Source of the DNA: Bifidobacteriaceae bacterium
GTDB lineage: Bacteria; Actinomycetota; Actinomycetes; Actinomycetales; WQXJ01
Direction of reading: 5' to 3'
Assembly: GCA_031267825.1 (NCBI GenBank)
Contig: JAIRYJ010000015.1
Coordinates: 9,487-73,486, forward strand
Length of the DNA: 64,000 bases
Both the position numbers and the translations under genes were made by a program. Positions 1 through 64,000 of this stretch are shown here, in pieces; within the stretch, counting starts at the first letter, position 1; every line of letters begins with the position of its first letter. The notes beneath the pieces are model-generated. The model searched no databases, was not told the DNA's origin, and saw only the letters and a program-made list of their open reading frames with translations.

Positions 1-1129
1 CCTGGTAGCCGCCGGTCAGCAGCACCGCGCCACCGGCCACACCTTTAGTGCCGCTGATCAAATCCGCCGGGTCAGCCTGACGCTGTTTAGCCTCGGCTTG
101 AATGTCAGCCGCCGGTGCGACCCGACCGATCGGCACCGCCTGCTGGCCGGACCCGGCCAAACTAGCCAGGCTGGCTTGCACACCCGCCTCCGCCACAATC
201 GCTACCATGCCGATACCCAAGTTGAGCGTCCGCTCAAGATCTCCCCAAGCTACTTGGGCGGCATCGTGCAAAACATGAAAAACCGGCGGAACCGGCCAGG
301 CCTCCCGCGACACGACAGCTCCCAAACTCGGAGGCAAAACTCGGGCCAAATTAGCCGCCAACCCACCACCCGTAACATGAGCCATCCCGTGCAAGCCTGT
401 CCCAGGTGTTTCAGCCAACTTCAGCATCGCGCTGGTGTAAAGCCGGGTCGGTTCGAGGGCTTCCTCCCCCAGGGTGCGCCCAAATTCCGGCACGAACCGT
501 TCCCAATCCCAGCCAAGATCCCTAACTACTGCCCTGACCAGCGAATATCCGTTCGAATGGAGACCTGATGAAGCTAACCCGATCACCACATCACCGGCCG
601 CAACACGGTCAGGTCCAAGGACCTGGTCACGTTCGACCAGCCCAACCGCGGCCCCTGCCAGATCATATTCACCTGGCCGCATGACTCCCGGGTGTTCAGC
701 CGTCTCACCGGAAATCAAGGATGTGCCGGTGGCAGCGCAGGCGGCGGCGATTCCTTCAACGATTTCCGCCACAACCACCGGGTCAACTTTCCCAGTAGCG
801 ATGTAATCCGTCATGAACAGCGGCCTAGCCCCGGTCACAACAATGTCATCAACAACCATGCCGACCAGGTCAAATCCAACGGTCCGGTGAACGCCCATAG
901 CTTGGGCGATGCATAACTTGGTTCCTACCCCGTCGGTCGCGGTAGCTAGCACCGGGTGACGGTAGGTTTTCAGATCGGAGGCGTCCCACAAGCCGGCGAA
1001 ACCACCCAGGCCAGCTAGGACACGCGGTCCAAGAGTTGATTCGACAGCCGTCCGCATCAGTTCAACAGCCCGGTCCCCGGCTGCGACATCAACGCCGCTG
1101 CGGCTGTAAGCCCCGCCCCCGCCGCTCAA
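1..1129 (-). CDS. purM: Phosphoribosylformylglycinamidine cyclo-ligase (AIR synthase), C-terminus cut by window edge
   Basis: The minus-strand frame is open from 1129 to the window start, so it is absent from the ORF track (no stop in window). My translation reads ..AYSRSGVDVAAGDRAVELMRTAVES..ATDGVGTKL..ISGETAEHPG..SSGLHSNGYSL.., which are classic PurM motifs. A TTG start overlaps the purF stop (TTGA). It lies directly downstream of purF. Confidence 0.85.
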   Translation of the reverse strand, partial: MSGGGGAYSRSGVDVAAGDRAVELMRTAVESTLGPRVLAGLGGFAGLWDASDLKTYRHPVLATATDGVGTKLCIAQAMGVHRTVGFDLVGMVVDDIVVTGARPLFMTDYIATGKVDPVVVAEIVEGIAAACAATGTSLISGETAEHPGVMRPGEYDLAGAAVGLVERDQVLGPDRVAAGDVVIGLASSGLHSNGYSLVRAVVRDLGWDWERFVPEFGRTLGEEALEPTRLYTSAMLKLAETPGTGLHGMAHVTGGGLAANLARVLPPSLGAVVSREAWPVPPVFHVLHDAAQVAWGDLERTLNLGIGMVAIVAEAGVQASLASLAGSGQQAVPIGRVAPAADIQAEAKQRQADPADLISGTKGVAGGAVLLTGGYQ

Positions 1130-2727
1130 GAAGGCTGCTCCGGTGACGCGACGGAAAGGCCGTGGCGGCGCTGGCCGGGTCGGGCCAGCTCCTCAGGTTC
1201 ATCCAGCCGTTCAAACAAGTGTTTACCCAGGGCGATTGATTCTGGCTGGACTTCGATCGGATAAACCCCAGTGAAACAAGCTGTGCAAAGCTGACTGGCC
1301 GCATGATGGGTGGCGGCGACCATGCCTTCTAAGGAGATGTACCCCAGTGAATCCGCCCCGATTGATTGTTTGATGTCCTCAACTTCCAGCCCGTCAGCGA
1401 TTAGTTCCGCTTTGGTGGCGAAGTCGATCCCATAGAAGCAGGGCCACATGACTGGTGGTGAAGAGATCCGGACATGAACTTCTTTGGCGCCGGCCTCACG
1501 CAGCATCCGCACCACCGCCCGCTGCGTGTTCCCCCGGACAATCGAATCATCCACCACCACCAGGCGCTGGCCTCTGATCACTTCACGTAACGGGTTAAGT
1601 TTGAGCCGCAAACCTAACTGGCGGATAGTTTGCGACGGCTCAATGAACGTCCGTCCGACATAAGCGTTCTTGGTCAACCCTTGAGCGAACTCAATCCCGG
1701 ACTCCGCCGCGTAACCGATCGCCGCTGGTGTACCAGATGATGGCACTGGGATCACCAAGTCCGCTTCCACCCGGTGTTCCCGGGCTAATGCCCGGCCCAT
1801 TTCCAGCCGGGTGGCGTTAACTGACCGGCCAGCTAGTTCCGTGTCCGGGCGTGACAGGTAAACGTATTCGAAAATACAAGTCTTGGGTTCAGGTTCAGCG
1901 AACGGTGTTTCACGCAATCCGCCGGAATCAATCACAACCAGTTCGCCTGGCTTAACCTCGCGCACAAAACTGGCCCCAACAATGTCTAGGGCAGCGGTTT
2001 CTGATGCCACCACCCAGCCACCGCTGTCTAGTTTGCCTAAGGCGAGTGGGCGGACGCCGTTACGGTCGCGGGCCGCGTAAAGCCGTTCCTCATCCATGAA
2101 GACCAGCGAAAAAGCGCCTTTGACTTGCGGCAGTATTTCTAGCGCGGTCTGTTCCAGGGTGTGATCCAGATCGCCAGCTAGCAGTCCAGCCAGGATTGAG
2201 GTGTCAGCACTGAACCGCGGTACTTGCGCCGGGTTGGTTTGGGCCAGGTTGCGTAGCAGTCCGCTGGCGTTGGCCAGTCCACCTGCCCGCGGCACCCGGT
2301 CAGGGTGTTGGTCCGCCAGGATGCGTTTCAGTTCTGTTGTGTTGGTCAGATTGCCGTTGTGGGCTAGAGCCACCGTGCCGCCGGCTGTTGGGCCTAAGGC
2401 GGGTTGGGCGTTCCACCAGCTAGAACTACCAGTTGTCGAATAGCGGGTGTGGCCAATGGCGATGTGTCCGGTCAGCGAGTTGAGGATCGTCTCATCGAAC
2501 ACCTGTGAAACTAGGCCCATGTCCTTGTAGACCAGCAGTTTGTGGCCATCTGAGGTGGCGATCCCAGCCGATTCTTGGCCGCGGTGTTGCAGGGCGTACA
2601 AACCGAAATAGGTTAGCTTGGCGACATCCTCGCCCCGGGCCCAAACGCCGAACACACCGCATTCGTCTTGGGGTCCGCGTTCTAAGGGCAAAAGTTCATG
2701 ATTGAGGCGTCCGTCTCCGCGTGGCAC
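1126..2727 (-). CDS. purF: Amidophosphoribosyltransferase
   Basis: 533-aa ORF. It has the N-terminal nucleophile context ECGVFGVWA, a glutamine amidotransferase class II region and the PRPP-binding loop VVVDDSIVRGNT. The purF-purM order is conserved. Confidence 0.95.
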   Translation of the reverse strand: MPRGDGRLNHELLPLERGPQDECGVFGVWARGEDVAKLTYFGLYALQHRGQESAGIATSDGHKLLVYKDMGLVSQVFDETILNSLTGHIAIGHTRYSTTGSSSWWNAQPALGPTAGGTVALAHNGNLTNTTELKRILADQHPDRVPRAGGLANASGLLRNLAQTNPAQVPRFSADTSILAGLLAGDLDHTLEQTALEILPQVKGAFSLVFMDEERLYAARDRNGVRPLALGKLDSGGWVVASETAALDIVGASFVREVKPGELVVIDSGGLRETPFAEPEPKTCIFEYVYLSRPDTELAGRSVNATRLEMGRALAREHRVEADLVIPVPSSGTPAAIGYAAESGIEFAQGLTKNAYVGRTFIEPSQTIRQLGLRLKLNPLREVIRGQRLVVVDDSIVRGNTQRAVVRMLREAGAKEVHVRISSPPVMWPCFYGIDFATKAELIADGLEVEDIKQSIGADSLGYISLEGMVAATHHAASQLCTACFTGVYPIEVQPESIALGKHLFERLDEPEELARPGQRRHGLSVASPEQPS

Positions 2728-2777
2728 CGTCCTATCCTAAATGCCTCCCCGCTCAGCCAGCGCCAGGGCGGCCACGT

Positions 2778-3533
2778 TCAACGCACTTCGCGGACGGTTT
2801 GCCGCCACAAGCCGAAACACCAAGGCGCCAGGCAGGTCAAAACGAATGACGTCACAACCGCCAAGCTGAAGGAGGAACCACCTTCAATCCAGGAAACCGC
2901 CGATGAAAACATGAACCACTGGGCCGTCTGTGGCCCAACAACTAGCACCGCCAACGGGTCCAGCACGATTGGCGCCAGCAGCACAAAAACAATCGCCAGC
3001 GGCGATGACAACAGCAACGAACCCCAAGCCAGCCCAATCAGGGTCATCAAAATGGTCTGCAGGTACGCCGCCCGGACCATCTGCCCCAGGAAGCTAGTTG
3101 TCAACGGGTCACCCCGGGCGGTCAAGGTGATGACCGCCACCATCGCGCCAAGCAGCAGCATGACTGTCACCAGGGCGACAGCCACAACCACCGCGGCGGC
3201 GGTTTTGGCGACAATCACTTTCCAGCGCCGTGGTTCGATCAGGAAGGTCATCCCGCCGGTACGCTGCGACCACTCACTGGTCATAGCTAACAGCCCGATT
3301 ATTGGCATGGCCATCATGACGCCGGCCGCCCCCAGCGTGGTGATGGCCCCGAATTCGCTACCTGGCCGGTCGGAATCGCTCAGGCCAATGCCGGCCACCA
3401 CCGAAATGATCGTGATGGCGAGCGCTAACCCACCCAACGCCAAAACAACCGCCAAAGCTGATCTGGTGTCAATTGTTTTCCGGGTCTCGGCGCTGATCAG
3501 CCGGAACCAGGGGATGTTTTTCTCAGTTGCCAT
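2778..3533 (-). CDS. ABC-2 type transporter permease
   Basis: A multi-TM hydrophobic ORF immediately downstream of the ABC ATPase. I moved the start to the ATG at 3533 (MATEKNIPWF...), which overlaps the ATPase stop by 11 nt. The longer track start lies inside the ATPase gene. Confidence 0.7.
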   Translation of the reverse strand: MATEKNIPWFRLISAETRKTIDTRSALAVVLALGGLALAITIISVVAGIGLSDSDRPGSEFGAITTLGAAGVMMAMPIIGLLAMTSEWSQRTGGMTFLIEPRRWKVIVAKTAAAVVVAVALVTVMLLLGAMVAVITLTARGDPLTTSFLGQMVRAAYLQTILMTLIGLAWGSLLLSSPLAIVFVLLAPIVLDPLAVLVVGPQTAQWFMFSSAVSWIEGGSSFSLAVVTSFVLTCLAPWCFGLWRQTVREVR

Positions 3534-4518
3534 GGCTGGCCTCACTTTCAGGGCTGCCCGGCAGACCTGGCGCGCGAAATTCGCCGCTCGTGTTCTCCAG
3601 GACGTATTCCCGCAGACTGGTCTGTTCTGGCCGGAGTTCCAGCAGAACAATCCCTTCAGTGATGGCGGTCCTCCCAATCAGCGCCGCTTCGCAGGCGCAT
3701 CGCAGATACGGTGGTTCAGCTACCACCCGGACTCCGTCCCGGCTCAAAGCTTGGGCCAGGCGTTGGTCATCTTGCGACTGGACTAGGGTTTCGGTTCGCC
3801 CAACCGGCCGCAGCAGATCGGCTGTCCGCTGTGCCGCGATGATCCGGCCCCGGTCTATTAGCACCACGTTGTCGGCCAGGTCATCAATCTCAGCGATCAT
3901 GTGGGTTGAAACCAGGATCCCCCGGCCGGCCCGGGCCAGCCCGGTCATCAACGTCCGCAACCAGTTGATGCCTTCCGGGTCAAGCCCGTTCATTGGTTCA
4001 TCCAGCATCAGATAGGCCGGATCGGGTGCCAGAACACAGGCCAGGGCGAGCCGTTGACGCATGCCGAGTGACAGTTTGCCGACCCGTCGCTGGCGAACCG
4101 CTGTCAAGCCAACTGTTTCGAGCATTTCTTCGGGCCGTGACTTGGCCAGCCCGGTTGTCAAGCAAACCAGCCGCAGCGTTTCGATCACTGTCCGCCCGGA
4201 GTGCAGCCAGCCCGCGTCCAGTACGGCCCCGATGGTCCGCGCCGGGTTCGGGATTTGTTTGATTGTCCGGCCGTCAAACAATGTGGTCCCGCTGTTCGGT
4301 TGGGTCAAGGCCAGCATCGAACGCATCGTGGTGGTTTTACCTGAACCGTTCGGCCCTAAGAACCCGGTGACCGCCCCGGCTGGCACATCAAAGCTGGCGT
4401 CGTTGACCGCGATCAGCCCACCATAACGTTTGGTCAGGTGCCGCACCGCGATGCCACGTTGGCCTGTCTCAACCGCCGACCGCCGCTCTGGTGGTGGCAC
4501 CGTCTTGTTGTCTGTCAT
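3523..4518 (-). CDS. ABC transporter ATP-binding protein
   Basis: Walker A GPNGSGKTT, ABC signature LSLGMRQR and Walker B LMLDEP. Confidence 0.9.
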   Translation of the reverse strand: MTDNKTVPPPERRSAVETGQRGIAVRHLTKRYGGLIAVNDASFDVPAGAVTGFLGPNGSGKTTTMRSMLALTQPNSGTTLFDGRTIKQIPNPARTIGAVLDAGWLHSGRTVIETLRLVCLTTGLAKSRPEEMLETVGLTAVRQRRVGKLSLGMRQRLALACVLAPDPAYLMLDEPMNGLDPEGINWLRTLMTGLARAGRGILVSTHMIAEIDDLADNVVLIDRGRIIAAQRTADLLRPVGRTETLVQSQDDQRLAQALSRDGVRVVAEPPYLRCACEAALIGRTAITEGIVLLELRPEQTSLREYVLENTSGEFRAPGLPGSPESEASHGN

Positions 4519-4593
4519 AGTGTGATTTTGTCACGGCTGTTTCCAGCCCGGGTTTTGGCGGACGATGCCGTCCGTCAGGCCGCCGTCGCTCAG

Positions 4594-4827
4594 TCAGCTC
4601 CGCGAATCCCCATCAGCGTCAATACAACTCCGCGGTCCGCAGGCATTCGCCCCATTCTTCGGCGGCCGGATCCGTGCGGCGTCATAGTCGAAGCTGACCA
4701 TCGGATCAATCTCCATTGCGGCCGTCTGGCACCCGGTCAGCCCAGCCGGAACCAGGCAAGCGAGTACAAGAACTGGCCAGACGTTCCTGGCCCGGCCCCC
4801 GGCCAGCGGTCTCGTGGGGCGGTCCAT
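4594..4827 (-). CDS. Small putative lipoprotein (77 aa)
   Basis: It has a basic n-region, the hydrophobic stretch VWPVLVLACLVPAGL and the lipobox-like LTGC. The predicted mature part is about 44 aa and contains 2 further Cys. No family was recognised. Confidence 0.4.
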   Translation of the reverse strand: MDRPTRPLAGGRARNVWPVLVLACLVPAGLTGCQTAAMEIDPMVSFDYDAARIRPPKNGANACGPRSCIDADGDSRS

Positions 4828-4865
4828 GGCGGCCCAGTTGGGCCGCCCGCCCTAAGATAATTCCC

Positions 4866-5912
4866 GTGCCCAAGCCAACCAGACCCGCCCGGCCGTTCAA
4901 AGACCTGCCGGAACGCGACCGGACTCTGTTATCGGTCGCTAGGACCGCCAGTTCGTACGGCAATCACAGCAAGGCGATTGAGGCCGCCAAGCAGATCACT
5001 GACCCTGAGGCGAGGAACGCGGCGCTGGCGCACATCGCCAAAACCGCCAGCTCTTACGGTAACGCCGCCAAAGCGATCGCCGCCGCCGAACTGATTGACA
5101 GGGCTGACGTTAAGGACACCGCCCTGGCCCACATCGCCAAGACAGCCAGCTCTTATGGCAGCCCAAAAAGAGCGATCGAGGCGGCCCGCCAAATCGCTAA
5201 CGCCTACACCAGAGACACCGCCCTGGCTCAGATCGCCAAAATCGCTAGTTCTTACGGCAGTCCTGAAATGGCCCGCCAGGCCGCCGAACTGATGGGGGCG
5301 CCGTCGCTCAGTATTCCGCCCAGCCCGGCCACACCACCTGACCAAGACTCAAAGTCGGCCGATCGGCTGGCGGATTACCCGGAACTGGCTGACCTGCTCC
5401 AGCATCTTGGCCACTTGCGGACCCTCTACCAGGAGGTCAGCGGTACGGACTGGGCTCAGGCAGCGGCCGGGGCGACCGCCCAGATGATCCAAAACGTCCT
5501 CGACGACTTGCAGGAACTGTTCCGCCGTTTATCCGCCCAATCCATCACCGCCCAAACCTCAAGCAGCGGGCAGTCCGCTGCCCGCCGACCCAGCCCGGCC
5601 GCTTTACCTCCGGCTTTGACTGGGCCCCGGCGTTGGGCGGTTGATGAGGTCTTACGCGTCGAATACTGCGACCAGCTAACCAAACTGGCTGAACTCTTAG
5701 GTCAGGACTACTTGCTTGACATCTTGAACCGGCCCGAATTGTGGGATGACCCGCAGGGCCGCGCCCAAGCTGTGACAGATGCCATGACTGAGTTCGGTGA
5801 ACGGATCATCAGAGACATCAAACAGGTCAACGCTGATCAAGCGCCCCGTTTCCAATGGTCACTTGATTCACTGGCCCGCGCCTTGAAAGGCGATCCGCCA
5901 CCCGCCGGGTAG
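4866..5912 (+). CDS. Hypothetical protein with 3.5 tandem 33-aa repeats (TASSYG..KAI.AA.QI......ALAHIAK)
   Basis: ORF 4716..5912. The first 50 codons overlap the divergent lipoprotein gene and look non-coding, so I prefer the in-frame GTG at 4866. A 99-nt DNA periodicity is visible at about 4940-5290. There is no TM segment or signal peptide. Confidence 0.55.
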   Translation: MPKPTRPARPFKDLPERDRTLLSVARTASSYGNHSKAIEAAKQITDPEARNAALAHIAKTASSYGNAAKAIAAAELIDRADVKDTALAHIAKTASSYGSPKRAIEAARQIANAYTRDTALAQIAKIASSYGSPEMARQAAELMGAPSLSIPPSPATPPDQDSKSADRLADYPELADLLQHLGHLRTLYQEVSGTDWAQAAAGATAQMIQNVLDDLQELFRRLSAQSITAQTSSSGQSAARRPSPAALPPALTGPRRWAVDEVLRVEYCDQLTKLAELLGQDYLLDILNRPELWDDPQGRAQAVTDAMTEFGERIIRDIKQVNADQAPRFQWSLDSLARALKGDPPPAG

Positions 5913-6136
5913 CAGGCGTCACCCAGCGGGCATGCCCGGCACTGGGCGGGCTGGGGGCCGACCGCCGGGAAAAACTGCCCGGGCGGCATCGTACAACTAG
6001 GTGACCCAGCGCCCCGCGAAGACGCCGTCCGGGCGAAAGCCAACACCCAGTCTTCGCTAACCCCGGCCTTAACGGCCACCTGACGGGCCGTCAAGCCGAC
6101 CCGTAAAAGGCTCCTAACCTCGGCTGTCCGGCTCAC
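5837..6136 (-). CDS. feoC: FeoC-like small winged-helix protein with Cys motif
   Basis: The GTG at 6136 overlaps the feoB stop as GTGA, the same junction type as feoA/feoB. The N-terminal HTH-like segment is AEVRSLLRVGLTARQVAVKAGVSEDWV. It is followed by C..CRACPLGDAC, which resembles the E. coli FeoC cluster motif CKSCPEGKAC (recalled from memory). The 3' end overlaps the convergent ORF by 76 nt. Confidence 0.55.
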   Translation of the reverse strand: MSRTAEVRSLLRVGLTARQVAVKAGVSEDWVLAFARTASSRGAGSPSCTMPPGQFFPAVGPQPAQCRACPLGDACYPAGGGSPFKARASESSDHWKRGA

Positions 6137-8274
6137 AACAAGGCCCCTAACTGGAACACCACAACAGCCAGCAGCCAAGAAATAGCCAAAGATAAGCCCA
6201 ACGCGGCGGCTGTCGGTTTCAAGCCGAAGACCCGGCGCTGCTCCGCCACAGTCGCCATGCAGGGTGCGTAACCGAGGCAGAACAACATGTACGCCCAGGC
6301 CGCGGCGTTACCGTGGCCACCCGATGAGGCATCCAAAGCGGCTCTGACCTTAGATGACAGATCGCCTACTTGAGTCGGGTCTTCTGGTTCTTCCATGCCG
6401 AAACTAGTCGCCATGGTCCCGACAGCCGCTTCCTTCGCCACAAACCCAGTCATCAATGACGCCGTGACATGCCAGTCGTCAAATCCGGCCGGAGCGAAAA
6501 CCGGTGCGATGCCTTCCGCAACGGCACCAAGCAAAGAGTCCTGAGCGGGGATTTCATCCCCAACGGTGTAGCCGGCCGTCACCGGGATGGACAACAAACC
6601 CCAAACCACGATCGACAGCACAACAATGACCTGACCAGCCCGCAGCACAAAGTTACGGCAGCGCAGCACCACTGATCTAAACAAAGGCATCAGGCGTGGC
6701 ACCTGATAAGGCGGTAACACCAGAATCAGGGGCTGGTCACCAACCGACCGGAAAGCCGTCTTATGCAGCACCAACCCCACCAAGACAATCAGACCAGCGG
6801 AGATCAGGTACATGCCAAAAACGACCGATCCGGCATGTTCCGGGAAAAAGACTGAAGCGATAAACAGGAAAATGACCAGCCGCGCGGTGCATGAAGCGTA
6901 AGGCGCCATCAGCCCGGTCATCAGGCGTTGACGCGCGTCAGGCAAGGTCTTGGTGGCGGCAACAGCCGGGATGTTGCAGCCGAAACCGATCACCAACGGC
7001 AGCACGGCCCGCCCATCCAGGCCGATCAGCCGCATCAGCCGGTCTGACACCAAAGCGGCCCGCGCCATATAGCCCGAATCCTCAAGCAGCGCGATGGCCA
7101 GAAAAATGATCGCCATCAGCGGCACAAAGCCAGCCACAATACCCACACCAGCTAGCAGGCCGTCCTGCAGCAACGATTCAAACCAGCCGCCATCCCAGCC
7201 GATCAGGTTCAGCCCGGCTTGCACCCAGCCGCCCATCACGTTGACCACGAAACCTTCGAAGGCTTCCTGTAAAGGTCCAGCTAAGACTGTTGTGGCCTCA
7301 AACACGAGCCACAAGATGGCCAAGAAGACGGGTGTTCCGATCCACCATTTGAGCAGCCAGCGGTCAACTTTGTCTGATCCGGCCGGGGTTGGCGGCCGGT
7401 CCAAACTGGCCGCGGCGATTGTTTCGGCCACCCAGTCGAACAGCGGATCTGAGGCTAGGTCCAGGTCAGGTTTGTCATCCAGGCCGCAAATCTCGGCTTC
7501 TAGGGGTAGTTTGACCCGCGGGCTGATCTTGCCCGCCAGCACGGCGGCGACCGTTTCCGCCAGACGTTCACCGCCCTTGCCGCGCCGTGGGTCGACTTCG
7601 ACGACTGGCACGCCCAGCACGTCACGCAACTGCGCCGTGTCCACCAGCACGCCGCGTGAGCGTGCCACGTCCGCCATCGTTACGGCCACTATCAGCGGCA
7701 CACCAAGTAGGGCCAGCTGGCCGATCAAATAGAGTGACGAGGCCGGCGCGTTGGCGTCAAGCATCGCGATGGCTAAGTCTGGGCCGCTCAGGCCGTCCGT
7801 TTCTCTGCCCGATTCCGCCCGTCCGGCTCCCACCAAATGGCCGTCCTTGGCGGCGGCCGACTTCGCGCCACAATGCGGGCAGGCTGTCGCTGAACTGTGT
7901 TTATGGCCTTGGTTTTTGGCACGGCCAGTGGCACCAAGACTGGCGCTTGAACCGGATGAACTCGTCGCCGGGATTGCCGCCGGGCTGACCGCCTCGGCTG
8001 TGACCTGTTCATCGGGGCTTTGGGCTAGCAGCGAATAGGTTCCTGGCAGATCAATCAACCGGACAGTGGCTGGAGCGGCCGGATCAGTTGACCGCAGGCG
8101 CCAGCGGCCAGATTCGAAAGCGACCGTGGTGCGTGGGGCGTTCATGGTTTTCTGCCTCGCCCCGGTCAACAAGTTGAACAGGGTTGACTTGCCAACATTC
8201 GGATTGCCGACCAACATGACACGCTGCGGGCCTGTCCCAGCGGCGGTGCCAGTTTCAGTTGACAGGCTGGTCAC
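6133..8274 (-). CDS. feoB: Ferrous iron transporter FeoB
   Basis: It has the N-terminal G domain (GNPNVGKSTLFN, DLPGTYSL) followed by a polytopic membrane domain. The GTG start overlaps the feoA stop (GTGA). The G domain carries a low-complexity insertion of about 68 aa. Confidence 0.95.
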   Translation of the reverse strand: MTSLSTETGTAAGTGPQRVMLVGNPNVGKSTLFNLLTGARQKTMNAPRTTVAFESGRWRLRSTDPAAPATVRLIDLPGTYSLLAQSPDEQVTAEAVSPAAIPATSSSGSSASLGATGRAKNQGHKHSSATACPHCGAKSAAAKDGHLVGAGRAESGRETDGLSGPDLAIAMLDANAPASSLYLIGQLALLGVPLIVAVTMADVARSRGVLVDTAQLRDVLGVPVVEVDPRRGKGGERLAETVAAVLAGKISPRVKLPLEAEICGLDDKPDLDLASDPLFDWVAETIAAASLDRPPTPAGSDKVDRWLLKWWIGTPVFLAILWLVFEATTVLAGPLQEAFEGFVVNVMGGWVQAGLNLIGWDGGWFESLLQDGLLAGVGIVAGFVPLMAIIFLAIALLEDSGYMARAALVSDRLMRLIGLDGRAVLPLVIGFGCNIPAVAATKTLPDARQRLMTGLMAPYASCTARLVIFLFIASVFFPEHAGSVVFGMYLISAGLIVLVGLVLHKTAFRSVGDQPLILVLPPYQVPRLMPLFRSVVLRCRNFVLRAGQVIVVLSIVVWGLLSIPVTAGYTVGDEIPAQDSLLGAVAEGIAPVFAPAGFDDWHVTASLMTGFVAKEAAVGTMATSFGMEEPEDPTQVGDLSSKVRAALDASSGGHGNAAAWAYMLFCLGYAPCMATVAEQRRVFGLKPTAAALGLSLAISWLLAVVVFQLGALL

Positions 8275-8525
8275 GCCGCAGTCGCGGCAGGCTCAAGAAC
8301 AGTACTAACTGGCCGGGTCAAAACCCCGGCCGCGGTTGCCTTATCTAGCGCTAGGCGGTGCCCGCCACACACCACCACGGTGCCGCCAAAGACTGTCCGC
8401 TGCATCACACAAACCTCACAGCCCGGCCGTAGACCAAGTTCGCAGAGCCGTAAAGCTAACTGTTTATCCAAGGATGACCGCTCAACCCGCAGCTTCGCGC
8501 CCAGCGGGGCCTCGGACAACCTCAT
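8271..8525 (-). CDS. feoA: FeoA family protein
   Basis: An 84-aa SH3-like FeoA (LRVERSSLDKQLALRLCELGLRPGCEVCV) located directly upstream of feoB. Confidence 0.9.
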   Translation of the reverse strand: MRLSEAPLGAKLRVERSSLDKQLALRLCELGLRPGCEVCVMQRTVFGGTVVVCGGHRLALDKATAAGVLTRPVSTVLEPAATAA

Positions 8526-8533
8526 GGCAGTAC

Positions 8534-8562
8534 AACTTAGTTAAGGCTTACCTATTAAGCAA
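8534..8562 (-). promoter_or_regulatory. Putative feoA promoter (TTGCTT-17nt-TAAGTT) giving a leaderless or near-leaderless mRNA
   Basis: The minus strand reads TTGCTT aataggtaagccttaac TAAGTT gtactgcc ATG. The -10-like hexamer ends 8 nt before the start codon, and there is no Shine-Dalgarno sequence. Confidence 0.4.
8537..8555. promoter_or_regulatory. IdeR/DtxR-like iron box
   Basis: TTAGTTAAGGCTTACCTAT matches the IdeR consensus TTAGGTTAGGCTAACCTAA at 15 of 19 positions. It is internally palindromic (7 of 9 half-site positions). It overlaps the spacer and -10 of the putative feoA promoter. Confidence 0.5.
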
Positions 8563-8690
8563 CCGGGCGGGCGCCGCGTGGCGATCTGGCAGGAATCCTT
8601 CAGGCTGGTCGGCGGCGGTCAACCTTGCCAAGAATCCATCCGCACAGGTCGGTTCGGGCCGCATTCCGTTGCGTAACCCAGTTTTTTGGG

Positions 8691-8742
8691 CAAAAAGAAG
8701 GGGCAACCGGAGATGGTGGTGGTGGTGACTCACGGTTGCCCC
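8691..8742 (-). terminator. Intrinsic terminator downstream of ppdK
   Basis: On the minus strand, GGGGCAACCG (8742-8733) pairs with CGGTTGCCCC (8709-8700) and is followed by TTCTTTTTG. Confidence 0.6.
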
Positions 8743-8885
8743 AGCCTTGGGGGACCGGTTCTCCCGGTCCGATCCATAACTCTGCCTCAGCTTGCCCGCT
8801 ACGTCAAGTGCCTGACCCGTGTCAGACATTTGACGCAGCGGGTGCCGCTCAGCGCCGACTCAACGGACTGTTGTTCGGCGGTCCG

Positions 8886-11603
8886 CTAGGCGGTGCCAGT
8901 GCCTTCCTCAACGGCGACAGCCGCCCGGCCCGCCTCAAGCCGGGCAACTGGGACACGGAACGGCGAGCAAGAAACGTAATCCAATCCGATCTGGTTGAAG
9001 AAGTGGATTGATTCCGGGTCACCGCCGTGTTCGCCGCAGACGCCCAGAGTGATTTCTGGTCGGGTTTGGCGGCCCAACTGGACAGCTTGACGCACCAGCG
9101 AACCGACTCCGGCCTGGTCAATCGTTTCAAAAGGCGAAACCTGGAAAACTCCCAAACCCATGTATTCAGCGAAAAACGAGCCCTCGACATCGTCCCGCGA
9201 AAAACCCCAAGTGGTCTGCGTCAAATCGTTCGTGCCGAAGGAGAAGAACTCCGCCGCCCGGGCGATCTGATCGGCTGTGACGGCCGCCCGCGGCAACTCA
9301 ATCATGCAGCCAATCGGGATCGACAAAACCTCACCTTCGATCTCGGAGACCTCTTTGATGATCCGTTCGGCTTCATCGCGCACTATCTCCAGTTCAACAT
9401 AGGAACCGACCAGCGGGACCATGATCTCTGGTTGCGGGTCGTGACCCTGACGGATCAACTGGGCGGCGGCTTGGGCGATAGCCCGGACTTGAAGAGCGAA
9501 CAGACCAGGAACTGTCAACCCGAGACGAACACCGCGCAACCCGAGCATCGGGTTGGCTTCATGTGAACGTTCAACGGCGGCCAACAGTGTGGCCTCCTCC
9601 TCGGTGACAGCCTCACCGGCCGCCTCACGCCGGGCGATCGAAACTGACAAAGCCGTCAGATCAGGCAGGAACTCATGCAGTGGCGGGTCAATCAAGCGGA
9701 CCGTGGTGTGCAAGCCGTCCATGGCGGTGAACAGTTCAATGAAATCCTGGCGTTGCAACGGCAGCAAGGCGTCAAGCGCCGCGGTCCGTTCAGCTGGGTT
9801 CTGGGCCAGGATCAGCCGCTCAATCAGTTTGCGCCTATCTCCCAGGAACTGGTGTTCAGTGCGGCACAGGCCGACGCCCTGAGCCCCTAGGCGCCTGGCA
9901 CGGTCAGCGTCCTCGCCGGTGTCAGCGTTGGCCCGGACCTTCAACCGGCGGACAGAATCAGCGTGGGCCAAGACCCGATGTACCGCCATGACCAGTTCAG
10001 CGGCGGAGGCGTTGTCACCAACCGTCGCTAAAGCCTTATCTAGGCCTTCATCGAGATACTCGAAGACTGGTGACGCCACGACCGGCACGTTACCGAGGAA
10101 AACCTCACCGGTTGAACCGTCAATCGCGATCACATCACCCTCAGCCACAGTGGTGTTCCCAACCCGGAACAGCCGGGCCGTTGGGTCCACTTCCAAGGCG
10201 TCCGCGCCGACCACACAAGTTGTTCCCATTCCCCGGGCGACCACCGCGGCATGGGATGTTTTACCGCCACGGGCGGTCAAAATACCGACCGAGGCGATCA
10301 TTCCACCAAGGTCATCTGGGTTGGTTTCGCGCCGCACCAAGATGACCGTCCGGCCTTGTGCCTTCCACTGCTGGGCTGTCGGCGAATCGAACACCGCTTG
10401 GCCAACCGCCGCACCCGGTGAGGCCGCCATCGCTTTGGTCAGGCGGGTTTTGGGGGCCTTCGGGTCAAACTGCGGGAACATCAAGTTGTTTAGTTGATCT
10501 CCGGTCACCCGGTCCAAAGCCGTGTCGAGTGTGATCAGGCCTTCGTCAACTAGTTGGACAGCGATTTTGAACGCGGCGGCGGCGGTCCGCTTACCGACCC
10601 GGGTTTGGAGCATCCAAAGTTTGCCCCGTTCCACTGTGAATTCAATATCGCACAGGTCACGGTAATGGTTTTCGAGGGTTTTCATGATGCGGCGCAGTTC
10701 GCTGTAACTTTCAGCGTCGATCTTCGCCATGTCCTCAAGCGACAAGGTGTTACGGATACCCGCCACGACATCCTCGCCTTGGGCGTTCGGCAAATAATCG
10801 CCGTAGGCTCCGGGATGGCCTGAGGCCGGGTTGCGGGTGAAAGCCACCCCAGTGCCCGAATCTGGCCCGAGGTTACCGAACACCATCGACTGGACGTTGA
10901 CAGCGGTGCCAAGCTCGTCCGAGATCCGTTCACGCCGCCGGTAAAGGCGAGCCCGTTCGGTGTTCCATGAGTTGAACACCGCCACCACGGCGGCGTCGAC
11001 TTGCTGGCGTGGGTCCTGCGGGAAAGGTTCGCCGGTTTGTTCCAGGACGATCGCTTTGAAGCGGTCTACCAGGTCTTTTAGGTCTTCCGCTGTCAGGTCT
11101 ACGTCCGATGCCGCCCCGACGGCTTCCTTCTTAGCGTCAAGTTGGGCGGCGAATAGGTCGCCGTCGATCCCCAGGACTGTCTTGCCGAACATTTGGATGA
11201 GGCGGCGGTATGAATCCCAAGCGAACCGCTCATCGTGGGCGAATTCCGCCAAGCCGAGGACTGATTTGTCGTTCAAGCCAACGTTCAGGACGGTTTCCAT
11301 CATCCCGGGCATTGAGAACTTAGCGCCGGAACGAACTGAGACCAGCAGCGGTTCGCTGTCGCCTCCCAGTTGGCGGCCGAAGGTTTGTTCTAGCTGGGTG
11401 ATGGCGGAACTGACTTGGTCAGCTAGCTCCTCCGGGTTAGAACCGTGATGCATGTAGTAACGGCAAGCCTCGGTGGTGATTGTGAAACCAGGTGGGACCG
11501 GTAAGCCGAGACCGGTCATCTCGCCTAGATTCGCTCCCTTCCCGCCGAGCAGATCTTTTAGATCTTTGTTGCCTTCAGTGAAGTTGTAGACGTACTTGGG
11601 CAC
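8886..11603 (-). CDS. ppdK: Pyruvate, phosphate dikinase
   Basis: 905 aa. It has the N-terminus MPKYVYNF..GGKGANLGEM, the phosphohistidine loop RGGKTSHAAVVARGMG and the C-terminal PEP-utilising motif GVCGEHGGDPESI. Confidence 0.95.
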   Translation of the reverse strand: MPKYVYNFTEGNKDLKDLLGGKGANLGEMTGLGLPVPPGFTITTEACRYYMHHGSNPEELADQVSSAITQLEQTFGRQLGGDSEPLLVSVRSGAKFSMPGMMETVLNVGLNDKSVLGLAEFAHDERFAWDSYRRLIQMFGKTVLGIDGDLFAAQLDAKKEAVGAASDVDLTAEDLKDLVDRFKAIVLEQTGEPFPQDPRQQVDAAVVAVFNSWNTERARLYRRRERISDELGTAVNVQSMVFGNLGPDSGTGVAFTRNPASGHPGAYGDYLPNAQGEDVVAGIRNTLSLEDMAKIDAESYSELRRIMKTLENHYRDLCDIEFTVERGKLWMLQTRVGKRTAAAAFKIAVQLVDEGLITLDTALDRVTGDQLNNLMFPQFDPKAPKTRLTKAMAASPGAAVGQAVFDSPTAQQWKAQGRTVILVRRETNPDDLGGMIASVGILTARGGKTSHAAVVARGMGTTCVVGADALEVDPTARLFRVGNTTVAEGDVIAIDGSTGEVFLGNVPVVASPVFEYLDEGLDKALATVGDNASAAELVMAVHRVLAHADSVRRLKVRANADTGEDADRARRLGAQGVGLCRTEHQFLGDRRKLIERLILAQNPAERTAALDALLPLQRQDFIELFTAMDGLHTTVRLIDPPLHEFLPDLTALSVSIARREAAGEAVTEEEATLLAAVERSHEANPMLGLRGVRLGLTVPGLFALQVRAIAQAAAQLIRQGHDPQPEIMVPLVGSYVELEIVRDEAERIIKEVSEIEGEVLSIPIGCMIELPRAAVTADQIARAAEFFSFGTNDLTQTTWGFSRDDVEGSFFAEYMGLGVFQVSPFETIDQAGVGSLVRQAVQLGRQTRPEITLGVCGEHGGDPESIHFFNQIGLDYVSCSPFRVPVARLEAGRAAVAVEEGTGTA

Positions 11604-11700
11604 TTGTAAACCCTCCTGGAACGGCGACTATGGACCCGCGGTCGCGGCTCACTAAAGCTTAGTGCCACGTTCAAGCCCAGCCTTGTGATCCCGCCAGGAC

Positions 11701-11838
11701 GGTCTGGGCTGGGCCGGTTGCGGGCCGGGCCGGTCTGGGCGGGGCCGGTTGCGGGCTGGGGCCGGTCTGGGCGGGGGCCGATTCTGAGTCGGAATGGGTC
11801 TGGGGACGGGCCGGGGCTGATTTTGAGCCGGAATGAGC
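11701..11838. repeat. Degenerate tandem repeat, about 4 units of 31-33 nt (GGTCTGGGC.GGGCCGGTTGCGGGC..)
   Basis: Units start at 11701, 11732, 11764 and 11797. The repeat is intergenic between ppdK and hppA. The Pro-rich minus-strand ORFs across it are translation artefacts. Confidence 0.8.
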
Positions 11839-11959
11839 CTGAAGCGCAAAGTGTCCCACTCTAAGGATCTGGGACTGTTGGCGCCGGCCTTGGCCGGACT
11901 ACGCGTCTACGCTCTATTGCTGGAGTTCTGGGCGCTCCAGCTCAAGCGGCCGCCGTCAC

Positions 11960-12105
11960 GGAGGGTGTCAACAACACCTTCCAACCGTGTTGAGGCGGGC
12001 CAGTGCATAGTGCTGACCAGCGGAAACGCGGAAACCAGGCGTAGGCGCGGGACCTGCCAAGACAGTTTGGTGACCTAGGAGCCTGTTATCCGACGGGCCC
12101 ATAGG
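11960..12105. repeat. Dispersed modular palindromic element, degenerate copy (modules A, B, C)
   Basis: Module A is ggagggtgtcaacaacaccttcc. Module B (reverse-complemented) is ccgtgttga...accagcggaaacgcgg. Module C is cctaggagcctgttatccgacgggcccatagg. The same modules occur at 30848-31100, 47510-47612, 49973-50191 and 56385-56650. Confidence 0.75.
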
Positions 12106-12282
12106 ATGTCCCCCAACCACTTGTCGCCACGTCTTGCCTGCTCACGCTGTCGCGTGAGCGGCCGGACCGGAGGCGACTGGCGGGCGGTCCCTTGGAGCCG
12201 TGGTCTTGACCACGGCCCTGGTGTCGGCGACCGCTGAGAAGGTAGCCCCAGATTCGTTGCACAATTAGGTCCGGAGGTCACC

Positions 12283-14712
12283 ATGAACTTCACGTTATCC
12301 GCTGCCGAAACACCCGGCGGTGAAGCCAACTTGAGGCTGCCGGACATCGCCTCGGTCGTGGCCGGGCCTTTTTCTGGACGGGTTGTGCTGCTGATCGGTT
12401 TGGCTGTCTGCCTGGCAGGGCTCGGCTTTGGCGCCTGGACTTACCTCCGGCTGAAGGCCCTGCCAGCTCATCCTTCAATGCTGCGGGTCTCCGAACTGAT
12501 TTTCGCGACCTGCAAGACTTACCTGCTGCGCCAGGGACGGTTCCTCTTAGTCCTGTGGACCTTTATCGCCGCGGTCATCGTGGTCTACTACAAGCTGGCC
12601 GTCCAGTTCAGCTGGGGCCGGGTAGCCATCATCATCATGTTCTCGCTTGTCGGCATGGCCGGATCCTTCTCTGTCGCCTGGTTCGGCATCAGAGTCAACA
12701 CCTTCGCTAACTCGCGCACCGCCCATGCCGCTCTGTCTGGTAAACCTTGGCCAGTCCACGCCATACCGATGCGCTCCGGTATGGCGATCGGCATGGTGCT
12801 GATCTCCCTTGAACTGCTTTTGATGCTGGTCATCCTGCTTTTCCTACCCGGTGACATAGCTGGTTCGTGTTTCATTGGTTTCGCTGTCGGGGAATCACTC
12901 GGAGCCTCCGCCTTACGCATCGCTGGCGGGATTTTCACCAAGATCGCCGACATTGGCTCCGATCTGATGAAGATTGTTTTCAAGATTGATGAAGATGATC
13001 CACGCAACCCTGGCACCATCGCTGACTGCACTGGCGACAACGCCGGTGATTCAGTTGGCCCGTCAGCCGACGGCTTCGAAACTTACGGTGTCACAGGCGT
13101 GGCCCTGGTTACTTTCATCCTGTTAGGCGTACCACACCCTGAAACCCAGGCGATCCTCCTGGTCTGGATTTTCACTGTCCGGGCGGTCATGTTGATCGCC
13201 TCAGTGGTGAGCTACTTTGTCAACGAGTTCGCCGCTAAACGCATCCTGGCGGGCAAAGTTGATTTTGATTTTGAAACTCCGCTGACCTCACTGGTTTGGG
13301 TGACATCACTGGTGTCAATCAGTTTGACGTTCTTGACGACTCACTTCATGCTGCAAGATTTGGGAGGCGGACTGTGGTGGAAACTTGGTCTGATCATCTC
13401 CTTTGGCACTCTAGCTGGCGCCCTGATCCCTGAACTGGTCAAAGTTTTCACCTCGACCAAAGCCCGCCACACCCGCGAGGTGGTGACATCTTCACGTGAG
13501 GGTGGCGCCTCACTGAATATCCTGTCCGGTCTAATCGCGGGCAACTTTTCGGCTTACTGGCTGGGCATAGCGATCGTTGGGCTGATGGGCGGCGCCTATT
13601 TGATCTCAACCATGGATCTGGCTGAAGGACTGCTTGGCCTGCCGGCTAACAGCTCAATCCTGGCCACAGCGGCTCCTTCTGTTTTCGCTTTCGGTTTGGT
13701 CGCCTTCGGTTTTCTTGGCATGGGGCCAGTCACCATCGCGGTCGATTCTTACGGCCCTGTGACAGACAACGCCCAATCGGTTTTCGAGTTGTCCCAGATT
13801 GAGTCCGTCCCCCAGGTTGACCAAGACTTGGGATTCAGCCCGGCTTGGGGACCGGCCAAGCTGATGCTGGAGGAGAACGATGGCGCCGGTAATACTTTCA
13901 AGGCGACAGCCAAGCCGGTCTTGATCGGCACCGCTGTGGTGGGTGCGACAACCATGATTTTCTCGATCATCATGGCGTTGACCGACTCACTGTCAAGCGG
14001 CGTTGAGAAACTGTCGTTAGTTCATCCGCCTTTCCTGCTTGGGCTGATCCTTGGTGGCGCTGTCATCTACTGGTTCACTGGCGCCTCCGCCCAAGCGGTC
14101 ACAACCGGCGCTTACCGGGCTGTCGAGTACATCAAGTCTCACATTGACCTTGGCAGCAGCGCTGCCGCCTCAGAGAAGGATTCACGCCGAGTAGTTGAAA
14201 TCTGCACCCAGTACGCCCAGCAAGGCATGCTAACCATCTTCTTGGCGATCTTCTTCGCCACTTTGGCTTTCGCTTTTGTTGAGCCTTATCTGTTCATCGG
14301 TTACCTCATTTCGATCGCCTTGTTCGGTCTTTATCAGGCGATTTTCATGGCTAACGCGGGTGGCGCCTGGGACAACGCCAAGAAGATCGTTGAGGTCGAT
14401 TTGCACCAGAAGGGAACCGCTTTGCATGACGCCACCGTTATTGGTGACACTGTCGGTGACCCCTTCAAAGACACTTCTTCAGTGGCGCTGAATCCGGTGA
14501 TCAAGTTCACCACCCTGTTCGGTTTGCTGGCTGTGGAACTCGCCGCCATGCTGACCAGCCGCGGCTGGGGTTCTTTGGTGCATCTTCTAGCTGGCGTGCT
14601 ATTCCTGGCCAGCACCGTTTTTGTGTGGCGCAGCTTCTACGCCATGCGGATCAACTTGAAAGCTGATCCACTCTTAGCTGAAGCTGTGGCTGAAGCTGAC
14701 CTGCCATCCTGA
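12283..14712 (+). CDS. hppA: Membrane-bound proton-translocating pyrophosphatase
   Basis: An 809-aa polytopic protein with the motifs CTGDNAGDSVGPSADGFETY and GDTVGDPFKDTSS. A GGAGG Shine-Dalgarno sequence lies 6 nt upstream of the ATG. Confidence 0.93.
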   Translation: MNFTLSAAETPGGEANLRLPDIASVVAGPFSGRVVLLIGLAVCLAGLGFGAWTYLRLKALPAHPSMLRVSELIFATCKTYLLRQGRFLLVLWTFIAAVIVVYYKLAVQFSWGRVAIIIMFSLVGMAGSFSVAWFGIRVNTFANSRTAHAALSGKPWPVHAIPMRSGMAIGMVLISLELLLMLVILLFLPGDIAGSCFIGFAVGESLGASALRIAGGIFTKIADIGSDLMKIVFKIDEDDPRNPGTIADCTGDNAGDSVGPSADGFETYGVTGVALVTFILLGVPHPETQAILLVWIFTVRAVMLIASVVSYFVNEFAAKRILAGKVDFDFETPLTSLVWVTSLVSISLTFLTTHFMLQDLGGGLWWKLGLIISFGTLAGALIPELVKVFTSTKARHTREVVTSSREGGASLNILSGLIAGNFSAYWLGIAIVGLMGGAYLISTMDLAEGLLGLPANSSILATAAPSVFAFGLVAFGFLGMGPVTIAVDSYGPVTDNAQSVFELSQIESVPQVDQDLGFSPAWGPAKLMLEENDGAGNTFKATAKPVLIGTAVVGATTMIFSIIMALTDSLSSGVEKLSLVHPPFLLGLILGGAVIYWFTGASAQAVTTGAYRAVEYIKSHIDLGSSAAASEKDSRRVVEICTQYAQQGMLTIFLAIFFATLAFAFVEPYLFIGYLISIALFGLYQAIFMANAGGAWDNAKKIVEVDLHQKGTALHDATVIGDTVGDPFKDTSSVALNPVIKFTTLFGLLAVELAAMLTSRGWGSLVHLLAGVLFLASTVFVWRSFYAMRINLKADPLLAEAVAEADLPS

Positions 14713-14789
14713 GCTAACCGACCAGTCCGGCTGGCCTGACCCGCCATCCTGGGGCGGCCGGACGGAATCGGCGTCCTGCGCGGTCAGTT

Positions 14790-16379
14790 CTAAGTCGCAT
14801 CCCAAGGCCGCGGCCTGGAACCAGCTTCATCAAGCCAAGACAAGTCATCCTCGGCCGCTTGTTGGCTGGCTGCCCGGGCCGCCGCCCTGGTGCCGACGCC
14901 CGGCGACGCGGCTAACGGCCACGGCGGAGTCTGGGCCCGGGGGATCTTGTCCGCCAAGCTCGACCGGCCCGTCCTGGCTGTTGGCGCTGGTGTCTCAGGC
15001 TGGCCCCAGGGCCGTGGCACGCCATCGGCCGGAATACGTGCCCGTGGCAGCTTGTCCGCCACCGACTCAACCTGACCAATCCGGTGCGGACGGCGGATGG
15101 GCAGCTCACCGGTCGATACTCCTTCAACTCCCGGACCGTGCGGCATGAAAGCGACTGGTTTAGCGACCGTATCCGGCCGGGTTGAAACCACTCGCTCGGC
15201 TGACCGTTGCCTGGCGACCCGTAACGGCCGGTAGGCGGCTTCACCACCGTTGCTCATGTCCCGCCCAGAAGGCCGTGTCTTGGCCGGATCGGCCGGTGGT
15301 CCAGCCACCCAGGGGATCGGCTTGGGGCGGTCCGGTTCAGGCACACCGGCCCACGAACCGTCACCCGGTCCAGCTTCCTGGCTGGTCGGCTCGTCACCGC
15401 CAGGCCGGCCCGAACGGCGCCGAACCGATTCAGGGAACTCACTTAGCAGTGGCGGGCGCGGCCCGGTGACACTGTCACGCCTGATGGGGATACGGCTGGG
15501 CGGCACAGCCCGCTTAGGGCCAGCCGCCATCAGCGGGGAAGCTGGTTCTGGTGGGACCAGATGCCGTGGTGGGCGCCTGGATCCGGCTGGCGGGGCGCCA
15601 CGTGACATGTCCGGTGGTGGTGCCCCTTCGGACCGGCGGCCCGGTTGGCGGACCCGCCCAGCGGTGACCGCCAACGGTGACACCGGCCCGCCTGACTGGC
15701 TCGCGGCGCCTAGGGCGGGTGGTGGTTCAGGCGCCAAACCACCCTCTGGGCGGCCCGGCCGCCACGGCGTATTGGGTTTTTCCTGAGTCGGCCGCCGGTC
15801 AGACGTATCCGGCGCGGCGGCATCGCCCTGCGGGTCCGTCCGGCCGCGTAGCCGCCGCTGGTGCAGGCCCATGACGAAGATGGCGGCCCCGAGGACCACC
15901 ACTAAGACGGACAGCACAATAATGACGGACACGCCGTGCTGGTCCGCCCAGTCGACTGCAAAACCTAGCTTGGGTATGCGATACATGTAGATGCCCATAA
16001 CGTCGCTCTCTGCCACAGTGAGCTTATCGGGTTCGGCCGCCGCGTTGGCACGTGTGATTAAGTGCCGACCGGAGGCCGTTGTGGTCTCGCCGGAGACCCA
16101 GCGGATTCGAAGTGCCGACCGGCTGCCGTCGGCTGAGAAGGCGATGATCTGGCCGACCTGTATGTCGGCCGGATCACCGACACCTTTGGTCACCACCAGA
16201 TCACCTGGGTTGATCACCGGGGACATGGCTGAGTTCTTGACGCTCAACGACTGGCCGCCAGCCAGCATGGGGACCGCTGCCACCGCCACAGCTAATCCGA
16301 TCAGCGCGACTATCAGGACGCTGGTCAAGGCGGCGAAATACCCGCCAAGGGCCCTGCCCTGCTTGTCCTGCGCTGTCAC
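14790..16379 (-). CDS. S26-family (SipW-like) signal peptidase I with long Pro-rich C-terminal extension
   Basis: An N-terminal TM segment is followed by the catalytic-Ser context NSAMSPVINPGDLVV, then HLITRANAAAEPD and IPKLGF, then a second TM segment. After that come about 345 aa of P/R/G-rich low-complexity sequence. Confidence 0.7.
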   Translation of the reverse strand: MTAQDKQGRALGGYFAALTSVLIVALIGLAVAVAAVPMLAGGQSLSVKNSAMSPVINPGDLVVTKGVGDPADIQVGQIIAFSADGSRSALRIRWVSGETTTASGRHLITRANAAAEPDKLTVAESDVMGIYMYRIPKLGFAVDWADQHGVSVIIVLSVLVVVLGAAIFVMGLHQRRLRGRTDPQGDAAAPDTSDRRPTQEKPNTPWRPGRPEGGLAPEPPPALGAASQSGGPVSPLAVTAGRVRQPGRRSEGAPPPDMSRGAPPAGSRRPPRHLVPPEPASPLMAAGPKRAVPPSRIPIRRDSVTGPRPPLLSEFPESVRRRSGRPGGDEPTSQEAGPGDGSWAGVPEPDRPKPIPWVAGPPADPAKTRPSGRDMSNGGEAAYRPLRVARQRSAERVVSTRPDTVAKPVAFMPHGPGVEGVSTGELPIRRPHRIGQVESVADKLPRARIPADGVPRPWGQPETPAPTARTGRSSLADKIPRAQTPPWPLAASPGVGTRAAARAASQQAAEDDLSWLDEAGSRPRPWDAT

Positions 16380-16521
16380 CAGAGATCCTCGATTCGTCTG
16401 TTGGCCGGAGGGTCAGCCAGCGAGTCCTCCGAACCTAGGCGGCGCCGCGGCGCCGCTCGCCATGTGCCTACCTGAATTGGCCATTGGCACGTTAAAGGAT
16501 AGAGTCACCGCCGCCCTATGG

Positions 16522-18069
16522 TCAGCAGGTCAAACCTTCCGCTGGCACCGTGCCCTCCAATAGGTAACGTTCAACGGCCTGATTGACGCATTGGTTGGAC
16601 CTGCCATAGGCGGTGTGCCCCTCACCTTGGTAAGTGATTAGGACAGCCGATTCAAGCTGCTGAGCTAAGGCAACAGCTCCTTGGTAGGGCGTGGCCGGGT
16701 CACCAGTGGTGCCAATAATGAGTATTGGGTCGGCGCCTGGGGCCGATGCGCCGTGAGGTGCACCTTTTTGCGGATACGGCCAAACCGCGCATAGCTGTTC
16801 GGAGTAAGCCCAGAATTCGCCCATAGTCGGAGAGGCTTCAGCCAGTGCGGCCGCGTGAGCCTCAGCCGCCGCCGGATCGGCCGGCGGCCGGCCATCAAGG
16901 CAGTTGATAGCGATGAAGGCTTCCATCTGGTTGGAGCCATAGGAACCGCCTAACCGGTCCATGTACATGTCAGACAGCCTCAGCAAGCCGGTTCCGTCGT
17001 CGTAGCTGATGGCTCCTTCAAGCGCCTGGGAGGCCAGCAGCCAGGTCGAGTCGTCATACATTGTGACAACAATCCCGTTGATCGCCAGCGGCAGTGTTAG
17101 TTTGCGCCCGTCAGGGGAGCCGGCCTCCATCGGCTTGGCTTCGATTTGAGCCAAGAGCTGATGAATCTGGTCCAGGGCGGCCTGCTTTGAGCCTCTGAAC
17201 GGGCAGGCCTGTTTACCTATGCAGTCAGACAAGTAAGCGTTCAAAGCCGCCTCAAACCCGCGAGCTTGTTCCACTTCTTGAGTGTCGGAAGGCAATGATG
17301 GATCAATCGCGCCGTCCAGAACTAGGCGGCCAACCCGGTCAGGGAACAGTTCGGCGTAGGTTGTGCCGAGGAAAGATCCGTATGAGTAACCGAGCAGGTT
17401 TAGGCGCTCATCACCCAGCAGGTGGCGTAACAGGTCAAGGTCTTTGGCGGCCGACGCGGTGTCAACTTGGCCCAGCAATGGTCCGGTGTTGTCAGCACAG
17501 GCCTGAGCGAACGGTTCCACCACTGACACCGAATCGGCGTAGCCGTCAAGTGTTTTTGGCCAGCTAGCGGCGAAGAAGCGGTCAAGTTCAGCGGTTGTTT
17601 GATAGCAGGTGACAGGGGTTGATTCGCCCACCCCGCGGGGGTCAAAACTAACCACGTCATAAGCCGCTCTGACATCCGGGCCGATCAAGCTAATGGCGTT
17701 CGGTAAGAAAGAAAGCCCAGAAGCACCCGGTCCGCCCGGGTTGACTAGAAGTGAACCGAGACGGGCGGTGCCTCCGGTGGCTTTGACACGGGCTAAAGCC
17801 AGTTCGATGCCCGGCCCGGTTGGGTCATCCCAGTCGAGTGGCGCCACCACTGTGGCGCATTCGGTGTCTTTAGCCAATGTGCAGCGTTCCCAGAAGATTT
17901 CCTGTGCCCAGACATCATCGACTTGCGGTCTGGTGGTGCGTCCCGGTGAAGGTGACGGCGGGTCGGTTGGGTCAACCGCTTGAGGCTGGGTGCACCCAGC
18001 TAGAACGATCACAGCGCCGATCGCGGCGGCCGCCAAGCCCATCCAGTGGGTGGAGTTGCTTCTTGTCAC
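16522..18069 (-). CDS. Secreted alpha/beta hydrolase, tripeptidyl aminopeptidase (Tap/S33)-like lipoprotein
   Basis: Lipobox VLAGC and nucleophile elbow GYSYGS, with the length and architecture typical of Streptomyces Tap-like peptidases. Confidence 0.75.
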   Translation of the reverse strand: MTRSNSTHWMGLAAAAIGAVIVLAGCTQPQAVDPTDPPSPSPGRTTRPQVDDVWAQEIFWERCTLAKDTECATVVAPLDWDDPTGPGIELALARVKATGGTARLGSLLVNPGGPGASGLSFLPNAISLIGPDVRAAYDVVSFDPRGVGESTPVTCYQTTAELDRFFAASWPKTLDGYADSVSVVEPFAQACADNTGPLLGQVDTASAAKDLDLLRHLLGDERLNLLGYSYGSFLGTTYAELFPDRVGRLVLDGAIDPSLPSDTQEVEQARGFEAALNAYLSDCIGKQACPFRGSKQAALDQIHQLLAQIEAKPMEAGSPDGRKLTLPLAINGIVVTMYDDSTWLLASQALEGAISYDDGTGLLRLSDMYMDRLGGSYGSNQMEAFIAINCLDGRPPADPAAAEAHAAALAEASPTMGEFWAYSEQLCAVWPYPQKGAPHGASAPGADPILIIGTTGDPATPYQGAVALAQQLESAVLITYQGEGHTAYGRSNQCVNQAVERYLLEGTVPAEGLTC

Positions 18070-18079
18070 TGTCTCACTC

Positions 18080-19234
18080 TCACATATTCGCCTGAATCAA
18101 CCCGGGCACGGCCAGCCCGACGCCCATAGCTTCGAGGGCTAAGGGTGCGGCCACGTTAGCGGCCAAGCGTTGGCGGGCTTGTTCAATGGCGTCTAGCCGG
18201 GACATTGTCTGCCTCACAGTTGACTTGGTTGCCTGTTCTACCACCATTTCAGCGGCGTCGGCGTTGATCAGATCAACGCTCGCTGCCATCTGTATCACTA
18301 GGACGTCACGGTAAAAGGCCAGTAGGTCAATCAAAGCCCGGTCGAGGCTGTCAGCTTGGCCGCGGCGTGCCCTTTTGGCTGATTCTTCATCGAATTCCTT
18401 GAGTCGCGCCCGGGCGAACGCGCTGGTCCGCCCACGAGCCGTTTCACCTAGTCCGGCCAACAGTTGGGCCCGTTCGCGGGTTTCGCGTTGGCGTATGACG
18501 GCTTCAGCCCGGGCTTTAGCCATAGCGCCAAGTTCGCCCGCCGCGATCACGGCCCGCGACACGGACGATGCCGCCCCCGGTAGTGCCAGCACCTTTTGGC
18601 GGGTGGCAGCCGCTTCAGGGTCTTGAACCAAACCGCGTGCCACACCGATATGGCATTGCGCGGCCAGCGCCGCCAAGCGGGCCTGTTCCGGGGTCGCACC
18701 GGCTTGTTTGATCAGCAAATCTATGACCGTTTGAACTGGCGGTATACCTAAGGCAACGGAGCGGCACCTTGATCTGATGGTGACAAGCACGTCACGCGGG
18801 CTTGGCGCCGCCAGAATCCAAACTGTTCGCGGACCGGCCTCTTCAAGAGATTTCAGCAGGACGTTACCGGTCCGCTCCAGCATGCGGTCAGCGTCTTCAA
18901 CAATGATGACCCGCCATTTGCCTTGGGCTGGTGCCCGTACCGCTAAAGCAACCCATTCGCGCACGTCATCGATCCCGATGACAACTTTTTGGGTGGCGCT
19001 GTCAAGCACGTCAGGGTGGCGCCGGGCGGCGACCGCCAAACAGTCACGGCATTGACCGCAGCCACCTTGGTCGCATTGCAAGGCGGCGGCGAAGGCCCGG
19101 GCGGCGACTGACCGGCCAGACCCGGGCGGGCCGGTGATCAGCCAGGCGTGACTCATCGCCTCAGGCCGGGTGGCGGCGTCCCGCAGAGCGGCCACGGCTG
19201 CTGCTTGACCGGTTACTGAATCCCAGACAGTCAC
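18080..19234 (-). CDS. holB: DNA polymerase III subunit delta'
   Basis: AAA+ clamp-loader N-terminus (HAWLITGPPGSGRS) and a Cys cluster CDQGGCGQCRDC. There is a 4-nt overlap with tmk upstream. Confidence 0.9.
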   Translation of the reverse strand: MTVWDSVTGQAAAVAALRDAATRPEAMSHAWLITGPPGSGRSVAARAFAAALQCDQGGCGQCRDCLAVAARRHPDVLDSATQKVVIGIDDVREWVALAVRAPAQGKWRVIIVEDADRMLERTGNVLLKSLEEAGPRTVWILAAPSPRDVLVTIRSRCRSVALGIPPVQTVIDLLIKQAGATPEQARLAALAAQCHIGVARGLVQDPEAAATRQKVLALPGAASSVSRAVIAAGELGAMAKARAEAVIRQRETRERAQLLAGLGETARGRTSAFARARLKEFDEESAKRARRGQADSLDRALIDLLAFYRDVLVIQMAASVDLINADAAEMVVEQATKSTVRQTMSRLDAIEQARQRLAANVAAPLALEAMGVGLAVPGLIQANM

Positions 19235-19929
19235 GGCCGGCCCGCCCTAGTCTGCCTGGTCCAAGCGTCAAGATACCGCTCGAAGGCCTGCCACAAGCGT
19301 TCTTGAACTTCATCCAGCGGAGCTTCTGAAGCGATGATGGCATAACGGTCTGGATCGGCCGCGGCCAGGTCGCGGTAGCGCTGGTTGACCCGGCGGTGGA
19401 AGTCTTCACCGGCGCGTTCTAGGCGGTCGGCTGGTTGACCCGATTGGCTTAGCCGGTCCCAGGCGGTGGCTTGGCCAACATCCAGCAGGATTGTCAGGTC
19501 TGGCCGCAGCCCGGCCGTGGCTAGCGCGTTGACTTGTCTGACCGTGGTCTCACTCAGGCCGCGGCCTTCAACTTGGTAGCTGATTGAAGAATCAAGGTAA
19601 CGGTCAGTCAATACCAGGTCACCGCGTGATAGGGCCGGTCCGATCAGCTCAGCCACGTGCTGGGCGCGGTCAGCCGCGTAAAGCAAGGCTTCGGCGGTGG
19701 CCGCCAGGTCACCGCCGTGCAGTAAAATCTGCCGGATTTGACAGCCGAGGGTGGTGCCACCTGGTTCCCGGGTGACGACTACGCCTGGTTGGCCTGGGGT
19801 GTCAACCAGGCCACGGCGGCGTAACTCGTCAGCCAGCAGTTTGAGGTGGGTTGACTTACCGGCACCGTCGCCTCCTTCGAAGGCGATGAAGCGTCCCGCT
19901 AAGGGGGACAGACCGGGAGGCAGGACCAT
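19231..19929 (-). CDS. tmk: dTMP kinase
   Basis: P-loop FIAFEGGDGAGKST and the DRY-type motif LTDRYLDSS. Confidence 0.92.
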   Translation of the reverse strand: MVLPPGLSPLAGRFIAFEGGDGAGKSTHLKLLADELRRRGLVDTPGQPGVVVTREPGGTTLGCQIRQILLHGGDLAATAEALLYAADRAQHVAELIGPALSRGDLVLTDRYLDSSISYQVEGRGLSETTVRQVNALATAGLRPDLTILLDVGQATAWDRLSQSGQPADRLERAGEDFHRRVNQRYRDLAAADPDRYAIIASEAPLDEVQERLWQAFERYLDAWTRQTRAGRP

Positions 19930-20011
19930 CTCTCCAGTGTCTCACTTGGGTCTTGGGGCTGGCGACTGGGTGGCCCTGGTTGGCCGCCGTGCGGTCATCT
20001 GCCCGCAGGCG

Positions 20012-20530
20012 CTAGGCAATACCTTCCTGCGCGGCCGCCTGGCCGAAGCCTTGCTGGCGCCAGGCCTCATAAACGGCGATCGCGGCTGAGTTAGCCAAGT
20101 TGAGAGAACGCCTGGCCGGGAGCATCGGAATGCGGACCAATTCGGTGACCGCTGGGTGACGCTTGACGGAATCGGGTAGACCGTGTGGTTCTGGGCCGAA
20201 CAGCAGCACGTCACCTGGCCGGTAGCTGACGGCCGTATAACCGGTGGTTCCGTGGGTGGTGAAGGCGTAGATCCGGGCGGCCGGGCTAACCGCGTCTAGG
20301 ACGCTGGCGAGATCTGGGTGGACTGTCAAATCCGCCAGGTCGTGGTAATCGAGGCCTGAGCGGCGCAACTTAGTGTCGGTCAGTTCGAAGCCGAGCGGTT
20401 CCACTAGATGCAGGCGCACCCCGGTGACGGCCGCCAGACGAATCGCATTGCCGGTGTTAGTCGGTATACAAGGCTGGTAAAAAACCAAGTGAAACACGGT
20501 GCATGCTCCGTTAGCTGTCAGGTTGGCCAA
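20012..20530 (-). CDS. trmL: tRNA (cytidine/uridine-2'-O)-methyltransferase, SpoU/TrmL family
   Basis: IPTNTGNAIRLAAVTG, VEPLGFELTD and RRSGLDYH, with the size expected of TrmL. Confidence 0.85.
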   Translation of the reverse strand: MANLTANGACTVFHLVFYQPCIPTNTGNAIRLAAVTGVRLHLVEPLGFELTDTKLRRSGLDYHDLADLTVHPDLASVLDAVSPAARIYAFTTHGTTGYTAVSYRPGDVLLFGPEPHGLPDSVKRHPAVTELVRIPMLPARRSLNLANSAAIAVYEAWRQQGFGQAAAQEGIA

Positions 20531-20560
20531 ACGGCACTAATGAGCTGGCCGGGCCTGGCT

Positions 20561-23383
20561 TCAGGTCGGCTCCGGCGGGGCCTCAATTGGACCTGGCGGG
20601 GCCTCAATTGGGGCCGACGCGGCCTTTGGTGCCGCCTTGGCTGTGGAGGCCCGGCTGGTGGTGGTCTTCGCGGCGGCCGTCTTGGAGGCGGCCGGTTTGC
20701 TTGCCGTGGTCTTTGAGGCCGCGGCCTTCTTGGCCGTGCTTCCAGTCACGGCGGTGGTCTTCTTGGCTGACGACCTGGCGGACGTCGACCGGCGCGGTTT
20801 CGCCGGGCCGCGGAGACGTTTCTCAGCTAGCAACTCAGCCGCCCGGGCAAGCTCGACAGTGGCTGGATCATCGCCTTTACGCAAAGTGGCGTTGGTTTCA
20901 CCGTCCGTCACGTACGGGCCCCAATTGCCGTCCTTGATCACAACCGGTCGGCCGGAGACCGGATCAGCCCCCAGTTCCCTCAGCGGTGCGGCACTCGCCC
21001 GGCCCCGGTGCTGCTTAGGCTGAGCCAGAATCGCCCGAGCCTCATCCTCGGTGATCGTGAAAATCTGATCCTCGCCCGGCAGTGAACGCGAATCAGTGCC
21101 ACACCGGATGTAAGGGCCGTAACGACCGTTCTGGGCTGTGATCAGCTTGCCGTCCGGGTCGGTACCAACGGTTCGCGGCAAAGACAGCAGCGCCAACGCC
21201 TCATCAAGCGTCACCGTCGCGGGCGACATTGACCTGAAAAGCGAAGCGTTGCGGGCCTTGGGCGCCTTCGCGCCGGCCGGCGGTTCGGCTGGCGCCTCCG
21301 TCACATAGGGACCAAACCGGCCATTCTTAACCTGGACATCCCAGCCAGTTACCGGGTCCTGGCCCAGAAGACGGGCCTGCTCTGGTCCGGCTTCGAGCAA
21401 CTCTTGAGCCTTGGCTGGTGTCAGCTCATCTGGTGCCAGATCATCCGGTACCCGGATCCGAAGGGCATCACCGGTGGTCTCACCATCAGCCCGTGACTCG
21501 AGGTAAGGCCCGTAGCGGCCGATCCGCAAGACAATCCCGTTACCCAGGTCAATCGTGTTGATGTCGCGGGCGTCAATCTCTGACAGGTTATCGACTAAAC
21601 CCTTCAAGCCACCCGGGCGGTTAGGCGAACCAAAATAGAACTGACGCAACCATTCGGCACGGTCCTCCTGACCGGCCGCGATCTGGTCGAGACCGTTTTC
21701 CATCGCCGCGGTGAAGTCATAATCCACCAGTTCGGCGAAGTTCTCCTCCAGTAGACGGGTCACGGCGAAAGCGATCCAGGACGGCACCAGCGCCGTTCCG
21801 CGGCGCTCAACATAACCCCGGTCCTCGATCACCGACACTGTTGTGGCGTAAGTCGAGGGACGCCCAATGCCGCGTTTTTCAAGCGCCGCCACTAGTGAGG
21901 CCTCACTGTAACGCGGCGGCGGCGTGGTCTGATGGCCTTGCGCTTCGACTTCTTGAGCCGTCAAAACCTGACCGCTCACCAGGGCCGGCAAGCGCCTTTC
22001 AGGTGAATCCGCGTCCTCATAACGTGACTGGTCATGGCTTTCTTCGTAGGCCGCCAAGAAGCCCCGGACAGTGATGACCGTACCAGCCGCACCAAAGGTC
22101 ACAGCGGTTTCGCCAGTCTGCCCAGTCAAACTAACTGAGACGGTCTCACCGGTGGCGTCATTCATTTGCGAAGCCACGGTCCGCATCCAAATTAGCTGGT
22201 ACAGCTTGAGTTCTTCACTCGACAAGGCGGACGCCAAACTAGCTGGAGCCGCGAAATGTTCACCTGACGGCCGGATCGCCTCATGCGCTTCCTGAGCGCC
22301 TTTAGTTTTAGTTGTGTAATGCCGCGGAGCCGGTGGCACTGAGTCCACGCCATAAAGTTGCTGAGCTTGTTCGCGAGCGGCTTTGATGGCCTGGCCTGAC
22401 AGGTTGGGGGAATCGGTCCGCATGTAGGTGATGTGACCGTTCTCATACAACCGTTGAGCGATTCGCATGGTAGTGCGTGAGTTCATCCGCAGCTTACGTG
22501 AAGCTTCCTGTTGCAAAGTTGAGGTAGTAAACGGCGGCGCCGGGCGGCGCCGGTAAGGCTTGGTTGTTAGTTCACTGACACTGAACGGCGCACCTTCAAT
22601 CGCGCCAGCCAACGCCTCAGCGTTGTCCCGCACTAAACGTTCCAAACCGGTGGCGCTGACCTGACCTGAATCATCAAAGTCTTTGCCGGTAGCGACCCGG
22701 CGGCCAGCGACGCTGACCAACCGGGCAGTGAAAGTCTGGCCTTCGGAAGTGAACTTGGCTTCAACACCCCAATATTCGGCCGTTTTGAAAGCCATCCGTT
22801 CACGTTCACGCTCAACCACCAGGCGAGTCGCCACCGATTGGACCCGGCCAGCCGACAGACCCGCCTTGACCTTGCGCCACAAGACTGGCGAAACCTCATA
22901 GCCGTAGAGGCGATCCAAGATGCGGCGAGTTTCTTGGGCGTCAACTAAATCTGTGTCGACGCCGCGCGGATGACGCACCGCCTGTTCAATCGCGTCCTGG
23001 GTGATCTCATGGAACACCATCCGTTTGACTGGCACTTTAGGATTCAGGACCTGCAGCAGATGCCAAGCGATGGCTTCACCTTCACGGTCCTCGTCTGTCG
23101 CGAGATAAAGTTCGGTGGCGTCTTTCAAAGCCCGGCGCAGGTCAGCCACTCGTTTCTTCTTATCCGGTTCAACCACATAGTAAGGGTCAAAGCCGTCATC
23201 GACGTTGACAGCGAACCGCCCATACGGGCCTTTTTTCATGTCCGGCGGCAGGTCCGAAGGCTGTGGCAGGTCCCGGATGTGACCAACTGAGGCCTCGACT
23301 TGGTATCCGGCGCCCAGATAACGCCCAATTGTTCTGGCCTTGGTTGGTGACTCAACGATCACCAGCTTCTTGGCGGGCACCAC
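20561..23383 (-). CDS. topA: DNA topoisomerase I
   Basis: Toprim N-terminus LVIVESPTKARTIGRYLG, the active-site Tyr region HITYMRTDS and an Ala/Lys-rich basic C-terminal tail. An AAGGAGGA Shine-Dalgarno sequence precedes the GTG start. Confidence 0.97.
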   Translation of the reverse strand: MVPAKKLVIVESPTKARTIGRYLGAGYQVEASVGHIRDLPQPSDLPPDMKKGPYGRFAVNVDDGFDPYYVVEPDKKKRVADLRRALKDATELYLATDEDREGEAIAWHLLQVLNPKVPVKRMVFHEITQDAIEQAVRHPRGVDTDLVDAQETRRILDRLYGYEVSPVLWRKVKAGLSAGRVQSVATRLVVERERERMAFKTAEYWGVEAKFTSEGQTFTARLVSVAGRRVATGKDFDDSGQVSATGLERLVRDNAEALAGAIEGAPFSVSELTTKPYRRRPAPPFTTSTLQQEASRKLRMNSRTTMRIAQRLYENGHITYMRTDSPNLSGQAIKAAREQAQQLYGVDSVPPAPRHYTTKTKGAQEAHEAIRPSGEHFAAPASLASALSSEELKLYQLIWMRTVASQMNDATGETVSVSLTGQTGETAVTFGAAGTVITVRGFLAAYEESHDQSRYEDADSPERRLPALVSGQVLTAQEVEAQGHQTTPPPRYSEASLVAALEKRGIGRPSTYATTVSVIEDRGYVERRGTALVPSWIAFAVTRLLEENFAELVDYDFTAAMENGLDQIAAGQEDRAEWLRQFYFGSPNRPGGLKGLVDNLSEIDARDINTIDLGNGIVLRIGRYGPYLESRADGETTGDALRIRVPDDLAPDELTPAKAQELLEAGPEQARLLGQDPVTGWDVQVKNGRFGPYVTEAPAEPPAGAKAPKARNASLFRSMSPATVTLDEALALLSLPRTVGTDPDGKLITAQNGRYGPYIRCGTDSRSLPGEDQIFTITEDEARAILAQPKQHRGRASAAPLRELGADPVSGRPVVIKDGNWGPYVTDGETNATLRKGDDPATVELARAAELLAEKRLRGPAKPRRSTSARSSAKKTTAVTGSTAKKAAASKTTASKPAASKTAAAKTTTSRASTAKAAPKAASAPIEAPPGPIEAPPEPT

Positions 23384-23558
23384 GGATCCTCCTTGTGAAC
23401 GATTCCCGAGTAACAGCTACGGCCCTTGACGGTACCTCAACTTGGGGTACCACCGCAGGACGGCCTGACAGCGTTCCTTGTGGGGCGGCATCGTCCAAGA
23501 CCGCTGCCGAACCCACCCTGACATCCCGAAAAACCCGAACGAACCGCGTTTTACCTGA

Positions 23559-24290
23559 TCAGACGCGGGTGACCCGGTCCGGCCCAATCTGATCGCGGGT
23601 CGTGATGGTGAGGCTGTCAATGTTGACGTGAGCCGGTTGGGCCGCCACCCAGCGGACAGCCTCAGCCACGTCCTGCGCCCGCAACGGTTCGATCCCTTGA
23701 TAGACGGCGGCCGCCCGGGAAGCGTCCCCGTTGAACCTGACGAGCGAAAACTCGGTTTCAACTAAGCCTGGATCAATTTCTGTGACCCGCACCGGTGTGC
23801 CCGCCAACTCGCGATGCAGCACAGCGCTCAAGGCCCGCTGGCCAAACTTAGCGGCGTTGTAGCCGGCCCCTCCGGCGTAGGGATAATGACCCGCGATCGA
23901 GACCATGTTGATCACCAGGCCAGCCGGCGACTGGGTCAGTTTGGGTAGGAAAGCTTTGGTCAGGCGTACTGTGCCAAGCACATTAGTGGCGAACATCCAT
24001 TCCCATTCGGCTGGGTCGGCTTGTTCGATCCGGGTTAGTCCTTTGGCTCCGCCAGCACAGTTAACCAGCAGGTCACAGCACTCAACCAGCTCAGCGAAAA
24101 CGTCAACCGCAGCCTGATCTGTCACGTCAAGGAACAGACCACGGGCTGGTGGGCCAAGTTCCCGGGCGAGCGCTTCAACCCGGGCGGTCCGCCGCGCCCC
24201 ACACACCACCTGCCAGCCGTCGGCTGCCAAGGCTCGCGCACTGGCTTGCCCTATTCCACTTGACGCACCTGTTACGACCGCTGTTCGCAC
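23559..24290 (-). CDS. SDR family oxidoreductase
   Basis: Cofactor-binding motif TGASSGIGQA and catalytic motif YNAAKFG. Confidence 0.85.
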   Translation of the reverse strand: MRTAVVTGASSGIGQASARALAADGWQVVCGARRTARVEALARELGPPARGLFLDVTDQAAVDVFAELVECCDLLVNCAGGAKGLTRIEQADPAEWEWMFATNVLGTVRLTKAFLPKLTQSPAGLVINMVSIAGHYPYAGGAGYNAAKFGQRALSAVLHRELAGTPVRVTEIDPGLVETEFSLVRFNGDASRAAAVYQGIEPLRAQDVAEAVRWVAAQPAHVNIDSLTITTRDQIGPDRVTRV

Positions 24291-24462
24291 CGTGGCCTCC
24301 TGCCTAATTGAATGGTTGACCCCCGGCTTGAAAGGTTCAGCTTCAGGCCTTTGGGTGTCTCTTAACCTCTGAGTCTATTGACGCCAGATTGCCATGTCGG
24401 CGCGGTCGGGGGAGACTATTGGAACAGCAGAGCGTCTAACACCAGTTCGTCTGGAGGCTGAA

Positions 24463-26778
24463 ATGTCGAATCCAACACCGCCGTGGCAACCCGATCCGCC
24501 TGATCGCCCGGCAACACCTGACCCGCCCGGCTTCAGCGGCCAGCCTAGCTACCCGGCTGGTCAGCTTCCTCCGGTCCAAGGTTATGGGCCTGGCCAGCCA
24601 GCGCCGGATCCTTTCATTCCAAGCGGTCCGATGCCGTCCCCAGGGTCTTTCGCGCCCGGTCAGCCGGGCGGTGGTTGGGTGCCGTCAGCGCCCCCAGCGG
24701 CGCCGGTTTGGGGTTCAACTCCGGCAGAACCAGCGGCGCCGGTTTGGGGTTCAACTCCAGCGACGCCCGCCATGCCAGCGGCGCCGGCAGCGCCAACTTG
24801 GGACTCACTCGCTGGGCCACCCACCACCCAACCAGGCGGCCAGGGCGGCTACGGCTTTGGGCCGGTATCCCCCGGCGCCTCTTATGGGCCAGACTTCACG
24901 CCCAGCCCATCACCCGCTGGGCCACCCGCCACCCAACCAGGCGTCCAGAGCGGCTACAGCTTTGGGCCGGTATCCCCCGGCGCCTCTTACGGACCAAGCT
25001 TCGCCCCTGGCCTGAGCCAGCCCTCCAGCGGCGTGTTCCCCGGCGACCAAAGCGCATCACCAGATTGGCAGGCACCGCCCCCACCCCCGCCTGCTCCACT
25101 CAGCCCGGCCTCTCAGCCACCCAAGAAGCGTCGCGGTGCCTTGATCGCGGCCCTGGCCGCCGCGGCTCTGGTGGCAGCGGGCGGCGGCGCCTGGGCTTTC
25201 ATCGCGTTACGCGATGTCGGTGGCGCGGCCAGCCCCGAAGAGGCCGCTGAACTACTCCTAAACGACGCCGTGAAGCTCAATTCGGTCAAAATCACCAGTC
25301 GTCTGGCGCCATCGGAAAGAGCCATCGGCGAATCATGGCGTGACCTTATACAAGTCTTTGTTGACCCGTCAGACAACCCCAATCCTGAGGCCAGCAAGGC
25401 CAGGCAAGACCTAGTCGGGGCGTTAACAATCGAGTTGAGCGGCATCAAGTTCGCCAGTCAGCCCTTGGCGACTGGTGTGTCACGCACCGCCCTGGCCGAG
25501 GGCAGTGTCCGGATCGACGCCAACGTCGACCAACTGACTGACGCCATACTGGACCTGACCAATGAATACGGTGACTCTCTTGTCGGCGGCGATGCCGGTT
25601 CCTTGCTCGGCTTCGACCCGTCCAGCATGACCCGCTCAGAGTTGAGGGACTCACTCGACGAGTTGCTGCCGATACAAAAAGACATCAGTGACCTGGCAAG
25701 ATCAGCCGAAATCGATGACTTGTTCGTTGTTACGGTCGAAGAGGGCGCCAAGTGGTATACGTCAGTCACAATGACGGCCGCGCAGTACATCTATGAGGCC
25801 AGCGGACCGCACGCCGAACCACTCGGTGATGTCATTCCGGCGGACCAGATGAAGGGCGCCGATCGGCCGGAAGACGCCGCCAGCAACCTGCTGGCCGCCA
25901 TTGACGCGGCCGCCGCCAGTAGTGACTTGCGTGAACTGGCCAGGGCCCTACCGCTGGCCGAATCCCGGCTGCTGGCCGTTTATGGCCCAGCTTTGAGCAG
26001 CGATTTGGCCATCGGTGACGTCTTCAACGCTTTCTCGATCACCAGTTTGACCACCTCTGAGGCTGGGTCGGGGGACGGTTACTCGCGTCAGGCGATAGAC
26101 ACCTTGGGGCTCGAAATGAACCAAGGCGACCAACTGTCAATCAACCGTGACGGCACATCATGGGATGCCCTCTATTCGTCGATTGACAGCGGAGCCAAGG
26201 TTAAGCTGTCCCAGCCAGACCGGCAGACCCTAGATCTCTCGATCGGCCCTGATGACGCGTCCAGCTTTGAATCCACCATGTCTGTCTCAGTCAAGATTCC
26301 AAGCAAAGGCGTCTTGGAAGTGGAGATTTGGGCAGAAGGTGAACAGTATTCCTTCAACTATCCAGACGATTGTTCAGGCACAGGTGATCGAGTCACGGTG
26401 AACCCGGTCTGCGGCCCCGATTCCGGATTTGACCCGTCTGAACTCGGTTTGGATGAACTGTCGGATCTGCCAGACTTGCGCGACCTGATCTCGTTGACAG
26501 CCTTGAAAGAGTCAGACGAAAAGTGGTACATCTCGCTCTTGGCCAGCCCAACTGCCATCGTGGCGTTGGGCGCTGTGGTGGTCGTCTCCGCCTTGTCTAG
26601 TTTCTCGACCTACGGCGGCGGCTTCGCGGATGATTTCCTCGGATCTGATGATTACAGCGATGACTGGAGCGATGACTCCCCTTGGGGTGATGAGTTCGGT
26701 GATGACTGGAGCGAAGACTTCCCTTGGGGTGATGAGTTCGGTGATGACTGGGATGACGATCAAGCCAGTCAAACCTAA
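24463..26778 (+). CDS. Hypothetical two-TM membrane protein with Pro-rich repeat N-terminus and acidic Trp/Asp repeat tail
   Basis: The start was moved to ATG 24463, which has a GGAGG 7 nt upstream. About 230 aa of Pro-rich repeats are followed by a TM segment (LIAALAAAALVAAGGGAWAFIAL), about 440 aa of unassigned domain, a second TM segment near the C-terminus, and the tail DDWSDDSPWGDEFGDDWSEDFPWGDEFGDDWDDD. Confidence 0.7.
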   Translation: MSNPTPPWQPDPPDRPATPDPPGFSGQPSYPAGQLPPVQGYGPGQPAPDPFIPSGPMPSPGSFAPGQPGGGWVPSAPPAAPVWGSTPAEPAAPVWGSTPATPAMPAAPAAPTWDSLAGPPTTQPGGQGGYGFGPVSPGASYGPDFTPSPSPAGPPATQPGVQSGYSFGPVSPGASYGPSFAPGLSQPSSGVFPGDQSASPDWQAPPPPPPAPLSPASQPPKKRRGALIAALAAAALVAAGGGAWAFIALRDVGGAASPEEAAELLLNDAVKLNSVKITSRLAPSERAIGESWRDLIQVFVDPSDNPNPEASKARQDLVGALTIELSGIKFASQPLATGVSRTALAEGSVRIDANVDQLTDAILDLTNEYGDSLVGGDAGSLLGFDPSSMTRSELRDSLDELLPIQKDISDLARSAEIDDLFVVTVEEGAKWYTSVTMTAAQYIYEASGPHAEPLGDVIPADQMKGADRPEDAASNLLAAIDAAAASSDLRELARALPLAESRLLAVYGPALSSDLAIGDVFNAFSITSLTTSEAGSGDGYSRQAIDTLGLEMNQGDQLSINRDGTSWDALYSSIDSGAKVKLSQPDRQTLDLSIGPDDASSFESTMSVSVKIPSKGVLEVEIWAEGEQYSFNYPDDCSGTGDRVTVNPVCGPDSGFDPSELGLDELSDLPDLRDLISLTALKESDEKWYISLLASPTAIVALGAVVVVSALSSFSTYGGGFADDFLGSDDYSDDWSDDSPWGDEFGDDWSEDFPWGDEFGDDWDDDQASQT

Positions 26779-26864
26779 AGCGATCCGGCCTGAGAGTTTC
26801 CGTTGACCGCCCGGCCGCACCCGGCTTGGTCCGCCAGCCCCATCCAGCGGGCCACTAGTTCCCG

Positions 26865-29288
26865 GTGAATAAGCTGATCGGCGCGCTGCGCGACGATTTG
26901 GAGCGGGCGCACCGGATCACACATATCGAGGTCACTCCAGCCCGGGTCGGCAGGCATCAAGCCTGGCCCGATTGGGTGCCGGATTGGATCCGGGATGGCT
27001 ATGGTGTCTTGGGCGTGACCTCGCCTTGGGCTCATCAAGTTGAAGCCATGGAGGCGGCCCGCCAAGGGCACACCGTAATCGCCACAGCGACCGGCTCAGG
27101 TAAGTCCTTGGCACTTTGGACCCCGCTCTTGACCGCTTTGAGCGAACCGTTGGCTTTGGGGCGGATCAGCGCCATCCGGACCCGGCCTTCAGCCCTCTAT
27201 TTGGCGCCCTCGAAAGCTCTGGCGGCTGATCAGATGAACGGCCTGCAAGCCCTTTTCAAGGCTGCTCAGCTTGACGGCATCTACGCCGCGACCTGCGACG
27301 GTGATACTCCGGCCGCCAGCCGCGGCTTCATCCAGTCACATGTTGATCTACTGGCAAGCAACCCGGACTTCTTGCATTTTTCGCTTCTACCTGGACACGC
27401 CAAATGGTCTGGCTACTTGCGCGGTTTGCGTTATGTCGTGGTCGATGAGCTGCATGCTTACCGTGGCGTGATGGGGGCGCACGTCGCCTGGGTGATGCGC
27501 CGCCTGCGACGTGTGGCGCGGCACTATGGCGCCGATCCGGTTTTCTTGGCGGCCTCGGCCACGGTCAGCCAACCGGCCGTTAGCTTGGCCCGTTTGATTG
27601 GCGCTGAGCCTGACACTGTCCGTCAGGTTTGCCACGACAGTGCGGCCCACGGTGAACACAGCCTCGTGTTGTGGCGCCCGGCAGCGGTCGACCGGTCGGC
27701 TTCGGTCCCAAACGGCTTGGCCCCCAAGGACGATGCCGCCCAGCGACTTCCGCACAGCGGCGACTTGGGTGCACCAGTTGACCGGACGGCTTCGGGTGGG
27801 CCTGACAATGCCCCCGGTGGGGCAATTCGCCGCTCAGCCTCTTTAGAGGCGGCTCGGCTGTTGGCCGATTTAGCTGAAATTGGTGCCCGCTCCGTTACCT
27901 TTGTCCGTTCGCGCTATTCGGCTGAAGCTGTGGCTGATCAAGCCCGTGACCTGCTTGGCGCCGCTGTCAAGTCACGGGTGGCGACTTACCGGGGCGGCTA
28001 CCTGCCAGAGGAACGCCGCGAACTTGAACGGCGTCTACGTAACGGGTCGCTGCTGGCTGTGGTGTCGACATCGGCCCTGGAACTCGGCATCGACCTGCCA
28101 AACCTGGATGCTGTACTGATCGCGGGCTGGCCTGGCACGCTGATCGCGCTGCGGCAACAGGCCGGACGGGCGGGCCGAGCCGCCGGGGATGGTTTAGCTG
28201 TTTGGATCGCTGGCAACGACCCGCTAGACACCTACATCGCGGCCCACCCGGAGACCGTGGTGGACGCACCTCTTGAGGCGACGGTTTTTGATCCTTCCAA
28301 TCCTTACGTCATGGCACCGCATCTGGCCGCCGCCACCGCCGAATTACCGCTATCTGATGATGAAGCCACACGGCTCGGCCCGGACGTACTGGATGTGCTT
28401 GAATCGCTGGCTGAAAGTGGCGCGCTGCGCCGCCGTAGCGGACGCTGGTTCTGGGTCTTACCGGAACGGGCGACCGATCTGACCGATCTGCGGGGATCGG
28501 GTGGGACTCTAATCCAGCTAGCCGAACAGTCCACCGGCCGAATCTTGGGCACAGTTGATTCTGGCCGGGCACCGGCTGTGGCCCACCCCGGCGCGGTCTA
28601 CCTGCATCAGGGCGAGTCTTTTCTGGTCACCGGGCTTGACTTGAAAGGTGGTCTGGCCTTGCTTGAGGCCGCCGAACCGCATTACCGCACAATGCCGCTA
28701 TCCCAAACGCGAGTCGCTGTCATCGCTGAGTCCGCCAAGCAGGAGACAGCTGGGCCGGTCTGGCACTTTGGGACAGTCGATGTGACCAGCCAGGTAGTGG
28801 GGTACATGAGGCTGCGTCTGCCCGGCTTGGAACGGATCGGTTCTGTCCCGCTGGATTTACCCGAATCGACCCTGCGTACGGCCGCGACTTGGGTGACCGT
28901 GCCTCAGGCGACTCTCAGCCAAGCCGGGTTGACGACGGAGGAAGTTCCTGGCGCCCTGCACGCCGCCGAGCATGCCGCCATCGGATTGCTGCCGTTGCTG
29001 GCCACCTGCGACCGTTGGGACTTGGGCGGTCTGTCAACCGCCATCCACCAGGACACCGGCCAAGCCACGATCTTCATTCATGACGCGGTCCCGGGTGGTG
29101 CTGGATTCGCTGAACGTGGCTTTCAGATGCGGGCCAACCTGTTCAAAGCGGTCCGTGAACTGCTGCTGGCTTGTCCTTGTGAAGCTGGTTGCCCTTCTTG
29201 TATCCAGTCCCCGAAGTGCGGTAACGCTAATCAGGTGCTGTCCAAGGCTGGCGCCTTGGCGCTGGTCACAGCACTGGTCGCGGCATGA
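26865..29288 (+). CDS. DEAD/DEAH-box helicase with C-terminal MrfA/DUF1998 zinc module (SftH / Rv3649-like)
   Basis: Walker A ATGSGKSL, DExH box VVVDELH and the C-terminal motif CPCEAGCPSCIQSPKCGN. Confidence 0.88.
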   Translation: MNKLIGALRDDLERAHRITHIEVTPARVGRHQAWPDWVPDWIRDGYGVLGVTSPWAHQVEAMEAARQGHTVIATATGSGKSLALWTPLLTALSEPLALGRISAIRTRPSALYLAPSKALAADQMNGLQALFKAAQLDGIYAATCDGDTPAASRGFIQSHVDLLASNPDFLHFSLLPGHAKWSGYLRGLRYVVVDELHAYRGVMGAHVAWVMRRLRRVARHYGADPVFLAASATVSQPAVSLARLIGAEPDTVRQVCHDSAAHGEHSLVLWRPAAVDRSASVPNGLAPKDDAAQRLPHSGDLGAPVDRTASGGPDNAPGGAIRRSASLEAARLLADLAEIGARSVTFVRSRYSAEAVADQARDLLGAAVKSRVATYRGGYLPEERRELERRLRNGSLLAVVSTSALELGIDLPNLDAVLIAGWPGTLIALRQQAGRAGRAAGDGLAVWIAGNDPLDTYIAAHPETVVDAPLEATVFDPSNPYVMAPHLAAATAELPLSDDEATRLGPDVLDVLESLAESGALRRRSGRWFWVLPERATDLTDLRGSGGTLIQLAEQSTGRILGTVDSGRAPAVAHPGAVYLHQGESFLVTGLDLKGGLALLEAAEPHYRTMPLSQTRVAVIAESAKQETAGPVWHFGTVDVTSQVVGYMRLRLPGLERIGSVPLDLPESTLRTAATWVTVPQATLSQAGLTTEEVPGALHAAEHAAIGLLPLLATCDRWDLGGLSTAIHQDTGQATIFIHDAVPGGAGFAERGFQMRANLFKAVRELLLACPCEAGCPSCIQSPKCGNANQVLSKAGALALVTALVAA

Positions 29289-29354
29289 CACGGCAGGTCG
29301 CGAACGGCAAGCGGCAGCTATAGCCAGATGTCTTGGCGCTCTACTGGCAGGCCG

Positions 29355-29732
29355 TCAAGGCGGACCAGCCAAAGCTGTCGCCACCGCCCGGCGAGTCCCG
29401 ACCGGTCCCAAACGCGCCACAACCGCGCTACTAACGCGCACCGAATCTGACCCCTCCAACTGGCAGGCCGTCAGTTCCGCTGCCATTGCCGCTGCCACCT
29501 GCCCGGCCGCTTCACAAGCCTGGTTCAGATCTTGCCCGTCGATCAACCCCTGAGCGGCCGCCAAGGCCGCCAGATCGGCCGCACTGGCCGCTTGATAACT
29601 GGCCGTCACCGACTGGCTCACCATTGCCAACGCCGCCAGCAGGCTGGCCAGAACCGCAACCAAAGCGATCACCAAAACTGTTCCCGATCCGCCATCGCGG
29701 TCCGTCTTAGCTGAGGCTGTTTCAAGGACCAT
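29355..29732 (-). CDS. Rv3654c-family TadE-like pilus assembly protein
   Basis: The start was moved to ATG 29732 (MVLETASAK..), an 11-nt overlap with the upstream gene. It contains GGSGTVLVIALVAVLASLLAALAMV followed by an Ala-rich region. It is the last gene of the Tad-like operon. Confidence 0.6.
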   Translation of the reverse strand: MVLETASAKTDRDGGSGTVLVIALVAVLASLLAALAMVSQSVTASYQAASAADLAALAAAQGLIDGQDLNQACEAAGQVAAAMAAELTACQLEGSDSVRVSSAVVARLGPVGTRRAVATALAGPP

Positions 29733-30084
29733 AACCACAGGCCCGCTCAGGTTCGCAGATCGCCGCCGCTTGGGAGCTAACCTGTCGTGTACCGGCCAGC
29801 GGGATCCAGACGGCGGTTTGGCAGCGTACCCAAACCAGGCCACCGGACCGTTCAAGGCTGACTGTGACTGGCCTGCCAGCCGCGGCCTCGGCGGCCGCGG
29901 TGACTTCAGCATCAGGTTGGCCAAGGGCGGCCGCCCGGGCGCCAGCCCGGGCCGCATCCGCCAGTTGGAGCTGGCCGACCGCCGCCGAACTAAGGGCCAC
30001 TAGCAGCGCGATCAAGCCGAGCACGGCTGGTAAGGCCATCGCTAGTTCGACTGTCACCGATCCTCGGTCCGGCGGTTGATCCAT
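29722..30084 (-). CDS. TadE-like protein (Rv3655c-like)
   Basis: The N-terminus DRGSVTVELAMALPAVLGLIALLV is typical of TadE/pseudopilin-like proteins. Its position in the Tad locus supports the call. Confidence 0.65.
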   Translation of the reverse strand: MDQPPDRGSVTVELAMALPAVLGLIALLVALSSAAVGQLQLADAARAGARAAALGQPDAEVTAAAEAAAGRPVTVSLERSGGLVWVRCQTAVWIPLAGTRQVSSQAAAICEPERACGYGP

Positions 30085-30320
30085 CAGTTGAGCGCCCTCT
30101 GCACAATGTCCAGCAGCCAGCCGCGCACAGCATCTGACTGCAGTATCGCCAGCAGCAAGCCGGCGAAGCCGGCCGCGGTCAGAATGGCTATGGCGTATTC
30201 GGCGGTAATACCACCAGCCTCGCGGTAGTCCGGTATGTCCGCCTGTGGCCGGCGGCCGACGGCTTCGATTTGGGCCAGCCGCTCCTTAAGAGAACCGGCC
30301 AGAGTTGTAACTGTTCGCAT
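30084..30320 (-). CDS. DUF4244-type Flp-like small membrane protein (Rv3656c-like)
   Basis: GGITAEYAIAILTAAGFAGLLLAIL is a hallmark of the actinobacterial Flp-like/DUF4244 family. The ATG at 30320 is preferred over the longer track ORF. Confidence 0.65.
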   Translation of the reverse strand: MRTVTTLAGSLKERLAQIEAVGRRPQADIPDYREAGGITAEYAIAILTAAGFAGLLLAILQSDAVRGWLLDIVQRALN

Positions 30321-30584
30321 TGCTGCACCTTTCTGTGGGCTGATTAGCGGGATCCCAGCTTGTTCCAATCAGCCTTCCGGCAGCCGCCAGAAACAAAAGG
30401 GCTGTGGGCGCTGCCCACCTGACAGCCCAAGAACGGCTTGGAAGAAGGGCGCTGCCCAGGCCGAGCCCGGCGGACAGAGCTAGTAGGCCTGGTTGACAAC
30501 GCTCAACTGGCGCTGCCCAGGCCGAGCCCTGCGGACAGCGTTAACCATTGCGACGGCCGCGCCACCATCAGGCGTGGCTCCGCC

Positions 30585-31904
30585 TCACATCACCTGAACC
30601 AGACTTCCAGCCAAAGACAACATGATTGGCACCAAACCCAAGGCGACGAAGGCGGGCAGGTAACAAAGGCCAAGCGGAGCCATCAGATAGACGCCAAGGC
30701 GGGCCGCGGCTTGTGACAAGCGGCGCCGCTCAGCCCGGCCAAACCTGGCGGCGACAGCTTCTAACAGCGGGCCAGCTTCGACTCCGGCGCTCCAAACTAG
30801 CCACAAAGTGGACCGCAACGCCTCAATGACGGCCTCCTGACCGCTTCTAGGTGGGTGTTGGATAACACCCACCGGCCGTGTTGACGCAGTGTGAGCGGAG
30901 CTCTCACCAGCGGAAACGCGGCGAAAAGGCGCTGGGGGACCGCCTAGGAGACTGTTGTCGGACAGTCTCCTAGGTGGGTGTTGGATAACACCCTTCGCGG
31001 CCCAAGTTGACGCAGTGTGAGCGGAGCTCTCACCAGCGGAAACGCGGCGATAAGGCGCTGGGGGACCGCCTAGGAGACTGTTGTCCGACAGTCTCCTAGG
31101 CGGGTTCTGGTCCGCCCGGCCGGTCACAGTGTGATCCGGCCAGCCTTCATCCCAGACCTGGTCCCAAGGTTGGCCTCGCGTCAAACCAGCTCCAACCGCC
31201 GCTAGACGCCCACCAATCCACCCACCCCAAGCTTGTCCGGTTCGCAGCAAAGCGTCCGGCAAAGCCAAGCCCGCTCGTAAGGCCGCCGCCAGGACAGCCG
31301 CCACCAGCGCGGCCGTACCAGCCGGACGGCTGGCGGACCGCACCAGGGCCGAACTCCAGACCTGGCCTAACAGCATCAGTCCAACCCCTACCCCCAGTGC
31401 GATGCTTCCAAGACCACCTCCCAGCAGTATCGGGACAGGCTGGGCACCCATCGCCGTACCTAGAAGCAGGCCCAGTAGCGGCAGGAAGCGCAGCAGGCGG
31501 GCACTGGACTTAGGCCCGGCTATGGCCGCTTCCCGGGCGTCATCGGTCTCTTGAGCCTGATCAACCGCTTTGACCACGGCGTCAAGCAGGTCAGCCGTTG
31601 AGGCTCCAACGGATTGGGCGATGCGCTGAATCGCGGCGACCGCCGCGGCATGCGGCCCGGTCGGCGTATCTTTCAGGCTCGCGGCCCAGGTGTCCAAGTC
31701 ATAACCCGTCTGGCCAAGCAGCGGCCGCCAAACTTCAGGTCCGCTCAGGCCCGCCCGGGCCAACGCTGTCACCTGAGACAGGGCCTCCGATAAGGCGTCA
31801 AGATCAGATTCGGGGTGACGGTCAGCGGCGGGCCCACGCCGTGGCCGACGGGTTTTGGGGTTTATCCAGCTAGATGGCGGCCCGGCCGGGCCTGGGCTCA
31901 ACAC
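30585..31904 (-). CDS. Type II secretion system F family protein, fused TadB/TadC-like, carrying an in-frame repeat-element insertion
   Basis: A 439-aa ORF with TM-rich TadB-like and TadC-like halves. It lies between the TadA ATPase and the Flp-like gene, where Rv3657c/Rv3658c sit in M. tuberculosis. Codons encoded by 30848-31100 derive from the dispersed repeat. Confidence 0.7.
   Translation of the reverse strand: MLSPGPAGPPSSWINPKTRRPRRGPAADRHPESDLDALSEALSQVTALARAGLSGPEVWRPLLGQTGYDLDTWAASLKDTPTGPHAAAVAAIQRIAQSVGASTADLLDAVVKAVDQAQETDDAREAAIAGPKSSARLLRFLPLLGLLLGTAMGAQPVPILLGGGLGSIALGVGVGLMLLGQVWSSALVRSASRPAGTAALVAAVLAAALRAGLALPDALLRTGQAWGGWIGGRLAAVGAGLTRGQPWDQVWDEGWPDHTVTGRADQNPPRRLSDNSLLGGPPAPYRRVSAGESSAHTASTWAAKGVIQHPPRRLSDNSLLGGPPAPFRRVSAGESSAHTASTRPVGVIQHPPRSGQEAVIEALRSTLWLVWSAGVEAGPLLEAVAARFGRAERRRLSQAAARLGVYLMAPLGLCYLPAFVALGLVPIMLSLAGSLVQVM
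30848..31100. repeat. Two tandem units (123 + 126 nt) of the dispersed modular palindromic element, located inside a CDS
   Basis: The element-boundary TAGG recurs at 30848, 30971 and 31097. The unit contains taggtgggtgttggataacaccc (A), ttgacgcagtgtgagcggagctctcaccagcggaaacgcgg (B) and cctaggagactgttgtcggacagtctcctagg (C). Confidence 0.9.
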
Positions 31905-32947
31905 CGGGCGAGCCTGTGGTTGAACAACTCCCAGCCTGGCCCGCGGCGAGCTTCACCAGCCCTGAAGTTGACCGCTGGTGTGGCGACCAGTTCACTGCCA
32001 GAAAGTCCCAGAATCGCGATCGACTGGACTATCCGCTGACCGCCTGGCTGGCGTACCAAGTGCACCACACCGGACAAGGCCGCGGCGGCTTGGACCGCCA
32101 CTGTCCTTGAACCCATGTCAGCTAACGAGCCGAGAGCGGTCAGGCGGGCCGGTACATCATGGCAGGAATTGGCGTGAATCGTAGCGGCTGAGCCGTCATG
32201 GCCAGTGTTCAGCGCTGTCAGAACCTCCCGCACCTCCGGACCACGGCACTCACCTAAAACAATCCGGTCGGGCCGCATACGTAACGACTCACGCACCAGA
32301 TCAGTCAACCCAACCAGGCCACGTCCCTCAGCGTTGGCGCCACGCGCCTCAAGGCGGACACAGTGTGGATGTGACGTGATGATTTCCTGGGCTTCTTCAA
32401 TCACCACCAGCCGTTCTGAGGCGGGCACTTCAGAAACCAAGGCGGAAAGCAGAGTTGTTTTGCCAACCCCAGTGCCGCCTGAGATCAGGAAATTAGCCCG
32501 CGCGGCCACCAACGCCCGTAACAGTTCCACCCCGGGTTGACCAACCATGCCGCTGGTCTCCAAGTCTCTCAACGACATACCCTCACGCCGGAAAACCCGG
32601 AAAGATATCAGCGGCCCGGCCGGTGCCACCGGTGGCACAACCGCGTGCATCCGCACCCCACCTGGCAGGCGGGCATCGACCGTTGGTGAAGCGTCATCCA
32701 ACCGCCGTCCCGCCTGAGCCGCCAGACGCTGCGCTAAAGCCCGGATGGCGGCCGCATCACCAAGATGTAAAGCGAGGCGCCGCATACCGCCAGCGCCGTC
32801 AACCCAGACCGCATCAGGGCCGTTGACCAGCACATCTGTTACACCAGGATCCGTTAGTAAAGCGTTCAACGCCGCCGGGGCGGCCAATCCGCTCACCACT
32901 CCTCCGCGAAAGCCGCCGGATTGAAGCCAGGCGCTGGCGCCCGCCAA
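31898..32947 (-). CDS. tadA: TadA/CpaF-family secretion ATPase (Rv3659c-like)
   Basis: Walker A GGTGVGKTT, Walker B-like VVIEEAQE and the His-box region GHDGSAATIHAN. Confidence 0.88.
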   Translation of the reverse strand: MAGASAWLQSGGFRGGVVSGLAAPAALNALLTDPGVTDVLVNGPDAVWVDGAGGMRRLALHLGDAAAIRALAQRLAAQAGRRLDDASPTVDARLPGGVRMHAVVPPVAPAGPLISFRVFRREGMSLRDLETSGMVGQPGVELLRALVAARANFLISGGTGVGKTTLLSALVSEVPASERLVVIEEAQEIITSHPHCVRLEARGANAEGRGLVGLTDLVRESLRMRPDRIVLGECRGPEVREVLTALNTGHDGSAATIHANSCHDVPARLTALGSLADMGSRTVAVQAAAALSGVVHLVRQPGGQRIVQSIAILGLSGSELVATPAVNFRAGEARRGPGWELFNHRLARC

Positions 32948-34068
32948 CGCGGCCGTGTTGGCCGGCGCCAGCCGTTCGAGTGCCGTCTGGTCGGTTCACC
33001 AACCGGCCAGGCCGGATCGGCCGCGACCGGCGCTTCCTCGGATGGTTTCCCAGTCGGCCGGTCAAGCAGGCCGACCAAGGTTCCAGCTGCCGCCGCCAAG
33101 GGGCCCGCAGGCCGGTCACCAGGGCTCAGCCCGTGCGTTAAACCAGCCACTAGCTGGCGTTCCGCACCAATCCGAACCACGTCATAACGGTCCAACATCT
33201 GGCCAACCTGCCAGGCGCGCAACCCGCCGCGAACCTCCCTAACCGCCATGTGGCATGGCACTCCAAGCGGTCTCAACTCATCTAGCAGAGCCTCCGCGGC
33301 GGCTAAACCGGCCGGCTCACCGCGTAACACGATCACTACCGCTTCAGCCCACGAAGCGATCCGCCAACCGCCGAGCGGTGCCGTGTTGGCGGCATCGAAC
33401 ACTGTGTAGCGGGCCGGGCTCTGCTCCTCCCAAGCCTCGATCGTCTGGCGGACCTGCCACGGCGTGACGCCCTCTTCTGGACCGGCTGGGCTCAGCACCT
33501 CAATCCCGGCGACCTGTTTGATCGCCAGCGGGCTTTCAGTTGAGGCCGCGGCCGCCGCCCAGCTTGAACCACCAGCCAAACCAAGCAAAGCCCCAACTGG
33601 GGCGCCGGCCTGATTCAGGGCAGCCAACCGGGCCCCACCTGAGCGTGCCATCCGCCGTGCCAGCGCGACGGCCAGGCAACTTGTTCCAGCGCCACCATGC
33701 GCCCCGATCAACGCCACCCGGCGGCAGCGGCGCGGCGGTGCCTCAATCGCCTCAACTTGGGCCGTCAAGTCACGCCAGGCGCCCGGCAGCACAATTCCTC
33801 CGCCGGCGGCGGCGGTTCCAGCTTCACCAACAGCCACCTCAGTCACCCGGCAGGACGGCCAAACGCCGTGCACCGCCAACGGCACTTCACGGCCAACGTC
33901 ATGTCCACAAACCAGCATCCTGGGTGTGATTTGGAGAGCATCAAGCTGTTCTGGCCCGTTGATGTGCTGGACGCTGGCTCCGGCCTGCCAAATTGACCAT
34001 TTGGCCAACGCGGCCAGATCTGGATCTTTGGTCACTAGGACAACTGGCAGCTGATTCGGCACCGTCAC
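32893..34068 (-). CDS. TadZ/CpaE-like, septum site-determining (Ssd, Rv3660c-like) protein
   Basis: It has a degenerate deviant Walker A (GAHGGAGTS) in a ParA/MinD-like fold. It lies upstream of tadA as in the M. tuberculosis locus. Confidence 0.65.
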   Translation of the reverse strand: MTVPNQLPVVLVTKDPDLAALAKWSIWQAGASVQHINGPEQLDALQITPRMLVCGHDVGREVPLAVHGVWPSCRVTEVAVGEAGTAAAGGGIVLPGAWRDLTAQVEAIEAPPRRCRRVALIGAHGGAGTSCLAVALARRMARSGGARLAALNQAGAPVGALLGLAGGSSWAAAAASTESPLAIKQVAGIEVLSPAGPEEGVTPWQVRQTIEAWEEQSPARYTVFDAANTAPLGGWRIASWAEAVVIVLRGEPAGLAAAEALLDELRPLGVPCHMAVREVRGGLRAWQVGQMLDRYDVVRIGAERQLVAGLTHGLSPGDRPAGPLAAAAGTLVGLLDRPTGKPSEEAPVAADPAWPVGEPTRRHSNGWRRPTRPRWRAPAPGFNPAAFAEEW

Positions 34069-34157
34069 AGCATGACTCCAGCGGGCCGCCTAACGGTGAC
34101 GCGGAAGCGCCGGGCTGTGGATGGCGGTCGATCTTCACATCTGCGAAGATCTTGACG

Positions 34158-34979
34158 ATGACAAGTCAACCTTCCGCCGCCAACCGGGCGGCCGCCTTCT
34201 TTGATCTTGATAAGACACTGATAGCCCGCAGTTCAACTCTTGCCCTGGTATCAACCCTGGTAGCGGAAGGAATGCTGCGTCGGCGCAGTGTTTTGCGGTC
34301 AGCCTACGCCCAGGCGGCCTATCAACTAGGCCCAGCCGGGCAATCCCAATCTGAGCGGCTGCGCGTCATCCTGGGCCGGATCATCAGCGGATGGGATGCC
34401 TCAAGGGTCGCATCGCTAGCGCGTGACCGGATAGCGGCCAAGGTCGCGCCACAAGTCTTCACCGAAGCGCTCGAGTTGATTGGGCGCCACCGGGCGGCCG
34501 GGCGGGACATTGTGATCGTTTCAGCCTCCAGCCGTGAACTGGTTGAACCCATCGCCAGTCTGCTCAACGCCGACCACACCTTGGCTACCACGATGGAAGT
34601 AGTTGACGGTCACTTCACTGGCCAGGCTGACTTCTTCAACTATGGCCCGGCCAAGGTCTCGGCGATTCAAGCCCTAGCCGAAGTCGAAGGCTATGACTTG
34701 ACGCAAAGCTACGCCTACTCCGATTCGGTGACCGACCTGCCGATGCTTGAAGCGGTTGGCCACGCCGCGGTGGTTAATCCATCACCTGGCCTGAAGCGAC
34801 TAGCCGTGGAGCGGGACTGGGAAGTTATCCACTTTGACACCCCGGCCGCCGTCAAGACCGAAAACCGGCGCCTGGCCTGGCTGGCGGTTGGCCTGACCGT
34901 GGTTCCGGCGGTAATTATCACGGCAGCCGTCTGGCTGACCCGTCGGACCGTTATCCACAAACAGGACAAACGGCCTTGA
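34158..34979 (+). CDS. HAD-IB family hydrolase (SerB-like, Rv3661-like) with C-terminal TM segment
   Basis: The start was moved to ATG 34158 (MTSQPSAANRAAAFFDLDKTLI, where DxD is HAD motif I). It also has SASSRELVEP and YSDSVTDLPML. Confidence 0.8.
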   Translation: MTSQPSAANRAAAFFDLDKTLIARSSTLALVSTLVAEGMLRRRSVLRSAYAQAAYQLGPAGQSQSERLRVILGRIISGWDASRVASLARDRIAAKVAPQVFTEALELIGRHRAAGRDIVIVSASSRELVEPIASLLNADHTLATTMEVVDGHFTGQADFFNYGPAKVSAIQALAEVEGYDLTQSYAYSDSVTDLPMLEAVGHAAVVNPSPGLKRLAVERDWEVIHFDTPAAVKTENRRLAWLAVGLTVVPAVIITAAVWLTRRTVIHKQDKRP

Positions 34980-35064
34980 AATGATTCACTAGAAATGCTT
35001 GGATTGGGTTTGTCTGGGCTTCTTTTGGAAGCTATTTCATCCCATCTATTCTCAGCGTTTTGGC

Positions 35065-35094
35065 TTGCCAGGCCTAGGATCTGAGTGCTATAAA
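35065..35094 (+). promoter_or_regulatory. Sigma-70-like promoter TTGCCA-18nt-TATAAA
   Basis: The hexamers lie at 35065-35070 and 35089-35094 in an unusually AT-rich stretch. There is no CDS immediately downstream. Confidence 0.4.
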
Positions 35095-35100
35095 TGAGTC

Positions 35101-35251
35101 ACTAGACAACGGGCGGACAGGAACCCACGCACGTATTAACCTACGTTAAGGGCATGTCGGCGGAATGACCGTTCCGGCAATTGGATTGCGCGATTGATAA
35201 CCTGGTCGCCCGTTGTTTATATTTACCCTCAATGTAATTGAGGGTATTTTT
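35101..35251 (+). ncRNA. Candidate small RNA (positional counterpart of mycobacterial Ms1/MTS2823?)
   Basis: It starts just after the promoter above. 35106-35115 ACAACGGGCG pairs with 35207-35216 CGCCCGTTGT. Internal hairpins lie at 35131-35146 and about 35161-35176. It ends in the hairpin plus T-tract at 35226-35251. It lies downstream of the Rv3661-like gene. The boundaries are uncertain. Confidence 0.35.
35226..35251 (+). terminator. Intrinsic terminator-like hairpin CCCTCAAT-gta-ATTGAGGG followed by TATTTTT
   Basis: The stem is a perfect 8 bp and the T-run is on the plus strand only. It lies about 250 nt after the HAD gene stop, so it more likely ends a separate short transcript. Confidence 0.5.
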
Positions 35252-35466
35252 CGTTAACGCTTTTGCCGCCCAGCCGTCGAACCACCGTTGCGGCCAGCCC
35301 AGCTTCCGGCGGAGACTTGCCTGGAAGGTTGCCGCAAGAGAGGATCTCGTCAGGCAAACTGTTACCGTGGTGAAGAACCACGGTCCCAACAGGGTTCCTG
35401 TGGGTAGCCTCCTAATGGGATTAGGGGCTCCGCGGGCCTGGGGCACCATCAGCATCAGGGGACATA

Positions 35467-35934
35467 ATGGCAAATCAGAGTCTGGGCCAAACGCTCAGCC
35501 AAGCGCTGCAACAGATCAAACAGCTCGCGCGGACCACAGCCGCTTTCGCTAAGGCGCGGCTATCGAAAGACGGATCACGCCTCGGAACCGGTCTAGCACT
35601 CCTGACTGGGGCTCTGGTGGCGGTCGCCAGTCTGGTGCCACTCCTGATCCTGGCTCTGGTCTGGGGACTAGTCGAACTCGATATTCGGCCTTGGGCGGCC
35701 CACCTGATTACAGCCGGTCTGGTGGCGCTAGCCGCCGTCGCCTTAGCTTTAGGCAGCAAGGCACTGCTCAAACGAGTCGCCGCCTCAATTGGTCAAACCG
35801 CAGCGCTGATCAGTCAGTCCGTGGCCGCCCTGGGCGGCACAAAACCACCGGTCAGCGGCCAGAATTCGGCCAGCCCAGCGCCGCCAGGATCGAGCGGCAC
35901 CGGGCCCAGCGCCGCGCCCGGCGCGTCCGGCTAA
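35467..35934 (+). CDS. Actinobacterial holin-X / phage holin family 3-like membrane protein
   Basis: 155 aa, comprising an amphipathic N-terminus, two TM segments (LALLTGALVAVASLVPLLILALVWGLV and AAHLITAGLVALAAVALALG) and a Pro/Ser/Gly tail. A GGGGA sequence lies 5 nt upstream of the ATG. Confidence 0.5.
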   Translation: MANQSLGQTLSQALQQIKQLARTTAAFAKARLSKDGSRLGTGLALLTGALVAVASLVPLLILALVWGLVELDIRPWAAHLITAGLVALAAVALALGSKALLKRVAASIGQTAALISQSVAALGGTKPPVSGQNSASPAPPGSSGTGPSAAPGASG

Positions 35935-35943
35935 GGCGTTCCG

Positions 35944-36882
35944 GTGTTCGTCCGCCGCGCTAAGACGGCCGCCGATTTCACGGCCGCTTTGATTGAAGGC
36001 CCCTGGAAACATCGCTTTGTCTCGGCCAGCGGGTTACGTTTCCACGTCGCCTGCGCCGGACCAGCCGATGGGCCCCCGGTGGTGCTTCTACCCACCATTC
36101 CTGAACACTGGTGGGGTATGCGCCACCTGTTGATGGCTTTAGCTCAGGCCGGATACAACTGCTACGCCATGGACTTGCGCGGCACTGGCGCCAGCGACAA
36201 ACCACCGGAGGGTTACACCCTGCCGATGTTGGCTCGCGATGTCGGCGGGGTGATCGCCGCCCTGGGACACCAATCAGCCGTCGTAGTGGGACACGGTTTT
36301 GGAGGTCTAGTGGCGTGGACAATGATGACACGGGCGCGGCAATACTTGGACGGCATCGTCCCGATTTGTTCTTACCACCCTGGAAGTATGGTGCCGAAAC
36401 GGCGGCTGGCGGCCTCCCCTCGGGCTGTCGGCCAAATGATCACCTTGCGTTCACCGGCCGCCGCCCGCCGGCTGTTACCTGAAGAAGGTTTTGTCGCCGC
36501 CCTGCTGAATAGCTGGATGGCGGACCCGTCGGCGATCGACCCGAACGCCGTGCACTACTACACCGAAGCACTGCGTGTACCATTCGCGGCCGACAAAATG
36601 GCCCGCTTGATGCGCTGGTCGACCCGCTCTTTGCTGGACGCCGCGCACATCCGGTTTGTCGCTTCCGCCCGGGTCCGGGCCGATCTGCCGGTGCTGCAAA
36701 TCCAAACTGATTCTGACCCGTTGCTGCGCTGGACGGTCTGCCAGGTACCTCAACTCGGCGGCTCCGACTACACCTTCAAACTGCTCCACAAAGTTGGCCA
36801 CCTGGCACCTGAGGAAGCCCCTGAGGTGACGGCCCGGCTAATCCGGCAGTGGCTAGCTGAACGTGGGCTAGCCCCTGCCTGA
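35944..36882 (+). CDS. Alpha/beta-hydrolase fold protein (epoxide-hydrolase-like) lacking the canonical nucleophile
   Basis: Fold-typical length and the C-terminal His context KVGHLAPEEAP. The nucleophile elbow reads GHGFGG (Gly codon 36295-36297) where GHDWGG or GxSxG is expected. The HGxP-type oxyanion motif is replaced by PTIPE. Confidence 0.7.
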   Translation: MFVRRAKTAADFTAALIEGPWKHRFVSASGLRFHVACAGPADGPPVVLLPTIPEHWWGMRHLLMALAQAGYNCYAMDLRGTGASDKPPEGYTLPMLARDVGGVIAALGHQSAVVVGHGFGGLVAWTMMTRARQYLDGIVPICSYHPGSMVPKRRLAASPRAVGQMITLRSPAAARRLLPEEGFVAALLNSWMADPSAIDPNAVHYYTEALRVPFAADKMARLMRWSTRSLLDAAHIRFVASARVRADLPVLQIQTDSDPLLRWTVCQVPQLGGSDYTFKLLHKVGHLAPEEAPEVTARLIRQWLAERGLAPA

Positions 36883-37061
36883 TCGCCCGTGACGCCTAGC
36901 GGGCCGGGCCGGACGGACCTATCAGCCACCAATTGTGGATACTACTTGGATGACGACAGCCTCATGCCACCTGATCGGGCAGAATAGTCGGAAGCAACCA
37001 ACGCCACCGCGCCCACGGTTCAGGGTGAGGCGGCCCGCGATCTCTAGGGGGTGATGCCCTG

Positions 37062-37769
37062 ATGCGGAACCATCCGAACGAGGATCCAGACCTGTCGATC
37101 GTCACATCGTCAGGTCTGTTCGCCGGTATCAGTCAAGAACAAGCTCAGCGCCTGCGTGGTGCTATGGTGCGGGTCCACTTGTCGCGCGGCGACGTCCTAT
37201 TCCGTGAAGGCGAACAAGCCGACCGGCTCTACATCATCGAATCCGGCAAGATGAAACTTGGTCACACCTCATCCGACAACCGTGAAAACCTGCTCGCGGT
37301 CCTCGGCAAAGGCGAGATCATTGGCGAACTGACACTCTTTGATCCGGGCACCCGGACGGCCACCGCGACCGCCGTAACCGGCGCTGACCTGCTTGAACTG
37401 AGTCACGAAGCTCTGGTCGAATGGCTCGAAGTCCACCCCGCCGCATCGATGCACTTACTTCAAGCACTGGCTCAGCGGCTACGCCGAACCAATGAAGCGG
37501 TTGGCGGGCTGGTCTTTTATGACGTCCCCGGACGGGTCGCTAAAGCCCTGCTTGACCTGGCCGAACAGTTCGGTGAGGAAATGCCTGACGGCGCCATACT
37601 GGTCCAACATTCACTGACGCAGGAAGAATTGGCCCACTTGGTCGGATCATCACGCGAAACAGTCAACAAGGCGTTAGCTGACTACGCCTCGCGCGGCTGG
37701 ATCAGGCTAAACGGACGGGCTGTTTACATCCTTGACCGGGCCCACCTGGCCAAACGCGCCTCCCAATAG
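37062..37769 (+). CDS. crp: cAMP receptor protein, Crp/Fnr family (Rv3676/GlxR-like)
   Basis: Near-identical motif strings to M. tuberculosis Crp: GDRLYIIESGKMKLG, FGELTLFDPGTRT, DVPGRVAKALLDLAEQFG and SRETVNKALADYASRGWIRL. Confidence 0.95.
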   Translation: MRNHPNEDPDLSIVTSSGLFAGISQEQAQRLRGAMVRVHLSRGDVLFREGEQADRLYIIESGKMKLGHTSSDNRENLLAVLGKGEIIGELTLFDPGTRTATATAVTGADLLELSHEALVEWLEVHPAASMHLLQALAQRLRRTNEAVGGLVFYDVPGRVAKALLDLAEQFGEEMPDGAILVQHSLTQEELAHLVGSSRETVNKALADYASRGWIRLNGRAVYILDRAHLAKRASQ

Positions 37770-37821
37770 GGCGGGCCGGGCCGACCGGACGAACCAAGGA
37801 CTGACCGGTAATGTTGGGCTG

Positions 37822-38730
37822 ATGAAACTCCAGCGCGTGGTCGGCCTATTAGCTCTTGGCGGCACAGCGGTCTTGGGCTACAGCTTGGCCGAGGCCACCT
37901 GGTACCGCCTGCGCCGGGTTGATGTTCCAGTCTTAAGACCCGGCACGCCACCCCTATCGGTGTTACACCTGTCAGATGCTCATTTCACCGCCCAGCAGCG
38001 ACGCAAAGTCGCCTGGGTTCAGGCTTTAGCCCGGTTGCGGCCTGATTTTGTGGCACTAACCGGCGATAACTTCGCTTTCGGTGACGCCATGGAGACGGCG
38101 CTGGAGGCGCTCGAACCGCTACTGCGTTTCCCTGGCGCGTTCGTTTTCGGCTCCAATGACTACTATTCGGCTGTTCGCAAGAACCCTCTGACTTATCTGG
38201 CCGCTTTCGGAGGTAGTCCGCGCACACCTCCGTTGCGTCGCCCTGACCTGCCGACTGAGGCTTTCCGCGGGGTGTTGACCCGGGCTGGTTGGCATGATCT
38301 GAACAACGCCCGGGCTAACGTCACCTTAGGTCAGGGCGGGCTTACCGTTGATCTGACTGGTTTAGCTGACCCGCATCTCGGCTGGGACAAGATGCCTCCG
38401 CCGGCCAGCCACGCGGCGGCCGATCTGGTTATCGGCTTGGTTCACGCACCATACCGGCGGGCCGTTCAAGCCTTAGTGGACGATGCCGCCCGGTTGGTTT
38501 TGGCGGGTCACACCCATGGTGGGCAGGTCGCGCTGCCAGGTCTTGGCGCCTTGGTATCCAACACTGATCTGCCGCTGCGTTACGCCCGGGGCTCACACCG
38601 CTGGCCAGATAGTGATCCTCAAGCGCCGTCATATCTTGAGGTTACGGTTGGCCTGGGAACATCACCTTATGTGCCGGTCCGTCTGGCTGCCCGGCCTGAA
38701 GCTGTCCTGCTACGGCTAGTAACCTCGTAG
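37822..38730 (+). CDS. Metallophosphoesterase (Rv3683-like), N-terminal TM anchor
   Basis: The start was moved to ATG 37822 (MKLQRVVGLLALGG). Motifs are HLSDAH, GDN and GHTHGG. Confidence 0.8.
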   Translation: MKLQRVVGLLALGGTAVLGYSLAEATWYRLRRVDVPVLRPGTPPLSVLHLSDAHFTAQQRRKVAWVQALARLRPDFVALTGDNFAFGDAMETALEALEPLLRFPGAFVFGSNDYYSAVRKNPLTYLAAFGGSPRTPPLRRPDLPTEAFRGVLTRAGWHDLNNARANVTLGQGGLTVDLTGLADPHLGWDKMPPPASHAAADLVIGLVHAPYRRAVQALVDDAARLVLAGHTHGGQVALPGLGALVSNTDLPLRYARGSHRWPDSDPQAPSYLEVTVGLGTSPYVPVRLAARPEAVLLRLVTS

Positions 38731-38767
38731 GCAGGGCCACAACGTCACAGTCCCGAAGGAGCGGCCG

Positions 38768-40009
38768 ATGCCCACTGTGGAAGGCTCCCAGCATGCCGAA
38801 TGGCTGGGCCAGGAGACACTCCGCCTGCTGCGGTTTGGCCGGGCTTCGGCCTGCGGCGCGGCTGGTTTCGCTTGGCTTGACAGCCAGGGACGGCCGCAGT
38901 TGGACGCTCCTTTTGACCTCTGGGTGACGTGCCGCATGACCCATGTATACGCTCTTGGAACGCTGCTCGGCTACGACTGGTGTGGCCCGTTAGCTGATCA
39001 CGGCATCGCCGCGCTTTGTGGGCCATTCAATGATCCGGCTCATGGCGGCTGGTATTCACAGGTCGGGGCTGACGGTGTGGCAACAGATCCAACTAAAGCC
39101 GCCTACGCCCATGCCCAAGTTGTTCTGGCGGCCGCCTCGGCGGCGGCGGCCGGACGGCCGCACGCGGCTGATGTTCTGCGGCGTGCCCTCGGCAATCAGA
39201 ATGTCCACTTCCGGGACGGTGTTGACGGCATGGTGATTGATGTTTTCAACCGGGAGTTCACCCGTTCGGATGATTACCGTGGTGCCAGCGCCAATCTGCG
39301 GACGGTTGAGGCTTATATGGCAGCCGCCGACCTGACTGGTGATTCACGCTGGCGTCAGCGGGCCTTGGCGATCACCGAAAGGCTGATTGACCAGGCTGAT
39401 CAGCACGATTGGGTTGTGCCGGAACACTACACAACGGACTGGCGGCCGCTCGCGGATTACAACGCTGATCAACCTGACGACCAGTTCCGGCCATACGGCT
39501 GGGTCCCTGGGCACGGCTTCGAATGGTCACGTCTGGTGCTGCAGTTGTGGGCCGGGCTTGGCCAGGCGGCACCAGGCTGGATGAAGCCTGCCGCTGAGTC
39601 GCTTTTCCGCCGGGCTTATCTTGACGCCTGGCAGGAAGAACCGGTACCGGGTTTTATTCTGACAGCCGATTGGTCTGGCAGGCCGATCATCCAGACCAGG
39701 CTGCATTGGGTCGCGGCTGAGGCGGTGGCGGCCGCCGCCACCGCCTACCGGGCCACCCTAGACCCGCTCTACCACCATCTTTACGCCCGCTGGTGGGAGT
39801 TGATCGAAGAGCGTTTCGTTGACCAGGCTGATGGTTCATGGCATCACGAGTTATCTCCCAACGGTCAACCTTCGAACGACTTATGGGAAGGCAAACCGGA
39901 CATTTATCACGCTGTTCAAGCCACCTTGATACCTCGTTTACCGCTGGCGCCGTCTCTGGCGAGCGCCTTGCGGGCCGGGCTGCTCGATAGCTTGGCGCCG
40001 CTCTTGTAG
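38768..40009 (+). CDS. AGE-family epimerase/isomerase (N-acylglucosamine 2-epimerase-like)
   Basis: 413 aa with alpha/alpha-barrel type repeats. It shows typical AGE-family strings (WVTCRMTHVYALG, GGWY, GHGFEWSRL and WHHEL). Confidence 0.7.
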   Translation: MPTVEGSQHAEWLGQETLRLLRFGRASACGAAGFAWLDSQGRPQLDAPFDLWVTCRMTHVYALGTLLGYDWCGPLADHGIAALCGPFNDPAHGGWYSQVGADGVATDPTKAAYAHAQVVLAAASAAAAGRPHAADVLRRALGNQNVHFRDGVDGMVIDVFNREFTRSDDYRGASANLRTVEAYMAAADLTGDSRWRQRALAITERLIDQADQHDWVVPEHYTTDWRPLADYNADQPDDQFRPYGWVPGHGFEWSRLVLQLWAGLGQAAPGWMKPAAESLFRRAYLDAWQEEPVPGFILTADWSGRPIIQTRLHWVAAEAVAAAATAYRATLDPLYHHLYARWWELIEERFVDQADGSWHHELSPNGQPSNDLWEGKPDIYHAVQATLIPRLPLAPSLASALRAGLLDSLAPLL

Positions 40010-40027
40010 CGGCCGCCAATCGCGTAT

Positions 40028-40960
40028 TCAGAGCGTGTTACGCAGATCTGGTTCAAGGTAGATGGTCAATTTGAGTGGCACAGCCTGACGGGCCCGTGCC
40101 TCGGCGGCGTCGATCGCTTGAGCCAACTGGGCTACCGTTGTCCCGGCGGATGGTTCAATTTTGGCTGCCACCAGTAGTTCTTCCGGCCCAAGGTGCATCA
40201 CTCTGAGGTGAATCAGCGAAGCGACGCCTTCGCCTGTCAGGGCCTCAGTAATGGCGGCTAGCTGATCAGCGGCCGGTGCCTCACCCAACAGCAGGGATTT
40301 CATCTCGACTACTAAGACACCGGCTACAACAACCAGTAACAGGCCAATCGCGGCTGATCCGGCCGCATCCCAGCGGCCATCACCGGTTAGTAGTGTCAGC
40401 CCGATCCCAAGCCCGGCGAACACTAGGCCAAGCAGAGCGGCTGTGTCTTCAAGCAAGACCACCGGCAGTTCTGGGGATTTTGAACGCCGGATGAATCCGG
40501 GCCAGCTAAGCGTGCCCTTCAATGGCCGGGCCTGTCCGATGGCGGTCCGCAGCGAAAGAGATTCCATCACAATGGCCGCGATCACCACAGCGACTGGGAC
40601 CCAACGCCAGGCGGTGATGGCGGCTGGGTGTTTCAACTTCTCATAAGCCTCATATAGGGCGAACAGGCCGCCTAAGGAGAAGAGCACCAAGGCGACCACA
40701 AAGGACCAAAAATAGCGGCCCCGACCGTAACCGAAAGGATGGCTGGCGTCCGGCCGACGCCGACCTTCTTTACCACCCCACAGCAGCAGGAGTTGATTTC
40801 CGGAGTCCGCCACTGAATGAATCGATTCGGCCAGCATTGAGCTGGATCCAGTCAAGGCGAAGGCGACAAACTTTGTCACCGCGATGCCAAGGTTGGCGCT
40901 GAGGGCGGCGATGATCGCCTTAGTTCCACCGTGCGAACTCACAACTGTCTTTCTGGTCAA
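40028..40960 (-). CDS. Cation diffusion facilitator family transporter
   Basis: Six TM segments, the TM2 motif ESIHSVADSGNQ and a C-terminal cytoplasmic domain. The TTG start at 40960 is uncertain. Confidence 0.88.
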   Translation of the reverse strand: MTRKTVVSSHGGTKAIIAALSANLGIAVTKFVAFALTGSSSMLAESIHSVADSGNQLLLLWGGKEGRRRPDASHPFGYGRGRYFWSFVVALVLFSLGGLFALYEAYEKLKHPAAITAWRWVPVAVVIAAIVMESLSLRTAIGQARPLKGTLSWPGFIRRSKSPELPVVLLEDTAALLGLVFAGLGIGLTLLTGDGRWDAAGSAAIGLLLVVVAGVLVVEMKSLLLGEAPAADQLAAITEALTGEGVASLIHLRVMHLGPEELLVAAKIEPSAGTTVAQLAQAIDAAEARARQAVPLKLTIYLEPDLRNTL

Positions 40961-41324
40961 TTAGTCAGGCCAGGCACTCATCAATAGAGAAGCCTGCCCA
41001 AGACTAATACAAGGCTCCTCCAGCATTGGATATTCACGCCGGTGCCGTAATTGGTTTGGTTGGTGGGTCCGGTGCGCGCGGAAAGCGATTCCTGATCCAC
41101 TTTCCGACTCAATCTGGCCGGATCTGACAGGTCTGGTCTGGTTTTGGTCCTGAAACAGCTCAGAACGGCTCCCAAACGCGAGCAAAACGCGATTCTTGCT
41201 CCACGGAGTGGATCGGGACTTTGATTTCGTTGACAGTGGCGCGGCTGAAGCCGACGGAAAGCGGTCAGCGTCACTGTTCTGGACCCCTGTGTCCACTTAG
41301 TGGTGGGACCGAGGGCCGGTAATC

Positions 41325-41357
41325 GGTCATAGTTGGCCAAAACGGCCAACTATGACC
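41325..41357 (-). terminator. Perfect 14-bp inverted repeat GGTCATAGTTGGCC-aaaac-GGCCAACTATGACC (U-tract-less terminator or operator)
   Basis: It lies 60 nt downstream of the stop of the 41418..41792 gene. There is no T-run on either strand. Confidence 0.35.
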
Positions 41358-41417
41358 GGTTTCCGTCTTGGAAACTAGGTGACCGGTGCCGGCCAATTCG
41401 CAGTCCAATCCGAAAAC

Positions 41418-41792
41418 TCAAGAGACTTGTTCGCCCAGCAGGACACCCGCCATGGCGAAGGTCGCCCGGATGGCGCCGAACAATTCGCTGTAGGCCTCGT
41501 TGGCGCGGCCAACTCCGATCAGGCCGGCCGCTATCCCAGTGGTGTCAGACGCCAAGGAGACCGCTGTGTTGCCGTAGGGATCAGGTCTGAAACTAAGGCG
41601 AACCCGCAGGTGTTGAGACTTACCGGAAAAGGCGCCGACAGCGATGGTAGCGCCTTTCGAACCGCGTTCTGCCAGGCCGGTAGCTGGATCGCTGTACCGC
41701 AAGGTGAAGCCACGCTGGGTCAGAAGGTGGTTGACGGTGGCTTTGGCCACCGCCGGATCCCCCGATACGAAAAAGATTGATGAGAGCATCAC
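41418..41792 (-). CDS. Hypothetical protein (124 aa)
   Basis: Clean ORF with genome-typical codon usage. No family was recognised. Confidence 0.5.
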   Translation of the reverse strand: MMLSSIFFVSGDPAVAKATVNHLLTQRGFTLRYSDPATGLAERGSKGATIAVGAFSGKSQHLRVRLSFRPDPYGNTAVSLASDTTGIAAGLIGVGRANEAYSELFGAIRATFAMAGVLLGEQVS

Positions 41793-41820
41793 ACAGTCCT
41801 AACTAGCCACAAGCCAGCCC

Positions 41821-41887
41821 ACCGCTGAGCCAGCCGGTCGGGTCAACTAAACAACCGCTGAGCCAACCCGTCAGGCCAAACTAACCA
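41821..41887. repeat. Two tandem 33/34-nt units (ACCGCTGAGCCA.CC.GTC.GG.CAA.CTAA.CA)
   Basis: Direct reading of the sequence. The repeat is intergenic between two hypothetical genes. Confidence 0.8.
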
Positions 41888-41913
41888 GCCCGCTACCAGT
41901 TGACCAGCGCTGG

Positions 41914-42474
41914 TCAGCGCTGGTCAACCGCCAGTTTGCCGCCTGTATCAGTCACCAGCACAAGCGATATCTGGACCCCTGGGTAGGCCGTGAACGGGGC
42001 GTTGATAACGGTGCCATCAACCGAATTCTGGACAGTCAAAATGTTCTGGACAGTCGAGGTTTGCACCGCTAGAACACCTTGAGCGGCCAGTTCACCCATG
42101 AGATAACCGTTAAGCCCAATCACCGCTCGGGCTCCACCGTTCAGCCTGCCGGACAGGTCAGCGATGTTGACCACCGCCGGCGAGGGCATCGGCTGATAGG
42201 AGGCGGCTAACCGTCCAGCTTGTTCAAGGTAACGCTGGAACTTTTGTTCTGGGTTTTCCTGGGGTTGGCCGGGCTGGTCTGAGGCCGGCCGGACCAGTTG
42301 AACAATACCGACCACCACCAGCACGGCGGCGATCGCGGCGAAGGCGTAGGCGTTCAGTGGGATGAATCTGAACAATACAAGGTGCATATTGTGGGTGTAG
42401 GCCCAAGCTCCAACAGCCACAAAAATGGCCGCTATGACCAGTGTTGGAATACCGCCACGCTTACGGGATGCCAT
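41914..42474 (-). CDS. Hypothetical membrane protein (two N-terminal TM segments plus a C-terminal domain of about 110 aa)
   Basis: The ATG at 42474 is preceded by GAGGAG 6 nt upstream. There are two TM segments. No family was recognised. Confidence 0.55.
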   Translation of the reverse strand: MASRKRGGIPTLVIAAIFVAVGAWAYTHNMHLVLFRFIPLNAYAFAAIAAVLVVVGIVQLVRPASDQPGQPQENPEQKFQRYLEQAGRLAASYQPMPSPAVVNIADLSGRLNGGARAVIGLNGYLMGELAAQGVLAVQTSTVQNILTVQNSVDGTVINAPFTAYPGVQISLVLVTDTGGKLAVDQR

Positions 42475-42658
42475 GTTTATCTCCTCTAGCTGGGCGCCGC
42501 AGCGCCGCGGTTTCAAGCCTTAGACGCCGCCTTAGAGCTTGGCCGCCCGGGGTACGGGAATCGCGCACCGTTGCGGCCAGTCAAAGAATCCGGTCTTGAG
42601 GGCACCGAATGTGATTCCACATGTTACCGTTCGTTACCCACCTGGCACTATCTCTTTT

Positions 42659-44149
42659 TCAATTTGGCTGACGCTCAAGGAACTCATAAACGTCTGTCAA
42701 GTCAACCCCTGGGAAAGCACCCGCTGGCATGGCCGCCAGGACTGAGGAATGGGGCCGGGCTGATGGCCAAGCCCAACCGGACCATTCGTCGGCCAGAGCC
42801 GCCGGTGGAACCTGGCAGCATGATCGATCAGGGCAGTCTGATCGTAAACGGATCTGGCTGTCACCATCGAGGAACCATTTGGCGTCTTCCGCTCGGCAAC
42901 CAGTTGAAACCGAGAACAGCCCGTCCCTGGTTTGTTTGAGGTGGGCGGTGACCCAATAGGTGCCGTTCGGTGTGGTGGTTAGCTGAACGTAACGCTGGCT
43001 TCCACCGCAGGCGGCATCGAAAACGTTGCGGCCAGCCCAATAGCGGCACATGAATTGTCCTTCGGTGGCGCCTAACGGGTCAGTCGGGAAAAGCACGCCA
43101 TCGTTTTCATAGGATTTGTGAATCACGCCAGAGGAGTGAACTTTAGCGAAATGGACGCGGATGTTGAGGTGGCGTGTCGCCAGATTAACGAACCGGTGCG
43201 CCGCCATCTCATAGGACACGGCGAAAGCGTCACGGAAATCTTCGATTGATAGTTGGTGGCGGGCTTTAGCTCCACCTAATAGGGGGACGGCGGCGCTTAG
43301 TGGCGCCAGCACGGCGCCCGCCAAATAGTTAGCTTCGACTCGTTGACGCAGAAAACCCATGTAGTCGGATGGTTCGCCGTGTCCCAGAACGTGCGATCCG
43401 AAGGCCTGCAAAATGGCTGGCCGTTGGCTGCCACTCATCGATCCGGCCCGCAGCGGGAGATATAAACGGCGCCGTTTAGTGTCTAAGACTGACCGTGTGG
43501 TCTGTGGTAAGTCGTTGACGAAACGCAGTTCAAAGCCTAGTTTGCTGGCCAGGTTAGCTAAATCGGCCGGGCTCATCGGTTCGGCCGGGTCATGGCCAGC
43601 TAATTCGACCAGTTCGGCGGCAACTTCTTCCAGTTCGGGGAAATAGTCATCGTGTTGGCGCATTTCGAGCCGTAAAGCGGCGTTAGCGCGGCGGGCTTCT
43701 TCTGGTGTGGCGACACGTTCGCTGCGGGCTTGGGCCAGTTCGCGGGCCAAGCCAACTAGTGCCTCGAGTACGGCTGTCGGTGTGGTGCGGGTCGTCTTGA
43801 GGCGCGGTAAGCCGCGTGCCAGCCAGGCAGTGTCACGCTGGACCCGCTCCCATTCGATCTCCAGCGCGTCACGCGGGCTCGGTGGGGCCGGTTCCAGCAG
43901 CAGGCGGGGGCTGATCCCTAAAGCGGCCGCGATAGCCCCGATTTGGGCCAGGGTGGGGACGCGGTGGCCGTTTTCGAAAGCCGACATGCCCGATGCCGAC
44001 CGGCCGGCCGCCGTTCCCAGTTGGGCTAAGCGCAACCCTCGTTGGAGTCTGAAATGACGGATCCGCCGTCCCACGATGAGCCCGTCGAAGCTGCCTGGCG
44101 GAGCGGCTGGCGGCGTTCGGCTGGTAGCTGCGGGGACGGCATCGGACAC
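42659..44149 (-). CDS. ramB: XRE-family regulator with ImmA/IrrE-like peptidase-type domain (RamB / Rv0465c-like, short-chain fatty acyl-CoA regulator family)
   Basis: N-terminal HTH (LRLAQLGTAAGRSASGMSAFENGHRVPT) and a long C-terminal domain containing HVLGH. It is divergent from aceA, as ramB-icl is in Mycobacterium and Corynebacterium. Confidence 0.75.
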   Translation of the reverse strand: MSDAVPAATSRTPPAAPPGSFDGLIVGRRIRHFRLQRGLRLAQLGTAAGRSASGMSAFENGHRVPTLAQIGAIAAALGISPRLLLEPAPPSPRDALEIEWERVQRDTAWLARGLPRLKTTRTTPTAVLEALVGLARELAQARSERVATPEEARRANAALRLEMRQHDDYFPELEEVAAELVELAGHDPAEPMSPADLANLASKLGFELRFVNDLPQTTRSVLDTKRRRLYLPLRAGSMSGSQRPAILQAFGSHVLGHGEPSDYMGFLRQRVEANYLAGAVLAPLSAAVPLLGGAKARHQLSIEDFRDAFAVSYEMAAHRFVNLATRHLNIRVHFAKVHSSGVIHKSYENDGVLFPTDPLGATEGQFMCRYWAGRNVFDAACGGSQRYVQLTTTPNGTYWVTAHLKQTRDGLFSVSTGCRAEDAKWFLDGDSQIRLRSDCPDRSCCQVPPAALADEWSGWAWPSARPHSSVLAAMPAGAFPGVDLTDVYEFLERQPN

Positions 44150-44313
44150 CTTTTCATGATAGAACGGCCAATTTTCTGTCTCCTGGAAATTTGGCGATTA
44201 TTCCACGCCAGGATTCTTGGACCGCTCCCGGAAATATTTTAACGTCGGACTAAACGCCTGGCCGGGCGAGCCCGAGTCAGACACGAACCAATGATTGAGA
44301 GGCCAGCACCATC

Positions 44314-45621
44314 ATGACGATCCGTCCCGGAGACCAACAGCAAAGCGCGGCTGAACTGAGCCAGTCGTGGCAGACCGACCCGCGCTGGGCTGACGCCGAA
44401 CGCACCTATACGGCGGCTGACGTGATCGCCTTACGCGGCTCCTTCCAGGAGGATCACACCTTAGCCCGGCGCGGCGCGGAACGGCTCTGGGAATTGCTCC
44501 ATGTGGAACCTTACGTCCACGCTCTTGGCGCCCTGACCGGCAATATGGCCGTCCAGCAGGTCAAGGCCGGGCTCAAAGCGATCTACTTGTCGGGCTGGCA
44601 GGTCGCGGCGGACGCCAACCTGTCCGGCCAGACCTATCCTGACCAGTCGCTCTATCCGGCTAACTCAGTGCCGGCGATTGTCCGCCGGATCAACAACGCG
44701 CTGGAACGGGCTGATCAAGTCGAGTTCATTGAGACCGGCCGGGCGGTGCGTGACTGGTTCGCGCCAATAGTGGCTGACGCCGAGGCCGGATTCGGCGGCG
44801 AACTGAACGCCTACGAGCTGATGAAAGCCATGATCGAGGCTGGTGCGGCCGGAGTCCACTGGGAAGATCAACTAGCTTCAGCCAAGAAATGCGGCCATAT
44901 GGGCGGGAAGGTTCTGATCCCGACCGGGCAACATATCCGCACCCTGAACGCTGCCCGCCTAGCGGCCGATGTGGCTGGCGTGCCGTCAGTCCTGATCGCC
45001 CGGACCGATTCGCTTGGCGCGGACCTGATCACATCTGACATCGACCAGCGTGACCAGCCGTTCCTGACGGGTGAACGAACAGCTGAAGGTTTTTATCGCA
45101 CCCGGCCCGGCCTGGAGGCTGTCATTGCCCGGGGCAAGGCTTACGCGCCTTACGCTGATCTGCTTTGGGTTGAAACAGCCACACCAGATCTGGACCTGGC
45201 CCGGCGGTTCGCTGAAGCGATTCACGCTGTTTACCCTGGCAAGTTCTTGGCCTACAACTGTTCGCCGTCTTTCAACTGGCGAGCCAAGCTGGATGACGCC
45301 ACGATCGCTAAGTTCCAGCGCGAACTCGGTGCCATGGGTTACAAGTTCCAGTTCATCACCTTGGCTGGTTTCCACGCCTTGAACTATTCGATGTTTGATT
45401 TAGCTGACGGCTACCGTGATCGCGGTATGAGCGCCTACGTGGAACTCCAGACCAAGGAGTTCGAGGCTGAATCGCGTGGTTACAGCGCGACCCGTCACCA
45501 GCGTGAGGTCGGCACTGGGTATTTCGACAAGATCGCCACAACGCTCAATCCGCGAGCCGCCACCACCGCCCTGAGCGGATCAACTGAGGCCGCCCAGTTC
45601 TACGCCGCCACCAGCCGGTGA
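44314..45621 (+). CDS. aceA: Isocitrate lyase
   Basis: 435 aa with the signature [11 protein letters not shown]. Confidence 0.96.
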
Positions 45622-45627
45622 TGACCC

Positions 45628-45717
45628 AGGGTGATTGCACAGGTGATTGCCCAGGGTGATAGCCCGGGGTAATAGCCCGGGGTGATAGCCCGGGGTGATA
45701 GCCCGGGTGAATGCCCA
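45628..45717. repeat. About 7 tandem copies of a 12-13-nt unit (GGGTGATAGCCCG)
   Basis: The repeat starts 7 nt after the aceA stop and ends about 48 nt before the preferred aceB start. Confidence 0.85.
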
Positions 45718-45764
45718 ATCAGACGCGCCGAACCACCAAACCAGATCAGGAGATATCCACTGCC

Positions 45765-47426
45765 ATGACCACTCAAGCCACCACCGCCCGCGGCCAGATC
45801 CGAATCAAAGGCGCCCTGGGCAAGCGTTACAGCGAAATCCTGACACCAGGTGCGATGGACTTCTTGACGGCCTTACATGAGAACTTCGCTTACCGCCGTC
45901 TTGAACTACTTGAGCGCCGCCAAAGCTTCCAGAACGCCATCGACGGCGGCGCCATGCCGCAGTTCTTGCGTGAAACTGAGGCGATCAGGTCAGACCCGGC
46001 CTGGCAGGTCGCCTCACTGGCCCCAGGCCTGACCGACCGGCGGGTTGAGATCACCGGGCCAACCGATCCTAAGATGACGATCAACGCCTTGAATTCTGGA
46101 GCTAAGGTCTGGTTAGCGGATTTTGAGGACGCCCTCAGCCCAACTTGGCCTAACGTCATTGAAGGCCAGCTCTCATTGAAGGACGCCATCCGGGGACGCC
46201 TTGAGTTCACCAGCCCTGAAGGCAAGCATTACGCCGTCAAATCAGGTGACATCAAGGACCTGCCAACTATTGTGGTCCGTCCCAGAGGCTGGCACCTGCT
46301 AGAGAAACACTTGCGCTACTTCGCCCCTTCTGGTTTCTCTCAGTCTGTGCCAGGGGCGCTAGTGGACTTCGGCTTGTATTTCTTCCACAACGCCATTGAA
46401 CTGATCAGCCGCGGCCGGGGACCTTACTTCTATCTGCCGAAACTCCAATCCCATAAGGAGGCCCGGCTGTGGAATGACATTTTCAACTGGGCGCAGGACC
46501 GTCTTGGCGTTCCAGTCGGCACAATCCGTGCGACAGTGCTGATCGAGACGCTGCCAGCGGCTTTCGAGATGGATGAGATTCTCTACGAGTTGCGCTCCCA
46601 TTCGTCTGGCCTTAACGCCGGGCGCTGGGATTACATGTTCTCCATCATCAAGACACTGCGCCACAAAGGTAAGGCCTATGTTCTGCCGGATCGGGCTCAG
46701 ATCACCATGACTCAGCCGTTCATGCGGGCTTACACCGAACTGTTGGTCAAGACCTGTCACCGCCGCGGCGCCTCCGCCATAGGCGGGATGAGCGCGTTCA
46801 TTCCGAACCGGCGCGACCCAGAGGTCACCGCTGAAGCCTTCCGGCAGGTGCGGGCCGATAAGTTGCGCGAGGCCCAGGACGGTTTTGATGGCACATGGGT
46901 GGCACACCCTGACCTGATAACGGTGGCCCAAGAAGAGTTCGACAACGTCTTGGGTGAAAGCCCTAATCAGATCTCCCGGCAGCGCCCGGATGTGACAGTC
47001 AGCCAAGGCGACCTGCTAGACATTGACGCCGCCCGGCGGGCGGGCGCTAGCGTCACGTCCGGCGGTTTGCGGACCAACATTTCAGTTGGTATCCGCTACT
47101 TGGAGAACTGGTTACGTGGCAATGGCGCCGCCGCGATCGACAACCTGATGGAGGACGTCGCGACAGCTGAGATTTCACGTTCCCAGGTTTGGCAGTGGAT
47201 CGCCGCTGGCGCTTCGACGGCCTCGGGAGCTGTTATCACCCGGGACCGGGTGGCGGCCTTGATCCGGGAAATCGCCGACGATTTGGAGAAGTTCCCGGGC
47301 AACAAGTACCTCCAGGCGACGGACGCTTTCAAGGCGCTGACCTTAGGTGATGATTTCCCGGCGTTCTTGACGATCGGGGCTTACAGTTCCTATCTGATCG
47401 GGTCAGATGCCGATCAGCCCGCCTGA
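45765..47426 (+). CDS. aceB: Malate synthase A
   Basis: The start was moved to ATG 45765 (MTTQATTARG..), which parallels the E. coli AceB N-terminus MTEQATTT. It contains DRRVEITGP and SGLNAGRWDYMFS. The track start at 45711 lies in the tandem repeat. Confidence 0.93.
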   Translation: MTTQATTARGQIRIKGALGKRYSEILTPGAMDFLTALHENFAYRRLELLERRQSFQNAIDGGAMPQFLRETEAIRSDPAWQVASLAPGLTDRRVEITGPTDPKMTINALNSGAKVWLADFEDALSPTWPNVIEGQLSLKDAIRGRLEFTSPEGKHYAVKSGDIKDLPTIVVRPRGWHLLEKHLRYFAPSGFSQSVPGALVDFGLYFFHNAIELISRGRGPYFYLPKLQSHKEARLWNDIFNWAQDRLGVPVGTIRATVLIETLPAAFEMDEILYELRSHSSGLNAGRWDYMFSIIKTLRHKGKAYVLPDRAQITMTQPFMRAYTELLVKTCHRRGASAIGGMSAFIPNRRDPEVTAEAFRQVRADKLREAQDGFDGTWVAHPDLITVAQEEFDNVLGESPNQISRQRPDVTVSQGDLLDIDAARRAGASVTSGGLRTNISVGIRYLENWLRGNGAAAIDNLMEDVATAEISRSQVWQWIAAGASTASGAVITRDRVAALIREIADDLEKFPGNKYLQATDAFKALTLGDDFPAFLTIGAYSSYLIGSDADQPA

Positions 47427-47582
47427 TCGTTACCCGCCTGATCCTAGCCCTAACCCGGGCCCTGACCCGGGCCCTGACACGCCAACCGGTTGCTGCTGAA
47501 AAGCTGTCTCCGACTGTGTCGCACGCGGTGAGAGCGAAGCTGTCACCAGCGAAGACGCGGCAGGCGAGCATAGTGCTGTGCC

Positions 47583-47610
47583 TGGGTCCGTGGTGAAAAC
47601 CACGGACCCA
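47583..47610 (+). terminator. 12-bp hairpin with GAAA loop (TGGGTCCGTGGT-gaaa-ACCACGGACCCA), terminator-like and without a U-tract
   Basis: It lies about 155 nt downstream of aceB. Related CCGTGGT..ACCACGG hairpins occur at 12197-12216 and 35366-35382. Confidence 0.35.
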
Positions 47611-47695
47611 GCTTTAGCCATACAATCTTCTGACACAAACAACGCCCGCAGGCCGCGCCGGCCACCGGGCCCGATCAACAAGCTGGAGCTAGCAG

Positions 47696-48715
47696 GTGAC
47701 AATGAAGCCGCGGCGCGGCCGCGCGGTCACGCTTAACCAGGTGGCCCGCACCGCTGGGGTTTCGTTGGCGACCGCTTCGCGGGCCTTGAACGGTGGCATC
47801 GCCTCACCAAGAGCCATCGCTGCGGTCAACCGGGCTGTCGCCCAGCTAGGGTTTGTGCCGAACCGGGCGGCCCGCACTTTGGCTCGCCAGAAAACTGACG
47901 CGATTGCCCTGGTCATCCCGGAAGACCCGGCTTTCTTGTTTTACGACCCGTTCCTGACCCGGGCGACCCACGCCATCGCGGCCGAGTTTTGGCGAGCCAA
48001 CTTGCAACCGTTGCTGCTTTTGATGGATCCCGCCGAACCGCTCACCAATGTGGCTCACTTCCTCCATTCCGGCAACGTTGACGGCCTTGTTGTGGCGTCG
48101 TTTCATGACAATCCGGCAATGGAACACAAGCTTGAAGAGACTGGTTTGCCGGTTGTTTTTGTTGGCCGGGCACCATCTGGTGAGAACTTCCCGTGGGTTG
48201 ACGTTGACGGTGTCCAGGGTGGCTACTTGGCGACTAAACACATGCTTGAGCACGGCCGGCGGCACATCGCGATGGTTGGCGGTCCGGCCTCAATGAACGC
48301 CACAGCCGACCGTCAAGCTGGTTTCTTGAAAGCCCACCAAGAGGCTGGTGTTGAACCCGGACCGGCCTTAACTGAGGTGTTTGACCAGGCTTGGGGTGCG
48401 CGCGCGGCGACTTTACTGGTGGAGCGCTACCCCGCCTTGGATGGAGTTTTCGCCCAGTCGGATCCAATCGCGGCGGGTTTGTTGCAGGGTTTGCGTCAGG
48501 CCGGTCGGAGGGTGCCCGATGACGTCGCAGTGGTTGGGTTCGACGATTTTGAAACAGCCACCTCGGTTTTCCCGCACTTGACCACTGTTCGTAATCCGGT
48601 GGCTGAACTGTCACGGGCCGCCGCCGCGTTGCTGATCGGTTACCTGGAACAGGGTAAATGGAGTGACTGGCCAGTCATTTTGCCGGCCGAACTGGTGATC
48701 CGTCAATCCGCCTGA
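47696..48715 (+). CDS. LacI family transcriptional regulator
   Basis: N-terminal HTH VTLNQVARTAGVSLATASRALNG and a periplasmic-binding-protein-like effector domain. Confidence 0.9.
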   Translation: MTMKPRRGRAVTLNQVARTAGVSLATASRALNGGIASPRAIAAVNRAVAQLGFVPNRAARTLARQKTDAIALVIPEDPAFLFYDPFLTRATHAIAAEFWRANLQPLLLLMDPAEPLTNVAHFLHSGNVDGLVVASFHDNPAMEHKLEETGLPVVFVGRAPSGENFPWVDVDGVQGGYLATKHMLEHGRRHIAMVGGPASMNATADRQAGFLKAHQEAGVEPGPALTEVFDQAWGARAATLLVERYPALDGVFAQSDPIAAGLLQGLRQAGRRVPDDVAVVGFDDFETATSVFPHLTTVRNPVAELSRAAAALLIGYLEQGKWSDWPVILPAELVIRQSA

Positions 48716-48886
48716 CGGTTCAACCAGAACCGTCGCGGGGCGGATGGTCTGTTGCTGGGGGATTGGGTGCGGTTAGCTGACCCGCGGTTTGACTGTTGAC
48801 CTGGGTGGTGCGGGCTGGCCGCGCCAAGGAACCGACCAACCTCAATGCCCAACACCAGCCCGGCTGGGCGTGGGAGAATTCGGTTT

Positions 48887-49966
48887 ATGCGTGTTTACAA
48901 TTTCTCCGCCGGGCCAGCTATGCTCCCGTTGCCTGCCCTTGAACGAGCCCAAGCCGAACTAACCGACTGGCAGGGCTCCGGCATGTCCGTCATGGAGGTT
49001 TCACATCGCGGCAAGGCTTTCATCGCCTGCGCGGCGCATGCCGAAGAGTCACTGCGTGAACTGCTGTCCATTCCGAGCGACTACCGGGTGCTGTTCCTGC
49101 AAGGCGGGGCGACCGCCCAATTCGCCGCCATCCCGATGAACCTAACCGCTCCTGGCGCCAAAGTGGCTTACATCAAAACCGGTCAGTGGTCCGGCAAAGC
49201 GATCGCCGCGGCCAAGGCGCAAGCTGTCAGCGTTGAGACGGTGGCGGATGAGTCCGCCAGTGGTTACACCACCGTCCCGGCGGCCGACCAATACGTTGTC
49301 CCGGCCGATGCGGCTTACCTTCATTACACCCCGAACGAAACAATCGGCGGCGTTGAGTTCAACTACGTGCCGGAGGCTGGCGGATCGCCAATCGTGGCGG
49401 ACATGTCCTCAACGATTCTGTCGCAACCGATTGATGTTTCCCGGTTTGGTGTGATCTACGCCGGTGCCCAGAAGAACATGGGGCCAGCTGGGCTGGCCGT
49501 TGTGATCGTGCGGGATGATTTGCTTGGCCGGGCCAGGCCAACCACACCAGCCGTGATGGACTTCACTCAGATGGCGGCCAGCGGTTCAATGCTCAACACG
49601 CCGCCTACTTTCTCGATCTACCTGTTAGGGCTAATCCTGGACTGGATCAAGCAAGAAGGCGGCCTGGCAGAGATGGCGGCCCGCAACCAAGCCAAGTCTG
49701 AGGCTCTTTACAGCGCGATTGACTCATCTAGTTTCTATTCCAATCCGGTAGTCCTGGACGCCCGGTCACGCCTCAACGTGCCGTTCACCTTGGCTGACCC
49801 GTCACTTGACGGCGAGTTCTTGGCTGGTGGCGAAGCGGCCGGCCTGACAAACCTTAAGGGTCACCGTTCAGTTGGCGGAATGAGGGCTAGCATGTACAAC
49901 GCCATGCCGCTGGCCGGTACCAAAGCCTTGATTGATTACATGGAAGCATTTGCCCGCGGCCGCTAG
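48887..49966 (+). CDS. serC: Phosphoserine aminotransferase
   Basis: The ATG at 48887 has GGGAGA upstream. The N-terminus is MRVYNFSAGPAMLP. The protein is class V aminotransferase-like throughout. Confidence 0.9.
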   Translation: MRVYNFSAGPAMLPLPALERAQAELTDWQGSGMSVMEVSHRGKAFIACAAHAEESLRELLSIPSDYRVLFLQGGATAQFAAIPMNLTAPGAKVAYIKTGQWSGKAIAAAKAQAVSVETVADESASGYTTVPAADQYVVPADAAYLHYTPNETIGGVEFNYVPEAGGSPIVADMSSTILSQPIDVSRFGVIYAGAQKNMGPAGLAVVIVRDDLLGRARPTTPAVMDFTQMAASGSMLNTPPTFSIYLLGLILDWIKQEGGLAEMAARNQAKSEALYSAIDSSSFYSNPVVLDARSRLNVPFTLADPSLDGEFLAGGEAAGLTNLKGHRSVGGMRASMYNAMPLAGTKALIDYMEAFARGR

Positions 49967-49972
49967 CAACCA

Positions 49973-50191
49973 CTAGGAGGGTGTCGCACAACACCCTTCG
50001 CGGCCCGCGTTTCCGTGGGTCAGCCCAGCGCTGACCCACGGAAACGCGGGAATCGGGTGTCGGCTGTGGACCTAGGGACCTGTTATCCGACAGGCTCCCA
50101 GAACCGTGGTCAAAGCCTCCGCTCTAGACAGTTCCACATCCTTTACCAGCCGCGTTTTCGCTGGTGAGAGCTTAGCTCTTGGCGCGTCAAC
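49973..50191. repeat. Dispersed modular palindromic element cluster (A, perfect 19-bp hairpin variant of B, C, B)
   Basis: Module A is at 49973-50000. A perfect hairpin at 50006-50048 reads cgcgtttccgtgggtcagc-ccagc-gctgacccacggaaacgcg. Module C is at 50071-50100. A B-like module is at 50150-50191. Confidence 0.85.
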
Positions 50192-50233
50192 TTTGGCTGC
50201 GAAGGTTACTAGCGCACTTTAGTTAGGAAACTC

Positions 50234-51403
50234 ATGACTCTGCGAATCCGTACCATGAACTCGATCAGCCCGACTGGCCTGGCCCGTTTCCCGGCCGGGC
50301 GTTACGTGATTGACCCGCAATGCGCCGATCCGGATGCGATCCTTCTGCGATCCGCCATCTTGCATGGCCAGGCGATTCCGTCTTCGTTGCTGGCCGTGGC
50401 ACGGGCCGGGGCGGGCACCAATAACATCCCCATCCCAGAGTTCACCGCCCTGGGGATTCCGGTGTTCAACACCCCTGGAGCCAACGCCAACGCCGTCAAA
50501 GAGCTGGTAGTGGCGGCCCTGTTCTTGGCCGCCCGCAACATCATTCCAGCGGCTGCCTTCGCCCACCGGTTAGATGGCGGCAGCGATGAAATGAACAAGG
50601 CGGTTGAAGCCGGCAAGAAGACCTTCGCTGGGTTTGAACTGCCGGGCCGCACCTTGGGTGTGATTGGCCTTGGGGCGATCGGGGTTGAGGTGGCGAACGC
50701 CGCCTCCAGCTTAGGTATGCGGGTTATCGGGTTTGACCCGGCCGTCACAGTTGAACACGCCTGGAAGCTCTCACCCCTGGTGGAGCGCATCACCAGCCTG
50801 GATGAGTTGCTCCGGCGGGCCGATATTGTGACAGTTCACGTGCCTCTAACTCCAGGCACGCGCGGGCTGATCGGTGCCGATCAGCTTGAGGCGATGCATG
50901 GTTCAGCCGTTTTGATCAACTTCGCCCGCGGTCCAATCGTTGATGAGGACGCCGTTGTGGCGGCACTTGAGGGCGGCCGACTGCGCGGCTATGTCTGTGA
51001 TTTTCCAACCCCAGCCCTGAACCGGCGCGACCGGGTTGTAACCCTGCCACACCTTGGCGCCTCAACCGGTGAAGCTGAAGAAAACTGTGCCGTGATGGCG
51101 GTTGACCAGCTGCGCGCCTACCTCGAAGACGGAATAGTCCACAACTCAGTCAACTTCCCTGAAGCTGACTTGCCGCGCTCCGGCAGCACCGAACGTCTGG
51201 CGATCGTCAACCCGAACGTTCACGGTATGGTGGGGCAGATTTCAACTCTGGTGGCCCAGGCCGGGTTGAACATCGCTGACCTGCTCAACAAGTCACGCGG
51301 CGAGATCGCCTACACCTTAGTTGATGTTGACGGCCGGATCCCGCCTGAACTGGTAGCTCAAGTCCAAGCCATTGACGGCGTACTGGCCGTCCGCGCGATC
51401 TAA
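50234..51403 (+). CDS. serA: D-3-phosphoglycerate dehydrogenase (short form with C-terminal ACT domain)
   Basis: 2-hydroxyacid dehydrogenase NAD-binding motif GVIGLGAIG, the catalytic region and an ACT-like C-terminus. It is adjacent to serC. Confidence 0.85.
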   Translation: MTLRIRTMNSISPTGLARFPAGRYVIDPQCADPDAILLRSAILHGQAIPSSLLAVARAGAGTNNIPIPEFTALGIPVFNTPGANANAVKELVVAALFLAARNIIPAAAFAHRLDGGSDEMNKAVEAGKKTFAGFELPGRTLGVIGLGAIGVEVANAASSLGMRVIGFDPAVTVEHAWKLSPLVERITSLDELLRRADIVTVHVPLTPGTRGLIGADQLEAMHGSAVLINFARGPIVDEDAVVAALEGGRLRGYVCDFPTPALNRRDRVVTLPHLGASTGEAEENCAVMAVDQLRAYLEDGIVHNSVNFPEADLPRSGSTERLAIVNPNVHGMVGQISTLVAQAGLNIADLLNKSRGEIAYTLVDVDGRIPPELVAQVQAIDGVLAVRAI

Positions 51404-51412
51404 GGAAACATC

Positions 51413-52456
51413 ATGCCCACCAAAGTCAAAGCCCTGGCCACGGCTGGCCCTCAGGCTCAATTCCAACGCACCACGATTGAACGGCGTGACCCCGGACCGG
51501 ATGAGGTTGTGATCGCCATCCAATACGCCGGCATTTGTCATTCCGACATTCACACAGCCCGCGACGAATGGGACGGAACAACCTATCCGCTGGTGCCCGG
51601 ACATGAGATCGCTGGGATTGTTACCGCGACCGGTCCTGAGGTGACCAAGTATCGAATCGGGCAACGAGTCGGAGTTGGTTGTTTTGTTGATTCATGCGGC
51701 CAGTGTGAACACTGCCGTTTGGGTGAGGAAAACGCCTGCCTCGAAAAGACCATCTGGACCTATAACGATCAGGGCCGCGACGGCCAGCCAACCCATGGCG
51801 GTTATTCGCAGCAGATCGTGGTGCGCCAGGATTACGTCCTGCGGATCCCTGATTCGATCCCTTTGGACCGGGCCGCACCACTGCTCTGCGCCGGGATCAC
51901 ACCTTATTCGCCGCTCGCCCGCTATGGTGCCGGACCAGGCAAGAAGGTCGCCATCATTGGTTTGGGTGGTTTAGGACATATGGGTGTGCAAATCGCCCAC
52001 GCCATGGGCGCTGAGGTGACGGTCCTGTCCCGGACTTTAGGCAAACAAGCTGACGGTTTGGCGCTGGGCGCCTCAGCCTATTACGCGACATCTGATCCGG
52101 CGACGTTTGACAAGCTCAAAGGATCATTTGATCTGATCATTTCGAGTGTCAGCGACGATATTGAGGTCGATTCTTACGTCAAATTGCTGCGCCTAGGTGG
52201 TGCGCTGGTGTTCATTGGCTTGCCGCCGAAGCAACAGTCGTTCAAAGTTGGTGTCCTGTGCAACGGTCATCGGATAATCACTGGATCTAATATCGGTGGG
52301 ATTGGCGCCACCCAAGAGATGCTTGATTTCTGCGCTGAACATGGCATCGCGGCTCAGATCGAACTGATCACAGCCGATCAGGTGAGCGCCACCTATGACC
52401 GAGTCGTAGCGGGTGATGTCCACTTCCGGGCGGTGATTGATCTGGCCACCCTCTAA
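51413..52456 (+). CDS. Zinc-dependent NAD(P) alcohol dehydrogenase (cinnamyl-ADH/AdhC-like)
   Basis: GICHSDIH, GHEIAGIV, the structural-zinc motif CGQCEHCRLGEENAC and GLGGLGH. Confidence 0.9.
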   Translation: MPTKVKALATAGPQAQFQRTTIERRDPGPDEVVIAIQYAGICHSDIHTARDEWDGTTYPLVPGHEIAGIVTATGPEVTKYRIGQRVGVGCFVDSCGQCEHCRLGEENACLEKTIWTYNDQGRDGQPTHGGYSQQIVVRQDYVLRIPDSIPLDRAAPLLCAGITPYSPLARYGAGPGKKVAIIGLGGLGHMGVQIAHAMGAEVTVLSRTLGKQADGLALGASAYYATSDPATFDKLKGSFDLIISSVSDDIEVDSYVKLLRLGGALVFIGLPPKQQSFKVGVLCNGHRIITGSNIGGIGATQEMLDFCAEHGIAAQIELITADQVSATYDRVVAGDVHFRAVIDLATL

Positions 52457-52487
52457 CAGGCCAACCCAACCAAGGCGGGCCCGGCAC

Positions 52488-52566
52488 GGCTACCCGGGTG
52501 CGCCAACCCAGCGCGGCTACCCGGCTACCCGGGTGCGCCAACCCAGCGCGGCTACCCGGGTGCGCC
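52488..52566. repeat. About 2.8 tandem copies of a 27-nt unit (GGCTACCCGGGTGCGCCAACCCAGCGC)
   Basis: Units start at 52488, 52515 (with an 8-nt internal duplication) and 52550. The repeat lies between the convergent adh and ddl genes. Confidence 0.85.
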
Positions 52567-52610
52567 GCTAACCAAGGATCCCGGCGGCGGCCAGGCCAAC
52601 AAAGAACCCG

Positions 52611-53561
52611 TCAGGCGGGCGATGGCGGAGCCGCGATCGAAGCTTCGGCCAGAGCCTGGTACAAGCTCGGCAAGGACCAACCGGCCGCCGCCGCGGCCTG
52701 CGGCAGTAATGATGTCTCTTGCATACCTGGAGCGACATTGACTTCCAGGAACCAAGGCAGGCTCTCCTGGCTGACGATCAGATCAGTCCGGGAAATCCGG
52801 GCCAACCCCAACGTCTGATGAGCTGACAGCGCTAGTTGAGCGGCGGCATCGGCCACCTCTTGAGACACCCGAGCGGGCGTGAAAAACTCGGTCCGCCCCG
52901 GGTTGTAGCGGGCGTCGTAATCGTATGGGCCGTCACTGGCGATCTCAACCGGCGGCAAAGCGACCGGCCCGTCGCCAGTGTCAACCACCGAAACAGCCAA
53001 CTCGGTACCTAAGACAGTCCGTTCAATTAGCGCCACATCACTGTAAGCGAAACAACTCATCATGGCTTGCGGCAAGGCGTCGGGCTGCCTGACCCGTGTC
53101 ACGCCCAGCGCCGAACCGCCATGCAATGGCTTAACTACCAGGTCATCACCCAATTTGCCGGTAACCAGCTGGAGCAAAGCGGCTGCCCCAAGTTCGCGGA
53201 AAAGCGACTGCGGCAATGTCACATAGTCCGGTGTGGCGGCCCCCGCCCGGCGCATCAAAGTCTTGGCGACAGCTTTGTTCCAAGCCACACGCGAAGCCCG
53301 CGGATCAGATCCAAGGTAAGGCTGGCCAAGTAGTTCCAGCACGTCACGGACTGAACCGTCCTCACCTTGGGCGCCGTGCAACAAGGGCCAGACCAGGTCC
53401 ACTGGTGTGGCCGCCAGCCGCTCCAGCAGGTGTGAATCAAGATCAGCTGTCATCACCTCCAGCCCGGCTTGGCGCAACGCCTCCGCCACCCGCCGCCCGG
53501 ACCGCAACGACACGTCCCGTTCGTGGCTCAAACCTCCAGCCAGCACCAGTACCTTGGTCAC
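52611..53561 (-). CDS. ddl: D-alanine--D-alanine ligase
   Basis: N-terminus KVLVLAGGLSHERDVSLRSG and an ATP-grasp body. Confidence 0.92.
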   Translation of the reverse strand: MTKVLVLAGGLSHERDVSLRSGRRVAEALRQAGLEVMTADLDSHLLERLAATPVDLVWPLLHGAQGEDGSVRDVLELLGQPYLGSDPRASRVAWNKAVAKTLMRRAGAATPDYVTLPQSLFRELGAAALLQLVTGKLGDDLVVKPLHGGSALGVTRVRQPDALPQAMMSCFAYSDVALIERTVLGTELAVSVVDTGDGPVALPPVEIASDGPYDYDARYNPGRTEFFTPARVSQEVADAAAQLALSAHQTLGLARISRTDLIVSQESLPWFLEVNVAPGMQETSLLPQAAAAAGWSLPSLYQALAEASIAAPPSPA

Positions 53562-53606
53562 AGTTCGCTCCTTTGTTTGTCCGATGCCGTCCGCCCGGCC
53601 TAGTTG

Positions 53607-54908
53607 TCAAGTTATGTCCGGTGCCGGGTTACGTACAGCCTCACCAGCGCCATCGCCCTGCGGGCCGAACAGCGCCACCAATTCGGTTTCTCTAGCTAAG
53701 ACGCCTGACAGGCGGCGCACACCTTCACGGATACGTTCTGGTGTTGGGTAGCAGAACGACAACCGCATCTGGCGGCTGCCTTGGCCGTCAGCGAAGAAAG
53801 CAACCCCCGAAACATAAGCCACCAGTTCGGTCGTAGCCCGTGGCAGCATCGCTTTGGTGTTGATTCCTTCAGGTACTGTCACCCAGGTGTAGAACCCGCC
53901 GCGCGGGTTAGTCCAGCTACATTCCGCCATGTGTTCGGCCAGGCTGGTGGTCATAGCGTCGCAACGTTCACGATAAATCTGGCGGTAGACGTTGATTTGG
54001 CCTAGCCAATCGCAGTTTTCGAGGTAAGCGGCGATTGAAAGTTGTGCCACGTGAGACGGGCAAAGAATGGCGGCTTCGCTGGCCAGCACCAGTTTTTCGC
54101 GTACCGCGTGGGGGGCTAAAGCCCACCCGGTGCGGTAGCCCGGAGCTAGCGTTTTAGAGAACGAACCGAGGTAAATGATGCCATCTTGATCCATTGAACG
54201 GATGGCTGGCAGGACTGAACCATCAAACGCCAGCATGCCGTAGGGGTTGTCCTCAACCACCAGCACCCCAGCGGAACGGCAGATGTCAAGCACTTCGGCG
54301 CGCCGTTCCAAGCTCAAGCTGACACCAGCCGGGTTATGGAAACAGGGGATGGTGTATAAGAACTTGATCCGTTTGCCAGCTTTTCGCAACCGTTTGATGG
54401 TTTGGCGTAAAGCTTCCGGGATCAAGCCGTCAGCGTCCATTGGGATGTGCTCAACCCAAGCCTGATAGGACTTGAAAGCTGATAAGGCGCCAACATAGCT
54501 GGGTGATTCAGCCAGGATGACATCACCTGGGTCAATGAAGATGCGGGTTACCAGATCGATCGCCTGCTGTGAACCGGTCGTGACAACCACATCATCAGGA
54601 TGAGCTTGGATCGATTCCTGCTCCATCACTTCGGTGATTTGGGCGCGCAAACGCGGGTGGCCTTGGCCACCGCCGTATTGCAGTGCGACTGCCCCTTCGG
54701 TGGCGATCAGATCAGCCGTAACTTTGGCGATCAAATCCATTGGTAAGGCGTCAAGGAAGGGCATCCCGCCAGCTAGGGAAACCACCTCAGGACGGTTGGC
54801 GACGGCGAACAAGGCACGGGTTTCGGAGACTTTGAGGCCGTGGGTCCGTTCAGCGTAAGAGCCATACCACGGGTCCAGACGGGTGCCATCTCCTGGGCGA
54901 TTGGCCAT
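53607..54908 (-). CDS. PLP-dependent aminotransferase (class I/II fold, LysN/ARO8-like)
   Basis: 433 aa with the PLP-lysine context GSFSKTLAPGYRTGW. Confidence 0.8.
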   Translation of the reverse strand: MANRPGDGTRLDPWYGSYAERTHGLKVSETRALFAVANRPEVVSLAGGMPFLDALPMDLIAKVTADLIATEGAVALQYGGGQGHPRLRAQITEVMEQESIQAHPDDVVVTTGSQQAIDLVTRIFIDPGDVILAESPSYVGALSAFKSYQAWVEHIPMDADGLIPEALRQTIKRLRKAGKRIKFLYTIPCFHNPAGVSLSLERRAEVLDICRSAGVLVVEDNPYGMLAFDGSVLPAIRSMDQDGIIYLGSFSKTLAPGYRTGWALAPHAVREKLVLASEAAILCPSHVAQLSIAAYLENCDWLGQINVYRQIYRERCDAMTTSLAEHMAECSWTNPRGGFYTWVTVPEGINTKAMLPRATTELVAYVSGVAFFADGQGSRQMRLSFCYPTPERIREGVRRLSGVLARETELVALFGPQGDGAGEAVRNPAPDIT

Positions 54909-54941
54909 TGTTTTTCCTTGATTGTGGGGGCGCGGGCGGTT

Positions 54942-55268
54942 CTAGCTGAGAAACTCAGCTAGTTCCGCGGCCAGCAGCGGCTTGGGTTTAGGGCCAATGA
55001 TTTTCTTAACCAACTGGCCGTTTTGGTAGACGCTCAAAGTTGGGATCGAGATTATTTCAGCGGCTTGAGCTTGGATCGGGTTCTCATCAGTGTTGAGTGC
55101 GAAGAAATCCATCTTGTCGCTGTTCTCAGCGGCTAGTTGTTCAACCACCGGAGTCAACTGGCGGCAAGGGCCACACCACGGCGCCCAGAAGTCCACCAGG
55201 ACTGGCTTGCTAGCTTGTAACACCTTAGCCCCGAAGGTTTCATCGGTGACGGCCGATAACGCACTCAT
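54942..55268 (-). CDS. trxA: Thioredoxin
   Basis: 108 aa with the active site WAPWCGPCR. Confidence 0.97.
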   Translation of the reverse strand: MSALSAVTDETFGAKVLQASKPVLVDFWAPWCGPCRQLTPVVEQLAAENSDKMDFFALNTDENPIQAQAAEIISIPTLSVYQNGQLVKKIIGPKPKPLLAAELAEFLS

Positions 55269-55343
55269 TGTTGTCTCCTCATTCCAGTTCTCTTCCTATT
55301 TTCCCTCAAGGTCGCAAAGCCTCAAGGCGGTAAGGCATCCGCC

Positions 55344-56327
55344 TCAGATGGTGGCGGCCGCCAAGGCGGCGTCAGCCGCCATGCCTTCCAAGTACTCCTG
55401 CGCGTCCAAGGCGGCTTGCGCTCCTGAACCGGCCGCTGTGATGGCTTGGCGATAGGTCCGGTCCACCACGTCACCACAAGCGAAAACACCCGGTAACGAG
55501 GTCGCCTGATGACGGGCCAGGCCAGGCTCATCTGGTGAGGGTGGCCCGTGAACAATGACGTAACCGTTGGAGTCAAGTTCTAGCTGGTCACGGAAAAGCT
55601 CTGAGTTGGGGGCGTGCCCAATCGCGACAAACACACCAGCCACATCAATTTGGCGTTCAGTGTTGTCGCGGATGTCACGTAAGGTCACCCCTGTGACAGT
55701 CGATTCGCCGTGGACTTGGCTGACAACACTGTGCCAGGCGAAGGCGATCTTCGGGTGAGCTAAGGCTCTTTCAGCCATGATGCGTGAGGCTCGCAGTTCG
55801 CCACGGCGGTGGACCACGGTGATTTTGGAAGCGAACTTAGTTAGGAAGACGGCCTCTTCCATGGCTGAATCGCCGCCACCTACAACGATGATTTCTTTAT
55901 CCCGGAAGAAGAACCCGTCACAGGTGGCGCAGTAGGAAACACCGCGCCCGCCGAGGCGCTTTTCAGACTCCAAACCCAATTCGCGGTATGAGGCGCCAGT
56001 CGCGGCGATCACGACAGCGGTCTCGAAAACCTCACCACCAAGGGTCCGGACGGTCTTAACCGGACCGCGTAAAGCGACCTGGTTGACGTCATCGAACAGC
56101 ACCCGGGCGCCGAACCGCTGAGCTTGGGTGGCCATCCGTTCCATTAGTTCGGGACCCATGACGCCTTCTGGGAAACCTGGATAGTTTTCCACCTCGGTGG
56201 TGTTAATCAAGTTCCCGCCCGCTGTCACCGAACCCGCTATAACTAGCGGCTCATAGCCAGCCCGGGCCGCGTAAATCGCGGCGGTGTAGCCGGCCGGGCC
56301 AGATCCGATGATTACAACCTGCTCCAC
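55344..56327 (-). CDS. trxB: Thioredoxin-disulfide reductase
   Basis: GSGPAGYTAA, redox-active CATCDG and GGGDSAMEEA. A GAAGGAGAA Shine-Dalgarno sequence precedes the GTG start. Confidence 0.96.
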   Translation of the reverse strand: MEQVVIIGSGPAGYTAAIYAARAGYEPLVIAGSVTAGGNLINTTEVENYPGFPEGVMGPELMERMATQAQRFGARVLFDDVNQVALRGPVKTVRTLGGEVFETAVVIAATGASYRELGLESEKRLGGRGVSYCATCDGFFFRDKEIIVVGGGDSAMEEAVFLTKFASKITVVHRRGELRASRIMAERALAHPKIAFAWHSVVSQVHGESTVTGVTLRDIRDNTERQIDVAGVFVAIGHAPNSELFRDQLELDSNGYVIVHGPPSPDEPGLARHQATSLPGVFACGDVVDRTYRQAITAAGSGAQAALDAQEYLEGMAADAALAAATI

Positions 56328-56384
56328 GCGTTCTCCTTCGGAAGGCTGATCGGTATCCGGTCAGGCCATGGCTTGACCGGATAC

Positions 56385-56650
56385 TAGGGGCCCGTCCGAT
56401 AACGGGCTCCTAGGGGCCTGTCGTACGACAGGCTCCTATGACACCAAACTATGCTGGTCTTCCGCGTTTCCGCTGGTGAGAGCTCCGCTCACACTGCGTC
56501 AACACGGCCGGAGGGTGTTGTCCAACACCCTCCTAGGTCCATAAGCGGCATCCTATTTCCGCGTTTGCGTGGGTCAGCCATGGGCCGACCCGTGTCAACA
56601 CGGCAAAAGGCGTTGCGGGACAGTCTAGAGGCCCGTCGGATGAGGTTCCT
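56385..56650. repeat. Dispersed modular palindromic element cluster (C, C, B, A, B', C')
   Basis: Two module C palindromes at 56385-56440 are followed by B+A at 56462-56537 and degenerate B'/C' up to 56650. By my manual alignment, 56462-56537 is identical at 72 of 75 positions to the reverse complement of 30848-30925. Confidence 0.9.
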
Positions 56651-59366
56651 AGACGACTCGCGACCCGGGCCAAGCCCGGGGCTCTATAGGACTTAAGTCT
56701 ACTTCAAGTCCAAGTATTCCCACCTGGGTCAGCAAGAGCACCACACCTAGGACCAAACAAGCCAGAACTACCAGAACAAAAACAATCACCGGCCCCCAAG
56801 ACCACTGCCGTCCGGCCGCTTGATCGTCCGGTTCGCCGTCAATCACCCGCTCAAACGATGGCGTATCAGTATCAAACAGAACCTCACCGGCTCTGGCCGT
56901 TCCACCAGCCGGGTCTGGTGCCGTCGGGCCGTCTAGGGCGACTGCGTCAACGCCGGGCGCCTGACGGCCTGGTTCTAATCCAGGCAAGTCAGGTACTGGT
57001 GGTAAGTCTTGGGTGGCGTCGCCCGGCAGCAGGCCAGCCGATCTGAGCGGACCAGCCGCCGTCCCGTCCGGCGGTGCCACCAGGCTGGCTGAGCTGTCCC
57101 CGGCCTCAGCGCCAGCCCGCGGCACCGGTGTGGCCAACAGGCCCGCGCTGCCAACCCGGCCACGCGGCTGCGGGCGGCGGGCCGACAGTGGCCTGACGGC
57201 TGGTGGCGGGCCAGTTTCCACCTGGGACCTGTCCAGATGTACCGGTTCAAGCACAATGGTTGATTCGTCGTCTATGACACCGGCGGCCGGTGGGCTGAAG
57301 CTGGCGCCGTAACCAGACCGGTCCAGCGGGCCGCTTTGAACTGGCTGAGCGGCGGCACCTTCGGCGCCCAGGCCGGACAGTCCGGGTGGGCGGCCCGGAT
57401 CAAAGGCCGTGGCGCCCGTTAGGCCAGACCCGTCCGGCTCCGGATCAAACAGGGCCGCACCGGGTGCGGCCAGGCCACTTGACGCTAAACCACTTGACGT
57501 TGGCCCGCTCGACGCCGAACCGCCTGATGTTAGGCCGTCCAATGTCGCCTCATCGAGGGAATCATCCAAACCAGACGGACTGCCCAAGCCAAGCAAGTCG
57601 TCAGCGCTGGCGCCGCCCAGACCGGGCGACCCGGCCTGTTCCGCCAGGCTGTCAGTTAGGCCCTCCGGACCGGACGCCCCGGCCTGCTGGCCTTGACCAG
57701 ACAACCAACTAGGCGGAGCCAACCGGCTTGGCGTCCAACGGGTGTATCGGGTTGGGCCGCTGACCGGTCCGGCCGTCCGGCCCGTCAGGCCAGACGGTGG
57801 TGTCAGTCCCAGGCCAGCCGCGCCCTCACCTAACTGACCGCCGACCGGTCCATCCGGACCGGCCAAAGCCTCGGCCGAATCATCGGGGGAATCAGCAGGC
57901 CAGATGGGGCTGGCTTGGCCAACATCCAAAGCGGGCTTAGGGAGATCTTCTGCCAGACCCGCGACCACCTGGCCAGGCACAGCCTGGCCAGCGGAATCAT
58001 CAAACTGGCCGTCCACCGCTGGCGGCCCGCTGGGCGCATCATCCGGTTGATCGGACCGGCCATCCTGGCCGCCAGCGAAACCAGTCGCGCCACCCGGCAA
58101 GCCCGCCAAAGCGGCCGAAGCCAGCAAGGTTGACAGGTCCTCCGGCAACGGCGGCAAGTCTAGTTCTGGCACTTCAGGTAACTCGGGTAGCGGCACAGCC
58201 GCCAAATCCCGTAACCGTTCCAGCAGTTCAGAGCGGTCCGGCGGTGGCTCTGGCGGTTCGCCGACCGGAGGTGGAACAACGGCTGGTGGTTCAGCGTCCT
58301 CCAACCCGAAGCGCCGCCGGGTTGGCGTCAAGTCATAGCCCAATGGTGACAAGATCGCCTCAATAGCGGCTAACTTCTGCTGGATCTCGTCATCTGCCGC
58401 CAAAGCCGCGACGTCGGCATCGGTCGGCCCAAGCGGTTCCGCCCCGGCTGGTAGCTGACTTGGCGGAACCGAACTAGCGTCCTGGTCAACCACCTCGCCG
58501 TCGGCCGACGGTGCTGGTAGCTCTAAAGCCGAATCATCCAACGGCATTGGCGGAGTCACCGCCCGCGGAATTGGCCCACGAACCGACACGGTATGCCGTA
58601 AAGTAATCCTGACCTGTGGCCAAGCCCCCAGATCAGACATCAGTCCAGCGGCCGAGACCGGACCTCCACTACCTGACAGTGTGACCGTGCAGAGCGTGTT
58701 GAGATCACCAGGCACAGCCGACACCAATTCAATTGGTGCCACCGGGGCACCGTCCCAAGCTGGTGGTTCCGGCATGACACTAGGGGTTAAACCAGGCCAG
58801 CGGGCCGTCAACGCGGCGTAAAGGATCGACACCAAAGCCCGGGCATCCGTTTGGGCGCAAACCTGCGGGTCAACCGCCACCGCCCCACGCAGAGCGGCAT
58901 CCCAAGCCAACCCGCCCACCTTGACGGTCTCTCCTTGACCCAGGAACACCAGTTCAGGGCGTAAAGCCAAATGGTAGACATCAGCTCTAGCGGCCACATC
59001 CAAGGCGGAAGCCACTTCACCGGCCACCGCCCGGGCTTGAATAGCCGCTAACGGGCCGACATCCGCCAGCGACACGCCATCCAGTGCCTCCGTCAAAATG
59101 AACGACACGCCAGAGTAAGTCCCGGCATCAATGATTCGGGCCAAACGCGGATCATCAACTAAGGCGGCGCGGCGGGCGGCGTCAATCGCATCAGCCTTAC
59201 GCGGACCGGTCAGCAGGTAAACATCAACCTGGCGCGACAAAATCTTGTCGGTTCCGCGGAACCGCACCGCATCAGGCAAATTAGAGAACAACTCAGCGTC
59301 CAGCCGGTAACGGCCCATCATTAGGTCGCCCGGACCAAGTGAGGGGCGCGGCGCAGCGGAGTCCAT
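56649..59366 (-). CDS. Pseudokinase-domain protein with long disordered region and C-terminal TM anchor (stand-alone counterpart of the MviN/Rv3910 pseudokinase module)
   Basis: The N-terminal 270 aa or so are protein-kinase-like but degenerate (HLALRPELV in place of HRDLKPxN, and no DFG). About 550 aa of P/G/S/A-rich sequence follow. There is a single TM segment about 25 aa from the C-terminus. It lies directly downstream of murJ. Confidence 0.65.
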   Translation of the reverse strand: MDSAAPRPSLGPGDLMMGRYRLDAELFSNLPDAVRFRGTDKILSRQVDVYLLTGPRKADAIDAARRAALVDDPRLARIIDAGTYSGVSFILTEALDGVSLADVGPLAAIQARAVAGEVASALDVAARADVYHLALRPELVFLGQGETVKVGGLAWDAALRGAVAVDPQVCAQTDARALVSILYAALTARWPGLTPSVMPEPPAWDGAPVAPIELVSAVPGDLNTLCTVTLSGSGGPVSAAGLMSDLGAWPQVRITLRHTVSVRGPIPRAVTPPMPLDDSALELPAPSADGEVVDQDASSVPPSQLPAGAEPLGPTDADVAALAADDEIQQKLAAIEAILSPLGYDLTPTRRRFGLEDAEPPAVVPPPVGEPPEPPPDRSELLERLRDLAAVPLPELPEVPELDLPPLPEDLSTLLASAALAGLPGGATGFAGGQDGRSDQPDDAPSGPPAVDGQFDDSAGQAVPGQVVAGLAEDLPKPALDVGQASPIWPADSPDDSAEALAGPDGPVGGQLGEGAAGLGLTPPSGLTGRTAGPVSGPTRYTRWTPSRLAPPSWLSGQGQQAGASGPEGLTDSLAEQAGSPGLGGASADDLLGLGSPSGLDDSLDEATLDGLTSGGSASSGPTSSGLASSGLAAPGAALFDPEPDGSGLTGATAFDPGRPPGLSGLGAEGAAAQPVQSGPLDRSGYGASFSPPAAGVIDDESTIVLEPVHLDRSQVETGPPPAVRPLSARRPQPRGRVGSAGLLATPVPRAGAEAGDSSASLVAPPDGTAAGPLRSAGLLPGDATQDLPPVPDLPGLEPGRQAPGVDAVALDGPTAPDPAGGTARAGEVLFDTDTPSFERVIDGEPDDQAAGRQWSWGPVIVFVLVVLACLVLGVVLLLTQVGILGLEVDLSPIEPRAWPGSRVV

Positions 59367-59409
59367 CAGCCTTTACTCCCAACTCTGGTGGCAGGTGGTC
59401 CCGCCAATA

Positions 59410-61074
59410 CTAGCCGGTGGCGCTGGCTCGGTCCTTTGGCCGGCCTTTGAACAGTGACGCGACAAAGGCTGTCAATTCAGTCACGCCCAAAATCCGGAGC
59501 AGACCCAGGTATAGAACCACCATGAACGGGCCAATCAAGATTAGCGCCAACAGGGCGGTGTTGATAGACGCCCCGCCCTGGCCAGGAAAAAAGGTTAGCA
59601 ATTCCCAACCAACCTCACCGGTTAGCAACGCTGCCGCCCCAGTCCGGGCATGCATCCAGGCCAGGCCAGGTCCATCAACTCCGCCGAGCCGGTCACGCAA
59701 AGTCGTCAGACGCAGAATCGCGCCAGCCAAGAAAGACAAACTCTGACCCAATCCGATCCCAGTGACCCACCAATCCGGCGGCAGCAGCCAAACACAAACC
59801 AAAGAGAAACCGCCAAACAGCAGTGACATTGGAATCTGCAGCGCCAACAGGGTCCGGCCGTCCTCCAAAGCGAAAAAGACCCGCTTGATCAGCAAAGTCA
59901 TGCCTAAAGGAACCAGTCCAAGCGACAACGCTACAACCGGGCCAGACATGACAGAGATCTCCGCCACTGAGACACCCGGCTGCAGCAACCGGCACAGCGG
60001 CTGGGCCAACACCACCAGCAAAGCCGTGAACATGAAACTGAAAGCGCTGGTTGTGCGGATGCCATAAGACAAGTCTTGACGCACCCGGGCCATATCACCG
60101 GCCATGACATGTTCACTCATACGAGTGAACAACGCGGTGGTGAGTGACACGGTGATCAAAGAATGCGGAATTATGTAAATGCCCAAAGCTAAGGTCAGGA
60201 CAAAATTCGACGCCACCACCCGGCCGTCGGCCGCCCCCTGGGCGGCTGACGCCAGTTTTATGGCCAGCCACATCGCTCCTTGGCTGAACAGCAAAGACAA
60301 CGCCGTCCAGCCAACCATCCGGGCAACCCGGCCCAGACCTGAGTCACGCAATCCCCACCGCCAGCGCGGGAACAAACCCAGCCGGGCCATTGGAATCAGC
60401 AAAATCAACGCTTGGGTGGCGATCCCAAGGGTGGCTGTGCCCGCTAATAAGGCGACTTTGCCTAGGCCCCAATCGCCTTGGCCGGATTGACCGGCGGTCG
60501 CGTTATAGCCGCCAAAAACGGCGATGAAGGCGATGAAACCGATGATTGAAACTATGTTGTTGGCGGCCGGTGCCCACATCACACTCCCAAAAGCGCCGCG
60601 CGCGTTGAGCACCTGGCTCCACAAGGTGTACAAGCCGTAGAAGAAAACTTGCGGCAAACACCAGTAGGCGAAAACCGTGCCCAGAGCAAGTTTCTCCTGA
60701 TCCCAGCCGTGGGTGAACAACCCGATCCAGAAACCAGCCGAAAGTGTCAGGGCGAATGTCAGCAAACCGAGCAGCCAAGTCGCCGCCGTCAGCAAGCGGT
60801 GAACGAACTCCTCACCGCGGCCTTCGGCGAAGGCCCGGACGATTTGCGGTACCAGCACAGCGTTCAGCACACCCTCAGCCAGGATGGCGTAAAAGAAATT
60901 AGGTAAGGTGTTGGCCGCGTCAAAGGCATTACCGGCCACTGAGGCCGCTCCCAAAGCGGCTCCCAGGAGACCAAAACGGATCACCCCGGTCAACCTTGAG
61001 AAGGCCGTCCCGCTAGCCATCAAGACAGTCGACCTAGCCAAAGATCCTGAGGCCCGCCGAGCAGTCCGCCTCAC
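59410..61074 (-). CDS. murJ: Lipid II flippase MurJ (MviN)
   Basis: 554 aa and about 14 TM segments. The MurJ-typical N-terminus reads SRLTGVIRFGLLGAALGA..AFDAANTLPNFFYAILAEGVLNAVLVPQIVRA. Confidence 0.9.
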   Translation of the reverse strand: MRRTARRASGSLARSTVLMASGTAFSRLTGVIRFGLLGAALGAASVAGNAFDAANTLPNFFYAILAEGVLNAVLVPQIVRAFAEGRGEEFVHRLLTAATWLLGLLTFALTLSAGFWIGLFTHGWDQEKLALGTVFAYWCLPQVFFYGLYTLWSQVLNARGAFGSVMWAPAANNIVSIIGFIAFIAVFGGYNATAGQSGQGDWGLGKVALLAGTATLGIATQALILLIPMARLGLFPRWRWGLRDSGLGRVARMVGWTALSLLFSQGAMWLAIKLASAAQGAADGRVVASNFVLTLALGIYIIPHSLITVSLTTALFTRMSEHVMAGDMARVRQDLSYGIRTTSAFSFMFTALLVVLAQPLCRLLQPGVSVAEISVMSGPVVALSLGLVPLGMTLLIKRVFFALEDGRTLLALQIPMSLLFGGFSLVCVWLLPPDWWVTGIGLGQSLSFLAGAILRLTTLRDRLGGVDGPGLAWMHARTGAAALLTGEVGWELLTFFPGQGGASINTALLALILIGPFMVVLYLGLLRILGVTELTAFVASLFKGRPKDRASATG

Positions 61075-63245
61075 GCCGGCCGCTCCCTATCAACCTCCAG
61101 GCCGCCTTGTCTTGAGTCCGGCCCGGGTCGACGCCTTTCGGCTGGTACGAGTTCCGGTTCGGTGGGATCATCAGCGGCGGCTAAAGGCTGTGATGGAGTT
61201 TGTCCGGGTCGCGCCAGCCGCCCTCCGGTCCGCCGGTCAGCCCGCCGTTTACGGGCTGTCGCGATGATTCCCAGGACCACTACTGTCCCAAGGATCCAGC
61301 CGATCACAGCGGTCAGCCGGTCTTCCCATTCCGCCCGGATCCGCATTGTCATTGAGGCTGGTCCAGTAACTGGCTGGCCGGACTGGTCAAGCAAATCAAC
61401 CCGGACATCAAAGACACCGTTGGCGACAGCGTGGACCGGCACACGGGCGGTCACTGACTGGCCCGGACTGAGTTCGACTTCAACGCCATCATCCATCCGG
61501 ATGGCATTGGTTTGGGCGGTCAGTTTCACCACCAGCCCGCTGACCGACTGATTTGATTGGTTCTCCACCACAACCGGAACCATGCCGTCATCGCTGATCA
61601 AGTTCACTTCGCTGCCTGCCACTACCTGAACTGGCGGCACCGAAGTGGCTTTATCGGTCAAAGCTGTGCGGGCGGCCTCAGTCCGTGACTGGCCGACCGG
61701 CGTGGCATTGGACAGCGGCACCAGCAGCGGAGGCACTGAGCGGGCCAAATATTCGCCGGACTGGGCTGTCAGCGAAGCGAAAGCCGCGTCATGGGCGATT
61801 CCTTGGAGCAGTTCACGCAACTCGGACAGTGACGGGCCAGGCCAGGTATCGCCTGCCGCCAACGCGGCGACGGGGCTAGCTGATTGGCTGAGGATTGATC
61901 GCAGCGTCACCGTTTCAACCCAACTAGCTCCAATCAACTGGCGCAGTAACAAGTCACCGCCAGCCGATGGCTCCCAGCCGCGAGGCATCACCACCACCCT
62001 GACGCCGACTTGCCCGTCGATTTGGCCTTGAAGGGCGGCGAAAGCCGCATCCGCCAGCACAGTGTTGACGTCAAGCGTGCCGTCTAACCGCTTCAGCTTC
62101 TCACCTAGCCAAGCGTCAGGGGCTATCAAAGTCAGGCCCCCAGGTGACTGGTGAACCGCGCCGTCTCCGGCCAGGCCGGCCTGGTCGGGGGCCAGCAAGA
62201 TGGCCGAACTACCGGACTGCCGAATGAACTCAGCCCCGGCCGCGCTCAGGCCGCGGGCCGCCCATGACAGGTCAGAGCCAACCAGGCCGGCTGTGTCCGG
62301 TCCTAAGACTTCCTCTAAGGTCCGTTGAGCCAGTTCCCGGCTGGTCTGTTCGGCGGCGGCCGCCCCAGCCGCCGCGCCGTCCAGCAGCGCCTCATCAATG
62401 TCCTGGTACGGCAGGGTGTAAACCGCCTTTCCAGATTCAGCCGCGTCACGCACTCGCGCAGCCAGATATTGGGTGGCGCCTTGGCTCGAATCGTTAGCCG
62501 CCGTCAAGAGCGCGGGATCAAGCAGCCAGGTGATCCAAGATTCGGCCGTGGCGGTAGCCACTGTGTCAAGCCGGGCCAGCGTTTTGTCACGGGTTTCACC
62601 TGGGCCAGCCGTCAAGCCCGCCACCACGGTCAAGTTCATCCGGCCGCGGGCGGCCTCATCCGGGGCGTAAACCACATAGCTGCGGTCAGCCGCTGTTGGT
62701 CCCTGCGCCAGGGTTTCAAGCTCAACCAAAATGCCGCGCGGACCCCAGCCTGGTTCAGCGCCACGGGTACCAAGGACCATCCGTTCGGCATTGGTTTCAA
62801 AACTGAAGGTCGCGGTCTGCCCTGGTGCGACCGACTGGTGCGGCACCGCTTTGACCGTCCAGGCGTCGTTCCGTGCTTGCGCCACCGAGCGGCTGGTCCA
62901 AGCCCGCAGTTCGTCAGCTGAGTTGAAGGGGTCATACGCCACCCGCAGATTGATGTCACCGGTGACCAGTTCAGCTGTCGTGTTGGTCAACTCGGCCGTT
63001 ACCCGCATCGGCTGGTCCGGGCTGTTCAACACTGGTGTGGCACTGAGGATGGTCAGCTTGACCGCCCCGCTTTGAGCGGCCGCTTCGACGGCCGCCGTGG
63101 TGCCGCCAGCCACGGCGCCACCAGTCGTGACGCCGCCAGCCGCTGAGCTAAAAGCCCCCAGCGCCCGCCCAGCCGGACTGGTTAACTGTCCCAGGCCAGA
63201 CACCAGGCAGGTCAGCACAACGCCAACCACCAATGTTGTTTTCAC
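61071..63245 (-). CDS. Rv3909-like (DUF6049-type) secreted/anchored protein
   Basis: It has a signal peptide, a large extracytoplasmic region and a C-terminal TM segment plus basic tail. There are 4-nt overlaps with both neighbours. The mutT4-X-mviN order matches M. tuberculosis. Confidence 0.6.
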   Translation of the reverse strand: MKTTLVVGVVLTCLVSGLGQLTSPAGRALGAFSSAAGGVTTGGAVAGGTTAAVEAAAQSGAVKLTILSATPVLNSPDQPMRVTAELTNTTAELVTGDINLRVAYDPFNSADELRAWTSRSVAQARNDAWTVKAVPHQSVAPGQTATFSFETNAERMVLGTRGAEPGWGPRGILVELETLAQGPTAADRSYVVYAPDEAARGRMNLTVVAGLTAGPGETRDKTLARLDTVATATAESWITWLLDPALLTAANDSSQGATQYLAARVRDAAESGKAVYTLPYQDIDEALLDGAAAGAAAAEQTSRELAQRTLEEVLGPDTAGLVGSDLSWAARGLSAAGAEFIRQSGSSAILLAPDQAGLAGDGAVHQSPGGLTLIAPDAWLGEKLKRLDGTLDVNTVLADAAFAALQGQIDGQVGVRVVVMPRGWEPSAGGDLLLRQLIGASWVETVTLRSILSQSASPVAALAAGDTWPGPSLSELRELLQGIAHDAAFASLTAQSGEYLARSVPPLLVPLSNATPVGQSRTEAARTALTDKATSVPPVQVVAGSEVNLISDDGMVPVVVENQSNQSVSGLVVKLTAQTNAIRMDDGVEVELSPGQSVTARVPVHAVANGVFDVRVDLLDQSGQPVTGPASMTMRIRAEWEDRLTAVIGWILGTVVVLGIIATARKRRADRRTGGRLARPGQTPSQPLAAADDPTEPELVPAERRRPGPDSRQGGLEVDRERPA

Positions 63246-63733
63246 GCCGGACCATCCAACAAGCGGCGCGCCATTTGCACCAGTCGGCGTTCGTTGGGAT
63301 AAGCCAACCGTTCGCGTAACTCGTCCAACGGCACCCAGGCGGCCTCTTCAGCTTCAGCGTCTGGGTCGTTTTCGGCCGTCAACTGCCCTTCCTGAGCTGA
63401 CAGCAAATAGTGGTGAACCACTTTGTGCACCCGGTGCGATTGCCCTACGAACCAATAGTCAATCGACCCGAGATGACGGATCACCTGACCGCGAATGCCG
63501 GTCTCCTCCAAGATTTCACGAACCGCCGCCGCTGCTGGAGTTTCGCCATCTTCTAGATGACCCTTCGGTAGGCACCATTCGAGGCGGCCACCCCGGTTGC
63601 GCCGCGCGATCACAGCGGCATGAGCCACCCCATCAATCGCGTCCACCACTAAACCCCCAGCCGAAACCTCCTCCACCACCGGCAGGGTAGCCTCTGCCTG
63701 AGTCGCATGGGGTTGCACGGCCATAACAATCAA
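63242..63733 (-). CDS. NUDIX hydrolase (MutT4-like)
   Basis: Nudix box GHLEDGETPAAAAVREILEETGI. Confidence 0.9.
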   Translation of the reverse strand: MIVMAVQPHATQAEATLPVVEEVSAGGLVVDAIDGVAHAAVIARRNRGGRLEWCLPKGHLEDGETPAAAAVREILEETGIRGQVIRHLGSIDYWFVGQSHRVHKVVHHYLLSAQEGQLTAENDPDAEAEEAAWVPLDELRERLAYPNERRLVQMARRLLDGPA

Positions 63734-64000
63734 GCCTACCGACCAAGCTCACCGGTCCAGCCCAACAAGCCCGCCCCAACGGAATCAGATCGCCGCTCGG
63801 CCTAAAGCGCAAGACTATTCATGCCGGTTCAAAGCTGGCACCAAGCCAGGCCCCCAAGGCCAACTCCCCAAAGGGTCTATTAGGCTGGGTGACCGTGTCT
63901 AATGAGCCGAACCCAAGCCAGGCGGGCCTGCCTGACGTAGCCGCCAAGGCACCCCGGCCGGCCACGACCACCCAAACCCGGGCGGGCGGCATCGGACAAA

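Follow-up and report, generated by a model that had tools for sequence, protein, structure and literature searches.

An in-frame dimer of a dispersed three-hairpin repeat in a tadB/C-type gene of a Bifidobacteriaceae metagenome-assembled genome

A 249-nt block within a TadB/TadC-type secretion gene of a Bifidobacteriaceae metagenome-assembled genome (MAG) is very probably an in-frame insertion of a dimer of a dispersed, noncoding, structured repeat, which the gene has tolerated. The best reading of the element, by analogy, is as a selfish repeat of the MITE, REP, or BOX kind that has come to lie in a permissive, probably cytoplasmic loop, comparable in this respect to the Rickettsia palindromic elements (RPEs). 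In the window, by which we mean the whole 64,000-nt stretch of DNA that was analyzed, the host gene occupies positions 30585 to 31904 of the minus strand and encodes a 439-amino-acid platform protein of the T2SSF family (TadB/TadC type; Pfam PF00482), in which the insert makes up codons 269 to 352.

The block consists of two tandem units, as a preliminary description of this DNA had proposed. Tandem Repeats Finder places an array at 30847 to 31105 (period 126, 2.1 copies, 93% matches, score 449), in agreement with the spacing of the motif CTAGG, which starts at 30847, 30970, and 31096 and delimits units of 123 and 126 nt inside the ORF. Unit 1 (30847 to 30969, plus strand) is recognized by Tandem Repeats Finder, by nhmmer (91.1 bits), and by a covariance model (82.8 bits), and unit 2 (30970 to 31095, plus strand) by Tandem Repeats Finder, by a repeat finder (family D8), and by nhmmer; adjacent units share one CTAGG, and a terminal CTAGG (31096 to 31100, plus strand) closes hairpin C of unit 2. 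Between the two units, ∼7% of positions are different and there is a 3-nt indel, which keeps the frame. The element-forward strand of unit 1 is the plus strand, and the unit is hence antisense to the host gene. Its layout is CTAGG, hairpin A, hairpin B, a spacer, and hairpin C, and it folds into three hairpins at −44.7 kcal/mol as DNA (z = −8.4); the whole block from 30847 to 31100 reaches −140 kcal/mol (z = −9.3 versus shuffles). In the mRNA, hairpins as stable as this (−140 kcal/mol) could interfere with expression, and the insertion would then no longer count as neutral. The 439-amino-acid ORF runs on through the block, which appears twice in the translation as PRRLSDNSLLGGPPAP(Y/F)RRVSAGESSAHTAST...GVIQHPP; the peptides encoded by the insert include RVSAGESSAHTASTR, and RVSAGESSAHTASTRPEGVVQHPPRS recurs, as had been noted, in the plus-strand ORF at 56451 to 56696. 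The sequence-level claims of the preliminary description all hold, with one small correction: the statement that this frame reads CCTAGG as CCT-AGG describes one of the two sites in hairpin C, and the other is read as C-CTA-GG.

Copies in the window and in related genomes share one architecture with a period of 122 to 126 nt: an oriented copy runs from (C)TAGG through hairpin A, CCGRCCGTG(TTGAC or CCCGC)GC, hairpin B, ACCAGCGGAAACGCGG, a spacer of ∼20 nt, and CCTAGG to hairpin C and CCTAG(G). Five loci in the window hold 7 to 8 units, and only the tadB/C pair is intragenic. The four other loci lie between long ORFs, as the preliminary description had claimed for the modules of the block. A plus-strand copy with a longer spacer between hairpins B and C (11957 to 12100; nhmmer 58.3 bits, covariance model 47.1 bits) separates the ORFs at 8886 to 11603 (minus strand) and 12283 to 14712 (plus strand), and a degenerate plus-strand copy (47485 to 47611; covariance model 47.3 bits) separates those at 45711 to 47426 and 47696 to 48715. 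Between the ORFs at 48845 to 49966 and 50234 to 51403 lies a plus-strand copy found by both nhmmer and the covariance model, whose hairpin B is a long perfect palindrome (49973 to 50102), adjoined by a partial inverted copy on the minus strand (50107 to 50207; nhmmer 42.1 bits, missed by the covariance model). The fourth locus is a cluster at 56384 to 56650 (nhmmer and covariance model), between the minus-strand ORFs at 55344 to 56327 and 56649 to 59366; it comprises an extra hairpin C (56384 to 56414), a full unit in reverse orientation that is the closest relative of unit 1 (56409 to 56536), and a degenerate forward unit (56510 to 56639). The kinship with this cluster that had been proposed from a manual alignment was recovered by BLAST and the repeat finder, in which the reverse complement of 30847 to 30921 matches 56462 to 56536 at 72 of 75 nt (96%). 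A covariance model scan with filters off returned no further convincing copies in the window beyond the five loci. A scan of the whole window against Rfam at the gathering thresholds gave 0 matches, and an E-value scan of 30700 to 31250 gave hairpin noise against miRNA models only, so that a described Rfam family was rejected as the identity of the element. We also rejected the idea that CTAG is generally rare and concentrated in the elements, since its count in the window (150, 15 of them inside elements) is close to the expected 151.5.

The insert-bearing gene is part of a tad operon. Pfam recognizes only the N-terminal T2SSF domain of its product (PF00482, residues 35 to 147, 35.1 bits against a cutoff of 25.2), and the C-terminal half is recognizable only through orthologue conservation and the helical model described below. 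The ORF is 100% identical to LBJ62_05425, a hypothetical protein of a Bifidobacteriaceae MAG in NCBI, and a search for contigs that encode the 439-amino-acid protein returned none on record. A TadA/CpaF-type secretion ATPase is encoded immediately upstream in the operon (31898 to 32947, minus strand; Pfam T2SSE, 1.1e-51). The downstream part holds DUF4244, TadE, and Tad/TadG-like genes, as judged from Pfam matches of adjacent ORFs, among them a small, Flp-pilin-like DUF4244 protein (30084 to 30368, minus strand; PF14029, 2.5e-18) and a TadE-like pseudopilin (29722 to 30084, minus strand; PF07811, 2.7e-07). An AF2 model of the host protein built from a 14-sequence alignment is all-helical and mostly confident (mean pLDDT 76.6), with two helical bundles, hydrophobic helices between them, and a long hydrophobic helix at the end; a Foldseek search of the model against the PDB gave weak matches to PilC and EpsF (probability ∼0.7). 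Two hydrophobic helices between the bundles should place both on the same side of the membrane, and by analogy with GspF and PilC this side is probably the cytoplasm. A refinement of the TadC-like identity given in the preliminary description is that the two helical-bundle halves resemble a fused TadB/TadC or GspF/PilC.

The 83-residue segment is not a conserved protein module, as judged from its absence in orthologues, predicted disorder, composition and codon-position GC content, and a single weak database match. An alignment with orthologues, the check that had been recommended for this segment, finds it absent in all 13 that were aligned (31 to 60% identity; listed lengths 286 to 396 amino acids). 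The insertion site is flanked by two conserved stretches, the W251 region and the LR..L..VW.SG.EAGPLLE block; the loop there differs in length from one orthologue to another, and the claim that some 83 residues were added to a loop agrees with both the alignment and the model: residues 259 to 343 (the insert itself being residues 269 to 352) have pLDDT values of <50 and no secondary structure, are flanked by confident helices at 247 to 253 and 355 to 373, and form the only long low-confidence, structureless stretch of the model. The insert peptide is hydrophilic, with an abundance of Pro, Ser, Ala, Arg, and Gly, and its coding sequence is without the codon-position pattern of the gene (GC content at positions 1, 2, and 3 of 0.67, 0.67, and 0.54 in the insert versus 0.73, 0.58, and 0.66 in the gene). 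A full HMMER search with the 84-residue insert peptide against 1.84e9 representative proteins recovered one weak match (P0035, E = 1.5e-4), an 89-amino-acid ORF that appears to be itself a tandem of the element in translation; a word-index protein search with the same peptide gave no match, which is a weak negative, as this search missed the self-match too. The element profile found no copy in the tadB/C-type gene of three syntenic relatives (loci L112 to L114). Loop inserts in two orthologues (P0009 and P0003) were considered as element derived and rejected, there being no profile match inside those genes.

We propose that the dimer inserted into, or grew within, the tadB/C-type gene, and that its survival there would have depended on three conditions: a loop in the second helical domain that varies in length, is exposed at the surface, probably faces the cytoplasm, and could accept it; a net length of 249 nt, a multiple of three; and a gene that reads the block in the sole stop-free frame of six. 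One of the six frames is open in both units, and the host gene uses exactly that (reverse) frame. Given a permissive loop, a length divisible by three, and an open frame, the predicted product is a full-length platform protein with an extra 83 residues that are probably disordered, and the insertion is likely to be selectively neutral or nearly so.

The open frame could instead be coincidental if the tad gene were decaying and the insert were tolerated in a gene or locus that had already lost its function, a scenario that we consider very unlikely. Such loci do get lost in this group, since a study of termite-associated Bifidobacteriaceae reports that the genera it covered encode no tight-adherence pili (PMC11707648), and very stable hairpins in the mRNA could hamper expression. 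Against decay, however, the host protein retains every one of the 40 positions at which all 14 aligned sequences agree, its gene is free of frameshifts and stops, and the model gives it a pLDDT of ∼85 to 96 outside the insert; the neighboring tad genes are all intact ORFs with Pfam matches, and the tad gene order is the same in three relatives (L112 to L114). An insertion tolerated by a gene that otherwise retains its conserved features remains our preferred explanation.

Related genomes also carry the element. We retrieved these copies with an exact 19-mer from hairpin B in a collection that holds one genome per species and to which the genome of the window does not belong, an ascertainment that biases motif conservation, copy counts, proportions, and the intragenic fraction. 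The 19-mer scan returned 111 loci, 33 of which come from five Bifidobacteriaceae MAGs (Nc350_bin167, Pcl387_bin30, Pcl387_bin33, Pcl387_bin36, and Cd354_bin95); the others, one apiece in unrelated genomes of mostly high G+C content, are not extended by the element profile and look like chance matches. In the window and related loci, the nhmmer profile identifies 49 distinct copies and the covariance model 50 matches at E ≤ 1e-6 in 352 kb, a few of which overlap matches on the opposite strand. The proposal that the repeat is a dispersed, multicopy element is borne out by these ∼50 copies, which are mostly intergenic, occur in both orientations, and include ∼45 beyond the window in at least five related Bifidobacteriaceae MAGs. 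The family appears to be undescribed; we found no description of such elements in Bifidobacteriaceae in the literature.

Two further genes in these relatives carry the element in frame. A DeoC aldolase (locus L007, 2394 to 3344, minus strand) contains a full unit encoding 41 amino acids; compared with the DERA structure 3ng3, to which query residues 3 to 49 align with chain residues 9 to 55 and query residues 95 to 255 with chain residues 63 to 226, it has ∼38 extra residues exactly at the position of the element, in which every CTAG site is mutated to CCAGG or CCTGGG. An ABC transporter (locus L001, 4587 to 6821, minus strand) contains the A+B half of a unit, 27 amino acids, in the linker between its membrane and ATPase domains. 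Both of these copies are read in the forward frame; of 33 full-length copies, 19 have this frame open. A profile of the forward-frame peptide (A3) retrieved two hypothetical ORFs of 65 to 67 amino acids from Bifidobacteriaceae MAGs, with low sensitivity, as it missed the known DeoC and ABC cases. Other long ORFs that span copies (in L107, L106, L045, L055, L026, L050, L082, and L024) have no Pfam match and are Arg/Pro rich, and we judge them to be spurious high-GC ORFs. Intragenic copies amount to three gene events, spread over at least three genomes, among ∼47 insertion loci of a biased sample.

These in-frame copies also bear on the chance that a short-read assembler threaded the repeat or dimer into a gene whose true sequence has no unit or only one, which we regard as quite improbable. 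The sequence derives from a single MAG, dispersed 125-nt repeats are typical trouble spots of short-read assembly, and the flank of the gene beside the insert had 0 matches in metagenome contigs, so that the collection offers neither an independent assembly nor an empty site; no near-identical empty-site allele was found among the syntenic relatives or the metagenome contigs scanned. A two-anchor pattern of the element likewise had 0 matches in the metagenome contigs, and the same pattern matches 16 loci of the collected set. An artifact is nevertheless difficult to reconcile with flanks that are both continuous tadB/C coding sequence in the same frame, with units whose ∼7% divergence and 3-nt indel argue against a collapsed or duplicated read path, with a chance of only about 1 in 18 that a length divisible by three and the single open frame would coincide, and with in-frame copies in independently assembled MAGs.

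Hairpins A, B, and C each fold in nearly every copy, with stem sequences that differ between subfamilies. When 19 copies are simply aligned with MAFFT, base pairing holds in 94.6% of cells and both partners have changed in 12 of 40 pairs; none of 500 shuffles does as well, and slid controls pair at 28 to 44%. An alignment fitted to the covariance model, with 50 matches, has both-side changes in 25 of the 40 pairs, including 13 of 13 in hairpin C. The hairpins are maintained through compensatory changes, and the structure of the element is under constraint. It is very improbable that the 83-residue segment has been exapted as a functional disordered linker or interaction module, or its RNA hairpins as regulators of the operon: the units differ by a 3-nt indel that leaves the frame intact, the family contributes peptides to other proteins, and its structure is constrained, but that constraint acts on nucleotide hairpins common to the intergenic copies and not on the peptide, which occurs in no orthologue and in no other protein (its one weak match, P0035, being itself element-like) and is predicted to be disordered and featureless.

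If the dimer is a tolerated insertion, its sequence offers some indication of how it arose. It is not a simple recent in situ duplication, since the junction between hairpins A and B in unit 2 (CCCTTCGCGGCCC) is the variant found in the copy at 49973 and is absent from unit 1. A single CTAGG is common to adjacent units in the tadB/C block and at two loci in relatives (L082 and L037), and modules abut at CCTAGG in the cluster at 56384, which together suggest that insertion or recombination took place at the CTAGG end of the element itself. Counting from the first CTAGG to the last, the block measures 254 nt, and the frame is kept only if the gene gained 249 nt net (overlap of 5 nt) or 252 nt (overlap of 2 nt, TA); a target overlap of 2 nt (TA) or 5 nt (CTAGG) is therefore allowed and a 4-nt duplication excluded, assuming no other indels. 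The element may spread by a process resembling transposition, with its own CTAGG end as the target and tandem arrays that share one CTAGG as the outcome. No transposase linked to the element was found; the only insertion sequence seen among the loci examined, an IS5-type element with a DDE_Tnp_1 transposase at L114, was rejected as a parent on the grounds that it lacks CTAG and matching inverted repeats and is not hit by the element profile.

Among known repeat families, RPEs provide a close parallel in behavior. They insert in frame into unrelated genes (Ogata et al. 2000, as summarized in PMC10969869 and PMC3184786), and such insertion into genomic ORFs is unusually frequent for them (PMC10969869). 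Like RPEs, the present element is palindromic, ∼100 to 150 nt in length, and dispersed both intergenically and in frame within unrelated genes, with peptides compatible with the host fold; the comparison with RPEs that had been drawn at the outset is apt as an analogy, and the DeoC and ABC copies strengthen it. Unlike RPEs, whose hosts are obligate intracellular Alphaproteobacteria, it occurs in Actinomycetota (gut-type Bifidobacteriaceae MAGs), its intragenic share is a minority (3 of ∼47 loci in a biased sample), and it has a defined three-hairpin architecture with CTAGG tags. We therefore liken it to RPEs by behavior and not by sequence, as an analogue rather than a member of that family.

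Other families share parts of this organization. With BOX and the Escherichia coli BIMEs, the element has in common distinct hairpin modules (here A-B-C) that recombine between copies, as well as arrays and inverted clusters, and pneumococcal BOX and RUP include occasional intragenic or ORF-fused copies (PMC3184786); sequence and host are unrelated, however, and here the modules keep a fixed order and the length of the unit is tightly conserved, at ∼122 to 126 nt. REP sequences and REPINs, which are mobilized by RAYT transposases (PMC3733652), resemble it in their G+C-rich imperfect palindromes, a short tag at the foot of the stem, compensatory changes, and intragenic copies. The tag here is CTAGG/CCTAG and not the GTAG or CGTC by which REPs are defined (PMC3733652), which argues against membership, and there are three hairpins in ∼125 nt instead of a single hairpin of 20 to 40 nt. 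Bacterial MITEs (Correia/NEMIS, ERIC, and Coxiella QMITE) are likewise small, noncoding, and multicopy, occur in both orientations, can fuse in frame with host ORFs, and form stable RNA hairpins. Their termini may differ from those of the present element, since terminal inverted repeats, which measure ∼15 to 30 bp in MITEs, are weak here (the left 26 nt match the reverse complement of the right 26 nt at a mean of 16.6 positions, against 13.5 when shuffled) and the ends share only CTAGG and a similar loop, GAAYAAC.

Outside Rickettsia, too, small repeats are amply documented to insert in frame, among them ERIC, BOX/RUP, Bordetella BRE, Coxiella QMITE, and intragenic REPs (PMC10969869, PMC3184786, PMC3733652), and the novelty of the tadB/C insertion is for that reason lower than the preliminary description implied. 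The phenomenon is well known; what is new is the lineage and an apparently undescribed repeat family, which extend the existing picture and do not overturn it. Small structured repeats that colonize genes in frame, known from Rickettsia and from a few Proteobacteria and Firmicutes, are now seen in high-G+C Actinomycetota of gut communities as well, with three independent gene events. A more far-reaching possibility, which we offer tentatively and consider rather doubtful, is that these copies belong to an undescribed, CTAGG-tagged, three-hairpin mobile family of gut-associated Bifidobacteriaceae whose structure is selected, which is still active and mobilized by a transposase through its hairpins, and which repeatedly seeds peptides in housekeeping and envelope proteins. 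Were that the case, the active family would be an actinobacterial counterpart of the RPEs, in which the making of protein sequence by selfish DNA could readily be studied. In practice, in-frame inserts make proteins longer and break up domain matches, and annotation can be misled by them; for the host protein here, Pfam detects no more than the N-terminal T2SSF domain. The 40 covarying base pairs also make this element a clean case for asking whether DNA hairpins, as substrates of transposition, or RNA hairpins are the target of selection.

Two related Bifidobacteriaceae genomes carry copies of the dispersed ~125-nt element within protein-coding genes. In the MAG Cd354_bin95, a deoxyribose-phosphate aldolase gene (L007:2394-3344, minus strand) contains one full unit at 2881-3007, which is in-frame and contributes 41 aa; four of the six reading frames of this unit are open, and mutation has turned each of its three CTAG sites into CCAGG or CCTGGG. 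In the MAG Nc350_bin167, the A+B half of a unit lies in-frame at 5514-5608 of locus L001, within a gene on the minus strand (4587-6821) encoding an ABC transporter with ABC_membrane and ABC_tran domains, and it is located in the linker joining the membrane and ATPase domains, which is of low complexity and unusually long. A further tandem dimer was identified in the MAG Pcl387_bin30 (L082:189-438), where one CTAGG is common to both units; the sole ORF spanning this dimer has no Pfam match.

In the covariance-model-fitted alignment of the element, the outer stem of hairpin B keeps a U-G wobble at columns 63 and 152 in 41 of the 50 matches when read on the element-forward strand. Read on the opposite strand, the same pair would be an A-C mismatch, a hint that the structure may be under selection on one strand, either as RNA or as single-stranded DNA.

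The loop of TadB/C that holds the two in-frame units in the window also varies in orthologues lacking the element. Both P0009 (L112:10001-11191) and P0003 (L113:10001-11089) have their own inserts of ~20 to 60 aa in this loop, which are rich in Gly, Ala, and Arg, are unrelated to the element insert, and gave no match to the element profile. This loop appears to be a general hotspot of length change. The surrounding tad-type operon (window 29355-34068) comprises a possible CpaE-like gene, TadA, the T2SSF protein, DUF4244, TadE, and a TadG-like gene, and the cluster is apparently complete. A 2025 study of termite-associated Bifidobacteriaceae reported that the genera examined, which may not include the MAG analyzed here, encode no tight-adherence pili (PMC11707648).

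Several other repeats are present in the window. A tandem repeat unrelated to the element, with a 105-nt period, occupies 24805-25012 (1.8 copies, 87 to 91% identity), and three copies of a 42-nt (14-codon) repeat at 26629-26754 lie just 5' of, or overlap, the start of a DEAD/MZB helicase ORF (26865-29288). Directly upstream of ORF 45711-47426 there are ~7.4 copies of a 13-nt repeat (GGTGATAGCCCAG-like; 45617-45712). A 35-nt direct duplication at 52487-52556 is perfect (2.1 copies, 100% identity). Lastly, three diverged 99-nt (33-codon) repeats at 5005-5285, with 64 to 72% identity, probably represent a repeated protein motif.
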